A stretch of 64,000 nucleotides of DNA from Vulcanimicrobiota bacterium (GTDB lineage Bacteria; Vulcanimicrobiota; Xenobia; Xenobiales; JADMJV01). Within the stretch, counting starts at the first letter, position 1; each line of letters starts with the position of its first letter. Under the pieces are notes generated by a model, which was given only the letters and a program-made list of their open reading frames with translations, was not told the DNA's origin and made no database searches. The stretch spans positions 2,436,891 to 2,500,890 of the forward strand of contig JBFWNU010000001.1 in NCBI GenBank assembly GCA_050250895.1, in the 5' to 3' direction. The position numbers were made by a program, and so were the translations under genes. This document shows, piece after piece, positions 1 through 64,000 of the stretch.

Positions 1-1
1 T

Positions 2-1051
2 CAACTACTCGACTCTCGCCCCGACCTGCAGCTCAGCGACGTGATCAGCCAGGGCCAGGGCGGGCGGCCTCAGCTGAGCCCGATGCTCAAGGATCCTCAG
101 GCCATGGAGCTGCTCAAGAACCGCAGCGACATTCAACCCGGAGCCCTCGACGCGCTGGCCAAAGGCCTCAACAAGATGATGGGCAACCCGGCCATGGGCA
201 AGGCCGCCTTCGCCCAGGCCATGGAGATGATGGCCAACGACGGCAACGCCACTCCCGAAAGCATCGGCGAGCTAATGGGCGAGATCGTCAAAGGCGTGGG
301 TGGCAAAGGCGACGCCGCCAACGCCCTGGGCATCTTCAAGCAGGCCGGCGAGTTGATGAAGGGCGGCCAACTCAAGTCAGAAGACATGCTGGGCCTGGTG
401 AAGGCCGCCAGCAATATCGGCGGCGGCAAAGGTGGCGGCAGCATGATGGCCGAGGCCTTCGACGCCGCCGCCAACCTCAAGCTGAGCCGGCCCGATATGA
501 ACACCAACGAGATCGTGGGCTTGTCGAGCGTGATGGCCGAGCGCTTTCCTGGCCAGAACAACGCCGACCGCATGAGCGCCTTCCGCGAGGGGGCCAACCT
601 GATGAACACGCGTCCCAACCTGGGAGCCCAGGGCGTCGACACGATGCTGAGCCAGGCCACCCGCCAGGGCATCAAGGGCGACAAGTTGCTCAACGCTTTC
701 CAGACCCAGGTGGGCGCGCTCAACGAAGGCAGCGCCAGCCTGCAGACCTTGACCGACCCGCTGTCCAAGCCTGACGCCAAAGGCGGCGTGCAGTTCAACC
801 GGTTCGGCCAGCGACAGGCCGGTACTCGGCCTGAAGAGGTGGCCCAGCGCGAGCAGCAGCAGGCCAACCGCAACGGCCAGCCGGGTCAGCAGCAGCCCGG
901 CCAGACCCGGCCCGGACAGCCTCAAGCGGGTCAGGCGGCCCAGGGCGAGCAAGAGACCGAGCCGCCGGCCGCCGGCCGTTCGCGGGGGCGGGCCAGTCTG
1001 GCCAGCGTGGGCGTGACGGCTGCTCCGGCGGCCGCTCCAGGCGTTGCCTGA
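2..1051 (+). CDS. Hypothetical helical-repeat protein, 5' partial, with Q/P/A-rich C-terminal tail
   Basis: Frame is open from the window edge (QLLDSRPDLQLSDV...); recurring L-x-x-RPD/RSD/RPN segments; stop at 1051. Confidence 0.75.
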   Translation, partial: QLLDSRPDLQLSDVISQGQGGRPQLSPMLKDPQAMELLKNRSDIQPGALDALAKGLNKMMGNPAMGKAAFAQAMEMMANDGNATPESIGELMGEIVKGVGGKGDAANALGIFKQAGELMKGGQLKSEDMLGLVKAASNIGGGKGGGSMMAEAFDAAANLKLSRPDMNTNEIVGLSSVMAERFPGQNNADRMSAFREGANLMNTRPNLGAQGVDTMLSQATRQGIKGDKLLNAFQTQVGALNEGSASLQTLTDPLSKPDAKGGVQFNRFGQRQAGTRPEEVAQREQQQANRNGQPGQQQPGQTRPGQPQAGQAAQGEQETEPPAAGRSRGRASLASVGVTAAPAAAPGVA

Positions 1052-1081
1052 GGGCGATAAAAGAGTTACAATAGGGGCCTC

Positions 1082-2026
1082 ATGATCGGTCCGTCACTGC
1101 CGCCGTCTCGGCCTCATCAGGCCTCCAGGGCCCAAGCCGCTCCGCCCGACGTGATGGTCTATTCTGACATCGACGACAGCCTGGTGGCGGGCAACGACGA
1201 CGGTCTGGCCGCCAGTCGCGACGTGTTGGTGACCCAGTCGGGGCGCACGGTGCCGGGCTACTCCACCGGCCGCGGAATCACCCTGGCCATGGCGCTCTCC
1301 ACCCAACTGGCCGGCTTTCCGATGGCCTTCTTCGCTGTCAACAACGGCCTGAATCTATTTGTCAACGACCAGAACTTGCCCGCCGACGAGTTCATCAAGA
1401 GCCTTCCCGGCCGCAGCGAAGACCCGGCCTGGGCGGCCGAGGTCTCTGAGCGTTCGGGCGGCTTCACCATCGACCGCGTGCGCGACGGGCTCAAGTCGCA
1501 ACTCGACCGTGACGGCTTTGTCGAAAGCCCCACGGCGCGGCCCGGCTTTGCTACCTATCGACGCGGCGACATCCAGGTGACCGTTCCGCCCGACCAGCCG
1601 GCTTTCTTCGTCGAATCGGGAACGGGCAAGTTGGGCGAGAGTCAGAAGCAGTTCGCTCACGAGCTGAGCCAGCGTCTGTTGGACGGGCTCGGTCACGAAG
1701 GGGTCTCGGCCACTCCCGGGCATTTCTACAAGGGCGAGAAGGCCGTTCACTATCTGCAGCCGGCCGGCATCACCAAGGCCAGTTTGCTCGAGCATCTGCT
1801 GGGGCGCTTTCCCAGTGTGCATCACACCATCACGGTGGGCGATAACGTCAACGACGACATGCTGATTCCCGAGCAGTTTTCGGGGGTGACCAACTATCCG
1901 GTGTTGGCCGGCCATCACCATCCCGACGAAGAGAAGCTTCGCCAGCATCCTCGCCTGGAATGGGTAGAATCCGGCGCCGCCGCCCCGGGCCTGCTAGCCC
2001 AGTTCGATCACATCGATCACGCCTAG
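1082..2026 (+). CDS. HAD-superfamily class IIB hydrolase (sucrose-phosphate phosphatase-like)
   Basis: Motif I SDIDDSL, motif II STGR, motifs III/IV ITKA...VGDNVND. Confidence 0.75.
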   Translation: MIGPSLPPSRPHQASRAQAAPPDVMVYSDIDDSLVAGNDDGLAASRDVLVTQSGRTVPGYSTGRGITLAMALSTQLAGFPMAFFAVNNGLNLFVNDQNLPADEFIKSLPGRSEDPAWAAEVSERSGGFTIDRVRDGLKSQLDRDGFVESPTARPGFATYRRGDIQVTVPPDQPAFFVESGTGKLGESQKQFAHELSQRLLDGLGHEGVSATPGHFYKGEKAVHYLQPAGITKASLLEHLLGRFPSVHHTITVGDNVNDDMLIPEQFSGVTNYPVLAGHHHPDEEKLRQHPRLEWVESGAAAPGLLAQFDHIDHA

Positions 2027-2637
2027 AAGATTTTCTCGCCGGCCCAGACCAGGCCGACGCCGACGGCGACGCCGACGGCGCCGCCGAGGGCAGCTCCGGG
2101 CAGGCCGCGCAGGGCTCCGCCAATGAGGGCTCCGGCCGCGGCTCCCAACACTTTCTTGGTGTTGATGTTGACCAGGGCCCGGTCGGTCATGAGTTTGCCG
2201 TCGAGGTGGTCGATTTCGTGCTGGAAGGCGCAAGCTTTGAAGCCTTTGCATTCGACCGTGGTGGGCCGGCCGTGGTCGTCGATGGCGTCGACTTTGACGC
2301 GGCTCGAGCGCATGACCACGCTCATGGTGCCGCCCAGGCTCAGGCAGCCTTCCAGGCTGAGCTGGTGGCCGCTCCGCTCGGTGATGGTGGGGTTGGCCAG
2401 TTTGTGGGGGCCGTCGCCGGTGTTGATCACCATCAACCGATAGGGAATTCCGATCTGGGGAGCGGCCAGGCCCACGCCTCCTTCGCGCCGCATGCAGTCG
2501 TTCATCTGGTCGAGCACCTGGCTCAACGACGGGTCGAGACTGTCCACTGGCTGAGCCGGCTGGTGCAGCACCGGCTCTTTGCGCCCGACGAGCTTGAACT
2601 CGCCCTGTGAATACTGTCGAAGATTAGAAACTTGCAC
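2023..2637 (-). CDS. def: Peptide deformylase with C-terminal glycine-zipper hydrophobic extension
   Basis: GGVGLAAPQIG, EGCLS and QHEIDHLDG signature motifs. Confidence 0.9.
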   Translation of the reverse strand: MQVSNLRQYSQGEFKLVGRKEPVLHQPAQPVDSLDPSLSQVLDQMNDCMRREGGVGLAAPQIGIPYRLMVINTGDGPHKLANPTITERSGHQLSLEGCLSLGGTMSVVMRSSRVKVDAIDDHGRPTTVECKGFKACAFQHEIDHLDGKLMTDRALVNINTKKVLGAAAGALIGGALRGLPGAALGGAVGVAVGVGLVWAGEKIF

Positions 2638-2749
2638 CTCGATAGCCTATGCCACGGGCCTAAAAGGTTGCTGAAATCTGTCATTTCCTTTGGGCATAGA
2701 GCGCGGTTGCGACTCGCGACGAAGTTTCCTTTATGTTAACAGGATTGTT

Positions 2750-2763
2750 CGAACGTCTGTTCG
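2750..2763. promoter_or_regulatory. Putative LexA (Cheo-type SOS) box
   Basis: CGAAC-gtct-GTTCG matches the CGAAC-N4-GTTCG consensus, about 45 nt upstream of the histone-like gene. Confidence 0.6.
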
Positions 2764-2807
2764 AACATGACTTGAGTGTGCATCATGCTTGAAAAGAGGA
2801 CGTGTTA

Positions 2808-3131
2808 ATGAGCGCTACCAAAGGCAAGAAGGCGACAAACTCCAAGGCGAGCAAACCTGCCGCCAAGGGTAAGGCCAAAAGCACAAAGGCTGTCGCCAAA
2901 GGCGCCGGCAAGGCGAAAAAGGCGGCCAAACCCGCTGCCAAAAAGCCTGCGGCCAAGGGCGCGGCAAAAGCCAAGAAAACCTCGGCCGCCAAGGCACCTG
3001 CGAAGAAGGTAGCCGCCAAGAAACCCGCTGCGAAGAGCACTGCCAAGAAGGCTCCGGCTAAAAAGGCCGCTCCCGCCAAGAAGACGGCGGCCGCCAAGAA
3101 GCCGGCCAAGAAACCCGCTAAGAAGAAGTAG
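2808..3131 (+). CDS. Lys/Ala-rich histone H1-like nucleoid protein
   Basis: KKPAAK/AKKAPAK repeats; AGAGGA RBS before ATG 2808. Confidence 0.85.
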   Translation: MSATKGKKATNSKASKPAAKGKAKSTKAVAKGAGKAKKAAKPAAKKPAAKGAAKAKKTSAAKAPAKKVAAKKPAAKSTAKKAPAKKAAPAKKTAAAKKPAKKPAKKK

Positions 3132-3140
3132 GGTCGGCTT

Positions 3141-3180
3141 GAGAAACGCCCGGTGCCCAACCGGGCGTTCTCGTTTCTCT
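3141..3180 (+). terminator. Rho-independent terminator
   Basis: GAGAAACGCCCGGT/ACCGGGCGTTCTC stem followed by T-rich tail. Confidence 0.65.
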
Positions 3181-3221
3181 GTCTGAAAGGCGAGGGGCGG
3201 TCTGGTATTGAATTCTATTCA

Positions 3222-4322
3222 ATGCCCAGCCCCGGCCCTCTGGAACTGCAAGCCGACGAGGCTCTCTGTCGAGCGGCTTGCAAAGTGCGGATTCTGGACG
3301 CTCTGCGGCCTGTGAACGAGGCCGAAGAGAAAGAGCGGTTTCTGGCGGGCAAGTCCCGTCTGCCTCGTTTCGTGTATCGCAGGGGCGAGGTGGCCCCGAC
3401 CACCGGGGTCGAGCGACTGGCCATTCCGGATTCATCTTTGGGTCGGTTGCTCGAGCAGCGGCGGCGGCTGATTCTGGCTGCCCACCAAGCCTTAGTGAGT
3501 GGCGAGCCGGCTGACCTGTTGCGGGTTACAGCCCGCATCTATGGCAAGCCTGAACGGGGCCTGGTGGCGGTGGCTCGACGGTTGCTGCGCGACCTGCCGG
3601 CCGAGCCTCATCCCGGCTACGAGAGTACCGAGGAAGTGGCGGCCACGCTGCGTCGCGAGTTGGCTCACTACGGCTTTGACGACTGGGAGTTGTCGCTGTC
3701 GGATGGTGACTACACCGTGGTTCGACCCCTGGAACGGCGCGTGTTGCTGACTCCGGTCGGACCGGTGGTGGCAGGCACCGGGCGGCGTCTGGCCGTGCAC
3801 GAGATCGGCGTGCACGTGTTGCGTTCGGTCAATGGCCGGCGCCAGCCTCTGCGCCTGTTCGCCTACGGCCTGCCGGGCTATGAGGCCACCGAAGAAGGTT
3901 TGGCCGGTTATGGCGAGTTGGTGACCAATACCGCTCGGGCGCGAACCTTGCGCAAATACGCCGCCCGCGTATTGGCCGTCGATAGTCTTTTCGGGCAGGC
4001 TGATTTCGCCGAAACCTACGAGCTTCTGCTGAGCCTTGGTCAGGTGCCCGAGCAGGCCTGGGAGTCGGCTTTGCGAGCCCATCGCGGCGGTGGCTGCTGC
4101 AAAGACCACATCTACTTAGAGGGTCTTTTCGAGGTACTGGGTCACGTCGACGCCGGCGGTACCCTCGAGTCGCTTTTCGTGGGCAAGGTCGGCCTGCGGC
4201 ATCTCCCGTTGATCGAGCGACTATTGGCCGAGGGCAGCCTCGAGCCGGCCGGCCTGCTTCCGCCGTTTCTAAGCGCTCCGGCCGACAACCCGCTGTTGCA
4301 ACGATTGGGCCAACTCGTCTAA
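3222..4322 (+). CDS. DUF1704 / MATCAP-like HExxxH metallo-carboxypeptidase
   Basis: HEIGVH, TEEGLA and RGGG..KDHIYLEG motifs; start moved to ATG 3222. Confidence 0.8.
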   Translation: MPSPGPLELQADEALCRAACKVRILDALRPVNEAEEKERFLAGKSRLPRFVYRRGEVAPTTGVERLAIPDSSLGRLLEQRRRLILAAHQALVSGEPADLLRVTARIYGKPERGLVAVARRLLRDLPAEPHPGYESTEEVAATLRRELAHYGFDDWELSLSDGDYTVVRPLERRVLLTPVGPVVAGTGRRLAVHEIGVHVLRSVNGRRQPLRLFAYGLPGYEATEEGLAGYGELVTNTARARTLRKYAARVLAVDSLFGQADFAETYELLLSLGQVPEQAWESALRAHRGGGCCKDHIYLEGLFEVLGHVDAGGTLESLFVGKVGLRHLPLIERLLAEGSLEPAGLLPPFLSAPADNPLLQRLGQLV

Positions 4323-4412
4323 CCTCGCCGGGCTTGCAGCCGATAACCAGAGCGTGGACAACATCCAAGCCCTTCTCGGTGGCCGAACTGGTCAAGACGG
4401 TCGGCGATTTGC

Positions 4413-4901
4413 TCAGCGCTTGAGCGTCTCCTTGAGAAAGGTGCGCAAATCCCAGGCGGCCATGCCAGCCTCGGCCGGATAGGCGAAGTTGGCAATTCTC
4501 CAGGCTCCCTCCGACTGACGCAGCACCACCCGCAGGCGCAACCGGGCCGGTCCCGGGTCGCGGGGGAACTTGATCGAGACGGGCACATAGGCCAGTCCGT
4601 CTTTGACGATCGTCTCGCCCAGGCTGTAGGATTCGACCCCCATCTGCGAGTTGCTGAAAGGGTCGAAGTCAAGCCAGGGACCGCCCGAGTTGGGGTCGCC
4701 GTTGGCGAGCTCGACCAGCATCTCGCTCAGGTCGCTTTCGATGTGGGCCGCTTCTTTGGCCATGGTGGTCTGCACCCACGACCTGGGGGTCGATTCGACC
4801 GACTGGGTATAGGTGCGATAGAACGAGTCGACAACCTGGCCCGGAGTAGCATCAGCCCAGGCCAGACCGCTCAGGAGCAAAACGAGTAGAATCTTTTTCA
4901 T
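4413..4901 (-). CDS. Exported DUF3828 (YbjP-like) protein
   Basis: Signal peptide; VVDSFY and LDFDPFSNSQ motifs. Confidence 0.7.
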   Translation of the reverse strand: MKKILLVLLLSGLAWADATPGQVVDSFYRTYTQSVESTPRSWVQTTMAKEAAHIESDLSEMLVELANGDPNSGGPWLDFDPFSNSQMGVESYSLGETIVKDGLAYVPVSIKFPRDPGPARLRLRVVLRQSEGAWRIANFAYPAEAGMAAWDLRTFLKETLKR

Positions 4902-4919
4902 GGCCAGCCAGGTTCGGGA

Positions 4920-6167
4920 CTACTTCGCAATCCCCTCGGTCAGATTCTCGGGTTCTGCGGCCGTGATGAGCAGGTTATCTTCAATACGAACCCCGCCGAC
5001 CTCGAGCCAGCGATCCACCTCTTCCCAGTTCATCTCTTGAGCGAAGGTCTGCCGATGGTCGCTGCTTTGCAGGAGCGGTTTGATAAAGTAGAGGCCGGGC
5101 TCGATGGTGACCACGTAGCCGACCTCGAGAGGCAGGTTCAGGCGCAGCTGCGTGCCCCCGGGAGTAGCAAAGGCCTTTCGGCCGGGCAACCAGCCGCCAG
5201 CGTCGCGCACCCCCATTCCCACCATGTGCCCCAACCCGTGAGGAAAGAACAGGTCGATCCCTCCCATTTCGACCATCTGCTGAGCCGAGCCTCGCCACAG
5301 GTCTAGCTCGACCAGACCGGCGGCTAGACGGTGGGCCGTCTGCAAGTGCAGGTCCGAGAACTCGCGTCCGGGGCGGCACTCGGCCAGGGCTGCTTTCTGG
5401 GCCTCGAGCACCAGTTGATAGAGGGCCTGGCGCCGGCCTTCAGACGGGCCGAGCAGGTGGGTGCGGGTGACATCGCTGGCGTAGCCCTCGACTTCGGCCC
5501 CGGCGTCGACCAGCACGAACTCTCCGGGTTTCACCGGGGTGGCGCCGGGATGGCCGTGCAAGATGGCCGAGCGGGCTCCGGCCAGCACGATGGTGTGATA
5601 GGCCACGTCGTCGCCACCGGCCCGAAAGAACTCGGCCTCCAACTCGATCTGCAGGGCTCGCTCGCTGACGCCCGGGGCCAGACATTCGACCAGGCGAGCG
5701 TGGCCGGCGGCGGTGGCCCGGGCGGCCCGCCGCATCCGCTCCAACTGGGTTGGGTCTTTGGGGCGCCGGGCGTGCAAAAGAGCCAGTTCGAGGCGTTGAC
5801 TGAGCTCGCGGTCGCACTCGCCCGAGGCCACTCCCAGGCGGGCCAGCGGACGGTGGCTGCGCTGCTTTAACCACTGGGCCAGGTCGTCGAGGTCAGGATA
5901 GGAGTGGGGCACCTGGCCCGTCCAGTATTGCTCGGCCACGGTCACCCGCGGCAGAAAGTGCTTCCAACCCTCGTTGGGGTCAAAGGCCAGCACGCCGCCC
6001 GGCCGGCGGTCCTCGGTGAGAAAGTAGTAGTCGGGGTGGGGCCGATAGCGGTAGACCTGATCCATCCCTCCGGGGATGCCGATGGGTCTGCCGGCTTCGA
6101 CCAGCACGAGCTCGTCGTCTAGAGCCCAGGCCCGGGCCACACGCTCTCGGCGTCGACGGATTTCCAT
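4920..6167 (-). CDS. pepP: Xaa-Pro aminopeptidase (M24B)
   Basis: DAGAE..GYASDVTRT, HGLGH, TIEPG, GGVRIEDN; likely start ATG 6167. Confidence 0.88.
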   Translation of the reverse strand: MEIRRRRERVARAWALDDELVLVEAGRPIGIPGGMDQVYRYRPHPDYYFLTEDRRPGGVLAFDPNEGWKHFLPRVTVAEQYWTGQVPHSYPDLDDLAQWLKQRSHRPLARLGVASGECDRELSQRLELALLHARRPKDPTQLERMRRAARATAAGHARLVECLAPGVSERALQIELEAEFFRAGGDDVAYHTIVLAGARSAILHGHPGATPVKPGEFVLVDAGAEVEGYASDVTRTHLLGPSEGRRQALYQLVLEAQKAALAECRPGREFSDLHLQTAHRLAAGLVELDLWRGSAQQMVEMGGIDLFFPHGLGHMVGMGVRDAGGWLPGRKAFATPGGTQLRLNLPLEVGYVVTIEPGLYFIKPLLQSSDHRQTFAQEMNWEEVDRWLEVGGVRIEDNLLITAAEPENLTEGIAK

Positions 6168-6189
6168 AGCCGGAGCTTCGACCCCGTAC

Positions 6190-6224
6190 AAAAAAATACT
6201 GGGGCCCGCGAAAGCGGACCCCAG
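6190..6224 (-). terminator. Rho-independent terminator
   Basis: CTGGGGTCCGC-TTTC-GCGGGCCCCAG followed by TATTTTTTT. Confidence 0.75.
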
Positions 6225-6476
6225 GTGGTCACCGTTGGAGCTGACCCAAATCCACGCCAGCAGGTCTGGGTCAGACAGAACCGCCATATCTGGTTTGCAG
6301 GAGGCAGATGTTTGGCGGTCCCTGAAGCCATGCATAGAATAACCCTCGGCGATTACCTGAAGCGGTCGTCGCCGAGGGCCGTTTATTACCGATATGTTGC
6401 GCCGGTGTGAATGATTTGTGGCCCGGCGGAGCCGGTCCGGGTTGGGTCGGACCGTGCCTTTATTTTTGATGAGCAA
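6190..6476 (-). ncRNA. Candidate structured ncRNA (about 285 nt), family unknown
   Basis: TATACT -10 at 6486-6481; at least four long hairpins with G-U pairs favouring the minus strand; ends in a GC stem plus U7. Confidence 0.6.
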
Positions 6477-6550
6477 CCTCAGTATAGACGCCAAACTCTG
6501 GCCCACGGTTGGCCGGCCGGCTCAACTATGAACTTTTGGTTGCAGCCAGG

Positions 6551-6952
6551 TTAAGGATAGACGGCCATGACCACGGCGGTGGTCACCAACAGCTCGGCCA
6601 GCAACGCGCCAAAGGCCACCCCCGCCGCCTTCCACAGCGATTCGAGTTCGCCATCGGCGGCTTTGTGTTGCTCGAGGGTCTGGCCCTGGGCTTTGCGGGC
6701 GAAGGCCCGGGCCACCAATACGGTGACCAGCAGAAAGGCGTAACCCGAGGCCTGGGGAGGCAACTGAGTCGACAGCGCGATGATGGCGATGGTGCCCACC
6801 AGCCCCACCATCAGGCATTGCTTGGCCTGGGCCGGCCGACCCAGACGGCGGGCGTTGGTGGCCAACAGCAGACCGGTCGCCAACAGGCTGCCGATGATGC
6901 TGACCGCACCGGCTTGATGCACTGAATAGAGCTTATAAGTGGGCTTGTCCAC
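6551..6952 (-). CDS. Small integral membrane protein
   Basis: About four hydrophobic helices; GTG 6952 start (MDKPTYKLYS). Confidence 0.7.
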   Translation of the reverse strand: MDKPTYKLYSVHQAGAVSIIGSLLATGLLLATNARRLGRPAQAKQCLMVGLVGTIAIIALSTQLPPQASGYAFLLVTVLVARAFARKAQGQTLEQHKAADGELESLWKAAGVAFGALLAELLVTTAVVMAVYP

Positions 6953-6974
6953 GCCGGGCCTTTCTGCAAGCAGT

Positions 6975-7649
6975 CTAGTCGAGCCTGCGAGCGGGAATAC
7001 CAACCCAGGTCTCGCCAGGGCCGATGCGGGTGCCTTTGAGCACCACGGCGCTGGCGCCAACGACCGCCCCGTCGCCGATTTCGACGTCGGGCATGATAAT
7101 GGCCCGCTGGCCGATGAGGCACTTCTTGCCAATCTTGATGGGGGCCAGCAGCACCTGGCCTTTCTCGGCCACGTGGCAAGAGATGGCCGCCTCGCCCCCA
7201 ATGACGGCGCCGTCGCCGACCTCGAGCAGCGACAGGTCGTGAATGTACTTGGAGTTGATCATCACTCCCTCGCCCAGCTTGCCGCCCAGCAGGCGGAAAT
7301 AGGTGATCAGGGCGGGACTCAACATGAGGAAGTCCATGAAGGTCACCTTGACCAGCAAATGCAGCGACGAGGCCAGCACCCAGCGCAGGCACTCGCGCGA
7401 GAAGAAATCGTGGCGCCCGGGTACCAGATCGAGCCCCAGCCCTCGGTGCAGTGCGGCCGTCACCACCAGCAGGCTGAATCCGTAGAGAAAGTAGCCGACT
7501 CCCAGGGCCAGGGCGGCGGCTAGCAGCGAGTGTCGATAGGCTAGCTGGGCCAACCACAAGCCCGGAGCCAGGCACACCCCGACGATGGCCCCGCCCAGGA
7601 GATAGAGCACCACTGCGAAGGTTAGTTGGATAAGTTGATCGCGTCGCAT
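6975..7649 (-). CDS. Membrane-anchored hexapeptide-repeat (LbH) acyltransferase-like protein
   Basis: Two N-terminal TM helices; LGGKLG, IKIGKKCLIG, VEIGDGAVVG; WVGIPAR ending. Confidence 0.8.
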   Translation of the reverse strand: MRRDQLIQLTFAVVLYLLGGAIVGVCLAPGLWLAQLAYRHSLLAAALALGVGYFLYGFSLLVVTAALHRGLGLDLVPGRHDFFSRECLRWVLASSLHLLVKVTFMDFLMLSPALITYFRLLGGKLGEGVMINSKYIHDLSLLEVGDGAVIGGEAAISCHVAEKGQVLLAPIKIGKKCLIGQRAIIMPDVEIGDGAVVGASAVVLKGTRIGPGETWVGIPARRLD

Positions 7650-7685
7650 CCGCGCTGATTATGCGAGGGCCGGCCAACCCCTGCG

Positions 7686-7790
7686 AAAAAAAATAGCCAC
7701 CCCGAACTCCACGCCAATGGCTCGGGCTGGCTGTGAGTGCCTAACAAAGGCTGCAGGAGGAGGCACTCGACTCTTCTGTGATCCGATGAG
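7686..7790 (-). ncRNA. Candidate small RNA (about 100 nt) related to the 6190-6476 RNA
   Basis: TAGACT -10 at 7799-7794; two hairpins with CCUCCUGCA and UGGCGUGGA loops; U-tract end. Confidence 0.55.
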
Positions 7791-7796
7791 TTCAGT

Positions 7797-8093
7797 CTAT
7801 CTCAGCCAACCAACCTGACTCTGACTTGGAGCGCTCAGATGTAAACAGGTTGTGACCGAAACCTTAAAATTCCAGGGCCGCGCACACCTCGAGCCAACGC
7901 TCGCCGAGCCCGCCAGGATGAACTTCTCCATTTCGTCTTCTGGCAGAACGGTAAGAACATCCAGGTCGCGGGTCGACCGGCTTCGGCCCGCCAGGGCGAC
8001 GGCCACTCCGCCGCAAATCGCGTAGCTCACGCCCGCGCGGTCAAGGGCTGCAGTGGCCTTCTCGGCCAACTCGCCTAGCAGGTCACCGAGCAC
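7797..8093 (-). pseudogene. Truncated nucleotidyltransferase (MNT/DUF6036-like)
   Basis: ICGGVAV..RSTRDLDV motif; only about 65 plausible codons before the frame runs into the sRNA promoter region. Confidence 0.55.
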
Positions 8094-8289
8094 GGGCGTA
8101 AATGGTGGCGGCCCGACGGTGAGCCTCCAAGCGCTCGGCATCTTCGCGCTTCCAGATTTCGCCCAGGCGAGCGAGTGCCTCTTCTCGAGAGACCCCGAGC
8201 GACTCCTGGACCTCGAGATAGCCGTTAAATAGTGCGTTGTTCCAGGCTATCCAGGCCTCCCAGCGCGCTTGTATCGTGGCCTCGTCCAT
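8083..8289 (-). CDS. Small helical protein, possible TA-type partner of the nucleotidyltransferase
   Basis: 68 aa, overlaps the NTase start; preceded by an AGG-N19-GAA motif. Confidence 0.55.
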   Translation of the reverse strand: MDEATIQARWEAWIAWNNALFNGYLEVQESLGVSREEALARLGEIWKREDAERLEAHRRAATIYARAR

Positions 8290-8367
8290 AGTGGAGACTT
8301 CGACCCGGTCGAGGGTTGAGCCTTCGACAAAGGATTCACCCCGACCGGAACGAAATTTCGGCCCACG

Positions 8368-9276
8368 ATGGGCGGAATTTTGGGCTGGGCCCTGCCTCTG
8401 GCGTGCACGGTGTTGTCCTACGGCCTGGCGGGGGGGTTCTGGAAGTTAGCGGACCTTTCCACCGGGCAGTTTTGTCTGCTCTTCGTGCTGGCCAAAGTCG
8501 TCCTCAACACCGGCTACTGGATCGGCCTGGGTCGCCCCAGAGTCGAGTGGAACGCCTTTCTGCGCTACACCTTGTTGGGCCAGGTCATCAACGGCTTCGC
8601 CTGGGCCGGCTACTTCAGCGCCCTGGCCACCGGTCCGGCTGCCATCGTGCAGACCGTGACCGCTGCCTATACGGCGCTGGCGGCCGTGTTGGCCGTCATC
8701 TTTCTCAAGGAGCGACTGGTGGCCATTCAGGTGGTAGGAGTGGCCATGGTGGTGGGCGCCGGGATGTTGCTGGGCTATGGCGGGGGGAGCGATGGGGCGG
8801 CCGGACAGGCCGGTTGGTTCGCCTATTCGCTGGTCACCCTGCTGTGCTGGGGCATGGCGGTGGTGGTGTTCAAGCACGCCTACAATCAAGAGGGGGCCAA
8901 CGACGCCGTCTTTTCCCTGGGCAACCTGATGGGAATGGCCGTAACCCTCTTGCCCTTCGGCTTTTTCACCACCTCGGGCACAGAGCGCTGGGCGGCCGGC
9001 CTGGTGCCCCTGGCCTGGCTGGTGGTGATCCTTTACGCGGTGGGCGACCTGACCCTATTCGCGGCCATCAACCGGGGGCCGGCCACCATCGTCAGTCCGC
9101 TGTCGGGGCTCTATCCCATTCCCACCATCGCCTATTCGGCCCTGGTGCTGCACGAAGCCGTGCTCGGTTCGCAATGGGTGGCCATCGCCATGGTGCTGGT
9201 GGCCATCGTGCTGGTGGTTCCGGCCGAAGATAATCCCGTTATGAAGCTGGTGCGACCAGCCAGATCACAAGAGTAG
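8368..9276 (+). CDS. EamA/DMT family transporter
   Basis: About ten TM helices in two repeats (GPAAIV / GPATIVSP; FLKERL / VLHEAV). Confidence 0.85.
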   Translation: MGGILGWALPLACTVLSYGLAGGFWKLADLSTGQFCLLFVLAKVVLNTGYWIGLGRPRVEWNAFLRYTLLGQVINGFAWAGYFSALATGPAAIVQTVTAAYTALAAVLAVIFLKERLVAIQVVGVAMVVGAGMLLGYGGGSDGAAGQAGWFAYSLVTLLCWGMAVVVFKHAYNQEGANDAVFSLGNLMGMAVTLLPFGFFTTSGTERWAAGLVPLAWLVVILYAVGDLTLFAAINRGPATIVSPLSGLYPIPTIAYSALVLHEAVLGSQWVAIAMVLVAIVLVVPAEDNPVMKLVRPARSQE

Positions 9277-9290
9277 GAAGGCAAGCAAAG

Positions 9291-10433
9291 TTGAAGATCT
9301 TAGTGTTGGGTGGCTGCGGCGCCATGGGCACCGAGGCCACGCGGGACCTGGCCAGAACCAGTGATTTCGAAGAGGTGGCCGTGGCCGATGTCGACCTGGC
9401 CAAGGCCGGCAATTTATGCGAGGAACTCGGCGGCCGGACCCGGCCGCTCAAAGTCGACGTGACCGACAAGGCCGCCCTGGTCGAACTGTTCGGTGGCTAT
9501 CAGGTGGTGCTCAACTGCACCAGTTATGCCTTCGGCCTGACCATCACCGAGGCGGCCATCGAAGCCCGTCGTTCGCTGCTCGACCTGGGCGGGCTCTACA
9601 ACACTCCGAAGCAACTGGCCATGACCGACCAGGCCAAAGAGGCCGGGGTGACCGTCGTGCTCGGCATGGGCGCAACGCCCGGAGTCACCAACCTGATGGC
9701 GAAAGCGGGCTCGACCCACATGGACCAGGTTGACGAGGTGCATGTGCATTTTGCCACCTATCGCCCCATCGCGCCCTCGCCGGGTCTATTGATGACCGTG
9801 CTCGACGAGTTCAGCCCCGAAACCACGCGCTTTTACTACGAGCAGGGCGAGTTCGTCAAAGTCCCGCCCTTCGCCGGCGAGAAAGAGGTTCAGTTCGAAG
9901 AGCCGGTGGGCCGGGTCAAGACCTGGTTCGTGCCGCATTCAGAGACCCATACCATGCCGCGCTTTTTCCCCGGTCTGCGCCGGGTCGACGTGCGCGGTAC
10001 CTGGTGTCCCGAGATTATGCACGCTCTGCGCCACTATGGCGAGGTGGGATTGCTCTCGACCACGCCCGGCCCCTCGGGCATCTCGCCGCGCGAGAGTCTG
10101 CGTGATGTGTTCTTGAACCGTGGCGACTGGCCCGAGCTACCCGAATGGGCCTTTCTGGTCAATGTCGAGGTGGAAGGTCGGCGCGGAGAGTACCGGGTCA
10201 AGGCTACTTATAACCTGTCGCACGCGCCGGTGGCCGACTGGGGCTATTCGGCGACCGGCCGGGTGACCGGCATTCCCGCCTCGATCGGCGCCCAGCGGCT
10301 AGCTCGCGGTGAGGTCTCGGGTCACGGCGTGCTCGGCCCCGAGGCGGCCTTCGAGCCCTGGCCGTTCTTCGCCGATCTGGCCGAGCGCCAGATGTGGGTC
10401 AAGGAAGAAGTGCACCTCACCCGCCGCGTCTAG
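9291..10433 (+). CDS. Saccharopine dehydrogenase-family oxidoreductase
   Basis: LGGCGAMG Rossmann motif, GMGATPGVTN, HSE, TGIPASIGA, GVLGPE. Confidence 0.85.
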   Translation: MKILVLGGCGAMGTEATRDLARTSDFEEVAVADVDLAKAGNLCEELGGRTRPLKVDVTDKAALVELFGGYQVVLNCTSYAFGLTITEAAIEARRSLLDLGGLYNTPKQLAMTDQAKEAGVTVVLGMGATPGVTNLMAKAGSTHMDQVDEVHVHFATYRPIAPSPGLLMTVLDEFSPETTRFYYEQGEFVKVPPFAGEKEVQFEEPVGRVKTWFVPHSETHTMPRFFPGLRRVDVRGTWCPEIMHALRHYGEVGLLSTTPGPSGISPRESLRDVFLNRGDWPELPEWAFLVNVEVEGRRGEYRVKATYNLSHAPVADWGYSATGRVTGIPASIGAQRLARGEVSGHGVLGPEAAFEPWPFFADLAERQMWVKEEVHLTRRV

Positions 10434-10445
10434 GCCAGAAATGGC

Positions 10446-10472
10446 GAAAGCCCTTCTTTTGGAAGGGCTTTC
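10446..10472. terminator. Hairpin terminator between convergent oxidoreductase and tRNA
   Basis: GAAAGCCCTTC-TTTTG-GAAGGGCTTTC. Confidence 0.7.
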
Positions 10473-10474
10473 TT

Positions 10475-10551
<77 letters not shown>

Positions 10552-10565
10552 TCGATTCGGCCTTC

Positions 10566-10594
10566 ATAATAGCAAGCACCTGTTAGGCTGTCAA
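10566..10594 (-). promoter_or_regulatory. Sigma70 promoter of tRNA-fMet
   Basis: TTGACA-N17-TATTAT. Confidence 0.8.
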
Positions 10595-10918
10595 CCCCCC
10601 AAAAAATGGCGGGCTGCGGCCGGGCCCCTCCCGGCCCACTTCCGCACGGAAAACCGGCGGGTCGCTTGCTCGCTTTCCCCGGCGGCTGTGCGCCGCACAG
10701 CGCGGTTTTCCTGGTGTGCGGCGCACAACACGCCGCCCTCGCGCGCCAGGCAGGCCGCCGCGAGCGAGTGGTGCGCCCACCAGTCGGAGTCCAGGGGGTG
10801 GGTCGTTCGGTTGGTGTTGCTGAAACGATTGACCCTTGTGGTTCGGCTCCGACTGGCGGCCACCGCCCCAGCATAGGCCGAAAGTGTATCGTTTCTTAGG
10901 GCAAAATGTGTAGGAAAT

Positions 10919-11761
10919 TTATCCAGAGTCGCGCTTGTCGCCGCGAAGGTTGGCGCTGTGGGCGTCGAGGGTGGCCTTCTCCTCCGGCGAGAGGGCGGCC
11001 AGACCCTGTTTTGCGATCTTGTCGAGGATGGCGTCGATGCGACTCTCGCTGGTGCTGGTCTCGGCCGAGCGGGCGGCGAAGGTCGGGGGATCTTTCTTGC
11101 CCCCTTCGATGGCTCGCAGACGGCGCTTGCGACGGGCCCGGTCGAGCCGTTGGAGAGTGCCCGGGCCCTGGCTGCGGCCGCGGCCCTGAGGCTGGGTGAC
11201 GTAGTACCAACCGGCCAGCGGACAGATGATGGCGAACAGGCCCAGCGCCGGACCGTAATAGGCCCAGGTGCCGATCAAGCCCAGATAGCCGAGAAAACGG
11301 GCTTCCAGGGGAATCACGAAGAACAGCAGCACGGTTGCCCTGGGGTTCATCATGGCCCACATGGTGAACATGCCGGTGAGAACGAGGGGGATGCCCACCA
11401 GCGCAGCCCCGGTGTGCTCGAGCAGATACGAGCCGAGCGTAAGGCAGAGCCCCTGGCCCACCGTCATGCTGAGCAGAGCCGCGCCGAGCTTGCCGCTGCC
11501 CCAGGTTCTTTCCAGCGAACTCAGCACCCAGCCCAGTACGAAACAGGTCAGCAAGAGACCAACGATCGGGCCCCCGTTGACCAGCGGATAGGTGAAGAGC
11601 GCCCATGGCTCTTTCAGGGCGTCGCTGGTGATCATCCATCCCACCAACTGTGGCTGGCCAAAGAAGAGAGCCAGGAATGTGACGATCTGAGCCACGATCA
11701 GCCCGGTCGTGACCGGAGCCTGAGCCGCGAATCGACGGATTTGGACGCCGAGATCATCCAT
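10919..11761 (-). CDS. Rhomboid-like membrane protein with C-terminal DUF6576-like domain
   Basis: PWALFTYPL, LERTWGS, TM helices; IDAILDKIAKQGLAALSPEEK tail. Confidence 0.75.
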   Translation of the reverse strand: MDDLGVQIRRFAAQAPVTTGLIVAQIVTFLALFFGQPQLVGWMITSDALKEPWALFTYPLVNGGPIVGLLLTCFVLGWVLSSLERTWGSGKLGAALLSMTVGQGLCLTLGSYLLEHTGAALVGIPLVLTGMFTMWAMMNPRATVLLFFVIPLEARFLGYLGLIGTWAYYGPALGLFAIICPLAGWYYVTQPQGRGRSQGPGTLQRLDRARRKRRLRAIEGGKKDPPTFAARSAETSTSESRIDAILDKIAKQGLAALSPEEKATLDAHSANLRGDKRDSG

Positions 11762-11988
11762 ATATGCTTTGTTCTCACTTGAGCCGCCGGTCTCCTAGCT
11801 GAGATCTTTGACCGGATCAGGTTTGGCCGCTCAGGGCGCTGGGTAGTATCTGTGGCGAACGCGCTGGAAACGGGTCGCTCCCGCTCTTGCTGTCGGCTCC
11901 TCCAACGGGACCGACCGTCGAGCGAAAGCCCCTAGCTACGAGGGAACCAAGACACTCGTCGGCGGACCCCAGCGCGTTCTCGATTTTT

Positions 11989-12435
11989 ATGCGAGTTCTC
12001 TGGTTGTGCTTGTGTCTGACCGCCCTGGGCTGGCCCGCTCCGATGGAGGGGCAGGCTTTGCGGTTGTCGCCCGGTCAGGATCTCAAGGCCGAGCTGGTAG
12101 GCTACATCCAGCAGCATCACCTCCAGGCCGGCGCCATCGTGACCTGCGTGGGTTCGCTCGAGCGGGTGGTGTTGAGGCTGGCGGACCAGGCCGAAGGCAC
12201 TACTTTCGAGGGCAAGTTCGAAATCGTCTCGCTGGTGGGCACCCTTTCCCCCGATGGGGTCCACCTCCACCTGGCCGTCAGCGATTCGCAAGGACACACC
12301 ATCGGGGGTCACTTGATGGAAGGCTGCCACGTCTACACTACCGCCGAGATCGTGCTGGTCGAACTCAAAGACACCCAGTTTCGTCGAACTCTCGACCCCA
12401 GCACCGGTTATCCTGAGCTCGAGGTGGGCCCTTAG
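11989..12435 (+). CDS. PPC/DUF296 domain protein
   Basis: RLSPGQDL, TCVGSL, EIVSLVGT, HLHLAVSD, GGHL, TTAEIV. Confidence 0.88.
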   Translation: MRVLWLCLCLTALGWPAPMEGQALRLSPGQDLKAELVGYIQQHHLQAGAIVTCVGSLERVVLRLADQAEGTTFEGKFEIVSLVGTLSPDGVHLHLAVSDSQGHTIGGHLMEGCHVYTTAEIVLVELKDTQFRRTLDPSTGYPELEVGP

Positions 12436-13082
12436 TCCTCTGGCCTGGTTCCCGGCGGGTAGATGTGGATGGCCATGACCTCGTCGAGGGCCGTGTCTAC
12501 CAGAAAACTGATCCCGCGCTGGCTGTAGTCTAGAAAGAAGCGTTCGGGCGGAACATGCGGCTCGTAAGCTTTGTCGACCTCGCGCACATCCTCCCGCTCG
12601 TTCCAGGGGACCGCTCGGCGAACCGAGCCTTCGCCCCAGGCCTGGATGACGCCCGAGGCCTTCGAGCCCACCTTGAAACCCTCGGGGGTGACCAGGCTAT
12701 CGTCTTCCACCCCGACCCGCACGATGCGACCGCTCTCGACCAGCATCCAGAGACGGTGCTCGGGATACTCCCACCAGCGAAAGTCGGCTCCCTGGCGGGC
12801 CGGGCGCTGGCGGGCCGCACCCCAGAAAGAGGTCACGGTCGAGGCTGGCGCTCCCAGGGCGGCCGGACCCATGCGGGCGCCGGGCAACAGCAGGGGGTCA
12901 TCGGCTCCCTCGACGGTTTGTTTCACGGGCGGCCGTGGCGAGGGGGTGATTGGCGCAGCCGGGGTCTCGACCACCACCGGCGATTGCAGTGGTAGGGGCA
13001 CGGGTTCGATTTCGACCACCGGACCGTCGGGCTGGGTGCAGCCCAGCATCGCCAGCAACAAAAGGGGAGCTAACTTTGACAT
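12432..13082 (-). CDS. Putative lipoprotein
   Basis: MSKLAPLLLLAMLGC lipobox, Pro-rich linker; overlaps the mutM stop. Confidence 0.7.
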   Translation of the reverse strand: MSKLAPLLLLAMLGCTQPDGPVVEIEPVPLPLQSPVVVETPAAPITPSPRPPVKQTVEGADDPLLLPGARMGPAALGAPASTVTSFWGAARQRPARQGADFRWWEYPEHRLWMLVESGRIVRVGVEDDSLVTPEGFKVGSKASGVIQAWGEGSVRRAVPWNEREDVREVDKAYEPHVPPERFFLDYSQRGISFLVDTALDEVMAIHIYPPGTRPED

Positions 13083-13945
13083 TGGGGGCACCAGGTGGTG
13101 GTGCGCTGAGCCACTACCGCCCGCTGCAGCGGTTGGCCGCAGCCGGGGCAGGCCTGGCCGTAGCGGCCGTAGACCAGCAGGCTTTCCTGGTTGTAGCCGG
13201 CTTCGCCCGACCCGTCCACGAAGTCGCGCAGGGTGGTGCCACCGTTTTCGATCCCCGCCTCGAGCACGGCCCGCACCGCCTCGTGCAGACTGTCGGCGGC
13301 CCGGCCCGACAACCGGTAGGCGCCGCGACGGGGCCGAATGCCGGCCCGAAAGAGCGCTTCGTCGGCGTAGATGTTGCCCACTCCGGCCACCAGGCCCTGA
13401 TCGAGCAACGCGGCTTTGATGGGGCGCCGGGTGGCCTTGAGGCGAGCCCGGAAATAGTCGGGAGTAAAGGCCTCGGTCAACGGGTCCGGACCCAACCGCT
13501 TCACCTCGGGGCTCTTGCCCACCAGATGACGCGGGTAGAGGCGCCATTTGCCGAATTTGCGGATGTCACGGTAGTGCAGGGCCGTGCCGTCGCCAAACTC
13601 GATGCTGACATGGGTGTGTTTGTCGACCGGGTGCTGCAGGGCGCGCTGCAAGCCCGTGTGGTTCTGGCGCACGAACGGCGTGTCTCGACGCTCGGGATCG
13701 CGAAAGGTCAACTGTCCGGTCATGCCCAGGTGGACCAGCAAAGTGTCGCGCTCGAGATGCAGAATCAACAGTTTGCCGATGCGCTCGAGGCGAGTAAACT
13801 GCTGGCCCTTGAGGCGCGAATAGCCAGCGGGCTCGGGATACTTGATGACCAGAGAGTCGCGGATCACGACCTCTTCGATAGGTCGACCGGGAAGATGGGG
13901 CTCGAGGCTGCGTCGAACCGTCTCGACTTCAGGCAATTCAGGCAT
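13070..13945 (-). CDS. mutM: Formamidopyrimidine-DNA glycosylase
   Basis: MPELPEVE, HLGMTG, DIRKFG, GVGNIYADE and C-terminal zinc finger. Confidence 0.96.
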   Translation of the reverse strand: MPELPEVETVRRSLEPHLPGRPIEEVVIRDSLVIKYPEPAGYSRLKGQQFTRLERIGKLLILHLERDTLLVHLGMTGQLTFRDPERRDTPFVRQNHTGLQRALQHPVDKHTHVSIEFGDGTALHYRDIRKFGKWRLYPRHLVGKSPEVKRLGPDPLTEAFTPDYFRARLKATRRPIKAALLDQGLVAGVGNIYADEALFRAGIRPRRGAYRLSGRAADSLHEAVRAVLEAGIENGGTTLRDFVDGSGEAGYNQESLLVYGRYGQACPGCGQPLQRAVVAQRTTTWCPQCQS

Positions 13946-13985
13946 GCCGGCTCTTTCCCGTCAGGGCTGCCAGCAACCTTTAGAG

Positions 13986-15305
13986 CTACAGTCCGACGGC
14001 TGGATGCTGGCGGCGCATGGCGCCGTCGCGGGCCAGCGTCAGGATCTCGCTAAAGGTCGAGGTCTCGAAGAGCGTCTGATCATACGAACTCTCGAGCGTG
14101 ACCACGCCGGTGCTCTCGTCGTAAGAAAGATTCTGGCGCAGGCCGTCGGTCTTGAGTTCGAAGCTGCCGTCTTTGAGTTGATGCCACTGGTCACCCAGGG
14201 TCCCTGCCTCGAGCCCCTGGCTGGCCAGGGTTTGAATACGGGCGTCCTTGAGCGAGACGATGGCCTGCTCGCCGAACGCGTCTTTGAGGCGGGTGGCGTA
14301 GTTGTCTCCCACGGCCGGATCGGTGGTGGGCTCGCCCATCAGCCAGGGCTCGAAGCCGATGCCGAGGTCATCCTTCTTGACCTCGAGTCCGGGCACCAGC
14401 GAGACCTTGCCACCCTGGCGGGTTTCGGTGCTGCCGTCGCTGCGGATGGTAATGTCGGTCACCCGCGAGCCTTGAAAATCGGAGGTCTCGTTGTGGTAGG
14501 TGAAGACGGGATTGGGATAGATGCCCAGCGAGATCTCGGGCTTTTCGAACTCTTCCTGGATGAGGATGTCGCCAGCAAAGCCGTGCTCGACCCGGGTGCG
14601 AGTCAGGCGGGTGGGGTTCTCTCCGCTAGCCTGCAATTGGCCGTTCCACTGCTCGACCACGAAGTCACCCGAGCGATGCAAAAGGCTATCTTTGGTGTAG
14701 AGGGTGCTGACGCTCTGAGGGGTGGTGACGGTGACGCTCGTGTCGGTTTCGACCAGGGTCTTCTGGTGCCCCTGGGCATCGCGAACGAGGATGCGCGTGG
14801 TCTGGCCCTGGTGACTGACTTCGACGAACGAGCCGTCGGGATGAAGATCGAAGCTCGATTTGGGGGTCTCGAGGGCTTCGAGCTCGGCTCTGGTCGCTTC
14901 GAACTGGGTGGCTGCCTGCCTGGTTTGCTCGACCAGTTTGCCATAGTCCGAGCGCACCTGCCTGGCCTGAGCGTTCTCGTGCTCGGCCGGTTTGGCTTGC
15001 TGCTCCATCTGGTCGAAGCGTAAGGTCACGTCCTGGGCCACGGTGGGTTGCTCGAGGCAAACCGACGCCATGATCTGGCCGGCCATGGGAACGGCCACGG
15101 CGGCCACTCCCAATCCGATCAAAAGAGCGGTGGCGATGCCCCTTTTACTTTCGGGGGCCTGGGCCGAAGGGGTCGGAACCGGCGCTGCGCTCGGCGCAAA
15201 GGTATCGGTGGGCATGGCCGCGGGCTTAGCCGACGGCGGGGCCGCTCCCCGGAGCGAGTTGGCTTGAGCGAGGTTGGCGCGGTTATAAGGATTGATGGTC
15301 AACAT
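13986..15305 (-). CDS. Hypothetical single-pass protein with coiled coil and beta-rich domain
   Basis: 439-aa ORF with GAGGGGAG RBS, disordered N-terminus, TM helix. Confidence 0.7.
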   Translation of the reverse strand: MLTINPYNRANLAQANSLRGAAPPSAKPAAMPTDTFAPSAAPVPTPSAQAPESKRGIATALLIGLGVAAVAVPMAGQIMASVCLEQPTVAQDVTLRFDQMEQQAKPAEHENAQARQVRSDYGKLVEQTRQAATQFEATRAELEALETPKSSFDLHPDGSFVEVSHQGQTTRILVRDAQGHQKTLVETDTSVTVTTPQSVSTLYTKDSLLHRSGDFVVEQWNGQLQASGENPTRLTRTRVEHGFAGDILIQEEFEKPEISLGIYPNPVFTYHNETSDFQGSRVTDITIRSDGSTETRQGGKVSLVPGLEVKKDDLGIGFEPWLMGEPTTDPAVGDNYATRLKDAFGEQAIVSLKDARIQTLASQGLEAGTLGDQWHQLKDGSFELKTDGLRQNLSYDESTGVVTLESSYDQTLFETSTFSEILTLARDGAMRRQHPAVGL

Positions 15306-15388
15306 AGATGACTCCCCTCTGCAGGGCTCAGGTTAGCCTCCTCAGGTGAACATCATTTGACCAAAAAGTGAACGGCTCGCCGTTAATG

Positions 15389-15418
15389 CGCGAGGGCGGC
15401 CCGAAGGCCGCCCTCGCG
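15389..15418 (-). terminator. GC-rich hairpin downstream of the small secreted protein
   Basis: CGCGAGGGCGGCC-CGAA-GGCCGCCCTCGCG. Confidence 0.55.
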
Positions 15419-15424
15419 ACTAGA

Positions 15425-15682
15425 CTAGAAGCCGCTATCCAGGTCGAAATCGGGGATGAGAAAGTGCCGGCTTCTCCTCTTCCTCTCGACCTTTTTGGTC
15501 TCTTGAGCCTCTTTAGCTTCTTGCTGCTCAGGCCGTTGGAGTTGTTCTTGGGGAACCTCTACGTCCGCCGTTTCGACCGTTTGGCGGGGTGGTTCCTGGG
15601 GCGTCTGCTGTTGGGGTTCGGCCCAGGCGGGGGTCGAGGCCAGCACGGCCAGAGCGAGCAGGGAGATCAGTTGTTTTTTCAT
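15425..15682 (-). CDS. Small secreted protein
   Basis: Sec signal MKKQLISLLALAVLASTPAWA; AAAGGA RBS. Confidence 0.7.
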   Translation of the reverse strand: MKKQLISLLALAVLASTPAWAEPQQQTPQEPPRQTVETADVEVPQEQLQRPEQQEAKEAQETKKVERKRRSRHFLIPDFDLDSGF

Positions 15683-15700
15683 GATAGTATCCTTTCTTTC

Positions 15701-15718
15701 TAGACCAGTCTGTATAAT
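15701..15718. promoter_or_regulatory. LmrA/QdoR-type TetR operator 2
   Basis: Reverse complement ATTATACAGACTGGTCTA matches AWTATAtagaCYGgTCTA. Confidence 0.75.
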
Positions 15719-15733
15719 TTCGAGGCAAAAAAA

Positions 15734-16300
15734 TTACTCGCCTTTCAATAGCAAGGGTAGAGTGGAGCGCAGGCGCTGCAGGGGCTGGGTGTCGCGGTGG
15801 GCACGGCTCAGCAACATGGCGCCCTCGAAGGCCGTGAACATCAGGTTGGCCAGATTGGCGGCCTCGTCTTCACTGTAGCCTGCCTTGACCAGGTTGCTCG
15901 ACAAGATCTTCTGAGCCCCTTCGAAGGCGCGACTACAGGCCGTTTGGACCGCCTCGGAAGTGGCCGCCACCTCGAGGGCCACCGTGGCCACGGGGCAACC
16001 ACACTGGAAGTCCGAGGCTTCGAGCTCTTGAGCGGCCACCTCGAGGATCTTGTCGAGGGCCTGGCGGGGGCTCGAGGTCAGGTCGAAGGCCGACTGCAAC
16101 CGCTTGCCGATGCCTTGCGAGGCCAGGGTGATAGCCTCGGCGGCCAGTTGTTCTTTGCCACCGGGGAAGTGGTAGTAGAGCGATCCCTTGGGAGCGTTGC
16201 TCTCGGCAATGATCTGATTGAGACCGGTGCCGTTGAACCCCTGCCTGCGGAGCAGGCGGGTGGTGGTCTCGAGCATTCTATCGCGGCTGTCGGTGGCCAT
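15734..16300 (-). CDS. TetR/AcrR regulator, LmrA/YxaF type
   Basis: QGFNGTGLNQI...APKGSLYYHFPGGKEQL HTH; GCPVATVALE. Confidence 0.92.
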   Translation of the reverse strand: MATDSRDRMLETTTRLLRRQGFNGTGLNQIIAESNAPKGSLYYHFPGGKEQLAAEAITLASQGIGKRLQSAFDLTSSPRQALDKILEVAAQELEASDFQCGCPVATVALEVAATSEAVQTACSRAFEGAQKILSSNLVKAGYSEDEAANLANLMFTAFEGAMLLSRAHRDTQPLQRLRSTLPLLLKGE

Positions 16301-16306
16301 GACTGA

Positions 16307-16335
16307 ATTATATAGACTGGTCTATTTTTTGTCAA
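16307..16335 (-). promoter_or_regulatory. Sigma70 promoter of tetR overlapped by operator 1
   Basis: TTGACA-N17-TATAAT ending 6 nt before ATG (leaderless); ATTATATAGACTGGTCTA at 16307-16324. Confidence 0.8.
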
Positions 16336-16338
16336 CCG

Positions 16339-17175
16339 TCATTTCGGGAACAATTGCTCGAGGTCGCCCTGCGGGTCGGGCCGCCACAGCCCGATGACCT
16401 GGCGGAGCAATTCGGGGTCCACCTGGGGCCGCATCGGCTTCCAGTCAGGATGGAGCACCAGCGTCTCGAGGGCGTGAAAGGCCAGACGCAGGCCGGGATG
16501 GTTGTCGGGATGGGCGGCGTTCTTCTTGCTGAAGGCCTTCAGGTCGCCGGTGTCGAGTTGGCTCAAGCCGGCCTCGAGCAAGGCGATCAGTCGAGGCATC
16601 TGGTCGGCGGGACAGTGCTGGCCCATCCCTGGGGGAAGCCCCCACAAGCAACCTGCGGCGGGGGGAAGTTGATGCAGACTGAGCGCCTCCCAACAAGCCC
16701 TGGCCAGCCCAACCTTGTCGAGTAGCAGGGGCAGAAAGACCCGCGCCCAGGCCATCACCAGGTTGTGCGAGCAGTCGTAGCGGTCGACCACTGGATCCTG
16801 GTCAAGCCAGCCTCGCACCAGTTCTTCGAGCAGGTCACCCTGAAGGGCGAACCAGCGTCGCACCGTGGCGTGACGGGACTCGGCCAGACAGTTCTCGAGC
16901 CCGTCGAGGAAGCGGATGTTGCGCGCGCATGGAGCTACTGAGGTGAACAGCCGGCGCATCCCGGATAGGCCACGCTCCGGGACGTTCAGGGTGAGGCAAA
17001 ACCAGGAGGCGACCCAACCGAAGTGGGCTTCGGGGGCACGCTCGGCGAAATAGTCGAGAATGGCGCCCCAGAGTGCCTCGTCCGCGAGATGGCTATCCCG
17101 CCCCAGGCGAATCGCCGCCAGGCACTCTTCGGGGGAACCTTTTTCTAAAGCCAGGAGGGCCGATTCGGTGTCCAC
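16339..17175 (-). CDS. Hypothetical alpha-helical protein
   Basis: Long ORF; likely GTG start 17175 downstream of a terminator. Confidence 0.6.
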   Translation of the reverse strand: MDTESALLALEKGSPEECLAAIRLGRDSHLADEALWGAILDYFAERAPEAHFGWVASWFCLTLNVPERGLSGMRRLFTSVAPCARNIRFLDGLENCLAESRHATVRRWFALQGDLLEELVRGWLDQDPVVDRYDCSHNLVMAWARVFLPLLLDKVGLARACWEALSLHQLPPAAGCLWGLPPGMGQHCPADQMPRLIALLEAGLSQLDTGDLKAFSKKNAAHPDNHPGLRLAFHALETLVLHPDWKPMRPQVDPELLRQVIGLWRPDPQGDLEQLFPK

Positions 17176-17220
17176 GGCAAAGCGCTTCGACCCGCTCTTC
17201 CCGGGCGCTTGCCGGCAAAT

Positions 17221-17254
17221 AAAAAAAGCCCCCGGACTGGCCGGGGGCTCTTTT
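17221..17254 (-). terminator. Rho-independent terminator after the MFS gene
   Basis: AGCCCCCGG/CCGGGGGCT stem flanked by A and T tracts. Confidence 0.8.
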
Positions 17255-17265
17255 GGCAAGGTCGT

Positions 17266-18786
17266 CTACTCTTCGTCGGTGTTGAGGGTCAGGATCCACT
17301 TGCCGTAGAGGAAGATTCCCACGGCCGAGAGGATGCCGATGACACCCATGATATACCAGACCACGCCCACATTGTGGGTGTTGTAGAGCAGTTCGGTGAG
17401 CGCCTGGGGCGTCATGCCGGTGAACTCCACCAGTTTCTGGAAAGCCTCGCCCTGGGGGATGTTGGCGATGGCATCGAGGCTCATTCCCTTGTCGGCCAGC
17501 ATCTCGCGAGCGAATTGCTCTTTCGAGGCGTATTGCTGATAGAGCCAGGGGCCGATCTTGCCTTCGAGCGTCCAGCCGATGGCCAGGGGAATCTGCGAGA
17601 AGCCGAGATACATCGCCTTTTTGTCATCGGGAGCGAAGTTGCCGATGAACTCGCTGAACTTGGGCGACGAGAGCATCTCGCCCACCGAGAAGATGGCGAT
17701 GGCCATCAGGCTGAGCCAGCCCATCGCCGTGCAACCGGTGACGAACATCGCCAGCGAAGCCATCAGAGTGCCGATCACCATGCTGGTGGTAGCGCGCATC
17801 TTCGAGCTGAAGTAGGCGAACAGGAAGCAGGTGATCATGATCAGGCCGGCATTCAGGTTGAGCATTCCCTCGGGGAGAATCTCGGTGCCGTCCTTGTTCA
17901 TCACGATGAAGAACTGGGTGATGGGGTTCGAGGTGCCGCCGTGGCCGAAGAGCGTATTGACGATGTCGCGGGTGTTCACCCAGTCGTCGATATGCACAGG
18001 CAAGACGTCGAACAGAGCGTTGAACATGAACCAAAATCCCGAGAAGATGGCCAGATAGGTCCACACGTGGGGTTTCTTGAGTTCGGTCAACGACTCGGCA
18101 ATCAGACTGCGCTCCTGGGGCTCGCCGGCTTTTTTCTCGGCGCCCGAAGCGGGCTCGGTATAAGTCAGCAGCAGCAGGAAGTTCAGGCAGATGATCACCG
18201 CGCAGGCATAGAAGACGTTGGCCCAGGCCAGTTTGCGCATCAGACCGGCGGTCAGGGGGCCGAGGAATCCGCCGATATTGACGGTCTGGTAGAAGATGCC
18301 CCAGGCCATCGAGCTATTCTGGCGGTTAGTGGCTTTGACCAGGGTGCCCTGGATGCCGGGCTTGAAGATGGCGGTGCCGGTGGCCAGCAGGATGGCGCCG
18401 GCGAAGAAGCCCCAGTAGGTGGGGAACCAGGCCATGGTCAAGTAGCCCATGATTTTGACGCAGGTGGAAGCGAAGATGGTTCGCTTGTAACCGTAGCGGT
18501 CAGCCAAGCCGCCGGTAGCCACCGGCACGATCGACTGGGTCAGGGCCCAAACCATCAAGATGGTTCCGAAGTCAGACATGGTGATGCCCAATCCGCCGGC
18601 CGAGGCCGGGGCTTTGGCATAGAGAGCGGCGACAGCTTTGACGCCATAATAGGCCAGACGTTCCACCATTTCCATGGCGCCGCAGACCCAGAATACATAG
18701 CCAAGGCTCGCAATCGAGGCGAACAGGCCTAATTGCTCAACGTCAGCGAGGCTGTTGCTCCGCTGTTTCTCTTTGACTTGTGACAC
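17266..18786 (-). CDS. MFS transporter, POT/peptide-transporter-like
   Basis: EMVERLAYYG (ExxER), GGLADRYGYK, FYQTVNIGG, GEMLSSP. Confidence 0.85.
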   Translation of the reverse strand: MSQVKEKQRSNSLADVEQLGLFASIASLGYVFWVCGAMEMVERLAYYGVKAVAALYAKAPASAGGLGITMSDFGTILMVWALTQSIVPVATGGLADRYGYKRTIFASTCVKIMGYLTMAWFPTYWGFFAGAILLATGTAIFKPGIQGTLVKATNRQNSSMAWGIFYQTVNIGGFLGPLTAGLMRKLAWANVFYACAVIICLNFLLLLTYTEPASGAEKKAGEPQERSLIAESLTELKKPHVWTYLAIFSGFWFMFNALFDVLPVHIDDWVNTRDIVNTLFGHGGTSNPITQFFIVMNKDGTEILPEGMLNLNAGLIMITCFLFAYFSSKMRATTSMVIGTLMASLAMFVTGCTAMGWLSLMAIAIFSVGEMLSSPKFSEFIGNFAPDDKKAMYLGFSQIPLAIGWTLEGKIGPWLYQQYASKEQFAREMLADKGMSLDAIANIPQGEAFQKLVEFTGMTPQALTELLYNTHNVGVVWYIMGVIGILSAVGIFLYGKWILTLNTDEE

Positions 18787-19125
18787 TCGTCAACTCCCAT
18801 TCTTGCCCGCAGGGGCTGATGTTGGCGTAGTTATAAAAAGGTGCAGTCGACCCCGCCTGGAGTTGGAAGCAAACGGCGGGGTCGACCAGGATCGGGAAAC
18901 GCCGTGCACGTCTGCACGACGATTCCGTCACCAGGGCGCGCCGAACCAGAGGCAAGAGTCAAAGGAGTTTGGAAGCAAGCAAGCCTCCCGCCCCCGCGGC
19001 GCTGTAGCAGCAGAATTAGTAACCGTTGCGGCTGCATCGTATCCTTTCAAATGGTCATGGATGTTGCCGGCTTGTTACATGGATTGCACGCAGGGCCTGC
19101 CCGTGCCCGCGCGAAGGAAATCGGC

Positions 19126-19518
19126 GTGGCTACTCTATTTACACGGATTATCAACGGCGAGATACCGGGCCGTTTTGTGCATCGCGACGAGCATTGCGTC
19201 GCTTTTCTCTCGATTCATCCCCTGAGCCCCGGGCATACCCTGGTGGTGCCCATCGAAGAGGTCGACCACTGGCTCGACCTGTCGGCCGAGCTGACTGCTC
19301 ACTTGATGGAGGTGGCCCGCCGCATCGGCCGGGCCCAGCAGAAGGCCTTCAACCCTGTGAAGGTGGGCCTGATGGTGGCCGGGCTCGAGGTTCCCCACGT
19401 TCACATTCATGTGGTGCCCATTCGCAGCGAGGGCGATCTCGATTTCAAGAATGCCGACACGGGGGCCAGCGGCCACGACCTCGAGGTCGCCGCCGGCAAA
19501 CTGAGAGACGCGCTTTAG
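19126..19518 (+). CDS. HIT family hydrolase
   Basis: ATLFTRII.GEIP, GHTLVVP, HVHIHVV triad. Confidence 0.9.
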   Translation: MATLFTRIINGEIPGRFVHRDEHCVAFLSIHPLSPGHTLVVPIEEVDHWLDLSAELTAHLMEVARRIGRAQQKAFNPVKVGLMVAGLEVPHVHIHVVPIRSEGDLDFKNADTGASGHDLEVAAGKLRDAL

Positions 19519-20258
19519 TAAGAATCGCGGGCTGGAGCGAACGGGGCCGTAAAGAAGTTGAGAAAGTCCGGGATGCGGCGCGACCAGGTGCTCTCGTGGT
19601 GCGAGCCCTTGTGCAGGCGCAGGCGCATTTCGGTTCCTCGGGCCTTGAGTTGGCGGGCGAATTCGGCCGTTTGGGGGCGAAACTCGCGATCCAGGCCCTG
19701 GTCGCCGCAGGAAAGATAGTGGCGGAAGGGCGGCTTTTCGGGAAATCGCTCCAGCAACTCGTCATAATAGTGGCGACCGGCCGAGAAGCTGCCGATCGTG
19801 GAGAATACTTTGGGACGGGACCAACCGGTATAGAGCGCGGCCACGCCTCCGGCGCTGGCCCCGGCCAGCGCGCGGCGCTTGCCGGTGCGATAGACATCCT
19901 GAATGTAAGGAACGACCGTGTCGACCAGATAGTCGGCGTGGCGTTCGGCCACCGGATCGGTGTGGCCGTCTTCCTGGCTCCAGCCAATGTATTCGGGATA
20001 ACGGCGCGAGCTATTCGAGACCCCCACCAGCAGACACTTGACCGGGCAACGATCGGCCGCCCGCTCGGCTCGCCAACCCCGCTCGCCAAAAGCGTTCTGG
20101 CCATCGAGAAACAACACCACCGGGCCGCCCCGGCGAAAACCGGCCGGGCGATAGACCCAGAGGCGGCGGCGTAAGACTCCGGTGGGACCATCTTCGAACC
20201 CGAAATGGGTCTCGAGCGTGCCTTCTCCCGGGCAGTCGAGGGTCTTTACTGAGAGCAT
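19515..20258 (-). CDS. Alpha/beta-hydrolase esterase (Fes/IroE-like)
   Basis: DGQN, GASAGG nucleophile elbow, HHESTW. Confidence 0.8.
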   Translation of the reverse strand: MLSVKTLDCPGEGTLETHFGFEDGPTGVLRRRLWVYRPAGFRRGGPVVLFLDGQNAFGERGWRAERAADRCPVKCLLVGVSNSSRRYPEYIGWSQEDGHTDPVAERHADYLVDTVVPYIQDVYRTGKRRALAGASAGGVAALYTGWSRPKVFSTIGSFSAGRHYYDELLERFPEKPPFRHYLSCGDQGLDREFRPQTAEFARQLKARGTEMRLRLHKGSHHESTWSRRIPDFLNFFTAPFAPARDSY

Positions 20259-20288
20259 CTTTTTCCTTGTTCGCGCCCTTCCAGGGGA

Positions 20289-21194
20289 ATGCCCGCCCGG
20301 GGTGAAGTGCCCCGGGTGGTCGGCGAATTGCGAAAGTTTCTCGAGACGCGCCTGGAAAAACCTTTTCACTTGCGTTATTTGGACCGGGGAGTGTATAACC
20401 TGGCCTTTCGCCTGGCCGGTCGTGGAATCATTCGCTGGCGCCAGTCGGCCCCAGCTGGCCAAACTTGTCTAGAGGTCTATGGCCGCGAGGTCGAACTCCA
20501 TCGTTTTCTGGCCGGTACCGGCATCACGGCTGAACTGCTCGATTGCTGGCCGGAAGGGCCGGCCTTGTTGCTCGAGCCATTGCGCGGGCGTACCCTCAGC
20601 TATACGCCAGCCCGCCTGGGCGCGGCCGCCCGCCTCTACCGACGACTGCACGACCTCGAGGGGCCTTTCCCGGCGAGCCTTCCCCGGCAACCCAACCCGG
20701 TCCAGGCTTTTCTAGCCGAAAGCCGCGGCTATCTCTCGCACTATCGTGCTTGGGCCGGAGCCAACCCGCGGGTGGTCGACCTCTTGCAGGCCAGCACCCG
20801 GCGACTCGAGAGCCACGGGTTCACAGTGGCCCGACCGTGCCTGACCCACGGTGACGCCAGTCCCCGCAACTGGCGTTTTCAGCAGGGTCGGGCCTGCTTG
20901 CTCGACTGGGATTGGTGTCTGGTGACCACGGCCGCCGCCGACATGGCTCACCTCTTCTGTCCCCTAACCGTGCGCCGGCAGCGCTCCCAGCCGCTCAAGG
21001 CCGAGCAAGAGGCGGTCTTTTGGCAGACCTATCAGCCCGAGGCCCGGCTGCTCGAGGAATACCGCCGCTTTCTGCCGGTCACGACCCTGCGAACGGCCTG
21101 CTGGGTGGCGGCCCGGGTGGCCGAACTCGACGGGGGCGGCTCGGCCTGTCTGCACGCCCAGCTCGAGCCTGACTTTCTCGAGGCCGTGCTGTGA
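20289..21194 (+). CDS. Aminoglycoside phosphotransferase/choline kinase-family protein
   Basis: GVYNLAF loop, HGDASPRN, LLDWD. Confidence 0.8.
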   Translation: MPARGEVPRVVGELRKFLETRLEKPFHLRYLDRGVYNLAFRLAGRGIIRWRQSAPAGQTCLEVYGREVELHRFLAGTGITAELLDCWPEGPALLLEPLRGRTLSYTPARLGAAARLYRRLHDLEGPFPASLPRQPNPVQAFLAESRGYLSHYRAWAGANPRVVDLLQASTRRLESHGFTVARPCLTHGDASPRNWRFQQGRACLLDWDWCLVTTAAADMAHLFCPLTVRRQRSQPLKAEQEAVFWQTYQPEARLLEEYRRFLPVTTLRTACWVAARVAELDGGGSACLHAQLEPDFLEAVL

Positions 21195-22057
21195 AGCTGC
21201 CCTATCCCCCTCGGCGCCAGGATCCGATTTATCCTTACTTTCCCCCTCGCCCGTCGTCGGGACGGTTCGCCGGCATGGCTCCCGATGGGCGTCTGCCCGA
21301 GCTTCATCTTTACGACGGCTCGCGCTGCAACCGCAGCTGCGGCTTCTGCGTGGTGGCCGGCAGCCCCCGAGGCTGGCATCGGCCCTACTGCCGCGAGACC
21401 CTCGATTTCGCCCTGGAGCTGGTCACCCCCGGCGGCTTGCTCAAGTTCTACGGAGGCGAGCCCACCCTGCACCCCGACAATCTGCTCGAGGCCGTCGTCT
21501 ATCTGCGTCAGGGAGGATTCGAGGGCTCTTTTCGCATCTATACCAATGGGGTGCGCGCCCGCCACTTGATCGCGATTTTGGAGGCCGTGCCCGAGATGGA
21601 TGCCGTGCTCAACTACTCCATCCTGCATGGTCGAGGCGTGCCTCCTATACCCGAGCCGGCCATGCAGCGGCTCTATGAGTATCCGGCCGGACGCATCTTC
21701 TCGGGCCATGCCGATCTGGTCGAGGTGGGCAACCCCGAGGCGCTACCGGGCGGGGTGGGCGACTTTGGCGGCGGGTGCGCCCAGTGCCATCCGGTCCTGC
21801 GGACTGACCAGCGCTTGCACGGCTGCCCTTTTGCCGTCGAGATCGAGGCTCCGGTCTTCGAACTAGGCCGTCCGGGGGATGCCACTACCATGGTGATCGA
21901 GCGCTATCGGCGGCTGCTGCGCTGGCAGGTCGAAGTGCTCGAGCCTGAGGCAAAGCGGCGGGGCTTGCATCCTTGCCAGGTCTGCGATCGCCATCTCGAC
22001 CAACTGCCTGGGAGGCAGGGGGGGCCACCGGCGACCACAAAAGGCCTCCCTCGATGA
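21191..22057 (+). CDS. Radical SAM protein with Cys-rich C-terminus
   Basis: CNRSCGFC, GGEPTL, YTNG; CAQC..GCPF..CQVC. Confidence 0.85.
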   Translation: MKLPYPPRRQDPIYPYFPPRPSSGRFAGMAPDGRLPELHLYDGSRCNRSCGFCVVAGSPRGWHRPYCRETLDFALELVTPGGLLKFYGGEPTLHPDNLLEAVVYLRQGGFEGSFRIYTNGVRARHLIAILEAVPEMDAVLNYSILHGRGVPPIPEPAMQRLYEYPAGRIFSGHADLVEVGNPEALPGGVGDFGGGCAQCHPVLRTDQRLHGCPFAVEIEAPVFELGRPGDATTMVIERYRRLLRWQVEVLEPEAKRRGLHPCQVCDRHLDQLPGRQGGPPATTKGLPR

Positions 22058-23430
22058 CCACCTCCCCGCGCACCCTCATCGACGAGGCAGAACGCCGTGA
22101 AGGGCTGGTCGAGGAGCTGCTCGAGTTGGCCGAAGAGCAGCAACTCGAGCAGGTGGTTACCCGTTTGCGCACGCTGCACCCGGCCGATCAGGCCGAGATC
22201 CTCGAAGAGTTCTCGAGCGAGGTCAGCTACCGGCTGCTCAAAGACTATCCCGACGAAGAGATCGCCGAGATCCTCGAGTTTCTTTCTGAGAACGCTCGGA
22301 CCGGCTTTGTCAGCCACCTCGACCCGGCCGTGACGGCCCGCATCCTGGTTTTTGTCGACGACGATCTGGCCGCCGACCTGGTCGAAGAGTTGCCCGACGA
22401 GCAGGTCGAGGCCCTCCTGAACATGCTCGATGACCCCACCGGCATCAAAGAACTGCTGGAACTGCCCGAAGAATCGGCCGGTCGCTGGATGTCGCCGGAT
22501 GTCATCGCTCTGCAAGAAGACTGGACGGTGCAGCAGGCCTTCGAGCATCTGCGCAAGGAGTCGCCCGACGCCGACCAGCCCTTCTATCTCTACACCGTCG
22601 ACCGCGAGGGTCGCCTGATGGGGGTGGTCGACCTGCGCCGGTTGATCACCGCTCCGCCCGATGCTCCTTTGATGAGCATCACCATCAAGGAGGTGCTCAG
22701 CGTGCCCGTCGAGATGGACCAGGAAGCTGCGGCTGAACGGCTTCGCTATTATGACTTGCTGGCCTTGCCGGTGGTCAATAACGAAGGCCACCTGATGGGT
22801 GTGTTGACGGCCGACGACGTGCTCGACGTGCAGGTCGAAGAGGCCACCGAGGATATCTATCTGCAGGTGGGTCTCGACGCCGAATCCTCGGCTTTGAGCA
22901 CGGTGGGCCGAACCCTACGAAGGCGGGCCCCCTGGCTTTTGATCAACCTGCTGATCGGCTTCTTCTCGGCCCTCATCGTCAGTTCGTTCGAAGGCACCAT
23001 CTCGAAAGTGGCCGCCCTGGCGGCCTTCATGCCGATTATCGCCGGCCACGGGGGCAATACCGGCTGCCAGACCACCACCCTGGTGGTGCGCGGTCTGGCC
23101 CTGGGCGAAATCTACAAGCGTGACGTGAGTCGCCTGGTGGCCAAAGAGCTGGGCTTTGGCATCATTTATGGCCTGCTGGCCGGGGTGCTGACGGGCGGGC
23201 TGGCCTTTATCCTCACGCACAATCATTGGCTGGCGGGAGTGGTATTTTTTGCCATGGTGGGCAATATCGTGGTGGCGGGATTGGCGGGCTCGCTCATTCC
23301 GCTGGGCCTGCGCGCCCTCAAGATCGACCCGGCCCTGGCCTCGACGGTCTGGCTGACGACCTTTACCGACTGGGTGGGATTCTTTCTGTTGCTGGGCCTG
23401 GGCACGTATTTGATAGGCCATTTGACCTGA
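22054..23430 (+). CDS. mgtE: Magnesium transporter MgtE
   Basis: LHPAD N-domain, CBS pair, GGNTGCQT, IDPALAS, TTFTD. Confidence 0.93.
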   Translation: MTTSPRTLIDEAERREGLVEELLELAEEQQLEQVVTRLRTLHPADQAEILEEFSSEVSYRLLKDYPDEEIAEILEFLSENARTGFVSHLDPAVTARILVFVDDDLAADLVEELPDEQVEALLNMLDDPTGIKELLELPEESAGRWMSPDVIALQEDWTVQQAFEHLRKESPDADQPFYLYTVDREGRLMGVVDLRRLITAPPDAPLMSITIKEVLSVPVEMDQEAAAERLRYYDLLALPVVNNEGHLMGVLTADDVLDVQVEEATEDIYLQVGLDAESSALSTVGRTLRRRAPWLLINLLIGFFSALIVSSFEGTISKVAALAAFMPIIAGHGGNTGCQTTTLVVRGLALGEIYKRDVSRLVAKELGFGIIYGLLAGVLTGGLAFILTHNHWLAGVVFFAMVGNIVVAGLAGSLIPLGLRALKIDPALASTVWLTTFTDWVGFFLLLGLGTYLIGHLT

Positions 23431-23601
23431 TGGAGCCATCTGTCGCACAATTTTAACATCATGGTTTCTTCCCCCCGGTTAGCAGGGAAGAACGTTCAAT
23501 GAGGTCGTTGGTTGGTGGGTTGTTTGCAAACCCAAACAACCGAAAAGAAGGGAAGTCGCAAGACAACTCTAACATGACGACGCTTCTAAGGAGGATTGGG
23601 A

Positions 23602-23781
23602 GTGGGTTTTGAACTTGTGATTGGGTTGGCCGCGAAGCTGATGTGCCTGGCGCTGGTTTTCGGTTGCCTGTCGCTTTGCACCGAGCGTCTCTTTGGCGCC
23701 GTGGCCACTCGCTCCAGCGATCGTGAACCTGAGCGCGCCGAGCAGCCGGTTCGGCGGCAGCCCCAGCGGCGGTCTGCGTAG
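23602..23781 (+). CDS. Small single-TM protein
   Basis: AAGGAGG RBS; hydrophobic N-half, Arg-rich tail. Confidence 0.5.
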   Translation: MGFELVIGLAAKLMCLALVFGCLSLCTERLFGAVATRSSDREPERAEQPVRRQPQRRSA

Positions 23782-23811
23782 AGAAGCCTGAAATTCATCC
23801 GGGGGTCCGCC

Positions 23812-24168
23812 ATGGCGACGTCTAAACAAACCAACAAGAGCACGGCCAAGACTGCTCGTAAGAACGCTAAGCCGTCGTCCAAGACCAAGACGACCAAAAA
23901 AGCGCCCGCGGCCGACAACGAACTCGAACGCGTCCGAGCCGAGGCCCATCAGCTAGAGTCGTTGCTCGAAGAAGAGATTCTGCGGGACGCCGTGATGACC
24001 GCCCGGGTCGCCCTCGAACAACTCAAGGCCGACACTCATGGGCCGCCGTTCGAGCGTCGCCGCGGCATTCGACTGCGCGATAAGGCCCTCAAAGTCGAAC
24101 GGGCTTTCAACCGGTTGCGTGCTCTGCGCCGGGGCGAAATGCTGCCGGAGCGGCATCCCGAAGACTAG
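23812..24168 (+). CDS. Hypothetical protein, basic N-terminus plus coiled coil
   Basis: 118-aa ORF with RBS-like GGGGG. Confidence 0.6.
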   Translation: MATSKQTNKSTAKTARKNAKPSSKTKTTKKAPAADNELERVRAEAHQLESLLEEEILRDAVMTARVALEQLKADTHGPPFERRRGIRLRDKALKVERAFNRLRALRRGEMLPERHPED

Positions 24169-24170
24169 GC

Positions 24171-25016
24171 GTGGACGAACCGCGCATCGAGCGACCGCCC
24201 GGTCCTGGCTATCTCGAGCAGAATCGCCGTCTGGTCGAGCAGCGGCGCCTGCTAGACGAGGTCTGGGAAGAAGAGACCGAAGAGTTCCTCGAACGCCTCG
24301 AGATCTCCCCTGGTGAGCGTGTGCTCGAATTGCGCTGTGGGCCGGGGTTGAGCCTTGGGCGGCTGGCCCGGCGAGTGGGCGCCCGGGGCGAGGTGGTGGG
24401 CTTTGAGCCCGACGCTTTGCTGGCTGCCGAGGGTGGACGCCGAGTGCAGGAAGAGGGCCACAAGACGGTTCGACTGGTGAGCGGCGACTTTCTCAGCCTG
24501 GCTTTGATTCCGGGCTCTTTCGACGTCGTCTATTGCTGCTGGGGCCTGGCCAGTTGGGGCGAGCGCGTGCAGGTGCTCAAGCAGGTGCGCCGCCTGCTCT
24601 CCCCGAGCGGCCGCCTGGGCATCTTCGACTTTCATCGCGAAGGCACCAGGATGTTTCCCTACACCCCGGCCATCGAGGCCGTGCTGCAGGCTAGCGTAGC
24701 CTATCATCAGCAGCAGGGGACCGAGGTGGTGCTGACCGGCCTTTTGCCCGAGTTGTTCCTGTCGTCCGGCTTTTTGCTCGACGGCGCCTGGCCGCGCCAG
24801 AAGGCCGAACCTCCGGGGGCGCTGTCCTATCGCTGGGTCGAGTCGATGCTGCTCGAGCTGGGCCCCCGTCTGCTAGAATCGCGCCTGCTGGACCCCGATC
24901 AGTGGGGAGCCTTCTTGCTCGAGTGGGAGGCCCGTCGCGTCGATCCCAAGACCTTGTTGTTCTCGCCCCCGGCGGTCGGGGTGTTGGCCCGCCCGCTAAG
25001 CAACGTTTCACTCTAA
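24171..25016 (+). CDS. Class I SAM-dependent methyltransferase
   Basis: VLELRCGPG, GSFDVV, LSPSGRL. Confidence 0.8.
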   Translation: MDEPRIERPPGPGYLEQNRRLVEQRRLLDEVWEEETEEFLERLEISPGERVLELRCGPGLSLGRLARRVGARGEVVGFEPDALLAAEGGRRVQEEGHKTVRLVSGDFLSLALIPGSFDVVYCCWGLASWGERVQVLKQVRRLLSPSGRLGIFDFHREGTRMFPYTPAIEAVLQASVAYHQQQGTEVVLTGLLPELFLSSGFLLDGAWPRQKAEPPGALSYRWVESMLLELGPRLLESRLLDPDQWGAFLLEWEARRVDPKTLLFSPPAVGVLARPLSNVSL

Positions 25017-25071
25017 TTTCAGGCTGCCGTCTTAGATTAGGACCGTGGTCATCAAGGCGGGTTATACACCC

Positions 25072-26991
25072 ATGCGGTTCGCCCCCGCTCACGCCGCTCC
25101 GTCCACCACGGTGCAACAGTTGAGCCATGGCCAGAGCGTGCCCGAACACCCGCGGCTGCTGCAGGGGCTCAAGCGGATGGCCAGCGTGCTGGGCGACGCC
25201 AACCAGGCGTGTGGCTACCTCGACCAGATTCTAGAAAGTTCGACCCAGCCCGAGCAAACGGTGGACCGCTACGTCGACCTGCTCAAGGTCAGCGACGCCC
25301 GCGACCCCAGGACCCTGGCCACCGTGTTGTTGGCCCTCGAGCATCGGGCTAATCCAGATGGGGTCAAAGCCTTTCGAACCTTGCTCAAGGGCAGCGAACT
25401 GCCCGTGGCCGACGCCTACACCCACCACTGCTGGCTGGAAGAGACCTATGACCAGCAGGCCCGCGACCGGGCCCTGAAGCTGAGCGTCAAAGTGGCCGAC
25501 ATGGCCCCCACCAGCAGTCTCAAGCCGGCCGTCGAATGGCTGATGGCCCAGCCAGAGCCCGAGCGGGCTATCGCCGAGTTGGTGCGGCTGGGCAAGCTGG
25601 GCCTGACCTTCGACCAGGCCCTGGGCGACCTGCAAGCCGTGGGTGAGCCGACCAGGAAGGATTATGCGGTGCTCGAGCAGATTCGCCGGGAAGTGCCCAC
25701 GGAGGACAGCTCGGTTCGCCAGGCCGTGAGCCTGCTGCGAGACAACCAGGCTTTGACCCCCACCTACTTGCGGCTGCTCGACTATCAAGATTCGGCCCTC
25801 GAGGCCAATACCGTACTGACCACGCTATGCCACTATCCCGAGGCCGACCCCGGCCCGCTGCTCGAACTGCTGGCCGACGCCAGTCCCCGCCAGCGGCGCG
25901 AAGTCTATGAAGCGTTCGTCTCGGTGGCCCAGTTGCCGCAGCCCGCCTCGAAGGGGTGGTTGCTCGACAAGTTGGGCTTCGGCATCAGCAATGAAGAGGC
26001 TTTTCGCGACCTGACCCGGATGCACCAGTCGCCCCAGATGGCTCTCGAGGACCTCAAGGTGCTGACCTCGGATCCGGCTCAAAGCTTGGGCGACGGACTG
26101 GGGCTTCTCAAAGACCTCTACATGGTCGACCAGCCCGACTCGGCCTCTTGCGCTCGCGAGGCCTTTGCCTATCTGCGCCAGGCTGACAACCGTAAGCATC
26201 TGGGTCTGGTCAAGAAGATGGCTAGCGACCTGAGCAGCCTCAGACTGGCGGCCCGGGCGGTAGAGGGGCTCACCGCCGACAAGCCCGCCCGCTCGGCCCT
26301 ACGCGACCGCCTCGATGCCTTTTATGCTCGCCTGCAGAGCAGTTCTTCGCCGGGCGCAGCCGTCAACTGGACCCTGGCCGAGGGGCGCTGCCTGGCGGCC
26401 GGGTTCACCTCCGAACAGTTCGAGCGACTGGCCCGCAAGGGCAGCGGCGACTTCCTCATGGTGCTGGCCGAGGGGGCGGCCAACCTGGGCAAACTGCTGG
26501 GCGACCAGCGCGAAGGCCTGGCCGAAGTGCTGGGTCTGTGCACCAACCCATCCCAATTGAACTCGGTCACCAGCTATCTCGAGGCCGGGGCCGGGCCGTT
26601 GCGGCTCAAGATCGTCGACCGCCTCAGCCGAGCCTTCGGCAGCCTGGACAAGGCCCTCGAAGATTGTAGCAGTCTGGCCACGCGGTTTGACGGTAAGAAT
26701 GAAGTGGCCGATGCCTATTCCCAGCTGGCCACCGTCCTGCCGGCGGGGTCGCGCGATAAGCTGCGCGAGCATCTGGAGTGGGCCGTCTCGCAAAACGAGA
26801 AACCTCGTTACAAGCGCATCCCTCCCGAACGATTCCTGATGGAGCTTGGGAAGGCACTGTTGCTCGACCCCGATACCGAAAAGGCCCGCCAGATCGTGAT
26901 GAGCGCACTCGAGCCTGAACTTGGCCTGATCGACGAAGAAGACTATCTGGTGGTGGGAGATTTCATGGTGGAGAAACACAATGAGCGTTAG
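25072..26991 (+). CDS. Hypothetical helical-repeat protein
   Basis: About 640-aa Leu/Ala-rich ORF heading a tightly coupled operon. Confidence 0.7.
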   Translation: MRFAPAHAAPSTTVQQLSHGQSVPEHPRLLQGLKRMASVLGDANQACGYLDQILESSTQPEQTVDRYVDLLKVSDARDPRTLATVLLALEHRANPDGVKAFRTLLKGSELPVADAYTHHCWLEETYDQQARDRALKLSVKVADMAPTSSLKPAVEWLMAQPEPERAIAELVRLGKLGLTFDQALGDLQAVGEPTRKDYAVLEQIRREVPTEDSSVRQAVSLLRDNQALTPTYLRLLDYQDSALEANTVLTTLCHYPEADPGPLLELLADASPRQRREVYEAFVSVAQLPQPASKGWLLDKLGFGISNEEAFRDLTRMHQSPQMALEDLKVLTSDPAQSLGDGLGLLKDLYMVDQPDSASCAREAFAYLRQADNRKHLGLVKKMASDLSSLRLAARAVEGLTADKPARSALRDRLDAFYARLQSSSSPGAAVNWTLAEGRCLAAGFTSEQFERLARKGSGDFLMVLAEGAANLGKLLGDQREGLAEVLGLCTNPSQLNSVTSYLEAGAGPLRLKIVDRLSRAFGSLDKALEDCSSLATRFDGKNEVADAYSQLATVLPAGSRDKLREHLEWAVSQNEKPRYKRIPPERFLMELGKALLLDPDTEKARQIVMSALEPELGLIDEEDYLVVGDFMVEKHNER

Positions 26992-27397
26992 AACGGACCA
27001 CCTGCTGCCGTTTCAGAAGCAGGCTCTGACCCGCCGCCTGGGAGCGGGGTCCGAACTGGGGTTGGCTTCGGTGACCACCTATGCCGCCCACGGGCCGGCC
27101 ATCGGCTCGGCTCTGGGTCTGGACACCTTCAGCCCCACTCCGTTTCAGGTGGGCTCGGGCCTGATGGCCTGCGTCTATGGAGTGCGAGGGGTGGCCTCGC
27201 TGGTCAATGCACCTCGCTACGAGACCAAATCGCAAACCAACTTTCGTCGTCTGCTGGCTGGAGCCGACCTGGTCACCTGCTTCGGTCTAGCCGCCCAAGC
27301 TTTCGGAGGAGGAACCTGGGCTACGGCCGTGTCGGCCGGCGGCCTGGTGACCACCTCTGCCCTGCATCTCTGGCATACCTATCGGGAGGAACTATGA
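26981..27397 (+). CDS. Small Gly/Ala-rich membrane protein (paralog 1)
   Basis: Hydrophobic hairpins; GLMACVYGVR...ADLVTCFGL. Confidence 0.65.
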   Translation: MSVRTDHLLPFQKQALTRRLGAGSELGLASVTTYAAHGPAIGSALGLDTFSPTPFQVGSGLMACVYGVRGVASLVNAPRYETKSQTNFRRLLAGADLVTCFGLAAQAFGGGTWATAVSAGGLVTTSALHLWHTYREEL

Positions 27398-27777
27398 ATA
27401 TCAACGGATCTTACAGTCAGCGGAGGCGAGAGGGCGTCGTGCGCTCTTTGCCCACCGTGGCCATGGCGGCCGCCGACAGCTATGTCGGTGCGGCCATGGC
27501 CTTCGATTCGTTTGGCTATGGCGCGTCCGGCGCCCCGGGCGTGATGCAGTTCGCCAGCGGCGGACTGGCCGCCGTGCACGGAGTGCGAGCCGCTCGCAAG
27601 CTCTATGTTGCCTACAACGAGAGCGACAAACTCGAGCAACGCCGGGCCCAGACCCAGGCCATCGGGCATCTGGCCATCACCGCCGGCTTCATCTGCCTGG
27701 CCTCGGGAATGGGGGCCACCGCCCTCCCGCTGCTGGCTCTGGGTGAAGCCACCAACCTCTACGCCACCTTTTCTTAG
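27394..27777 (+). CDS. Small Gly/Ala-rich membrane protein (paralog 2)
   Basis: ADSYVGA..GLAAVHGVR...GHLAITAG. Confidence 0.7.
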   Translation: MNINGSYSQRRREGVVRSLPTVAMAAADSYVGAAMAFDSFGYGASGAPGVMQFASGGLAAVHGVRAARKLYVAYNESDKLEQRRAQTQAIGHLAITAGFICLASGMGATALPLLALGEATNLYATFS

Positions 27778-27789
27778 GAGTTCGCGACC

Positions 27790-28203
27790 ATGAAGATCAG
27801 TAATCCTTTCAAAAGCCACGCCCGCCCCGGTTCTTTCTCGGAAGCGGTCAAATCCCAGCAGATGAAGGTGGCCGGAAATCTGGCCGTGGCCGGGGCCGAT
27901 GCCTACGTCGGGGCCCTGGGCATTCTCAAGCCCGAGGCGGGTTATGCTCCCGTCATGGCCGGCTGGATGGCGGCCGGACACGCCGCCTACGGCATCTATC
28001 GAGCCTGGCCTTTCGGCACCGACCGCTCGGGCGACCCGATTCTGGTCGACAAAGCCCCCAAAGATTTGGCCGTCGGGGTGGGTCACCTCATCACCGCGGC
28101 GGGCCTGGCCGGTATGGCCGCGGGGGCCGGTCCGGTTGCCGTTCCGGTCATTGCCCTGGGCCAGTTGACGGCCCTGGGCGGAGAATACCTCACCAAAGAT
28201 TGA
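27790..28203 (+). CDS. Small Gly/Ala-rich membrane protein (paralog 3)
   Basis: ADAYVGA..HAAYGIYR...GHLITAAG; AGGAG RBS. Confidence 0.7.
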   Translation: MKISNPFKSHARPGSFSEAVKSQQMKVAGNLAVAGADAYVGALGILKPEAGYAPVMAGWMAAGHAAYGIYRAWPFGTDRSGDPILVDKAPKDLAVGVGHLITAAGLAGMAAGAGPVAVPVIALGQLTALGGEYLTKD

Positions 28204-28232
28204 ATTTCGTCCCCGGTGGGAATCAGGGTCAG

Positions 28233-29114
28233 GTGAGACATCTGGCCCTTTTTCTTCTCCTGTGCAGCGGTCTGGCCTGGGCCGAGCCCGGCAACCGCAC
28301 TCTGCTCACCACGGCGTGGGGAGAGGTCTTCTGCGACGGTAGCCTCGAGGTGACCTCGAAGACGCCCGGCCGCTTCACGGTGGTGACCCCTTCGGGACCG
28401 ATCAACGTGGTGGCCGATGGCTCGGAAGTGCTCATCCAGTATCCCGACCAGGCTTTGCGGGTTCGTCAGAGCGAGACCAACGAAGGTCACCAGGTGCTGG
28501 TGCAGTTTCAGAACAAGAATTATCGCATCATCCACCAGAACCGCCAGGTCAAATGGGCCTTCCCGGATGATGAAGCGTTCTTTCGCCTGCGGGCCGGCAA
28601 GGTCTATGACGTTTTGGGCAGTCAGGGCTTTCTGCGCATTCGCCGTCAGGGCGCTCCGGGCAACTACCGGGTCAGCAGCGACATCGGCGAGTCTCACTTC
28701 GAGGTGGCCCCAACCGGGGTCACCACCCACGAAGGCGAGCCGCCCGAGGCTCATCCCTATCTCACCCGCGGAGTCATCTTCAAGGAGGGTCCGGTGGGGC
28801 TGGCCGTCTATCTACCCCAGGGCAACCTGACCGGCGCCCTCAGTTGGACCGGGGCCCGTCGCTACGAGGTTCCCTTGCCCGAGCCCAAACAGCCTGCGGC
28901 CAAGCCCGAAGAGCCGGTGGACCCGCTCAAGGCCAACGACCCCGAGTGGGACAGTCCGGTGCTCAAGTCCACCCCGGTCAATGCCAGCGAAGATCCGATG
29001 AAGCTCAAGACCCAGCCCGTGCCCTATCCCACCCGCGAGGACCTACTCAAGGCCAAGACCAGCACCGAGCCCGACCTGCTCGAGGTCAAGGTCACCACCG
29101 ACGAAGACGAATAG
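28233..29114 (+). CDS. Exported beta-rich hypothetical protein
   Basis: Signal peptide ending AWA; C-terminal D-P/L-L/M-K repeats. Confidence 0.65.
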   Translation: MRHLALFLLLCSGLAWAEPGNRTLLTTAWGEVFCDGSLEVTSKTPGRFTVVTPSGPINVVADGSEVLIQYPDQALRVRQSETNEGHQVLVQFQNKNYRIIHQNRQVKWAFPDDEAFFRLRAGKVYDVLGSQGFLRIRRQGAPGNYRVSSDIGESHFEVAPTGVTTHEGEPPEAHPYLTRGVIFKEGPVGLAVYLPQGNLTGALSWTGARRYEVPLPEPKQPAAKPEEPVDPLKANDPEWDSPVLKSTPVNASEDPMKLKTQPVPYPTREDLLKAKTSTEPDLLEVKVTTDEDE

Positions 29115-29150
29115 GGGAGGGTTTGGCGGCCGCCTTTGGAAGTGTTGGCG

Positions 29151-31523
29151 ATGCCCAGCAGCCGTCGGTCCGGTGACTTTCGTTTCGGCACCAAGGCCGC
29201 GACCCTCGAGCGCCTGCGTCCTCTGGTCGACTTCATGCGGATTGCCCCGCTGGTGGCCTTCAGCCTGCAAGAGTGGAGGTCGGATTCGCAAGCCTGTCTG
29301 GGGCGGGTCGCCGGGTTGGGACCGGTCTCGCTGGTGGTGCGCAGTTCGGCCATCGGCGAAGATAGCCACGAGCAATCCATGGCGGGTGCCTATCTGTCGC
29401 TGCTCGATATCGACGGCGCCAGTCCGGATCGGGTAAGGGAGGCCATCGAGCAAGTCTTTGCGTCCTACCGAGGCAACCCCCTCGACCAGGTGCTGGTGCA
29501 GCCGATGGTCAGCCCGGTCTTGGTCAGCGGCGTGATCACCACCTTTTCGGTCGACGACGGAGCCCCCTATCTGGTCATCAACTACGATGACGATAGCGGG
29601 CGCACCGACCGCATCACCGGAGGCAAAGGGGCCCACAAGAGCGTGTGGGTCTATCGCAAAGCGGGTCGTAAAGCCTTCGAGTCCGAGCGGGTCGCTCGCT
29701 GGGTGCGCCTGTCGCTTCGCCTCGAGCGCCTCTGCGGCGACAAGCCGCTAGACATCGAGTTTGGCGAGACCCCCGACGGAGAATTCCATCTGTTTCAAGT
29801 GCGGCCGCTGGCCACCGCGGGCCGCTGGTCCAGCCCGGTGACCCTGGCCGCTTCTCGCTGCCAGCCCGAACTGGTGCAAGCGGTGCGGCGCCTCTCGCAG
29901 CGGCTGCCGGGCGTGCTGGGTCGGACCACCATCTGGGGCGCCATGGCCGACTGGAACCCGGCCGAGATGATCGGACCCTTGCCCCGGCCACTGGCCGCCT
30001 CGCTTTATCGCCACCTGATTACCGACTCGACCTGGAGACTGGCCCGCGCCCGCATGGGGTATCGCCACCCCGGCGGTCAGCCGCTGATGGTGTTGCTGGC
30101 CGGTCGGCCCTTCATCGACATCCGAGCCAGCTTCAATTCGTTTCTGCCCGCAACGCTCGGGGCCGGACCGGGTTTTCGCCTGGTCGAGGCCTGGCTGGAC
30201 AGGCTGGCCCATCATCCCGAGTTCCACGACAAAGTCGAGTTTGAAGTGGCCCTCACGTGCCGCGATTTCAAGTTCGCCCAGACCGTCGAAGAGCGCTATC
30301 CCGGGGTTTTGTCGCCCCAAGAACTGGGGCTTTGGGAACACGGCTTGACCGACCTCACTCGCCAGGCACTGGCGGCCGGGGGCACCCTGGAGCAAGCCCT
30401 GCGGCTGGTGCGGGCTCGGCGGCCGGCACTTCGACCGTCGTTAGGTCCCCTCCAGGCCGCCTGGTGTCTGTTCGAGCGCTGTCGGCGTAGCGGCACGTTG
30501 CCCTTCGCCATCGTGGCCCGCCACGCATTCATCGCCGAGGCCCTGTTGCGCTCGGCCGTGCAACGGGGCGCTCTCGAGCCCGAGCGCCTGTCGTTGTTCC
30601 GCCAGTCGGTCCCCACCGTGGCTCGCCAGTTCACCACTCAGCTGCGCGAGGTCAGCCTGGGCCAGAGGCCGGCGGAGGCTTTCTTCGCCGAATTTGGCCA
30701 TCTGCGCCCCGGCACCTACGAGATCATGTCGCGCCGCTACGACCAGAGCGAAGACCTTTTCCAGGGAGGCCTGGACACTCTGGCCCCGGCCCCTCATCAG
30801 GTTTTCGAGCTGCAACCCACCGAAGAGAAGAGCCTGGCCCTCTTGCTGGCCGAGGCCAGGCTCGACACCACTCCGGCCCGACTGCTGGACTACGCGGCCC
30901 AGGCCATCGCCGGTCGCGAAGAAGCCAAGTTTCTTTTCACCCGCGACCTGTCCGATGGGCTCGAGCAACTGGCCCGCTGGGGTCAAACCCGCCAGCTTAC
31001 GCGCGAGCAGGTTTCTTATCTCGAGGTGGCGGATATCCTGGATGAGCGCTTTGCTCCCCACCTGCAAGACCCGTCTGGCTATTGGAGCGAGCGCAGCCAG
31101 CTCGGCCTGGAGAAGATGCGGCTGCACCGCTGTGTGCACCTGTCTTATCTCCTGCGCAGCTGGCGCGATGTGCTGGTGGCTCCGGCCCATCGGGCCGTGC
31201 CCAACTTCATCACCGACCAGCGGGTCGAAGCCGAGGGGGTGGCGCTGGATGCGGCTACCTCGGGTACGGCCATCCCCGACCTGTTCGGACGACTGGCCCT
31301 GATCGAACAGGCCGATCCCGGCTTTGACTGGGTCTTCACTCGCGGCATCGCCGGGCTCGTCACCCAGTATGGCGGACCCAACTCGCACATGGCCGTTCGC
31401 TGCGCCGAGTTGAGCCTGCCGGCCGCCATCGGCTGTGGCGAGAATCTCTTCGGCCGCCTGCGCCGGGCCCGCAGGATCGAGTTGAATTGCCTCGAGCGGG
31501 TGGTTCGACCCGTGCTCGAATAG
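29151..31523 (+). CDS. PEP-utilising/ATP-grasp enzyme, L-glutamine kinase (Cj1418)-like
   Basis: FGTKA, VRSSA..ED..SMAG, DWNPAEMIG, HDKVEF, GHLRPGTY, ADPGFDW, GGPNSHMAVRCAE phospho-His domain. Confidence 0.8.
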   Translation: MPSSRRSGDFRFGTKAATLERLRPLVDFMRIAPLVAFSLQEWRSDSQACLGRVAGLGPVSLVVRSSAIGEDSHEQSMAGAYLSLLDIDGASPDRVREAIEQVFASYRGNPLDQVLVQPMVSPVLVSGVITTFSVDDGAPYLVINYDDDSGRTDRITGGKGAHKSVWVYRKAGRKAFESERVARWVRLSLRLERLCGDKPLDIEFGETPDGEFHLFQVRPLATAGRWSSPVTLAASRCQPELVQAVRRLSQRLPGVLGRTTIWGAMADWNPAEMIGPLPRPLAASLYRHLITDSTWRLARARMGYRHPGGQPLMVLLAGRPFIDIRASFNSFLPATLGAGPGFRLVEAWLDRLAHHPEFHDKVEFEVALTCRDFKFAQTVEERYPGVLSPQELGLWEHGLTDLTRQALAAGGTLEQALRLVRARRPALRPSLGPLQAAWCLFERCRRSGTLPFAIVARHAFIAEALLRSAVQRGALEPERLSLFRQSVPTVARQFTTQLREVSLGQRPAEAFFAEFGHLRPGTYEIMSRRYDQSEDLFQGGLDTLAPAPHQVFELQPTEEKSLALLLAEARLDTTPARLLDYAAQAIAGREEAKFLFTRDLSDGLEQLARWGQTRQLTREQVSYLEVADILDERFAPHLQDPSGYWSERSQLGLEKMRLHRCVHLSYLLRSWRDVLVAPAHRAVPNFITDQRVEAEGVALDAATSGTAIPDLFGRLALIEQADPGFDWVFTRGIAGLVTQYGGPNSHMAVRCAELSLPAAIGCGENLFGRLRRARRIELNCLERVVRPVLE

Positions 31524-31569
31524 CCAGGCCAGGAGAGATCGCCCTGACCTCGAACCCCACGAACTGCAC

Positions 31570-32262
31570 ATGGTCGACGTCTCCGTCTGCATGGCGGCAT
31601 ACAACGAAGAGGACAACATCCTGGAGGCCGTCGAGGAGATGGTGGCTACCATGGACTCGTTCTCGGGCAGCTACGAGATCGTCATCATCGACGACGGTAG
31701 CACCGACAACACTCCCGCCCTGGCCGACCAGCTGGCCCACCGTTTCGCCCACGTGCGCGTCATCCACCACCCCACCAACCTGGGTCTGGGCGGCTATTAC
31801 CGCACCGCTTTTGCCGAGTCGCGAGGGTGGGCCACGACCTTCTTTCCCACCGACGGGCAATTCCCCACCGACATCGTGCCCACGTTCTTCCAGCGGCTCC
31901 ACGAGCTGGACTTGCTCTGCAGCTATATCACCAAGGTCAACGAAGGCCCGATGCGCCAACTGGTGACCGTCTGTGAGCGGCTCATCTATCGATTGTTGTT
32001 TGGACCCCTGCCCCGCATGCAGGGCATCATGATGGTGCGCACCGAGGCCCTGCGGCAATTGACCTTTCGCTCCCAGGGGCGGGATTGGACCATTCTCTTC
32101 GAGTTGCTGGTGCTGGGCACGCGAGCCGGCTGGAGGATCGACTCGGTCCCCATCGACTATTATCCGCGCCGTTCGGGCCACTCCAAGGTGATGAACTTTC
32201 GCACCGCCCTGCTGAATTTGCTGGGCATCCTGCGACTCTGGTGGATCCTCTTGCGACCATGA
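31570..32262 (+). CDS. Glycosyltransferase family 2
   Basis: AYNEE, IIDDGSTD, NLGLG, TDGQF, R.SGHSK. Confidence 0.88.
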   Translation: MVDVSVCMAAYNEEDNILEAVEEMVATMDSFSGSYEIVIIDDGSTDNTPALADQLAHRFAHVRVIHHPTNLGLGGYYRTAFAESRGWATTFFPTDGQFPTDIVPTFFQRLHELDLLCSYITKVNEGPMRQLVTVCERLIYRLLFGPLPRMQGIMMVRTEALRQLTFRSQGRDWTILFELLVLGTRAGWRIDSVPIDYYPRRSGHSKVMNFRTALLNLLGILRLWWILLRP

Positions 32263-32277
32263 CGAGGATCCGCTGAC

Positions 32278-32787
32278 ATGGTCTTCTGGATCACCGGCCT
32301 GTCGGGCGCCGGCAAATCGACCCTGGCCCGAGCCTGGTGCGCCTTCCTGCGAGAGCATCACGACTGTCTGCCGGTCTTGCTCGACGGTGACGAGATCCGG
32401 GCGGTGGTGGCCGACCCGGCCGCCGGCCACGACCGCCCTGGCCGGCTGCGCAACGCTTTTCGCCTGGCCCGCCTGGCCCATCTGTTAGAGAGCCAGGGCC
32501 ACACGGTGGTGGTGGCCACCATGTCGCTTTTTCACGAGATCCACGACTGGAATCGCCGCGAACTCAAGGGCTATCTCGAAGTGCTCCTCCAGGTAAGCCC
32601 CGAAGTGCTGGCCCGCCGCCACCAGCAAAACCTCTATGACGGCAGCCACTCGAACGTGGTCGGGGTGGACCTTCCCGCCGAAGAGCCCAAAGAGCCGCAC
32701 CTGGTTCTCGACAATAACCCCGAGCGCGAAGACCTGGCCCCTTTGCTCGCTCAAATTCAAGCGGCCTGGCAGGTGATGACCCCATGA
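32278..32787 (+). CDS. Adenylylsulfate kinase-like nucleotide 3'-kinase (Cj1415-like)
   Basis: WITGLSGAGKST P-loop, LDGDEIR, VVGVD...EEP. Confidence 0.85.
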   Translation: MVFWITGLSGAGKSTLARAWCAFLREHHDCLPVLLDGDEIRAVVADPAAGHDRPGRLRNAFRLARLAHLLESQGHTVVVATMSLFHEIHDWNRRELKGYLEVLLQVSPEVLARRHQQNLYDGSHSNVVGVDLPAEEPKEPHLVLDNNPEREDLAPLLAQIQAAWQVMTP

Positions 32788-33884
32788 AGCCCATCTTTCT
32801 CAACGCCATGTCGCGCAACGGGCACTCGCTGCTCTACCAGTTGCTGGCCGACCACCCCCAGCTGTCCTTTCTGCCCGGGCGCATCCACTTTGCCTGCCGA
32901 GAGCCCCGGGGCTTTCCACTGACTGGGCCGGTGACCGATCTGGTCGAGCAGCTGCTGGCCCGTCACACGGTCGACATCGGCGAGCAGTACCAAGACTACC
33001 AGTCGATTCCTATTACCGACTTCGCTCGCTTTCCCCAGGCTGAATTCCGCCGACGGGCTCGAGCCTCGGGCGACCTCAAAGAGCAGTTCCACGCCTATCT
33101 GCGGGCTCTCTTCGAGGTCTTTGAGCAGACCCCGCGAGAGTATACCCTGATCCAGGATGACCACATGTACGCCCTGGGCCTCGAGATGGTGTTGCCTGTT
33201 TTTCCTGAAGCGCGCTTTCTGCAGCCCATTCGCTCGGGCTTTGACGTGGTGGCCTCGAAAAAGAACCTGATGCTGTTTCATCTGGGCCACCGGGGCGACT
33301 CCCGGTCGATGGAACTCACCGAGGATGCCCTCGAATCGGAATGGACCCGCTGGCTGTGGAGCCTGGTGGTAGCCAGCCTCTGCCTGGCCCAGAGCCCGGC
33401 CGATCGCTATGTGGTCTGCGGTTTCGAGGCCTTGCGCGGTTCGGCCCGCGAAACGGCCATGCGCGAGCTTTGCCAGCTGTGGGAACTGGATTGGCACCCG
33501 GTGCTGCTGGAAGAGACCAGTTCGGCCTGCGCCCCCGAACACGGCTTTTCGACCCTGATGCTGGTGGTGCCCACCCTGAAGTTGTTAGGCTCGGCCAGGC
33601 CAACCTCGCCGGTGAAGTCCTACCAGCGCAGCCTGACCGAGACCGAACAAGATACCCTGGCCCGTCTGGCGGAGCCCTTTCAGCTGCCCGACCTGGGCGA
33701 CACTCCGCTGCAGGCGCGCCAGGCGCTGCTCGACTTCTGGTCGGCAAACCAGGTGGCCCTGCGGGCCCATCCCCGCCTGGGCCAGTGGTTGCTGTGGTAT
33801 GAGCAGGGCCAGCCGGTCCGGGCCTTTGATGACTACAGCGCCTGGAACTATGGGCGCGCCCAGGCGACCAGGGCCTTTCGATGA
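32784..33884 (+). CDS. Sulfotransferase-fold protein
   Basis: PIFLNAMSRNGHSLLYQLLADHPQL (5'-PSB-like) and IRSGFDVVAS (3'-PB-like). Confidence 0.7.
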   Translation: MKPIFLNAMSRNGHSLLYQLLADHPQLSFLPGRIHFACREPRGFPLTGPVTDLVEQLLARHTVDIGEQYQDYQSIPITDFARFPQAEFRRRARASGDLKEQFHAYLRALFEVFEQTPREYTLIQDDHMYALGLEMVLPVFPEARFLQPIRSGFDVVASKKNLMLFHLGHRGDSRSMELTEDALESEWTRWLWSLVVASLCLAQSPADRYVVCGFEALRGSARETAMRELCQLWELDWHPVLLEETSSACAPEHGFSTLMLVVPTLKLLGSARPTSPVKSYQRSLTETEQDTLARLAEPFQLPDLGDTPLQARQALLDFWSANQVALRAHPRLGQWLLWYEQGQPVRAFDDYSAWNYGRAQATRAFR

Positions 33885-34573
33885 GCTGGGGCACTCTCGA
33901 CCAGATCGATCCGGCCCGGCCCGAGAGCTGGCAGGGAGTCGACTTCCTCACTCTCGATCTCGACTGGGCCAGCGACGAGGTCCTCGAGCTGACTTGCTCG
34001 CTGTTGCAACAAGCCGGTGTGCCGGCCACCCTGTTCGTCACCCACGCCACGCCGGTGCTCGAGCGCATGCGAGCCCAGGGCTGGCAGCTGGGCATCCACC
34101 CCAACTTCGACCGCTGGCTGTTTCATCAGGACTCCGGCAACGGGCGCGGCGCGGCCGAGATTCTCGATCGGTTGGTTGGCCTGGTGCCCGAAGCTCGCAG
34201 CTGGCGTAGCCACTGCCTGACCCAATCGACCACCCTCCAGCGCGAGCTGGCCGGACGCGGCTTTTCTCACTCCTCCAACACTTTTCTCGAGTGGGGCCTC
34301 GGAATGCAAAACCGACCCTTTCGCTTTCCCGACTGTCTGATCGAAGTGCCCATTGCCTGGGAGGACGACTTCTGGCTGGCCGCCCCCGAGCGTCTGGGCG
34401 ATGCCTCGCGATTGCGCGCCTGGGACGGCCTGCGGGTGTGGAACTTCCACCCCGTCCACATCTATCTCAACACCCGCGACTGGGACCACTATCTCGCCTT
34501 TAAAGAGGGTCGCACCCACCAGCCCCAAACGGGCCGGGGGGCGCGCTGGCAATTCGAGCACCTGCTCGGCTAG
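33881..34573 (+). CDS. Polysaccharide deacetylase, WbmS-like
   Basis: TLDLDWA, ATLFVT, GIHPNF, RSH, WEDD, FHPVH. Confidence 0.8.
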   Translation: MSWGTLDQIDPARPESWQGVDFLTLDLDWASDEVLELTCSLLQQAGVPATLFVTHATPVLERMRAQGWQLGIHPNFDRWLFHQDSGNGRGAAEILDRLVGLVPEARSWRSHCLTQSTTLQRELAGRGFSHSSNTFLEWGLGMQNRPFRFPDCLIEVPIAWEDDFWLAAPERLGDASRLRAWDGLRVWNFHPVHIYLNTRDWDHYLAFKEGRTHQPQTGRGARWQFEHLLG

Positions 34574-34602
34574 AGCCGCTCCCTGTCGCCCGCAGGGCGA
34601 AG

Positions 34603-36519
34603 TCAGTCTTCGAGGGTCGAGGTGTCGCCGATGGGTTGGCCCAGTTCCTTGGCTTTGAGCAGGCGCCGCATGATTTTGCCGCTGCGGGTCTTGGGTAGCT
34701 TGTCGACGACTTCCACCGATTCGGGACGGGCAATCTTCGACAGATGCTGGCCTACGTGCTCGCGCAACTCGTCGTCAAAGTGATCGCCCGGGGTGAAGCC
34801 CTGGGTGCAGACCACGAAAGCCTTGATGGCGCTGCCCTTGAGTTCGTGAGGAATGCCGATGACGGCCGCTTCGACCACGTTGGGGTGGGTCACCAGCGAG
34901 CTTTCGATCTCCGCCGTGCCCAAGCGATAGCCGCTGACCTTGATGACGTCGTCCATCCGACCCACGATCCAGATATAGCCATCTTCGTCCTTGCGAGCCG
35001 AGTCGCCGGTGGTGTACATGCCGTCGATCTTGCTCCAGTAGACCTCTTTATAGAGATCGGGGTTCTTGTAGAGGGTGCGCAGCATCGACGGCCAGGGCTT
35101 TTTCACCACCAGATAGCCGTCTTCGCCGGCCGCCACCGGCTTGCCATCCTCGTTCACCACGTCGGCCTCGATGCCGGGCAGAGGGCGGGTGGCCGTGCCC
35201 GGTTTGAGCGGCACACAGGGCAGAGGAGCGATCATGAAGGCACCCGTCTCGGTCTGCCACCAGGTGTCCATGATGGGGCACTTCTCTTTGCCGATGACCC
35301 GGTGGAACCAGCGCCAGGCCTCGGGGTTGATCGGTTCGCCGACGCTGCCCAATAGGCGCAAGGAGGACAGGTCGTGGCGTTCGGCCCAGGCTTCCCCGTA
35401 GCGCATCAGGCCGCGCACGGCGGTGGGAGTGGTGTAGAGAATGTTGATGCCGTACTTGGCTACCATGCTCCACCAGCGGTCAGGATAGGGATAGCCCGGG
35501 GAGCCTTCGTAGATGAAGGAGGTCGCTCCCAGTAACAGCGGTCCGTAGACGATGTAACTGTGGCCGGTAACCCAGCCGGCGTCGGCGGTACACCAGTAGC
35601 GGTCATCGTCTTGCACGTCGAAGACGTTCTTGAGAGTGGTGGCCACGCCCACCATGTAGCCGCCATGAACGTGGAGGATGCCTTTGGGCTTGCCGGTCGT
35701 GCCCGAGGTGTAGAGGATGAAGAGGGGATGCTCCGAGTCGAGTTCTTCGGGAGGACAGGGCCGCTGGGCTACGGGCAGGCCGGAAAGCTCGTGATACCAA
35801 TAGTCACGGCCCGGCTCCATGGTGACGCTAAAGCCGGGCACGCTGTCGCCCACCCGCTTGCAAACCAACACCGACTGGACGGTGGGGCAGTCGCGCACGG
35901 CCTGGTCCACGATGTCTTTGAGTTCGATGACTTTGTTGTTCATGAAGCCGCCATCGGCGGTGATCACCACTCGACTCTCGGCGTCGTCGATGCGCGAAGC
36001 CAGGGCTTCGACCGAGAATCCACCGAAAATGACGCTGTGGGGGGCGCCGATGCGAGCGCAGGCCAGAATGGCCATCACCTGCTCGGGAATGCGCGGCATG
36101 TAGATGGTGACGCGATCACCCTTTTTGACCCCCAGGCTTTTGAGCACGTTGGCGAAGCGGCACACCTCGCGATGGAGGGCAAAGTACGAGAAACTGCGGG
36201 TCTCGCCCTGTTCGCTCTCCCACAGTAGAGCCAGCTTGTTGCGGCGATAGGTCTTGAGGTGACGGTCCAGGCAGTTGTGGGTGATGTTGCATTTGGCTCC
36301 CACGAACCACTTGGCGAAGGGGGCGTTCCACTCCAGCACCTGGTCCCACTTGGCGAACCATTCTAGCTCTTCGGCCTCGCCGGCCCAGTAGGCTTCGGGA
36401 TCGGCGATCGAGCGTTGATACAGCTCGTCGTAGTCTTTCACGCGGGCCCGGTCGATGACGTCCTGGGGAGGATTGTAGACGGTTTGATCTCCGGTGGGCA
36501 GACTGGTGGCGGTGGACAT
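34603..36519 (-). CDS. acs: Acetyl-CoA synthetase
   Basis: YTSGTTGKPKG, DTWWQTETG, PKTRSGKIMRR, GDTSTLED. Confidence 0.95.
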   Translation of the reverse strand: MSTATSLPTGDQTVYNPPQDVIDRARVKDYDELYQRSIADPEAYWAGEAEELEWFAKWDQVLEWNAPFAKWFVGAKCNITHNCLDRHLKTYRRNKLALLWESEQGETRSFSYFALHREVCRFANVLKSLGVKKGDRVTIYMPRIPEQVMAILACARIGAPHSVIFGGFSVEALASRIDDAESRVVITADGGFMNNKVIELKDIVDQAVRDCPTVQSVLVCKRVGDSVPGFSVTMEPGRDYWYHELSGLPVAQRPCPPEELDSEHPLFILYTSGTTGKPKGILHVHGGYMVGVATTLKNVFDVQDDDRYWCTADAGWVTGHSYIVYGPLLLGATSFIYEGSPGYPYPDRWWSMVAKYGINILYTTPTAVRGLMRYGEAWAERHDLSSLRLLGSVGEPINPEAWRWFHRVIGKEKCPIMDTWWQTETGAFMIAPLPCVPLKPGTATRPLPGIEADVVNEDGKPVAAGEDGYLVVKKPWPSMLRTLYKNPDLYKEVYWSKIDGMYTTGDSARKDEDGYIWIVGRMDDVIKVSGYRLGTAEIESSLVTHPNVVEAAVIGIPHELKGSAIKAFVVCTQGFTPGDHFDDELREHVGQHLSKIARPESVEVVDKLPKTRSGKIMRRLLKAKELGQPIGDTSTLED

Positions 36520-36713
36520 GGGGATACCTCCTGGTTGGGTTGGCCCCTACTTCTCGGCCCCCCTCGACGGCCCTTCCCCTCGACTGGACACCCGTTGGAA
36601 ACCTCGTTCGGAAATTTGTAACAAAGGTGTGCTAACCTATGTGAAGCCTCCGCCTGCTACGCGGGGGTTCGCCCTTTCGACCATCTCGACCAACCCCCAA
36701 CCACCGATGCGGT

Positions 36714-39700
36714 TTGTCCGAGAAAAGGAGCCAGCTAGAGCTCCCCGGCAGTCCGCCGACGCTTATGCATTTCGAAGGGAGCTTTCGCTTGGCTACCGGT
36801 ATTCAGACCCGCATGCGGTCGGTCAACCGCCGCACGTCTACGGGTTTACGCCAGTCTATTCTCTCGGTTCTCGACACCAGGGCATCGTCCCACGACTTTG
36901 GAGATGCCTGCCTGCTGATGCTCGGAATCGGGCTTTTCGGAACCCTCTACAACCACCTTCCGCCCTTCGCCCACTTGCTGGGAGCCGGCCATTTCTTCCA
37001 GCTCTCGGGCGCCGACCGCTCGACCGTTCTGGTCGATCACCTGCACGATCCGGCCTCGATCAGCGGGCTCGAACGCGTCTTTAGCGAATTGACCGGACAT
37101 CCGGTTCAAGTAGCCAGCCAGGCCGGCCCCTTTTGGTGGCAGTTCCTGCTTTTGACTTTCAGTATCCTGATGGTCTATCGCGCTGGTGCCTGGCTGATGC
37201 GCCACCCCGCCAGTTGGGAGAATCCCCCGCCCCAGCTGGCGGCCCGGGTAGGCGCCGGCCTGCTGGCCCTGGGCGTGGGGACCCTGTTGACGCCCCAACT
37301 GGGTCTGCTCTGCTGGCTGCTGTTCGGCCTGGGCTGCCTGGCCCTCTTTGCCGATTTAGGATTAGGCTCCAAGACCCACAGCCGCCTCTTTGGTGGTCTG
37401 GCCTTATTACGGCTCAGCCTGTGGGGCGCCGTCTTCCAGGTGGGGTGGGACGGACCCCACTGGGTGACCCCAGCCGCCCTGACGGTGGGGGGGCTGATGT
37501 TGTGGCTGACGCGAGCCACGGGCCAGAGCCCCATTCACCGCTGGGTGCAGGTCGAACTGTACGGGCTGGTCTGGCTGTGGGTGGCTCAGGGACCTCACGA
37601 GGGACCTCTGCTGGTCTTCCTCAGTGGAGTTGCCTTTCTGGGCCTGTCAGCCCTGTTGCGTCGTCGTCGCCTGGGGGTGACCACGAAAGTGGGCTGCCTG
37701 TTGCGTTCCTTGAGCCGGATCGCCTCCCTGGTGGGTGTGGCCTGTCTGCCCGCGGCCGCCTGGGGATATCACCACGGACTCTTGCCGCATCCCCTGTGGG
37801 GGGCACTGCCGCTGCTCTTGTTGATGGTGTCCGGCAGCCCCTGGCGAGCCACCGGACTGCGCCAGCGAAAGGTTGCCCTGCCCGATTCCCTGACAGGCTC
37901 GCAGGCGGCGGCCGTTTGCCTGATGAGCTTGCCGCCCGAGGTTTCGGCGGACCTCTTTCGCAGGATGGGTCCCGAGTTGGTGTATCAGGTCACCATCGAG
38001 ATTTCGAAGCTACCGCAGATTTGCCCGCGGCTGCGCCATCAGGTCGTGGAGTGCGTCTTCGGTTGTGACGGCCTCGACGCTCTTGAGCGCCTGGCGACCA
38101 AACACCCTGATCTTGCCACCGATAGGCTGGTGGACCTGGTGACCGATTCGGGCAGGGTTGGCTCCCAGCCTGGTTTGGGTCCGGTCAAGCAGAAACACCT
38201 GCTGCTCGGCCTCGGCTTGGTGCTGGCCCTGATCGCTCAAGGTGGCTGGAACGAGCCGTCTTTCGGCGGGCCAGAAGCCCGGGCTATGGTAGGCTACCGG
38301 GCGCGCGTGCTGGCCAGCGACCACTACCTGGTGGTGACCGGTGTTGGGCTGACCAGTCAGCAGTGGGACGATCTCACCCGCACGCTGCCTCGCCAACCGG
38401 GTCAACTGTTGCTCAGCGTGCCGCTCGAGCAGGGAGCGGCCGAACAGGTGGGTTGGGCCGTGCTGATTCTGGGCTTGCTCTACACGCTCTGCCAGTGGTT
38501 TCATCCGCAGCCCGAGGTGGCTGGCAGCCGGGTGGCCGCCTGCTTGCTGGGTGGCTTTGGGCTCTGTGCCCTGACGGGGATCTTCTGGTTGCCGCCAGCG
38601 CCATTTTTGCTCGCAGGCCTGGCCGCGCTGGGGGTGGCCGCCACCACGCCCCAAGCCGTACCATCGGCACCCCCGGTTCGCTCTGTGCGGGTCACCTTGC
38701 TCAACGAACCCGCCCCTCCCGAGCCAGCTCCGCTTCCCGAGCCAAAGCCGGTCAAGGTCGCACGAGCAGCTGACCTCTTGCATGTCGACGAAGTGACGGT
38801 CGAGGTTGGCCGAGGCCTGCTGTCGCTGGTTGACCCCAAAGAAGGGGCCCGACTGCTCGAGCGCGTCCGGTCGATTCGGGCAACCCTGGCCCAGGAGTTG
38901 GGCATTGTCGTGCCCGGTGTGCGCTTCCGCGACGATCTGCTCTTGCCGGCCAAGAACATGCGCCTGTCATTGTTTGGTCAAGAAGTGGGCCAGATCCAGT
39001 TAGAGCTTGATCTCTTGTTGGCGATCTTACCGTTGCATGTGCCGGACCTCGAGGGACTGCCAACCACTGACCCTTTGTTCGGCCTCGACGCCCTGTGGAT
39101 CGAGCGAGATCGGCAGGGAATGGCCGAACGGTTGGGCGTTCCGACTCAGGACGCCGTTTCGGTGGCGGGCACCTATCTCATCGAGTCGATCCGGGCCAGA
39201 GCGGACCGACTGTTGACGCTGGATATGGTCGAGGCACTCCTTACCGAGCTGGCCAAGACCGACCCGGTGGTGGTCACCATGGCCAGGCTGCGCCTGGATG
39301 TGCTGGAGCTGCAGCAGATTTTGCGCGGGCTGCTAGCCGAGCGTGTCTCGATTCGACCGCTGGCCCTGATCCTCGACCAGCTATTGCAGATGCCCGAGGG
39401 GCTGCTGGTGGAAGCGGCCGTGGCTCGCCTGCGGGTGGCCCTGGCCAGCCAGATCACGGTCTCGCTGGCCGTGGCCGGCAAGCTGCGGCTGTTGGACCTG
39501 ACCGGTCTGGTGGTGGACGAGCAGCTGCTGGGACAGATCCGTGAACAGTTCCATCAGCTCGAGTTGCGGGGCTTGCTGGTCGATCCCGAGGATCGTCTGC
39601 GGGTCCGCCAGGCTCTGGGAGACATCCCGGTGCTGGCCAGCAATGAACTGGTGGCCTCGCTGGTGGAGATCGATCTGGTCAGCGCCGACCAGCTGGAGGG

Positions 39701-39719
39701 CTTCGAGCTAGAAGACTAG
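36714..39719 (+). CDS. Multi-TM protein with FliG-N-like domain and FlhA (FHIPEP) cytoplasmic domain; start uncertain
   Basis: LTGSQAAAVCLMSLPPEVSADLFR..EISKL; VEVGRGLLSLVD, RATLAQELGIVVPGVRFRD, GLLAERVSIR, IPVLASNEL. Confidence 0.75.
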   Translation: MSEKRSQLELPGSPPTLMHFEGSFRLATGIQTRMRSVNRRTSTGLRQSILSVLDTRASSHDFGDACLLMLGIGLFGTLYNHLPPFAHLLGAGHFFQLSGADRSTVLVDHLHDPASISGLERVFSELTGHPVQVASQAGPFWWQFLLLTFSILMVYRAGAWLMRHPASWENPPPQLAARVGAGLLALGVGTLLTPQLGLLCWLLFGLGCLALFADLGLGSKTHSRLFGGLALLRLSLWGAVFQVGWDGPHWVTPAALTVGGLMLWLTRATGQSPIHRWVQVELYGLVWLWVAQGPHEGPLLVFLSGVAFLGLSALLRRRRLGVTTKVGCLLRSLSRIASLVGVACLPAAAWGYHHGLLPHPLWGALPLLLLMVSGSPWRATGLRQRKVALPDSLTGSQAAAVCLMSLPPEVSADLFRRMGPELVYQVTIEISKLPQICPRLRHQVVECVFGCDGLDALERLATKHPDLATDRLVDLVTDSGRVGSQPGLGPVKQKHLLLGLGLVLALIAQGGWNEPSFGGPEARAMVGYRARVLASDHYLVVTGVGLTSQQWDDLTRTLPRQPGQLLLSVPLEQGAAEQVGWAVLILGLLYTLCQWFHPQPEVAGSRVAACLLGGFGLCALTGIFWLPPAPFLLAGLAALGVAATTPQAVPSAPPVRSVRVTLLNEPAPPEPAPLPEPKPVKVARAADLLHVDEVTVEVGRGLLSLVDPKEGARLLERVRSIRATLAQELGIVVPGVRFRDDLLLPAKNMRLSLFGQEVGQIQLELDLLLAILPLHVPDLEGLPTTDPLFGLDALWIERDRQGMAERLGVPTQDAVSVAGTYLIESIRARADRLLTLDMVEALLTELAKTDPVVVTMARLRLDVLELQQILRGLLAERVSIRPLALILDQLLQMPEGLLVEAAVARLRVALASQITVSLAVAGKLRLLDLTGLVVDEQLLGQIREQFHQLELRGLLVDPEDRLRVRQALGDIPVLASNELVASLVEIDLVSADQLEGFELED

Positions 39720-39726
39720 CGCCCGA

Positions 39727-39763
39727 CGGGCTGACCCGCGTCGCAACGTTCGCGGGTCAGCCT
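39727..39763 (+). terminator. Hairpin after the FliG/FlhA chimera
   Basis: GGCTGACCCGCG/CGCGGGTCAGCC stem; no U-tract. Confidence 0.45.
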
Positions 39764-39911
39764 GCCGCTAGCGGCCGGCTCGTCAAGCTAGCCCTGGCCA
39801 CTGGCGAACCAAACTGACGGCGATCATACCCTCGTCGGGAGACAGTCGGTAGACTTCTGACATGGCCCAAATCCGGGCGACAAAAGCTGGAAGACCCCGG
39901 AGGGAAGCTTC

Positions 39912-40166
39912 GTGGTGACCGGGTTTGACACCGACCTGAGCCTGGCCGGAACGACCTTCGCGGGCGTGCTGGTGGTGCGCCAGAGGCACCCCGAGCTGGA
40001 CCTGGACCGGCTCATCCATATCGCGCCGGGCTATGGCGAGGTACTGATCAAAGACACCAAAGGCGGGTTCGAGTGGAAGCGCTTCACGGGCCTGAGCCCG
40101 GCCGACCCTCAACAGGTGGCCGAACTGGCCAGACTCCATGCGGTGAACCTGGAAAGAATCCGCTAA
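39912..40166 (+). CDS. Small hypothetical protein, possibly a gene remnant
   Basis: Frame extends upstream to an in-frame TGA at 39858. Confidence 0.35.
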   Translation: MVTGFDTDLSLAGTTFAGVLVVRQRHPELDLDRLIHIAPGYGEVLIKDTKGGFEWKRFTGLSPADPQQVAELARLHAVNLERIR

Positions 40167-40594
40167 TCCTGGATACTGGCCCTCACCTCGACAGCCAACG
40201 AGGTGGCCCCTTCTTTGTCTTCGTCCTGCATTTTGGCCGCCTCGCCGGGGGCGGTCACGAACTTCATCTGGCGCCGGATGGTTTTGCCTTCGGCCTCGGC
40301 CACGACCTCGACCTTGAGCTCGATGCGGACCGGTTCGCCGGCCTTCTCGATGCGCGTGGGCAGCACCTTGACCGCCAGACTGCTACCGTCTTCGTCGTCG
40401 ACGATCTTCACCTCGGCCTCTTTGCCGTTGCCCACGGCCACCTTGGGGTGGGCCCTCATGGCGCGCTTGCCCAGCACGGCCTCGATCTTGAAATCGAGGA
40501 TGATGCTTCCCGGCGGAGCCTTGGCCACCACCGGTTCGGCACTGGCGCCGGCCACCAGAGCCAGAAAAGTACACAACAAAGCTAGAGTTCGCAT
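40163..40594 (-). CDS. Exported protein in the ECF operon
   Basis: Signal peptide ending ASA; internally duplicated beta motif. Confidence 0.7.
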   Translation of the reverse strand: MRTLALLCTFLALVAGASAEPVVAKAPPGSIILDFKIEAVLGKRAMRAHPKVAVGNGKEAEVKIVDDEDGSSLAVKVLPTRIEKAGEPVRIELKVEVVAEAEGKTIRRQMKFVTAPGEAAKMQDEDKEGATSLAVEVRASIQD

Positions 40595-40609
40595 AACACG
40601 GATTCCTTT

Positions 40610-41008
40610 CTATTCCAACGAGAAGCTGGCTTCGACGTCTTCGAGGCCGATGCTCAGCAACTCGACTTCGCCGCGGGTCGAGATGGTATAGCTCGCTCCG
40701 TCGGCTTTGATGGCATAAGTCTTGGTGGCCGGAGCACGGGCTGGCCAGCCACCCAGCAGAGCGGCGCCAATCAGGGCGGCGGCTGCCACCGTCTTCCACG
40801 GTCGGGGCGAGGGTCCCGTCGCAAAGTGCCGGGTCGGCAACGGCTCGACCTCTGGCAACTGCAGGGCCTGTTCGAGCGCTCCCAGGCTGCCCAGATAGCG
40901 GCGGCAAGTCAGGCAAGAGCCCAGATGTCCGCGCACCTCTTCGGCCTGCTCGCTCGCCAGCTGGCCATCGTGATAAAGGCTGACCCTGTGGCTATGCTCG
41001 CAGCTCAT
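40610..41008 (-). CDS. Zinc-finger (zf-HC2) anti-sigma factor
   Basis: YHDGQL...HLGSCLTC plus TM helix. Confidence 0.85.
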   Translation of the reverse strand: MSCEHSHRVSLYHDGQLASEQAEEVRGHLGSCLTCRRYLGSLGALEQALQLPEVEPLPTRHFATGPSPRPWKTVAAAALIGAALLGGWPARAPATKTYAIKADGASYTISTRGEVELLSIGLEDVEASFSLE

Positions 41009-41487
41009 GTTTGTTCCTCCAAGAGCCGGCAGGCCCGCTGGCGGGCCCGATGCAGCATGACCCCGATGCTGTTGGGAGTGGTCGAAAAGATGGCGGCCAG
41101 CTGTTGGTAGTCAAGGCCGGCGTACTCCTTGAGCAAAAGCAAGGCTCGCTCGCGCGGCGGCAAAGCCTTCAGCACCCGAAAGCCGGTCTCACGCTCGACC
41201 AGCTCGTCGTCGAAGGTGGTTACCAGCGGACGGCCGCATAACTTTTCCCACATCTTGCGCCAGCCGCCGGCCCGGCGCAGATGGTCGATACAGGCGTTGC
41301 GGGCCACTCCGAAGAGCCAGGCCACGTCCACCGGGCCAGTCCTCTGGATGGCCCGCACAAAGACCTCTTGAGCCAGGTCCTGAGCGGCTTCGCGCTGGCC
41401 GACCATGCGAAAACAGAAGTTCTCCAGCTTGGCACGGTGGCTGGCGAAAAGCTCCTCGACAGGCGTGATCGTCGGTTGGGGCATCAT
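41005..41487 (-). CDS. ECF RNA polymerase sigma factor
   Basis: AQDLAQEVF, WLFGVARNACIDHLR, LPPRER, LHRAR. Confidence 0.9.
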   Translation of the reverse strand: MMPQPTITPVEELFASHRAKLENFCFRMVGQREAAQDLAQEVFVRAIQRTGPVDVAWLFGVARNACIDHLRRAGGWRKMWEKLCGRPLVTTFDDELVERETGFRVLKALPPRERALLLLKEYAGLDYQQLAAIFSTTPNSIGVMLHRARQRACRLLEEQT

Positions 41488-41494
41488 CGTCTGT

Positions 41495-41525
41495 ATAAAC
41501 GAACGAGCCGGCCGCCATCTTAACA
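41495..41525 (-). promoter_or_regulatory. Putative ECF autoregulatory promoter
   Basis: TGTTAAG...CGTTT just upstream of the sigma start. Confidence 0.4.
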
Positions 41526-41539
41526 GCCGGTGAAATTTC

Positions 41540-42079
41540 TCAGAAAGGATCTTTAGCGCGATACTGTTCGAGGGTCTCGAGCTGCTCGGCCCGAGTTCTC
41601 ACCCCCAGAGCCTTCCTGAGCTGGTCGGGCACGAGTTCTTCCTGCAGGGGCTCTTGAGTCCACTTGCCCTCCAGCTTGCGGTACTGGGTGCCCAGCACCT
41701 GGGGCTGCCCCACCGCCTGGAGATAGCGGTCCAGGGTGGCGGCCGCAATCCAGCTGGCTTTTTGGTCTCCCAGGGCCATGGCATTCATGGCCAGGATATG
41801 GGCCAGCAGAAAGTCCTCGGGCTGGCTGCCGTGTTGAAAGATGAAGGCGGCCCGATGAAAGTCCGCAGCGTGCTTTAGCTCGCCGGCCAACAGCAACTCG
41901 CGGACCCGCTGGCGTCGAGCCTCGTCTTCTGGCGAGACCTTCTCCCAGTCAATGGGGCCGTTCAGGCGGGCCGCCTGGTCCTGACGATACATCTCAGCCA
42001 TCTCCGGGTTTTCTTGGGCGGCCGCTCCGGCCGAAAGAGTCAGTAGCAACACCAAAAAAAAGCTGGGCAACCTGGACAT
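41540..42079 (-). CDS. Exported hypothetical protein (DUF6624-like)
   Basis: Signal peptide; DQAAR, FIFQHG, DRYL...GQPQVLGTQY. Confidence 0.7.
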   Translation of the reverse strand: MSRLPSFFLVLLLTLSAGAAAQENPEMAEMYRQDQAARLNGPIDWEKVSPEDEARRQRVRELLLAGELKHAADFHRAAFIFQHGSQPEDFLLAHILAMNAMALGDQKASWIAAATLDRYLQAVGQPQVLGTQYRKLEGKWTQEPLQEELVPDQLRKALGVRTRAEQLETLEQYRAKDPF

Positions 42080-42286
42080 CTCAACCTCCGATCGGCTGGC
42101 CGTTCAACTACCGGCGACACGGCTCCTGGCAGCCTCGGCTGGGCCGATTTGTGTTGCCCAGGTGTAAACCGCGTTACGATTCTGTAAACTCTTGTTGCTA
42201 TTGGTCAGATTCTTGATGCCGGTCAAATTTGGCCTCCCGGCGACCCCTTATGATCGAGTCAAATCCCACGCCAAGGAGTTCCCCAA

Positions 42287-43348
42287 ATGCACATCCACAG
42301 TTATAACGCTCAGATGCAACTCGGCTACCAGGGCGCTTTCAACGCCCAGATGAACCCGCTGATGGGACTCATCCAACTGTTTGAGGGGCTAGTGATGAGC
42401 AACTTGCTCGGTCAACTCAGCTCGGGGCAATGCGGTCCTGGAGGAGGCTACATGGGCCCTGAGGCTAACTTCGGCGGCCACGGCTGCCCGCACCAGCATC
42501 GCGGAATGGGCCACGCTGCGGGCGACTTTTTGGGTGGACACTGCCATCCGCCGACGGGCCACCCTCATTGCGGCCCCGGCCACGCTGGGCAGGGTCATCA
42601 CGGTGCCGAGGTCAAGCGCAGCGAGGGAAATCCCGACAAGTGGTACTTCGAGCACGGCAAATACAAGAAAGAAAAGACCGAGTTTGGCGAGGTCATGACC
42701 GGCAACGACGGCAAGACTCGCATCGAATACAACAAAGAGAAGAAGACCGGCTACGTCTATGGCCAGGTCGAGGGCCAATGGCAACTCCAAGAGATTCGCC
42801 AGAATTGGGAAGGCAAGGCGGCCAGCCCCATCATGCTGGATATGGACGGCAACAACCGCCCCGACGTCAAAGACGGAGAGTGGAAGCCCCACGCGGGCAA
42901 AGGCGACACCGGAGCCCCGAAGGTTCGCTTCGACCTCGATGGCGACGGTCGCAAGGAGTTGACCGAGTGGACGGGCGGCAAAGACGGCCTACTGCTCAAG
43001 CTCAGCGACGAGCAATACAAGAACTATCAGCAGAACGGCCAGCTCGAGGTTTCAGGCAAGGAACTCTATGGTGACCAGGGCGGCAAGTATAAGGACGGCT
43101 ACGAGAAGATGCAGAAACTCTCGGACGCCAACCATGACGGGGTGCTGGCGGGCCAGGAACTCGACAACCACTACGTCTGGCAAGACGGCGACCGCGACGG
43201 CGTGGTCGACAAAGGCGAGATGAAAACCACCCAGGAGGCTGGCATTACCAAGGTCAACGCCACCCACAACGGCGACTATCAATCGACCTTCGAGATGAAC
43301 GGCGAACAACGCCAGAGCTGGGATTGGTGGCCCACCACCTGGACCTGA
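42287..43348 (+). CDS. Calcium-binding (DxDxDG, hemolysin-associated-like) protein with Gly/His-rich N-terminus
   Basis: SPIMLDMDGN, FDLDGDG, DGLL, ELYGD, DANHDG, DGDRDGVVDKGE; AAGGAG RBS. Confidence 0.75.
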   Translation: MHIHSYNAQMQLGYQGAFNAQMNPLMGLIQLFEGLVMSNLLGQLSSGQCGPGGGYMGPEANFGGHGCPHQHRGMGHAAGDFLGGHCHPPTGHPHCGPGHAGQGHHGAEVKRSEGNPDKWYFEHGKYKKEKTEFGEVMTGNDGKTRIEYNKEKKTGYVYGQVEGQWQLQEIRQNWEGKAASPIMLDMDGNNRPDVKDGEWKPHAGKGDTGAPKVRFDLDGDGRKELTEWTGGKDGLLLKLSDEQYKNYQQNGQLEVSGKELYGDQGGKYKDGYEKMQKLSDANHDGVLAGQELDNHYVWQDGDRDGVVDKGEMKTTQEAGITKVNATHNGDYQSTFEMNGEQRQSWDWWPTTWT

Positions 43349-43350
43349 GC

Positions 43351-44052
43351 CTAGTGGTCTTGAAACCGCTTCAGGAGCGCCTGCAACCGTCGTTGTCGGC
43401 GCTCTTTGACCATGGTGTAATTGGGCGCCTCGACCAGCAGGGCATAGAACGAGCCGTGGCCGGTCCAGCCTACCCGCCAGCCCAGGAAGTGATCACCCTC
43501 GGGGCCTGAGCCGGTCTTGCCCTCCATCTCGGTAACCAGGCGGCGAACGGTCTTCTGGGCCTGGCCCTGGGCCGGCAAATGGCCGAAGTAGAGCCGCTTG
43601 AGAAACCTCACCTGCTGGCGCGGACTGATTCTCAGGCTGCCGTCGAGCCAGAAGGTGGTCTGGCCGCTGGAGATGTCCTGATTGCCATAGTCAAATCGGT
43701 TGAGATAGTCCTTCATTCGGGTGGGTCCCACCCGCAAGGCCACCGCCTGGTAAAAGGGCAGAGCCGAGATGCGCAGGGCGCTCTCGAGGGTGTGGGGCTC
43801 GAGCCAGTCGTCGGGCCAGTAGTCGGCCCGGGGGATGGCCACGGGGTCCCATTCGATCACTTCGCTGGTCGAAGCGACGGCCCCGCAGTCGAGGGCGATC
43901 ACGCTATGGGGAACCTTGAACGTCGAAAAGGGCGAGCGCGGCTTGTCGACGGCCCCCAGAGCCACGACGGCCCCGTCGGGCTTTTCCAGGAAGAAAGCCT
44001 CCTGCCCCCAGGCCAGCCCGGAGAGCAGCAGCAGCACGAGCCAGGTTCTCAA
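43351..44052 (-). CDS. Class D beta-lactamase-like penicillin-binding protein
   Basis: STFK, YGN, FWLDGSLRIS, KTG; SxV motif appears as SAL. Confidence 0.8.
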   Translation of the reverse strand: MRTWLVLLLLSGLAWGQEAFFLEKPDGAVVALGAVDKPRSPFSTFKVPHSVIALDCGAVASTSEVIEWDPVAIPRADYWPDDWLEPHTLESALRISALPFYQAVALRVGPTRMKDYLNRFDYGNQDISSGQTTFWLDGSLRISPRQQVRFLKRLYFGHLPAQGQAQKTVRRLVTEMEGKTGSGPEGDHFLGWRVGWTGHGSFYALLVEAPNYTMVKERRQRRLQALLKRFQDH

Positions 44053-44528
44053 TACCCCTCGCGCAGACCGTCCCGCGAGTTGTACTGAGGAAAGCCGCTG
44101 GGAAGCGAGGTGGAGCGATGGTTGAGTCCCGAGCAATAGACGGTGTAGTGGTCGGGGTCGGCCTGCACGACGTAGGAGTGGGAATAGGTGTCGACCCCGG
44201 CGCCCGGGCAGGTCGGAATCGTGCGCAGATAGTTCGGGGTGATCAGATTGAGGGTGCGGGGATAGCGTCCGTGATTATCGGTGGAATACATCTCGAGGCC
44301 GGTGCCGATGTTCTTGAGGTTGCCTTTGCAGGCCGTCAGCTGGCCTCGCGCCCGCGCCCTGATGAAGTTGGGCACCAGGATAGCAGCCAGCCCGAACCCG
44401 ATGACGGCCACGATGATGAGCGAGGCGGGGTTGCGCTTGCGCAGTTTGGCCACCGATTGGCTGCCGCATTGGGGGCAGCTCTCGAAGTCGTCAAAGACGT
44501 GATTGCAGATCTGGCACTGTAGGGGCAT
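44049..44528 (-). CDS. Pilin/GspG-like protein with N-terminal zinc ribbon
   Basis: CQIC..CPQC, TM helix, ILVPNFIRARARGQLTACKGNLKNIGTGLEMY. Confidence 0.75.
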   Translation of the reverse strand: MPLQCQICNHVFDDFESCPQCGSQSVAKLRKRNPASLIIVAVIGFGLAAILVPNFIRARARGQLTACKGNLKNIGTGLEMYSTDNHGRYPRTLNLITPNYLRTIPTCPGAGVDTYSHSYVVQADPDHYTVYCSGLNHRSTSLPSGFPQYNSRDGLREGY

Positions 44529-44536
44529 CGGTGGTT

Positions 44537-44794
44537 CTAGTCCTCTCCTCGCGGGATCTCCTGCTGATGGTCTGGGCAGCGAACCAGCTTCGGGGTGACC
44601 AGCAGGCGGCCGCCGGTGACCGGACATCGGTGGGTTCGCGGGTCGGCCATCGCCTCACGGCAGGCGCGAAACTCGGCCTCCATCTCGCCGTGGGCCAGAA
44701 CGACTCCGTAGTAGCTAAATAGCAGCAAGAAGCAGGTGAAGAGGATCAATTCGAGCCAATTGGTGATGCCGACCAGACGGAGCAGCCGGGTCAA
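44537..44794 (-). CDS. Small TM protein with Cys motifs, possibly a degenerate pilin-like paralog
   Basis: TM helix then AC...CPVTGG...VRCPDH. Confidence 0.45.
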   Translation of the reverse strand: MTRLLRLVGITNWLELILFTCFLLLFSYYGVVLAHGEMEAEFRACREAMADPRTHRCPVTGGRLLVTPKLVRCPDHQQEIPRGED

Positions 44795-44853
44795 GACAAA
44801 CTGAGGCGGAATCGCCTCGGAACGGGGTCCGCGGTAGGAGCCGAGCGGACCGC

Positions 44854-45489
44854 TCACGACCTGCGCCTCACCAGCAGCCACTCGGCCAGAGCCAGGGTGA
44901 TGAGCCAGGCGCCCCAGGCGGTCCAGGGATAGATCACCTCGAAGGGCAACTCGAGGTATTCTAGCCAGTAAAGGGCGATGCGGATGTTGACGGCCGAAAA
45001 CGTCAGGGCGTAGGAGCGGATGGCCCAGGCCCGATGCTCGCGAAAGCGGCGCTTGACGATGGTGTAGCAGGCCAGAGTCGAGGTCACCAGCCAGCCCAGG
45101 GCCAGAGCCACGAAGCCAGCCTGGGCCACCGGGCCGCCATAGGCCCACATTCCCATCGCCAGGCCGCTGAGACCTCCCACAAAGAGACAGACGAAGTAGG
45201 CCCAGCCCAGCATCCGGTGGGCCCTCTGAGGCAGCCACGAGACGAACTGGAACGGTCCCAGCACCAGAGCCAGCACCGAGGCTACTCCGTGGGTCCAGAC
45301 CGTGCCCAGATGGGCCAGATACTTGGCCCGGAAGGTGAAGTCATAGAACTCGACCGGGCCGGTCACGTACTCGAAGGCTCCCCAACCGCTGTAAATGGCG
45401 GCATAGGTGAGAAAGACCCAGGCCCAGACGCGGGCAACCGTGCGCAGCGACATGTGGCTATCTACGCCCCGTGGGCCCGAGCGGTTCAT
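44854..45489 (-). CDS. DUF2306 membrane protein
   Basis: LGPFQF, HRMLG, HRAWAIRSYALTF. Confidence 0.85.
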   Translation of the reverse strand: MNRSGPRGVDSHMSLRTVARVWAWVFLTYAAIYSGWGAFEYVTGPVEFYDFTFRAKYLAHLGTVWTHGVASVLALVLGPFQFVSWLPQRAHRMLGWAYFVCLFVGGLSGLAMGMWAYGGPVAQAGFVALALGWLVTSTLACYTIVKRRFREHRAWAIRSYALTFSAVNIRIALYWLEYLELPFEVIYPWTAWGAWLITLALAEWLLVRRRS

Positions 45490-46343
45490 TGCAGCAACTG
45501 CTCGACCAGCTCATAGTAGGCATCGCCAGCCACCATCGGGGCCTGAAGGTGGTCCGCTTGCTCGACCATCACCAGGCGGGTGCCAGTTGGACAACGAGTC
45601 TTTAGTAGCGCCAGGTCGTCGGGGGTGGTCCGGTAGTCGAGCGAGCCGCCCACCAGAATGACGCGGCCGCGCAAATGGTCGACCGCGTCGATGGGTGCGA
45701 TGCGGGCCGGCAGCCACATGCGGCTGGCAAGCTCGAGGCCGGCAAAGGCTACCAGGTCCAGAATCGGCGGAAGACGGTGGGAAAGGCGGTTCCAGCAGGC
45801 TTTGTCGAGGGTGGTAAAAGGGGACTCGAGCAGGTAGCCGGCTACCGAATCCCCCAGGTCTGGCGAGGCGAAGATGGCCGTGGCCGCTCCCAGCGATCGC
45901 CCCAGCACGACCACGGGGCGCCCGGGTGCCAGCTGCTCGACGGCCTGGCGGGCGGCCACCGCATCCCGGCTGGCCGAGACTCCGAAGTCGTTGAGGTTGG
46001 CCTGGCTGTCGCCGTGGGCGCGCAGGCTGGGCATCATCACTCCGTATCCGCGTCGCAGCAGAGGTTCGACGAACCCCTGGCTGGTGGAGCGAGAGCCTCC
46101 ATTGGGATGCAGCACCAGGACAACCGGCTGGCCAGACTGACCGGGCCACCATCCGCACCCGGTGCGCACCCCGTCGTTGGCCTGCAGCCGCAGTTCTTGC
46201 CAGCCCGGCGGCAGCCGCTCGGACACGGGCCCTGAGCGGTGACTGAGGCGATAACTGGCCAGAACGGAGACTCCCAGCCAGAGGATGAAAATCGCGAGGA
46301 AAATGCGCCCTGGCGGAAACAACTTGGCAACACGATTTAACAC
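45486..46343 (-). CDS. Alpha/beta hydrolase
   Basis: LRAHGDS, GRSLG, ESPF, D..H. Confidence 0.85.
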   Translation of the reverse strand: MLNRVAKLFPPGRIFLAIFILWLGVSVLASYRLSHRSGPVSERLPPGWQELRLQANDGVRTGCGWWPGQSGQPVVLVLHPNGGSRSTSQGFVEPLLRRGYGVMMPSLRAHGDSQANLNDFGVSASRDAVAARQAVEQLAPGRPVVVLGRSLGAATAIFASPDLGDSVAGYLLESPFTTLDKACWNRLSHRLPPILDLVAFAGLELASRMWLPARIAPIDAVDHLRGRVILVGGSLDYRTTPDDLALLKTRCPTGTRLVMVEQADHLQAPMVAGDAYYELVEQLLQ

Positions 46344-46436
46344 GGTTGAAACAATGTTAACAGAGACTGGTCCGTTCCCCTGCTCCTCGCCGGGCCCGGG
46401 ACCGCCTAAGATGTGGCTACAAATCGGTGAGGAGTA

Positions 46437-46811
46437 GTGCAGATGCCGAAAATTGGTGGTGGTGGCGGCGCTCGCGCAGCCAAAGCTAGAAAACCCAAGA
46501 AGCCCAAAGGGTGTCCCGGTGGCAAGTGCGGCGGTGGTGGCCAGGCCGGCCAGGCCGGACAGGCGGGTGGCCAGGGACCGCCGAAGTTGGAAGCTCTCAA
46601 GAAAGCGACCGAGGCCGGCCTTGGTGCCGCGGCAAGCGCCGCTGGCGGCGGCGGTGGTGGTGCCGAACAGGCCCAGGAAGAGCCGAGCGAAGGCGGCGAA
46701 CAGCTGGCCTCGGCGATTGCGGCGATGATGGGTGGCGGGGCGGGGGACCCGGCTGCGGCCCAGGGCGGGGGCGGGGGCGGTGTGCCCGGCCTCGAACAGC
46801 TAGTCGCTTAA
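46437..46811 (+). CDS. Gly/Ala-rich low-complexity protein
   Basis: GAGGAG RBS; downstream terminator. Confidence 0.55.
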   Translation: MQMPKIGGGGGARAAKARKPKKPKGCPGGKCGGGGQAGQAGQAGGQGPPKLEALKKATEAGLGAAASAAGGGGGGAEQAQEEPSEGGEQLASAIAAMMGGGAGDPAAAQGGGGGGVPGLEQLVA

Positions 46812-46827
46812 CTGGCAAGATTCTCGT

Positions 46828-46863
46828 AGGCGCCAGGCCCCCGGGCCTGGCGCCTTTGCTTTC
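46828..46863 (+). terminator. Rho-independent terminator
   Basis: AGGCGCCAGGCCC/GGGCCTGGCGCCT followed by TTGCTTT. Confidence 0.7.
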
Positions 46864-47110
46864 GAGCGGTCGGGGCCGGCCGGCTGCTCCCGGCCTCGAA
46901 AGCGGGAGTTCACAAACATGCAACTGCATCGGGGCGTGTCTAACCCCGGTCTCACCAGCCTCGGGTAGACTACAGATACTAACGCATTGGAAGCCACGCT
47001 AAATCCCCAGTGGTCGCTGAGACTCTCGGCGACTTTTTCTTGTACCGGGCTGGTTTGCGCGCTCGCTCCCAAAAAGCGGAAGTTCTTGATCGGGGCGACG
47101 CGGGCCGGGC

Positions 47111-47139
47111 TTGACAGAAATCCAGAATCGTGGTATGAT
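47111..47139 (+). promoter_or_regulatory. Near-consensus sigma70 promoter with no downstream CDS
   Basis: TTGACA-N17-TATGAT with extended TG. Confidence 0.7.
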
Positions 47140-47221
47140 CCAGTCATCGAAAAAATCCCGCGACGGTTCCCAGATGGCGAAACGGCGGGCTTTTTTAATT
47201 TCTGCGTCTAGCGGAGGCGCA

Positions 47222-47686
47222 TCAGCGCTTGAGTTGCAGCACCACCCGGGCGTAATTCCCCTGGAAATCGCGGGCTGCGACCGTGTAGGGGTGCGGCTGG
47301 AAGTCTTCGCCACACAAATGCCTGACCACCACGTCGTGGCGGGCCCGTAGATAGTCGGCCACCATGCCCCGAGGGCATGCGAACCAGGGACAGTCTTCTC
47401 CTAACAGACCCACCTTGCGTTGGCGCGAGAGCCTCAGCAGTTGGGCAATCCCGGCTGCAAATTCGTCGGTTTGCATGTGGTCGGCATAGCCGCGGAGCGG
47501 CCCTTCGGCCCAGACGGTGTTCGCGCTGTCGGCGCCAGCGGTTCGGCCTCCCCGCAAAGCCGCGATTTTCAGCGTGACCAGTCCGGCCGGCGGCGGGGCC
47601 GCCGGGGGACGCAGGTCGACCACCACCTCGAGGTGACGTTGCGCCAGCGAGAGTTGCTCGGAACCCGCCCCCAGGGTGAGGATCAC
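47222..47686 (-). CDS. DUF488-like protein (degenerate)
   Basis: VVDLR, LRGYADHMQTDEF, VADYL. Confidence 0.65.
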   Translation of the reverse strand: MILTLGAGSEQLSLAQRHLEVVVDLRPPAAPPPAGLVTLKIAALRGGRTAGADSANTVWAEGPLRGYADHMQTDEFAAGIAQLLRLSRQRKVGLLGEDCPWFACPRGMVADYLRARHDVVVRHLCGEDFQPHPYTVAARDFQGNYARVVLQLKR

Positions 47687-48861
47687 GGAGTCAGATAGTC
47701 TTCAACACAACGCAAGAGAATCTCGACGCCCAGAGGCAAGGCCTCTTCGTCGATGTCGAAGCGGGGGTGGTGGTGGCCGTAACAGGCGTTCTTGGCTGGA
47801 TTGGCCGCTCCCAGAAAGAAGAAGCAACCCGGAACCTCGCGCAGATAGTAGGCCATGTCCTCGCCACCGAGGGTGCGCGGCTCGGGCAGCAACTCGGGCA
47901 TGTCGAGCACGTCGCGACAGATTTTCTCGACCCTGGCCGTGACCTCGGGGTCGTTGAGCAAAGACGGGTAACCCTCGCGATAGCGGAGTTTGCCAGAGGC
48001 GCCGTGGGCCGCGCACAGGCCCTCGACCAGAGCTTGCAAGCGTTGCTTGACGAGCTGCCGCACTTCGTCGCGAAAGGTGCGTACGGTGCCGCCCAGCCGG
48101 ACCTCGGGGGGAATGACGTTGAGGGCCTCGCCGGCGTGGAACTTGGTGATGCTGACGGCGGCGCTGTCTAGCGGATCAAGATTGCGACTCACGATCGATT
48201 GCACGGCCGTGACCAGCTGGGCGCCCACCAGGATGGGGTCGACGCCCTGGTGGGGCAGGGCGGCGTGACAGCCAGTGCCCTCGATCACGATCTCGATCTC
48301 GTCGGTCGAGGCCATCATCGGTCCAGCGCACATCGTGGCCTGTCCGGTGGGCAGGTTCGACCACAGATGCAGGCCGATGGCGACTTCGACCCCGTCGAGC
48401 ACTCCCTCGCGAATCATCGGCTCGGCCCCGCCCGGGCCTTCTTCGGCCGGTTGAAAGACCAGCCGCACCTGGCCGTGCAAGCGTTCGCTCATGCCAGCCA
48501 GTTGTCGGGCCGTGGCCAGCAAAATGGCGGTGTGGCCGTCGTGTCCGCAAGCGTGCATCTTGCCGGGGTTGGTCGAGGCGTAGGGGGCGCCGGTCTGCTC
48601 GCTAACGGGCAACGCGTCCATGTCAGCCCGTAGCATCAGCGTGGGACCGGGCTGGGCGCCTTTGACCAGGGCTGTCACCCCGGTCCTGGCGATGCCGGTA
48701 TTGACCTCGAGTCCGAGGCCACGCAGGTAGTCGGCCACGACGCCAGAGGTTCGGACCTCTTCAAATCCAAGTTCGGGATGCTGATGGAAGTCGCGGCGCA
48801 GGCGGACCATCTCTTCATAGTCGGCCATCACCTCGGGCCGAATGTTCGTAGAACAGACCAT
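47683..48861 (-). CDS. M20D amidohydrolase
   Basis: HQHPELGFEE, RADMDAL, MHACGHDGH, FQPAEE, GGEDM, HHPRF. Confidence 0.92.
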   Translation of the reverse strand: MVCSTNIRPEVMADYEEMVRLRRDFHQHPELGFEEVRTSGVVADYLRGLGLEVNTGIARTGVTALVKGAQPGPTLMLRADMDALPVSEQTGAPYASTNPGKMHACGHDGHTAILLATARQLAGMSERLHGQVRLVFQPAEEGPGGAEPMIREGVLDGVEVAIGLHLWSNLPTGQATMCAGPMMASTDEIEIVIEGTGCHAALPHQGVDPILVGAQLVTAVQSIVSRNLDPLDSAAVSITKFHAGEALNVIPPEVRLGGTVRTFRDEVRQLVKQRLQALVEGLCAAHGASGKLRYREGYPSLLNDPEVTARVEKICRDVLDMPELLPEPRTLGGEDMAYYLREVPGCFFFLGAANPAKNACYGHHHPRFDIDEEALPLGVEILLRCVEDYLTP

Positions 48862-48902
48862 GCCAGGGCCTTCTGTTCTCGCCGCCCGACTCCTCGCCGA
48901 AT

Positions 48903-49745
48903 TCAGGGCTTCTTGAAAATCAGACAGTAGTGGTGATGCACGTTCGAGACGAACTCGCTGGGATAGCCCCAGATTCCAAGTTTCTTGTTGTCCTGGCACC
49001 AGATCTTCTCGCCTTTGAAGATGAGAAAGTCTTGCAGGTGGCGGGTCAGGTCCCAGGCCAGCGGCACCATCCGACCCTCGGGGCTGCGCAGGTTCTGAAT
49101 GACGATGACCAGGTAACCCTTGTCTTTGAGGCAGTTGGCGACCTGGCGGAAGACGTCGGCGAGTTGGGTGAGAAAGGCCTCATAGTCGGTCAGGTTGCCC
49201 AGGTCGTCGTCGTTCTTGGAATAGACCACATCCAGGCCGTCGGCTTTGCGTTTCTTGTGGGTCGAGAAGACGTTGCCCCGGCTGTTGGCCAGCATGTCCC
49301 AGTAGGGGGGCGACGTGAGCACGAAGTCGGCCTGCGGCAAATCGGCTTCGCGCCAGAGCCTCTCGGTCTGTTGGGCGTCGTCGTTGAAGAGAGTGCACTG
49401 CGAGGCGTACTCGCCCAGGTGCTGACCCGCCAGTTCGAAATACTTAGGATTGAGTTCGATGCCGACGGCCTGACGGCCGGCCTCGGTGGCAGCCAGCAGG
49501 GTCGAACCCACCCCCATGAAGGGGTCGAAGACCAGTTGTTCGCTCTGGGTGAAGAACTCGATAAACGAGCGGGCCAGATCTTCGGGATACTTGGCCGGGT
49601 GTTGGACCTGCGAGGCCGAGCGCCGGGGCGGATTGACCACGAACCAGGAGCGAGTGAAGCGAATCCACTGGCTTCCGGTGAGGTGGTTCATGCGGTTGCG
49701 GGGATGGATTTTTCCTTGGGTTTCTTGCTTTTTGCTGCTAGCCAT
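48903..49745 (-). CDS. Orphan amino (N4-C/N6-A) DNA methyltransferase
   Basis: HPAKYP, DPFMGVGST, GIELN, TSPPY. Confidence 0.85.
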   Translation of the reverse strand: MASSKKQETQGKIHPRNRMNHLTGSQWIRFTRSWFVVNPPRRSASQVQHPAKYPEDLARSFIEFFTQSEQLVFDPFMGVGSTLLAATEAGRQAVGIELNPKYFELAGQHLGEYASQCTLFNDDAQQTERLWREADLPQADFVLTSPPYWDMLANSRGNVFSTHKKRKADGLDVVYSKNDDDLGNLTDYEAFLTQLADVFRQVANCLKDKGYLVIVIQNLRSPEGRMVPLAWDLTRHLQDFLIFKGEKIWCQDNKKLGIWGYPSEFVSNVHHHYCLIFKKP

Positions 49746-49868
49746 CGGAAAGGGATGAGAAGTCTCCTAGCGAAGCGCTTAGCTCCCATCGCCGGCCGTT
49801 CCTGGTCGACGAAGAAAGGAAGCCTCTTGGAGACCACTTTGCAATCGACTTTCGAATCCGACCCCGAA

Positions 49869-50585
49869 ATGATGACCGGACGCGTGCTGGTGGTCGACGA
49901 TGAAGAGAACATCGTCACTCTGCTTCTGGGTTGGCTAGAAACCACGGGTTGTGAGGTCGACTCGGCCGGCAATGGTGCTGAAGCTCTGGCCAAAGCTCGG
50001 GCAAATCCTCCCGACGTCATTTTGATGGATTGCATGATGCCCGAGATGAGTGGCTACGATGTCTGCCGAGAGATGAAAAAGGATGAGCGTCTGCGCCATA
50101 TTCCCATCCTGTTCTTGACCGCTCGCAACGAGGTGCAGGACGTGGTCAAAGGGCTGGACCTGGGCGCTCACGGCTATCTCACCAAGCCTTTCAAACCGCA
50201 GGAGTTGCTAGCTCGGTTGCGCTCGGTGTTGCGCATCAAGAAGCTCCAGGATCGGCTGCTGTCGCGAACAGACCAGTTGCGGACCGAGTGGGACTGGGTG
50301 CGGGCCGTGATGCATCACCTGCCGGTCGGGGTGGTGGTGGTCGACGAGTTCGGCAAAGCCGTCTACTACAATCGCCAGACGGCCGAGCGATTCGGCCTCG
50401 AAGAGCCGCAAGGAGTGCCCATCGAGGAGTTGTTTCGCCTCGATGGTGCCGAGGCTTCGGTTTGGCAGGCGGGCGCCTTCGACGGCCCGGTCCGACTGCA
50501 GGCTGGCGCCGCCACGGTAGAATGCCGGCTGATGACGGCGTTGCTCGAAGGCGGCCGGGGTACGGTGGCCACCCTGATCTTCTGA
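49869..50585 (+). CDS. Response regulator receiver plus PAS-like domain
   Basis: VVDD, DCMMP, LTA, KPF; LPVGVVVVD..YYN. Confidence 0.85.
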   Translation: MMTGRVLVVDDEENIVTLLLGWLETTGCEVDSAGNGAEALAKARANPPDVILMDCMMPEMSGYDVCREMKKDERLRHIPILFLTARNEVQDVVKGLDLGAHGYLTKPFKPQELLARLRSVLRIKKLQDRLLSRTDQLRTEWDWVRAVMHHLPVGVVVVDEFGKAVYYNRQTAERFGLEEPQGVPIEELFRLDGAEASVWQAGAFDGPVRLQAGAATVECRLMTALLEGGRGTVATLIF

Positions 50586-50640
50586 AAAGGTTAACAATTT
50601 CGCTCAGGTCCCAGGCCGGGGCGACTGCTATGGTCGCACC

Positions 50641-51783
50641 ATGCGAATCCACAGCACGCCACCTCGCTTTGCCCCGCCCAAGGTCCAACTTCCCCATGAT
50701 GAAGGCTCTCACCCCGAGGCCAAGACGGAATGGTGGTATCTCAACGGCCATCTCGAGGACGACCAGGGTCGCCATTACGGCATCATGCACGCTTTGTTCG
50801 ACATGCCCGACGCCATCCACGGTCGCTACAACATTAATCTTCCCTTCATGCCGGGCGCTACGGCCCTCGACACCGGCTTGACTCGCGAAAGCGAAGGGTT
50901 GCACAGCCAGAGCACCCGCTTGCACCCTATCGCTCCCGGCTACTCTCACCCGGGCCTGACCGAAGGCGAACTCGATCAGAGCTTTACCGATAACAACGGA
51001 GTGTGGCGGATGAAGCGATTCGATTCGCGCACCATCCAGGTGTCGGGGCCCACCGGCGACGGCAGCGTCGACCTGACTCTGACCGAGAAGAAGCCGCCTT
51101 TGATGATGGGTGGTGAGGGCGAGATCAAGATGGGTCCCAAAGGTCTCTCCAAGTACGTGACCTATCCTTCCCTCGAGGTCGACGGAACCTTGACCGTCGA
51201 CGGTGAGGAGCGCCATGTGCGCGGTCAGGCCTGGATTGACCACCAGTGGGGCGACATGCAGCTTTACAACGGCTACGAAGGCTGGGATTGGTTCGGCATT
51301 CAGCTTAATAACGATACCCAGATCAACGCCTTTCGCTTCCGCGACACTCAGGGCGGCAACGCCCACGCGACGGTGGGCATCAGCCGCCCCGACGCAAGCC
51401 AGGCGGTCTCTGAGGATCTCAAGCTCGAGGCCGGCAAGACCTGGACCAGCCCCCACACCGGCGCCACCTATCCCTTGCAGTGGCATCTGGTGGTGCCGGA
51501 CCAGGGCATCGACCTGGCCGTCGAGCCCACCCTGGAAGACCAGGAGATGGTGGGGATGCCTCCTTACTCCCACCCCGAGCTGGCTCTCATTCCTACCTAT
51601 TGGGAGGGGGGCGTGCATGTTCACGGGACGGTCCGTGGAGAAGCTGTGGACGGGCGTGGTTATATGGAACTGGTAGGCTATCCCGGGGACCGAATCATGG
51701 CCAAAGAACCCACCGCCGAGACGCTCGAATTGGCCCGAAGATTGGCTCGCGAAGCGGCCGCGGAGACTACTACCCCGGTATAG
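50641..51783 (+). CDS. AttH/CrtC-like lipocalin-fold protein
   Basis: TEWWYLNGHL, WIDHQW, GWDWF, YWEG, GRGYMELVGY. Confidence 0.85.
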   Translation: MRIHSTPPRFAPPKVQLPHDEGSHPEAKTEWWYLNGHLEDDQGRHYGIMHALFDMPDAIHGRYNINLPFMPGATALDTGLTRESEGLHSQSTRLHPIAPGYSHPGLTEGELDQSFTDNNGVWRMKRFDSRTIQVSGPTGDGSVDLTLTEKKPPLMMGGEGEIKMGPKGLSKYVTYPSLEVDGTLTVDGEERHVRGQAWIDHQWGDMQLYNGYEGWDWFGIQLNNDTQINAFRFRDTQGGNAHATVGISRPDASQAVSEDLKLEAGKTWTSPHTGATYPLQWHLVVPDQGIDLAVEPTLEDQEMVGMPPYSHPELALIPTYWEGGVHVHGTVRGEAVDGRGYMELVGYPGDRIMAKEPTAETLELARRLAREAAAETTTPV

Positions 51784-51884
51784 TATCCCTTGAGATAGGG
51801 CGAGAATACAAAGGGGGATGGATGCGCGTCCCCGTGAGGTCGTTACCATAGTGTCAGGGGCGCTGCCCTGAAAGTGAGGACATT

Positions 51885-52319
51885 ATGGAAAGCTTAGGTA
51901 CGACCCGAGAAAAGGATGTCGTTAGAACGGAGAACGGCACCCACAGCGTGGAGAAGATCCATAGTCAAGCCTATGAACCGTCACACAGCGAACAGAAGCT
52001 AGCTCGCCTCGAACGTATCAAGCGTGTCGGCGGGTTGCTCATCACCGTCATCTCGGTGATTCTCTCGTTTCGCTTCGTGCTCTTGCTGCTGGGCGCTAAC
52101 CCCAACAACGGTTTTGCCAACTTTATCTATCAGGTGAGCCAGCCACTGGCGGCGCCGTTCGTGACCCTGTTTGGCTCCAACCCGACCCTGGGGCAATCGG
52201 TTTTTGAACTGCCGACCCTGATTGCCATTGCGGTGTACGCTCTGCTCGGTTACGGAGCGATCGCCTTCGTGAAGGCCATCGCTGCCCCTGAGGACCCGAG
52301 CGGTCGAGCCTACGAGTAG
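51885..52319 (+). CDS. YggT-like membrane protein
   Basis: RFVLLLLGANP..FIYQVSQPLAAPF. Confidence 0.7.
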   Translation: MESLGTTREKDVVRTENGTHSVEKIHSQAYEPSHSEQKLARLERIKRVGGLLITVISVILSFRFVLLLLGANPNNGFANFIYQVSQPLAAPFVTLFGSNPTLGQSVFELPTLIAIAVYALLGYGAIAFVKAIAAPEDPSGRAYE

Positions 52320-52398
52320 AGTTGACTCTACATTTTGATGGTTGGCCCCCGGCTGGGGGCCAACTTCACTTTGCCCCATCCAGGAGAAAGGTTTCACC

Positions 52399-53085
52399 AT
52401 GGTAAAGCAAGAGATAATGAGTGACCAAGTCAGGCTCGTAATCGTGGACGACCACCCGGTGGTTCTTCAAGGTTTGAAGTTTATGCTCAGCGAAGCCGAG
52501 GGCATCGAGGTTGTCGGCCAGGCCACCAGCGGCGACGAAGCTCTGGAAGTCATCCCCAAGCTCGCTCCCCACGTCGTCTTGATGGACGTGCGTCTGCCCG
52601 GTATGAACGGGCTCGAGGTGATGCGCCGGCTGAAAGAGCAGATGGAAGTAGCGGTCATCTTGATTACCGTCTCCGATAGCGATCTCTATCTGGTCGAGGC
52701 TCTACGTTGGGGGGCTAGCGGCTATCTCACCAAGGATTCCTCGAGAGATTTGATTTCCCACGCCATTCGGGCCGCTATGCAAGGCGGCACGACCCTGGCC
52801 CAGCAACTTGTCGATAAAGGCTTCGGCGCCATCGCCCGGGCAGCCACGAACCTGGGCAAGCCCCCCGATGACGACTCTTTGCCGTCGCTGGTCGAGTTGA
52901 CCCCCCGCGAGCTCGATGTTCTTCGGCTGGTGTCCGAGGGCAAGACCAACCGTTCCATTGCCAAGGAATTAAGCCTGGCCGAGGTCACCGTCAAGAAGCA
53001 CGTGCAATCGATCCTGGGCAAAATGGGCGTACGCGATAGAACCCAGGCGGCCCTGCGAGGGGTCCGACTGGGTCTGATCGACTAA
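52399..53085 (+). CDS. NarL/LuxR-family response regulator
   Basis: IVDDH, DVRLP, GYLTK, LTPRELDVL..TNRSIAKEL..TVKKH. Confidence 0.92.
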   Translation: MVKQEIMSDQVRLVIVDDHPVVLQGLKFMLSEAEGIEVVGQATSGDEALEVIPKLAPHVVLMDVRLPGMNGLEVMRRLKEQMEVAVILITVSDSDLYLVEALRWGASGYLTKDSSRDLISHAIRAAMQGGTTLAQQLVDKGFGAIARAATNLGKPPDDDSLPSLVELTPRELDVLRLVSEGKTNRSIAKELSLAEVTVKKHVQSILGKMGVRDRTQAALRGVRLGLID

Positions 53086-53096
53086 ACTCGACGTCT

Positions 53097-53591
53097 CTAG
53101 ATTCGCTCTCCCGGGGCGGATTGGTAGCCCGGCGGCGCTGCGTCGCGCTGGCTCGGGTCTGGCTGCTTGACGTAGTTCGAGCCGTCTGGCTTGGGAACTT
53201 TCGGAACTTCTAGCGATACCGTCACGACCGGCGCTTCGGACTCTTCAGCTCGCTCGACCGGTGCGGCCTTTTTGCCAGTCTTCGGTCGGGGCCGAGCCTT
53301 GGGATAGGCCGACTGGGGTATGGTGGGCCGGCTTTGGGCCTGAGGCGGGACGGATCGATCCGGTCGAACCGCCTCCACATCCACTTTTTCTTCGGGCCGT
53401 GGCGGCCGGTTCGCGGCGCGTTGCTCTCGCTCGGCCGCCTCTTCGGCTTGGAGCAGTCGCTCATGGAGGTCGCGGGCCGGAGTATCGCTGCTGACCTCGA
53501 CTTCTTGAGTCGGGGGCGAGTCGCTGGGCGAGCGGGAGCAGCCGCCCAGCAAGAGTGCTGCCAGGGCAGAGGCAATCAGCTGGTTTCTCAA
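53097..53591 (-). CDS. Pro-rich lipoprotein
   Basis: LLLGGC lipobox; AGGAGG RBS. Confidence 0.65.
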   Translation of the reverse strand: MRNQLIASALAALLLGGCSRSPSDSPPTQEVEVSSDTPARDLHERLLQAEEAAEREQRAANRPPRPEEKVDVEAVRPDRSVPPQAQSRPTIPQSAYPKARPRPKTGKKAAPVERAEESEAPVVTVSLEVPKVPKPDGSNYVKQPDPSQRDAAPPGYQSAPGERI

Positions 53592-53684
53592 CGAGGGTCC
53601 TCCTGTCTGCGGATATTATGGCAGCTTTGTCCGGCGCTGGCACCATACCAATAGAGGGGAGGGGAGTATCCTATTGGATCCTGC

Positions 53685-54404
53685 TTAAGACGAGCGGGTG
53701 AAGAAGAAGTCGAGGTATTTTTCCAGTTGGCGAGGACCCCCGGTGCTGAACCGTTCAAAGGCCAACCCGTAGTGGGGGACACGGCCCCGGCGCACCAGCG
53801 CCACGTGACCCGCCACGCGAATCTCGGGCATCTTGTCGAGGGGGCCGAAGCTAAGAATGACCGGGGTCCCTCGTTCAAGGGGAGTTCCGGTTGCTTCTAC
53901 CCGGGCCCCGTTGAGGCCCAGATCCTTGACCGTCACCTTGCGAGATTCGTCACCGATCTGGAGTCGGGCCGGCAGCAGGCAGATCACTCGCAGGAACTGT
54001 CGCTTTTGATAGATCGTGCCAGCTTCCAGCCCCAGTCGTTTGAACTCGTAGAAGGCCCAGCTGCGCGACATCACCTGTTCGCTTTCGGCGAAAGACAGAC
54101 CGGCCAAAAAATGGACACCTTCTTTCTGGCGCCATTCGACCTTGCAGTCGACGGCGTCAAACTCCGCCTGGAGCGGGCAGTTACGCACCCTCACCTTCAG
54201 GCTTTCGCCTTTCTTGATGGGGCCATAACACAGGACCTGAAGACCCGAGATACTCATGTCGCGAACCTCGCCCCCCATCAAGGTCGGAGGTTTCTGGAGC
54301 TGAACCTCGATCTTGCAGGGAATGCGCAACATGGCGCGCCTATCAGAGTAATCCCAACGACCAAATCCTACCAGGTTTTTCAGGGCCGCCAGGAGGTTAT
54401 CCAC
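53685..54404 (-). CDS. Tandem PilZ-domain protein
   Basis: RRAMLR/DMSISG and KRQFLR/DLGLNG motifs. Confidence 0.85.
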   Translation of the reverse strand: MDNLLAALKNLVGFGRWDYSDRRAMLRIPCKIEVQLQKPPTLMGGEVRDMSISGLQVLCYGPIKKGESLKVRVRNCPLQAEFDAVDCKVEWRQKEGVHFLAGLSFAESEQVMSRSWAFYEFKRLGLEAGTIYQKRQFLRVICLLPARLQIGDESRKVTVKDLGLNGARVEATGTPLERGTPVILSFGPLDKMPEIRVAGHVALVRRGRVPHYGLAFERFSTGGPRQLEKYLDFFFTRSS

Positions 54405-54411
54405 GCGGGCC

Positions 54412-54888
54412 TCAGAGAGTCAGAGCCACCCAGGGGTCCACCACCTGGCCCCGGAGCTCGGCGTAGCTGCCTTCGAATTGGCGACTTACCCTCACCGCAC
54501 GGGCGTGGGGAAGGTCTTCTTCGCCAGCATTGAGGGTGATCAGATCCACCAGCTCGGGTGCGAAACGGGTCAGGGCTACCGTCGCCGTCTTGCCTTTGCC
54601 GACCGTAAAAAGCACCCATCCGTTCTGAGTGTTGCCTTCAAAGTAAGCCTCGACCCGCATGCCACCAAATTCGACCGCCAGAGCGCCCTCGCCCGGCATC
54701 AGGTCTCGGTCGCTCTCGTCGAGAGCCTGGAGTTGCTCGAACTGTTCGCAAACTTGCTCGAGCGTCTCGCGGGCCTGCTCGCCGGTGAGCGCCTGGCTCT
54801 CGTCTTTCTCGGTCAGGTGCCCGTTGTCGAAGAAATCCTCGACCGTCGAGCGACACCAGGCAGGCAGAAACTCAAGGGGTTGCTTCAC
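54412..54888 (-). CDS. Hypothetical protein
   Basis: 158-aa ORF overlapping the TPR gene stop. Confidence 0.65.
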   Translation of the reverse strand: MKQPLEFLPAWCRSTVEDFFDNGHLTEKDESQALTGEQARETLEQVCEQFEQLQALDESDRDLMPGEGALAVEFGGMRVEAYFEGNTQNGWVLFTVGKGKTATVALTRFAPELVDLITLNAGEEDLPHARAVRVSRQFEGSYAELRGQVVDPWVALTL

Positions 54889-57800
54889 GAGATCTCCTGG
54901 TTGAGAAAGGCCTCGTCGGGTGTCTCTCCGGCCTCGGCTTTGGTTTTGGCTTCTTGCAGCCAGGTCTTGGCAGCGTCGCTCAGGTTGGCAGCCGCCAGCC
55001 CCTTCTTGGCGGCTGCGGCGGCCTCGTCGTTTTCACCGGCTTCAGCCAGAACCTTGACTTTGGCCACGTGGGCCGGCGCGTAGTCGGCATCGAGCCCCAG
55101 GGCGTTGTCGAAGGCCTTGGTCGCTTCTTGAGTCTTCTTCAGGCGGCCGTAAGCCGTTCCCAGGTCGACATAGACCTCGGCCTGAGGGTCGCCCTGCAGC
55201 AACTTTCTGAACTGGACCACCGCCAGGGTGTCCTTGCCGACGTGACAGTAGGCTCGAGCCAGATGCAAAAGATAGCCCGGCTCCTCGCCATTCTTCTTCT
55301 GCAAGTCGCGATAGAAGTCGATCAGTTTGCGAGCGTTGCCGGCGTCGCCGATCAAGGCGTAGATACCCCGATGAGCCGCTTTGTCGTGGGGATTCTCGTT
55401 GAGCTTGTCCCGGTAGAAATCGAGGGCCTCGTCGGGATCGCTGGGGGCATCGGCGTAAGACTCGGCCGAGGCGGCCGGAGCAGCTTTAGCCGGAGGCTCG
55501 GCGGCAGGGGCCTCTTCGGTCACAGGTTCTTCCACGGCAGGCTCTTCAGCCGCCGGCTCGGGCTCGGGCTCGGGCTCAGGCTCAGGCTCGGGAGCGGTCT
55601 CGGCTGTAGCCTCTTCGTGGCCCGGCTCGAGTTCGAGGACCTTTTCGAAGTGGGCCCTGGCCTGGTCGGCTTCGCCAGCCTCTTTGGCCTGGCGTGCGGC
55701 CACCAGATGAACGCGCACCTGATCGTCTTTAAGAGAAAGCTCGCCAAACAGGGCGATGGCCTCGTCCAGTTTGCCTTCCTTTTCGAGTTCTTCCGCTTCG
55801 GCTTTGCGTAGCGCGGGAATCTCGGCTTGGGCTTTCTCGTTCTCGGGATCGCGGACCAGTAATTTCTCCCATACTTCGCGGGCCGCCACGGCTCCGCCGG
55901 CCGCAAGCGCCGACTGAGCCCAACTGCTAAAGGTCTCGCCCGCCTGGGTCTTGGCCTCGGGGTGATCGGCCTGCTCGCCCAACAGCCGATCGTAGGTGGC
56001 GACAGCTTCTTCGAACTGCTCGTCAGACCTCTGTTTCTCGGCCCAGGCCAGCAATACGGCCGCCCGTGTGGGAGCCAGTTCGGCATGCTCGGGCTCGGCT
56101 TCGGCGACCTGATCGAGGGTGGCCAGAGCTTGTTCGAACTCCCCCGCCTCTTTCTGTTCGCCGGCCGTCTTGAGCAGCGGCCCCACCTTGTCGGACAAGC
56201 CTTCGGCTGCCGCCGGGTCAAGCTCGGCCAACTTGGCCACAAGGGCCTGGGCGGCCTCCCCGCGGCCGTCAGCCTCGAGGGACTGAATCCAGGCCTGATA
56301 GAGCCGGATCCGGTCACCTTTGCTCTCGTCCGTCTCACCCAGCACTCCGATGGCCTTTTCATACTCGCCTTCGGCCTCGAGGGACTGAGCCCAGTTGGAG
56401 CGCAAGGCGGCCAATCGCTCGTCGACCACGGCCGCGTCGGGAGCCTCTTCGCGCAGCTTCTCATAAAGCTCGATGGCAGCTTCGAACTCGCCTTCGGCCT
56501 CTTTAGCCTTGGCCTCACCCGCCGATAGATCGAAGAGGCGGGATTTTGCCTCGGCGTGGTCGGATTGCTCGGACAGTAATTGGGCCACCACGCCCTTGGC
56601 GGCGTCGACATGGCCATCGTCTTCCAGCAGCTTGGCCCACTCGAGGTGCAGTCGAGCCAACTCCTCAGCAGGAGCGCCACCCGGCGTCTTGCGCAGATTC
56701 TCGATGGCTCCCTCGAATTCGCCCTCGGCCTCGAGCTGCTTGGCCCAGGCCAGATAGATTCGCCCCAGTTCTTGCTGGGCGTCCTCGGAGTCAGCGTTTT
56801 TCTCGAGAAAACCGTTCCAGACCTCGGCGGCCGCGCCGAATTCGCCTTCGGCCACGCGGGACTTCGCCCATTCGCGATGCAACCGCAATAGTTGTTCGGC
56901 CGCCACCTCGTTGTCGGGCAGTTCGCTCTGCAGGCTCTGATAGGCAGCCACGGCTTGTTCCCATTCGCCGGTTGCTTCGCTTTGCTCCGACCAGGCTGCG
57001 TAGAGGCGAGCCAGTTCCTCTTTGGCCTTGTCGGCCTGCTCGCCCTCGAGCTGAGGGCGCCACAGGGCCAGGGCCTGTTCGAACTCGCCTTCGGCCTCGA
57101 GCTGCTCGGCTTGTTCGGCCAGACTCGGTCCTTCCTCGACGGGGGCTTCCTCGGCCTGCTCCTCGGCGGGGGCTTCCTCGGCCTGCTCCTCGGCGGGGGC
57201 TTCCTCGGCTTGCTCGTCGGCGGGGGCTTCCTCGGCTTGCTCGTCGGCGGGGGCTTCCTCGGCTTGCTCGTCGGCGGGGGCTTCCTCGGCTTGCTCCTCG
57301 GCGGGGGCTTCTTCGGCCTGCTCCTCGGCGGGGGCTTCCTCGGCTTGCTCCTCGGCGGGAGCTTCCTCGGCGGGAGCTTCCTCGGCCTGCTCCTCGGCGG
57401 GGGCTTCCTCGGCCTGCTCCTCGGCGGGGGCTTCCTCGGCTTGCTCCTCGGCGGGGGCTTCCTCGGCTTGCTCCTCGGCGGGGGCTTCCTCGGCCTGCTC
57501 CTCGGCGGGGGCTTCCTCGGCCTGCTCTTCGGCGGCGGGTGCTACTTCGGCCTCGGCGGCAGGGCCGGCCAGGGCTTCTTGGAGCGCGGCCGACCGCTGG
57601 GCAGCCTCGGCGTTGCCGGGGTCAAGCGCGAGCACGGCCTGATAGGTGGCCAGCGCCTCTTCGGGCTGGTTGTTCTGCTCGTGAGCCCTGGCCAGGGCGG
57701 CAAACCCGGCTGCCGACGGCTCGAGTTCGGTGGCCTTGCTCAACCAGTTGACCGCCTCGGCCCAGTTCTCTTCGCGAACGTAAGTCTCGCCGATCTTGAG

Positions 57801-60566
57801 GGTCGCGCCGGGGTGGTCGGCCTGCATCTCGAGCACCCGCTCGAAACGCTGGCGAGCCTTGTCGGCTTTGCCCAGCTCGAGGAAGTCGCAAGCCATTTCA
57901 AAGGCGTCTTGAACCTCGTGCGAGCTGGGCTCGTCGCCGGGTAAGAGCGCCTCGACCGAACCGCTCGCCTCGACCGGCTCTTCTTTCTGCAGGCCTGCCA
58001 GCTCTTGCTCGAACTGGCCCGAGAGCTCGCTGTCGCCGGCACTCTGGGCCAGCGTCTTGCCAGCGGTGAAGAGGCTGGTGGCTTGCGCTTCGTCGCCCTG
58101 AGAGAGGACGAACTTGCCGAAGTGGAGGTAGGCCTTATAGTGGGTGGGATCTTTCTCGATGATGCTGGCGAACAGTTCGCCAGCTTCGGCCTCACGGCCG
58201 GTAACCTGAGCCAGGATGGCCTTTTCGAGGATCTCGTCGAGGTCCGCTTTGGCCGGCTCCGACTTGGCGGGCGGGGCGGGCGTGACGGCGGGTTGTTCTT
58301 CAAGCTGGTCGAAGACCATGCGGGCCGTGTCGGGCACGACCGGGTCGGCGGCCGATACGGGGGCGGGGGGAGCGACCGGCGGGGGTGGCGCCACCGGTTC
58401 GGGGGGCCTGGCTGCCACCGGAGGGGCCACCGGCGTGGGTGGAGCCACCGGGGTGGGAGGGGCCACAGGGGTCGGTGTCGCCACGGGGGCCGGGCGGACC
58501 GGCTCGGGACGAGGCAACTTCTCGCCAAAGAGCGCCTCGAGCCGCTCGTAACCAGGCTCGTTGTGAGGATCGAGTTCGACCACTTTGTTGTAGGCCAGTT
58601 TGGCGTCGTGCTCGCGGCCCACGGCCTCGTAAGCCTGACCGAGGCCAAAGTGGAAGTCGACGCGTTCGGGGGCCAGGCGAGTGAGACGTAGGTATTGGTC
58701 GAGGGCGTCTTCCCATTTGCCCTGCTGGGAGCACAGCTTGGCGCTGGTCTCGCGGAGGGGAATGTTCTCGGGATCGAGCTGCAGGGCCCGGCGAATCTCT
58801 TGATTGGCCTTTTCGGGGTGGCCGGCTTCGGCCAGGGCCAGGGCGTATTTCGTGAGGAAATCGGGATTCTCGCGGTTTTCGTCTAGTTTGCGCTCGAAGA
58901 ACTGCAGGGCGCGTTCGGGCTGGCCCATGCCCACGTAGGCTTCGCCCAGACTCACCATGGAGGGCGTGTGGGACGGATCGACATCGAGAGCTTGCTGGAA
59001 GAAGTCGACACCGATGCTCGGCTTGCCGCGATGCTTTAGATAGACGATGCCCAGGCCGTGCAGAGCGTTGACGTAGCGAGGGTCGAGACGGACCGCGTCT
59101 TGATAGGACTCGAAGGCGTACTCGGGCATGTCGAGCGCCAGAAAGGCGTCGGCCAGGCGGCACCGAGCAATGACCGACTCGGGGTTGAGTTCGACCACCT
59201 TGCGGTACATCGAGATCGCGTCGTCGACGGCGCCAGCCTTCATCTGGACATCGGCCAGCAAGAAGTTGGTGTCTAGATCGTTGGGGTTTAGCTTGATGGC
59301 CTGACGCAGCTCGGCGATGGCCTCTTCGGAGCTGCCTTTGGTCAGCAGCGCCTTGGCCAGGTTGAGGTGATACTGAGCGTCTTGCGGCTTGAGTTCGACC
59401 GCTCGGCGATAGGCCTCGATAGCCTTTTCGAGCTGGTTGAGTTCTTCGCGCATCAGGCCGAGGTTGTAGCAGGCGTAGGCGTCTTTCGGGTTGAGGCGGG
59501 CAGCCTCGCCGTAGTGGACGGCGGCCGAGTCGAAGTCGCGCTGGCGGTGGTAGGCCTGGGCTAGATTGTAGTGGGCGTACGAATCCGACGGATTGATTTC
59601 GAGGGCTTTCTTGAACCCTTCGATGGCCTTGTCGAGGTTGCCCAGCTGCATGCAGGTCGTGCCCAGCTCGTAAATGGCCTCGGCCGAGGTAGGATTAAGC
59701 TCGACCGCTTTTTCGTAGCAGTGGATGGCCAGGTCGGGCCGGTGCATCTGTTTGCAGCACTCCGCCAGATGCATGTGGACCTCGGGTGATTTCGGGTCGA
59801 AATCGAGAGCCCTTTGATACTGCTGCATAGCCCGCTTGTATTTAGTCTGCTTCATATAGACGCGACCGAGGGCGAAGTGGAAGCGAGCCGACTCGGGATC
59901 GAGTTCGATGGCTCGCTCGAGGTGGCGTACGGCCAGAGCGCTCATATTTTCGCGCTCGTAGATGAGGCCGAGTTGATGGTGCGAGTCGGCAAAACGCGGG
60001 TTGGCGTCGACGGCCCGCTTGAAATTGTTGATGGCCAGTTTGTTCTGACCCAGCGCGCTGTAGATCTCTCCGCACTGGACATAGGCTTCCCACAGGCTAG
60101 GATTGATGTCGAGAGCGCGTTTGAGGCTCTGCAAGGCTAGCTCTGGCTTCTGGAAATACTTGTAGGCTGCACCCAGTTGGTAGTGGGCGAAGGCGTCCTT
60201 GGGATTGATGACGATGGGACGCTCGAACTGCTGGATGGCCGAGTCTAGCTTGCCTTTGTAGAGAGCCAGGTTCTCGGGAATGGTAAACGTGTTGTGCAGA
60301 TTCGGCTCGTATTCGAAGGCCCGAGCCCACTCTTGCAGGGCTAACGGTAGCTCGCCGCCTTTGGCGAAAAGAAAACCGCGATGCAAAAAGGAGAGCGCAT
60401 GCCTCGAGTTGAGCTTGATAGCCTTTTCATACTGCTTGACCGCCTCGGCCGTGTTACCCGCCTCTTCGTAGGCCAACCCCAACTTGAAGTGGGCATCAGG
60501 GTTGTCGGGCTGTAACTTGACCAGGGTCGAGTATTTCTGGATATCTGGTGAGGTGACTTCGGCCAT
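54885..60566 (-). CDS. Giant tetratricopeptide-repeat protein
   Basis: Many canonical TPRs, Pro-rich linker, acidic repeats; AGGAG RBS. Confidence 0.9.
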   Translation of the reverse strand: MAEVTSPDIQKYSTLVKLQPDNPDAHFKLGLAYEEAGNTAEAVKQYEKAIKLNSRHALSFLHRGFLFAKGGELPLALQEWARAFEYEPNLHNTFTIPENLALYKGKLDSAIQQFERPIVINPKDAFAHYQLGAAYKYFQKPELALQSLKRALDINPSLWEAYVQCGEIYSALGQNKLAINNFKRAVDANPRFADSHHQLGLIYERENMSALAVRHLERAIELDPESARFHFALGRVYMKQTKYKRAMQQYQRALDFDPKSPEVHMHLAECCKQMHRPDLAIHCYEKAVELNPTSAEAIYELGTTCMQLGNLDKAIEGFKKALEINPSDSYAHYNLAQAYHRQRDFDSAAVHYGEAARLNPKDAYACYNLGLMREELNQLEKAIEAYRRAVELKPQDAQYHLNLAKALLTKGSSEEAIAELRQAIKLNPNDLDTNFLLADVQMKAGAVDDAISMYRKVVELNPESVIARCRLADAFLALDMPEYAFESYQDAVRLDPRYVNALHGLGIVYLKHRGKPSIGVDFFQQALDVDPSHTPSMVSLGEAYVGMGQPERALQFFERKLDENRENPDFLTKYALALAEAGHPEKANQEIRRALQLDPENIPLRETSAKLCSQQGKWEDALDQYLRLTRLAPERVDFHFGLGQAYEAVGREHDAKLAYNKVVELDPHNEPGYERLEALFGEKLPRPEPVRPAPVATPTPVAPPTPVAPPTPVAPPVAARPPEPVAPPPPVAPPAPVSAADPVVPDTARMVFDQLEEQPAVTPAPPAKSEPAKADLDEILEKAILAQVTGREAEAGELFASIIEKDPTHYKAYLHFGKFVLSQGDEAQATSLFTAGKTLAQSAGDSELSGQFEQELAGLQKEEPVEASGSVEALLPGDEPSSHEVQDAFEMACDFLELGKADKARQRFERVLEMQADHPGATLKIGETYVREENWAEAVNWLSKATELEPSAAGFAALARAHEQNNQPEEALATYQAVLALDPGNAEAAQRSAALQEALAGPAAEAEVAPAAEEQAEEAPAEEQAEEAPAEEQAEEAPAEEQAEEAPAEEQAEEAPAEEQAEEAPAEEAPAEEQAEEAPAEEQAEEAPAEEQAEEAPADEQAEEAPADEQAEEAPADEQAEEAPAEEQAEEAPAEEQAEEAPVEEGPSLAEQAEQLEAEGEFEQALALWRPQLEGEQADKAKEELARLYAAWSEQSEATGEWEQAVAAYQSLQSELPDNEVAAEQLLRLHREWAKSRVAEGEFGAAAEVWNGFLEKNADSEDAQQELGRIYLAWAKQLEAEGEFEGAIENLRKTPGGAPAEELARLHLEWAKLLEDDGHVDAAKGVVAQLLSEQSDHAEAKSRLFDLSAGEAKAKEAEGEFEAAIELYEKLREEAPDAAVVDERLAALRSNWAQSLEAEGEYEKAIGVLGETDESKGDRIRLYQAWIQSLEADGRGEAAQALVAKLAELDPAAAEGLSDKVGPLLKTAGEQKEAGEFEQALATLDQVAEAEPEHAELAPTRAAVLLAWAEKQRSDEQFEEAVATYDRLLGEQADHPEAKTQAGETFSSWAQSALAAGGAVAAREVWEKLLVRDPENEKAQAEIPALRKAEAEELEKEGKLDEAIALFGELSLKDDQVRVHLVAARQAKEAGEADQARAHFEKVLELEPGHEEATAETAPEPEPEPEPEPEPAAEEPAVEEPVTEEAPAAEPPAKAAPAASAESYADAPSDPDEALDFYRDKLNENPHDKAAHRGIYALIGDAGNARKLIDFYRDLQKKNGEEPGYLLHLARAYCHVGKDTLAVVQFRKLLQGDPQAEVYVDLGTAYGRLKKTQEATKAFDNALGLDADYAPAHVAKVKVLAEAGENDEAAAAAKKGLAAANLSDAAKTWLQEAKTKAEAGETPDEAFLNQEIS
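57141..57533 (-). repeat. 27-bp coding tandem repeat (AEEQAEEAP)n
   Basis: About 14 copies of GGGGCTTCCTCGGCYTGCTCSTCGGCG plus one 15-bp partial unit. Confidence 0.92.
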
Positions 60567-60797
60567 TCGGCTTCTCCTAGAGACTAGTCCACCAAAGCGA
60601 AAATACCCGCGCAGGCCACTGGCCAGCTACCCGGGCGCGATAGGTGAAGTATACTAACGAATCTAGTCCGATCTCTGGTTACGATACGCAATGATTTTTC
60701 GACAGCGTCATATTCCAGACAAACTCGGGCAGGTCCTTCACTTCAAAGACTTCGCCGTTTTAACAGGGCCCGTCCATCCTGCCTTGAAGTATCTGCG

Positions 60798-61331
60798 ATG
60801 CTTAGCTACGGTGAAGTTCGGTTGTGGCCTCTAGAGCGGCCAGACCTGGTTCAGAACTACCAGTGGGCCAACGATCGCGAACTGATCGAACTGGCTGGAA
60901 TGACGCCAAAACCCAAGACCGGACCCGAACTCGAGCGCTGGTATGAATCGATTCTGGGGGCGGCTGACCTTCAGATCTTCTCGATCAAGCTGGCTGACCA
61001 CACTTACGTAGGAAATATCGAGCTGCGCTCCATCGACCAGCGCTCAGGCAAGGCCGAAGTGGGAGTGATCGTTGGCTCGCGTGACCATTGGGGGCGGGGC
61101 CTGGGACGCCAGGCCATCGAGGCCGTAGCCGCCTATGCTTTTCGAGAACTGCGTCTGCACCGGCTTTACGCTCGGGTGTTGTCGCTCAATCCGCGCGCTT
61201 TGAAGGTGTTCGAGCGGTGCGGCTTTCGGGCCGAAGGAATTGAACGAGAAGCCCACTTTTCGGGCGGTCGTTATGCGGATATCCATATACTAGGACTATT
61301 AGCCTCGGAATGGGGCGCGGAGGGACTATGA
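60798..61331 (+). CDS. GNAT (RimJ/RimL) acetyltransferase
   Basis: HWGRGLG, LRLHRL, NPRA..FERCGF. Confidence 0.88.
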   Translation: MLSYGEVRLWPLERPDLVQNYQWANDRELIELAGMTPKPKTGPELERWYESILGAADLQIFSIKLADHTYVGNIELRSIDQRSGKAEVGVIVGSRDHWGRGLGRQAIEAVAAYAFRELRLHRLYARVLSLNPRALKVFERCGFRAEGIEREAHFSGGRYADIHILGLLASEWGAEGL

Positions 61332-62350
61332 GACCAATCGAGTGGCGCGAAGACCACGTAACCCTGATTGACCAGCGGCTCTTGCCGCTCGAAGAGGTGT
61401 GGGTGCGATGCCAGGACTACCGGGAAGTAGCGCGGGCCATCCGCGAGATGTGGATTCGAGGTGCGCCGGCCATCGGCATTGCGGCCGCCTACGGCCTGGC
61501 TTTGACGGCCGTCCATCATGACGGTGACGCGGCTAGCCTCAAGGCGGCCCTGGCCGACGCTTCGCGGGTCCTGGCCGCGACCCGACCGACGGCCGTCAAT
61601 CTGTTCTGGGCCCTGGAAAGGGTCGAGAAGGCGGCTCAGCGCGGCGCCAGTCTCGAGGAGATGCGCCGGCTGGCCGTGGATGAGGCCCGCCAACTCGCCA
61701 GCGAAGACGAGGAGATGTGCCGCAGCATTGGTCGTCACGGAGCCGAGTTGATTCCGCAGGGCGCCCGGGTTTTGACGCATTGCAACGCCGGCGCCCTGGC
61801 CACCGGCGACTATGGGACCGCTCTGGGGGTAATCCGGGCCGCTCGCGACCGGCTCTCGATGGTTTGGGTCGACGAGACCAGACCCTTTCTGCAGGGAGCC
61901 CGCCTCACCGCCTGGGAGCTGGTCAACGAGAAGATCCCATGCAAGTTGATTTGCGACAACATGGCCGGCCATTTCATGAGCCGGGGTCAGGTCGATGCGG
62001 TGGTGGTCGGAGCCGACCGGGTCACCGCCAGCGGCGATGTCGCCAACAAAATCGGTACCTACACGCTGGCCGTCCTCTGCCGCTATCACGACATCCCGTT
62101 CTACGTGGCCGCTCCCTATTCGACCATCGACATGTCGCTGCAGGCTGGGGCTGACATCCCCATCGAAGAGCGGCCGAGCGATGAGGTGACCGACTTTGGC
62201 GCCCGCCGGGTGGCTCCCCTCGAGGTCGAGGTGGCCAATCCCGCCTTCGATGTCACCCCCAGCGAGCTAGTGACGGCCCTCATCACCGAGCGCGGCGTGC
62301 TGAAGGCTCCCTATCGCGAGAGCATCGCTCGCGTGATGGCCAGGGTGTGA
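61328..62350 (+). CDS. mtnA: S-methyl-5-thioribose-1-phosphate isomerase
   Basis: DQRLLP, IRGAPAIG, RPTAVNL, THCNAGALAT, DETRP, ANKIGTY, NPAFDVTP. Confidence 0.95.
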   Translation: MRPIEWREDHVTLIDQRLLPLEEVWVRCQDYREVARAIREMWIRGAPAIGIAAAYGLALTAVHHDGDAASLKAALADASRVLAATRPTAVNLFWALERVEKAAQRGASLEEMRRLAVDEARQLASEDEEMCRSIGRHGAELIPQGARVLTHCNAGALATGDYGTALGVIRAARDRLSMVWVDETRPFLQGARLTAWELVNEKIPCKLICDNMAGHFMSRGQVDAVVVGADRVTASGDVANKIGTYTLAVLCRYHDIPFYVAAPYSTIDMSLQAGADIPIEERPSDEVTDFGARRVAPLEVEVANPAFDVTPSELVTALITERGVLKAPYRESIARVMARV

Positions 62351-63372
62351 AGAAGAAGCTCACCGCGGGACAGTTTCTCGAGGCGGCGGGCCCCCCGGCC
62401 TCTGAGGTATTGCTGCTCGAGGCCAGCGACGACTTCCTCGAGGAACAGGTGCTCAACCGCCTGCGGGCCGACCTGCTCGAGCCCGGTTTCGAGGATTTCA
62501 ACTACCAGATGATTCGCTGTTCGCGCACCACCGGGGCGGGCGTTCTGCTGGACGCCCTGGCCGAGTTGCCGGTGATGACCGAACGACGCCTGCTGGTCTT
62601 GCGCGAAGTGGATTTGCTGGCCGAGTCGACCTCGCAAGCGCTGGCCCTGGGGCTGGGCGAGGGGCGGGCCCAGGGCCTCGTGGCGGTGCTGACCTTCGCG
62701 CCCTCGCGTAAAAAGAGCAAGCCTGCGGCCTTGGACGCGGCCGCCAAATTGGGTCCGGTCATCAGTTGCTCGATGCCCGCCGAGGAGGCCCTCCACTGGG
62801 CCCGCGACCAGCTGAACGCGCTCGGCGTCAGCTCGGCCGGCGGCGCCCTCGAAGAGCTGATGGCCCGAGTGGGCGAGAACCTGCGGTCGGTTCGCTCTCA
62901 CCTGGAGCGCCTCGCCATGTTGGTGGGCAAGGGCGGAAAGATCACCAAGAAGCAGGTGCAAGAACTGGTTCCGTTTTCGTCCACGGTGCAGATGTGGAAG
63001 CTCACGGCTGCTATCGGAGGACGCAAACTGGGTGAGGCGGTGACCATTCTCGACGCCCAACTCGACCGCGGCGAGAATGCCGGCAGCATCCTGGGCTATC
63101 TCAACAGCTATCTGGTTTCGTTGGTCCAGACGGGTGGTCTCTTCAAGCGCCTGGGCTCGGCGGCGGCGGTGTCCAAGGCCATGCCCAACAAGAAAGAGTT
63201 TCAGATCAAAAAGACCTTGCAGGAACTCAAGACCTGGGGAGGGCGCGATCTCGAGCAAGCCTTCGAGATGATGGCCCGGGCCGACCAGCGCCTAAAGACC
63301 GGTAGCGAAGCCAGGCTGGTCTTACAGCTGCTGCTATTTCAGCTGTGCAATCGTCGCCCGGCTAAGGGATGA
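62347..63372 (+). CDS. holA: DNA polymerase III delta subunit
   Basis: DFNY, LPVMTERRLLV, VGENL, ADQRLKTG. Confidence 0.8.
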   Translation: MKKKLTAGQFLEAAGPPASEVLLLEASDDFLEEQVLNRLRADLLEPGFEDFNYQMIRCSRTTGAGVLLDALAELPVMTERRLLVLREVDLLAESTSQALALGLGEGRAQGLVAVLTFAPSRKKSKPAALDAAAKLGPVISCSMPAEEALHWARDQLNALGVSSAGGALEELMARVGENLRSVRSHLERLAMLVGKGGKITKKQVQELVPFSSTVQMWKLTAAIGGRKLGEAVTILDAQLDRGENAGSILGYLNSYLVSLVQTGGLFKRLGSAAAVSKAMPNKKEFQIKKTLQELKTWGGRDLEQAFEMMARADQRLKTGSEARLVLQLLLFQLCNRRPAKG

Positions 63373-64000
63373 GCACCAGATTGCCGCAAGCCCCTGGCTC
63401 GAGCACTTGACGGTGGGCCTGGGCGGCTTCAACGAGCGGCAAGGCCTCACGCACGATCGGTTTGAGCACCCCGCTGGCCAGGCCCGCCTGTAACCCGGCG
63501 TGGATCCGGCGGTGTTCCTCGGGGGTGGCGTTGAACAGGGCCATCCCCCGGATGGTGAGTTCCTTGCCCATGGTCTTGCGCGGGTCGATCTCGACGCGGC
63601 CACGATTGCCCACCACCACCACCGTGCCCCCCGACGCCAGTTCGTCGAGATCGCGGTCGAGGTTGCGATTGGCCAGCATTTCGAGGATCAGCTCGTAGGG
63701 GCCGTCGGTCTGAGCGTGCTCCACGGCCGTCTCGGCGCCCTGGGCCAGCAAGAGAGCTCGACCTGCCTCGCTGCTGGCGGTGGCGGTAACGCGCAGACCG
63801 CGGGCCACGGCCAGCTGAATCGCGGCCAGGCCCACCGCCCCGCTGCCCCCACGCACCAGCAGGCGCTGGCCCGGCTGGGCCTGACCGCGATGAAACAAGG
63901 CTTGATAGGCGGTGGCGTAGGGCACTCCCAAGGTGGCTCCCTGTTCGAAGCTGACCCCCGCGGGCAAGGGATGAACCTGGTCAGGGCTGCACAGGCAGTA
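63362..64000 (-). CDS. NADPH:quinone reductase (zeta-crystallin/MDR), 5' partial
   Basis: GVPYATAY, GGSGAVG, EMLAN, VVGNRG. Confidence 0.88.
   Translation of the reverse strand, partial: YCLCSPDQVHPLPAGVSFEQGATLGVPYATAYQALFHRGQAQPGQRLLVRGGSGAVGLAAIQLAVARGLRVTATASSEAGRALLLAQGAETAVEHAQTDGPYELILEMLANRNLDRDLDELASGGTVVVVGNRGRVEIDPRKTMGKELTIRGMALFNATPEEHRRIHAGLQAGLASGVLKPIVREALPLVEAAQAHRQVLEPGACGNLVLIP

Follow-up and report, generated by a model that had tools for sequence, protein, structure and literature searches.

The 64,000-nucleotide stretch of DNA analysed here (the window), from a member of the Vulcanimicrobiota (Eremiobacterota), contains a forward-strand ORF at 36714-39719 whose product is a genuine inner-membrane protein, about 976 aa long and with 14 predicted transmembrane (TM) helices. 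The gene is intact and conserved, and it is assembled from copies of pieces of the host's own FliF, FliG, and FlhA; sequence comparison points to the lineage's own type-A flagellar genes as the source of these modules. The features of the locus are listed below, with residue numbers counted along the 1001-codon ORF.

36714..39719, forward strand: longest ORF, uninterrupted, 1001 codons plus stop
36774..36781, forward strand: putative Shine-Dalgarno-like sequence GAAGGGAG, read from the sequence, 7 nt 5' of the TTG at 36789
36789..39719, forward strand: probable coding sequence, 976 aa, TTG read as M, start shared with P0002 and P0003
36789..36824, forward strand: N-terminal peptide MATGIQTRMRSV, repeating the order's conserved FliF N-terminal motif
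36903..37832, forward strand: ten predicted TM helices (residues 64-373; hydropathy and AF2 helices), without known family
37890..38069, forward strand: FliG N-terminal ARM-type domain, helices 1-4 (residues 393-452; Pfam FliG_N, AF2, structural matches)
38070..38147, forward strand: helices 5-6, a FliF C-tail-like pair at the family level by hhalign (residues 453-478), in cis after FliG_N, includes LERLATKHPDLA
38193..38252, forward strand: predicted TM11 (residues 494-513)
38253..38444, forward strand: 64-residue segment conserved in orthologues, predicted periplasmic (residues 514-577)
38445..38501, forward strand: predicted TM12 (residues 578-596)
38523..38648, forward strand: TM13-14 (residues 604-645), homologous to FlhA TM7-8 (FHIPEP match, own FlhA)
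38649..38765, forward strand: Pro-rich linker (residues 646-684), counterpart of the FlhA linker
38766..39716, forward strand: FlhA cytoplasmic domain with four subdomains (residues 685-1001; PDB 3mix, VIA)

Translation probably starts at the TTG at 36789, where the database copy of the protein (P0002) begins; the orthologue P0003 begins at the same residue. No sigma-70-like promoter was found upstream of the ORF, and the DNA upstream of it showed no similarity to that upstream of two fliF genes. The GC3 of the ORF (0.77) is similar to that of the genes around it.

The start codon carries the lineage-specific FliF N-peptide MATGIQTGM, with 9 of 11 residues identical. This peptide opens 22/31 FliF-locus ORFs among those listed, and the only long ORFs of the host genome with it at the start codon are two FliF paralogues and the ORF described here. 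A search of the genome with the FlhF profile retrieved nothing above the family cut-off, leaving the FliF N-peptide without a known reader. The FliF-type motif had escaped the initial annotation of this DNA.

The ten-helix domain that follows was assigned to no family by Pfam and NCBIfam scans, and an Atlas search with it gave no usable match. A whole-library phmmer search with residues 1-290 found relatives only in P0002 and P0004; the sole relative of the domain beyond the orthologues is P0064 (residues 26-475, 26% identity, E 5e-15). AF2 confidence over this domain is about 50, and for this reason we make no claim as to its fold. A split (Rosetta-stone) version of the protein was also sought through P0064, the N-half homologue in genome G009, and no FlhA-C gene was found among the surrounding ORFs scanned.

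The FliG_N module is matched by Pfam FliG_N (PF14842) at residues 393-446 (32.6 bits versus a cut-off of 25, E 1.3e-7) and shares 55% identity with the FliG of its own genome (phmmer E 5.7e-19). The AF2 pLDDT exceeds 90 for helices 1-4 and is 86.8 for the whole module, and the best 10 of 11 structural matches with Z of at least 2 are FliG domains (Z 4.8-7.5). With the full-length FliG model TIGR00207 the score is 19 bits (cut-off 226.7). By profile, the FliG middle and C-terminal domains, which carry FliM binding and the torque helix, are absent, the sole FliG_M match being below cut-off and overlapping the FliG_N stretch.

The two helices after FliG_N resemble the FliF C-terminal FliG-binding tail at the level of family profiles. 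When the module family was compared with a FliF C-tail profile by hhalign, residues 452-480 matched at 89% (E 2.1e-6), versus 2.7% (E 0.017) for canonical FliG as a control. The initial annotation had proposed a FliF-C-terminus-like motif on the basis of LERLATKHPDLA (residues 457-468), and its proposal finds support in the family profile but not in the single sequence, which yields E >100 genome-wide and <1.1 bits with a FliF-tail HMM. That HMM, built from 16 distinct tails and run on 58,562 ORFs at E <=100, recovered the three FliFs of the genome and not this ORF. The segment is without FliF's invariant Trp, and helices 5-6 are the least conserved segment of the protein (62% and 42% identity in the orthologues). 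FliF and FliG normally co-fold this domain in trans. If the family-level resemblance is taken at face value, FliG_N and the FliF-C-like pair would complete the co-folded domain within one chain, and the groove of FliG_N may be occupied in cis, which would speak against simple docking onto a FliF tail. A complex prediction for the FliG_N module (alignment A3) with the C-terminal 60 residues of the orphan FliF described below gave scores of 0.02 and 0.01 (mark 0.32) and speaks neither for nor against such docking.

Beyond this module, the predicted periplasmic segment between TM11 and TM12 shares 97% and 73% identity with its counterparts in the two orthologues and is also present in L036:84-2318; its AF2 pLDDT is <50. 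From residue 607 onward, the ORF shares 42% identity with the FlhA of its own genome. The predicted topology places ten and then four helices between cytoplasmic modules, and this even number would leave all flagellar-derived modules on the cytoplasmic side. In the linker, the position of Salmonella W354 is Ala; the lineage's canonical FlhA likewise has no linker Trp. In Salmonella, the linker Trp serves ring remodelling.

Pfam FHIPEP (PF00771) matches residues 610-945 (E 7e-49) at profile positions 259-587 of 657; since the match begins at position 259, only the last two TM helices of FlhA, its linker, and its C-domain are present; of the eight-helix FlhA membrane domain, TM1-6 are missing, and with them the conserved cytoplasmic FHIPEP loop. 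The ORF scores 173.6 bits with TIGR01398 (FlhA), against an equivalog cut-off of 772.1. The FlhA-C part matches PDB 3mix (E 7e-38), and VIA gave an FlhA-C fold with Z 30.6 and an rmsd of 2.8 over 312 residues aligned to 3myd. Residues I771, D786, F789, and L791 align to Salmonella FlhA I440, D456, F459, and L461, which excerpts of PMC5932034 describe as chaperone-substrate cleft residues, and all four are kept. The counterpart of Salmonella R391, a residue named in a preprint abstract, is R722, nearly invariant across alignment A1. According to the same excerpts of PMC5932034, conservation of the FlhA ring interface is poor. In the FlhA-C tree, the branch leading to the domain is long, at 1.21 changes per site, and falls within an unresolved group that also holds type-A FlhA and other chimeras, and its subdomain D1 is near the lineage's type-A FlhA.

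The list of modules given in the initial annotation is correct. Its multi-TM N-region without FlhA TM motifs has no FlhA match by Pfam or TIGR01398; its FliG N-terminal-like segment lies where it was placed, at nt 37890-38069, above the Pfam cut-off, so that the doubt raised there over the significance of the FliG similarity falls away; and both families proposed for a Pfam check, FliG_N and FHIPEP, were found in the ORF. The further TM helices after FliG_N and the Pro-rich linker were recovered too, the final two helices being FlhA TM7-8, and the FlhA cytoplasmic domain is complete in all four subdomains.

The orthologue P0003, from another assembly, is 89% identical over its full length, and P0004, from a further assembly, is 67% identical over residues 69-729. 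Every segment is conserved in both, at 42-97% identity across segments, a pattern that indicates purifying conservation of each segment as judged from protein sequences only. A search for orthologue DNA in metagenome and genome contigs found no relative. The presence of the fusion in P0003 and P0004 also settles the worry, voiced in the initial annotation, that it might be restricted to one assembly or decaying. In G001, a 98% complete genome of the same genus, no orthologue turned up, which makes the gene dispensable.

FliG_N and FHIPEP occur together in 6/12 ORFs scanned from sister genera of Vulcanimicrobiota and in 9/32 database proteins scanned. The sister-genus versions have no adjacent flagellar gene; the genes conserved next to them encode an AI-2E transporter, a 505-aa protein without assignment, and an FHA-cyclase. 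DUF4139/4140 proteins also carry FliG_N-like modules as insertions, and a fusion of such a module with a PLP enzyme occurs as well. A literature search for FlhA-C-only paralogues or a FliG_N-FlhA fusion found none at the abstract level, and such proteins may be in print elsewhere.

As the initial annotation had stated, no flagellar genes are nearby: none of the 56 other ORFs scanned in the window belongs to a flagellar family. The count of paralogues and canonical genes that it had called for gave 2 flhA, 2 fliG, 3 fliF, 2 fliP, and 2 full flhB genes, together with 8 extra FlhA-C paralogues, none of them within a flagellar cluster, for a total of ten FlhA-C-bearing ORFs against two gate sets. 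The type-A flagellar cluster lies at G000:C1, 1.459-1.475 Mb, and fliS at G000:C1:574674-575003. The heads fused to FlhA-C differ within the genome and include HTH (HTH_3) and FlhB-C; several of the other paralogues are without the chaperone-cleft residues. The third FliF paralogue (G000:C2:554967-556562) stands alone, with no fliG, and its N-motif and C-tail are intact. Such third FliF copies are common in large-genome families.

The initial annotation had offered three readings of the fusion: an alternative export gate, a sorting adaptor, or a regulator of the type III apparatus. The first is poorly supported. FlhA TM1-6 and the FHIPEP loop are missing, the 2 fliP and 2 full flhB genes match the 2 canonical flhA genes and leave no spare gate core for this ORF, and the 8 extra FlhA-C paralogues outside flagellar clusters, with gate parts for only two sets, make an independent export gate unlikely. 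The sorting adaptor or regulator appears the most plausible class, favoured by the intact chaperone-binding cleft residues. We lean, with somewhat less than even confidence, towards a role linked to flagellar assembly, in which the protein is an FlhA-C docking platform anchored in the membrane, or a regulator. In such a protein, the FlhA-C part would form a ring or join one, the retained cleft would bind flagellar chaperone-substrate complexes of the FliS-flagellin type, and the FliF- and FliG-derived parts would serve assembly or targeting close to flagellar basal bodies. The protein would then serve late flagellar export as an accessory platform that docks, buffers, or regulates, and not as a proton-driven export engine. 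Counting against this reading are the non-flagellar surroundings of the ORF and of its sister-genus versions, the lack of an orthologue in G001, the unlike heads fused to FlhA-C in the genome, and the lack of an FlhF above cut-off to read the FliF N-peptide. Given the long branch of its FlhA-C, its clients may have changed.

An unlikely reading, but one that deserves serious weight, is that of a repurposed scaffold without a flagellar role, in which FlhA-C, FliG_N, and the FliF tail act as general interaction modules, e.g., in a signalling or envelope complex. The excess of FlhA-C-bearing ORFs over gate sets, heads as unlike as HTH_3 and FlhB-C, the FliG_N-like modules in DUF4139/4140 proteins and with a PLP enzyme, the non-flagellar neighbours at all loci examined, and the long FlhA-C branch are all in its favour, and the fusion of FlhA-C to very different heads is as compatible with a general-purpose module as with a flagellar one. 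Nevertheless, the chaperone-gripping residues lost in several other paralogues of the genome are kept here, and the modules trace back to a single set of flagellar genes, including the FliF terminal motifs, for which we know of no use outside the flagellum. We consider it rather improbable that the protein is a variant or "poison" subunit which, through TM7-8 and FlhA-C, enters the canonical FlhA nonamer and alters or blocks export, for example limiting flagellar number: only the ring-nearest parts of FlhA are retained (TM7-8, linker, and C-domain), D1 is close to type-A FlhA, and the tree puts the domain in one unresolved group with type-A FlhA and the other chimeras, but ten extra TM helices and the extra domains would have to fit within the MS ring.

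The orphan FliF, with its intact terminal motifs and its counterparts in large-genome families, invites the thought of an alternative machine in which it forms a ring, its C-tail is bound by FliG_N, and an FlhA-C platform exports or gates something, as in the alternative export gate of the initial annotation. This we hold to be very improbable, as a third FliP or FlhB is absent, the ion-coupling half of FlhA is missing, and FliG_N probably has its groove occupied in cis. A speculative variant, which we also think quite doubtful, treats the flagellar basal-body parts of this Vulcanimicrobiota family as a construction kit: a single-chain, permuted FliF-C/FliG-N domain would tether an FlhA-C ring to the ten-helix domain and, with the orphan FliF, build a second, non-rotary ring complex docking chaperoned cargo apart from the flagellum. 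An artefact, whether a misassembled junction or a pseudogene, is barely credible; the lack of an orthologue in G001 would suit it, but the frame is open over 1001 codons with the GC3 of its neighbours, and two other assemblies carry the conserved fusion across all junctions.

With FlhA, whose C-domains are solved (3mix, 3myd, 3a5i, 6ch1-3), the protein shares the TM7-8 hairpin, the linker, the four-subdomain C-domain, the chaperone-cleft residues, and the R391 equivalent. It differs from FlhA in its missing TM1-6 and FHIPEP loop, its location outside a flagellar operon, its approximately 600 extra N-terminal residues, and its long branch, and it does not cluster with flhB/fliPQR as canonical flagellar or injectisome FlhA does. 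Helices 1-4 are alike in sequence and fold to those of the FliG_N/FliF-C co-fold (5tdy, 5wuj; C-ring 8wiw, 8umd), and helices 5-6 appear to match the FliF tail at the family-profile level; unlike the two-chain co-fold, FliG_N here precedes the FliF-C-like pair in one chain that is membrane-tethered on both sides and has no FliG_M or FliG_C. With FliF (PF01514/PF08345), the protein shares the N-peptide MATGIQT.M.S and a TM helix after it, an arrangement found in the order's type-A FliF, and apparently, at the family-profile level, a C-tail-like motif; the periplasmic ring-building domains are absent (no FliF family at E <=1). The ORF is part of an expansion, specific to the lineage, of FlhA-C modules that lie outside flagellar operons, and differs from the soluble FlhA-C paralogues in being membrane-embedded, keeping FlhA TM7-8, and adding FliG- and FliF-derived modules. 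New here are the FliF-type N-peptide, the FliF-tail-like helices at the family level, and, as judged by alignment, the kept chaperone-cleft residues.

A precedent for accessory tuning of late export at the FlhA-C docking site is FlaG of Campylobacter jejuni, which, according to the abstract of PMC11536152, competes with FliS-flagellin for FlhA. FlaG is unrelated in sequence and acts on FlhA, whereas the protein described here contains an FlhA copy. Should that copy still be able to bind export chaperones, it would make a natural accessory to, or competitor of, the export gate and a new handle on the ordering of late flagellar export. FlhA-C, FliG_N, and FliF tails are normally confined to flagella and injectisomes, where each machine has one copy; in the present case, duplicated and recombined forms of them are kept under selection without being part of a flagellar operon. 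In the FliG_N-FliF-C-like module, a domain known only as a two-protein co-fold would occur naturally in "un-split" form, which would help in understanding the coupling of the MS ring to the C ring. We would like to note that P0004 and P0034 both carry the source name "FHIPEP family type III secretion protein", an annotation that covers very different architectures.

The longest ORF of the chimera, the membrane protein that carries FliG_N (the N-terminal domain of FliG) and FlhA-C (the cytoplasmic domain of the export-gate protein FlhA), is intact:

36714-39719, +, longest ORF of the chimera, one open frame of 1001 codons

Residue numbers count from its first codon. Residue 26 is the start both in the database copy (P0002, 976 aa) and in the orthologue P0003; it is a TTG at 36789 with GAAGGGAG upstream at a 7-nt spacer, and we take the coding sequence as 36789-39719. 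The GC3 of the gene (0.77) is similar to that of its neighbours. P0003 is 89% identical to the chimera over its full length and a second orthologue, P0004, is 67% identical over residues 69-729. Because both come from other assemblies and keep all module junctions, misassembly is excluded, and the worry that the fusion might be unique to one assembly can be set aside.

The FliG similarity suspected in the initial annotation proved significant. Pfam FliG_N matched residues 393-446 at 32.6 bits (cut-off 25, E 1.3e-7), the N-terminus of FliG from type A, one of the genome's own flagellar gene sets, is 55% identical to the segment (phmmer E 5.7e-19), and T. maritima FliG_N (5tdy_B) weakly matches residues 392-447 (E 1.2e-3). 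A separate structure model of residues 380-490, built on a 42-row alignment (pLDDT 86.8), retrieved 11 chains at Z 2 or more, the best 10 of which are FliG domains, led by:

8wiw_3, Z 7.5
5wuj_B, Z 7.2
5tdy_D, Z 6.8

The FliG-domain alignments are confined to helices 1-4 (about residues 11-77 of the model), and for so small a helical domain their Z values are modest; the FliG_N assignment is based mainly on sequence. Canonical FliG_N in this order is short (about 60 residues, then a Gly/Pro-rich linker) and thus fits a four-helix unit that needs two more helices.

FliF provides the missing helices of a split FliF/FliG domain. The PDB title of 5tdy names the natural two-chain form 'cofolded FliFc:FliGn'. 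In the chimera, the motif picked out earlier as resembling the FliF C-terminus, LERLATKHPDLA, falls in helices 5-6. A profile built from 16 distinct FliF C-tails recovered the genome's three FliFs and not the chimera among 58,562 ORFs searched (E above 100, under 1.1 bits). A clear FliF tail does directly follow FliG_N in other proteins found through the chimera's FliG_N segment (P0051, 34 bits; P0056, 16; P0068, 11.8; P0062, 10.3), and phmmer places helices 5-6 in the same columns as those tails. Profile-profile comparison of the module family with FliF tails gave 89% probability (E 2.1e-6, 29 columns, chimera residues 452-480), a match owed in part to family members whose motifs are clearer, against only 2.7% (E 0.017, on its EHPQ region) for the order's canonical FliG as control. 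The FliF-C likeness is supported at the level of the family profile, the match of the single sequence not being significant. Helices 5-6 are also the least conserved segment of the chimera (identity of 62% with one orthologue and 42% with the other) and are without the invariant Trp; our reading is that they are a putative FliF-C-like pair that has diverged and is provided in cis.

The other end of FliF is represented as well. From residue 26 the chimera reads MATGIQTRMRS, and MATGIQTGM begins 22 of 31 FliF-locus ORFs examined, drawn from the loci of 30 relatives and from two loci of the genome itself. At the start codon of a long ORF, the motif occurs in only three places in the 9.5-Mb genome (17 contigs):

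type-A FliF
orphan third FliF
the chimera

The three use different codons at synonymous sites and have unrelated upstream DNA, so that conservation has acted on the peptide itself and a recently copied piece of DNA does not explain it. The orphan third FliF (L090:9980-11563, +; contig C2, 554967-556562) has the N-peptide MATGIHSGI and an intact C-tail. It has no adjacent fliG; its neighbours are a PAS-SpoIIE phosphatase and a ClpB-like ATPase. Large-genome families commonly have third FliF copies.

The FlhA cytoplasmic domain recognised initially was borne out. Pfam FHIPEP matched residues 610-945 (E 7e-49), covering profile positions 259-587 of 657 only, and the NCBIfam models scored below their cut-offs (FlhA, 173.6 bits where the equivalog cut-off is 772; FliG, 19 where it is 227), so that the chimera contains pieces of both families and belongs to neither. 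The last 350 residues match solved FlhA-C from B. subtilis (E 7e-38), H. pylori and Salmonella. The AF2 model, built on a 27-row family alignment, is confident at residues 390-480 (six helices) and 690-990 and poor (about 50) in the membrane parts; its C-domain covers all four FlhA-C subdomains (3myd, Z 30.6, rmsd 2.8, 312 residues), and 23 FlhA/SctV structure entries score above Z 22. Type-A FlhA is 42% identical, with homology beginning at residue 607, and the last two TM helices are therefore the counterpart of FlhA TM7-8. In a quick tree (40 rows, LG+G4) the branch leading to the domain is long, at 1.21 changes per site, and falls in an unresolved group that also contains the sister-genus chimeras and the clade of type-A FlhA.

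Residues were mapped by alignment to Salmonella FlhA-C (Salmonella number = chain index plus 303), which sets T820 of the chimera against T490. According to PMC5932034, chaperone-substrate binding by Salmonella FlhA requires Asp456 and Leu461 and is weakened by the substitutions I440A and F459A. I440, D456, F459 and L461 correspond to I771, D786, F789 and L791, all four kept, and R391, named in a preprint, aligns to R722. The D-P-x-F-G-L pattern is gone from several of the remaining FlhA-C paralogues in the genome.

By hydropathy and AF2, the stretch from the N-peptide to FliG_N contains ten TM helices, and the one from the FliG_N module to FlhA-C a further four. Since both counts are even, all flagellar-derived modules can, on this predicted topology, face the cytoplasm; residues 514-577, strongly conserved at 97% and 73% identity in the two orthologues, would be periplasmic.

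No close orthologue was found in 40 relatives. By their source names, relatives belong to 'Candidatus Eremiobacteraeota' and 'Vulcanimicrobiota'. Sister-genus ORFs of 760-930 aa combining TM helices, FliG_N and FlhA-C numbered 6 of 12 scanned, with an AI-2E transporter, a 505-aa protein and an FHA-cyclase downstream and no flagellar genes; FliG_N plus FHIPEP occurred in 9 of 32 database proteins scanned. The sister-genus protein P0064 (558 aa) combines the same N-peptide with a multi-TM region and FliG_N and aligns to residues 26-475 (26% identity, E 5e-15); an ORF of another relative (G015, L036:84-2318) aligns to residues 523-890. From these alignments it seems that two gene types specific to the lineage were fused in the chimera.

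The genome holds two full flhA, eight ORFs in which FlhA-C is the sole FlhA part, two fliG and a 137-aa TM-FliG_N ORF, three fliF, two fliP, two full flhB and two FlhB-C fragments, and one fliS; no FlhF scored above the family cut-off. Relevant loci are:

contig C2, 81306-81746 (L089, L011), -, 137-aa ORF with one TM helix, a FliG_N-like domain and a FliF-C-like stretch
contig C1, 2013805-2014944 (L086:11806-12936), -, HTH_3 DNA-binding domain fused to FlhA-C, 376 aa
contig C1, 1126937-1128250 (L088:5938-7251), -, soluble FlhB C-terminal domain (Bac_export_2 247-333) fused to FlhA-C D3-D4
L085:7221-8744, -, FlhA-C-only paralogue
L085:11830-12930, -, FlhA-C-only paralogue
L086:6333-7820, +, FlhA-C-only paralogue
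L087:5612-7213, +, FlhA-C-only paralogue

The 137-aa ORF is a minimal membrane-tethered form of the FliG_N/FliF-C-like module, and the HTH_3 fusion could link transcription to something bound by FlhA-C. FlhA-C-only paralogues include two pairs, their members 4-5 kb apart and adjoining HTH genes; none of the four listed lies in a flagellar cluster. The one on contig C8 has D1 alone plus FliG-like repeats by eye.

The chimera is a new architecture of known domains, a mosaic in the membrane that unites FliG_N with the motifs from both ends of FliF; literature searched at abstract level described neither a FliG_N-FlhA fusion nor paralogues consisting of FlhA-C only. Compared with FlhA, the chimera retains the docking half with its chaperone-cleft residues, tied to the membrane, has neither TM1-6 nor the FHIPEP loop, and carries in addition parts derived from FliF and FliG. 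To our knowledge, the only known roles of such parts are in building the MS-ring/C-ring junction. Because TM1-6, the FHIPEP loop and a spare FliP/FlhB set are missing, the chimera cannot by itself be an export engine, and the alternative export gate proposed at first is improbable.

The most economical reading, held tentatively at a little short of an even chance, is that the chimera would be assembled near flagellar basal bodies and might serve late flagellar export there as an accessory platform for docking, buffering or regulation. That it is a scaffold repurposed for other clients is unlikely, if still a serious contender; the gene stands apart from flagellar genes, and the cleft residues are those of FlhA. 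We give less credence to a variant subunit mixing into the FlhA ring. That the chimera belongs to a separate ring machine together with the orphan FliF seems quite improbable, and artefact or decay can hardly be entertained for an open frame with conserved junctions.

As the initial annotation had stated, no flagellar genes are nearby (0 of 56 other window ORFs scanned). Features of the window include:

21973-23430, +, ordinary MgtE magnesium transporter
29136-33884, +, same-strand run of a PEP-utilising/PPDK-like enzyme (795 aa), GT2 glycosyltransferase, APS kinase and sulfotransferase
40610-41487, -, zf-HC2 anti-sigma factor (40610-41008) and ECF sigma factor (41005-41487)
54885-60566, -, 1893-aa protein, almost wholly TPR repeats

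The run at 29136-33884 may encode a pathway for a sulfated glycan or lipid. The MgtE_N domain of the magnesium transporter is distantly related to FliG domains; the transporter has no connection to the chimera. The sigma/anti-sigma pair sits immediately downstream of the chimera on the opposite strand.

The FliG_N-like module is promiscuous in this lineage: it is inserted in DUF4140/DUF4139 proteins and, once, fused to a Cys/Met-metabolism PLP enzyme (set L031:7196-9403, +, P0024, P0057, P0058 and P0059). In the relative G008, a full-length flhA (701 aa; L028:3437-5542, +) lies outside a flagellar cluster and is flanked by a DUF1152 gene and a hybrid histidine kinase. In genus g3, ORFs of 371-378 aa with an N-terminus FliG-like by eye lie between fliF and fliG (L073:1767-2900, -; L074:1762-2874, -).
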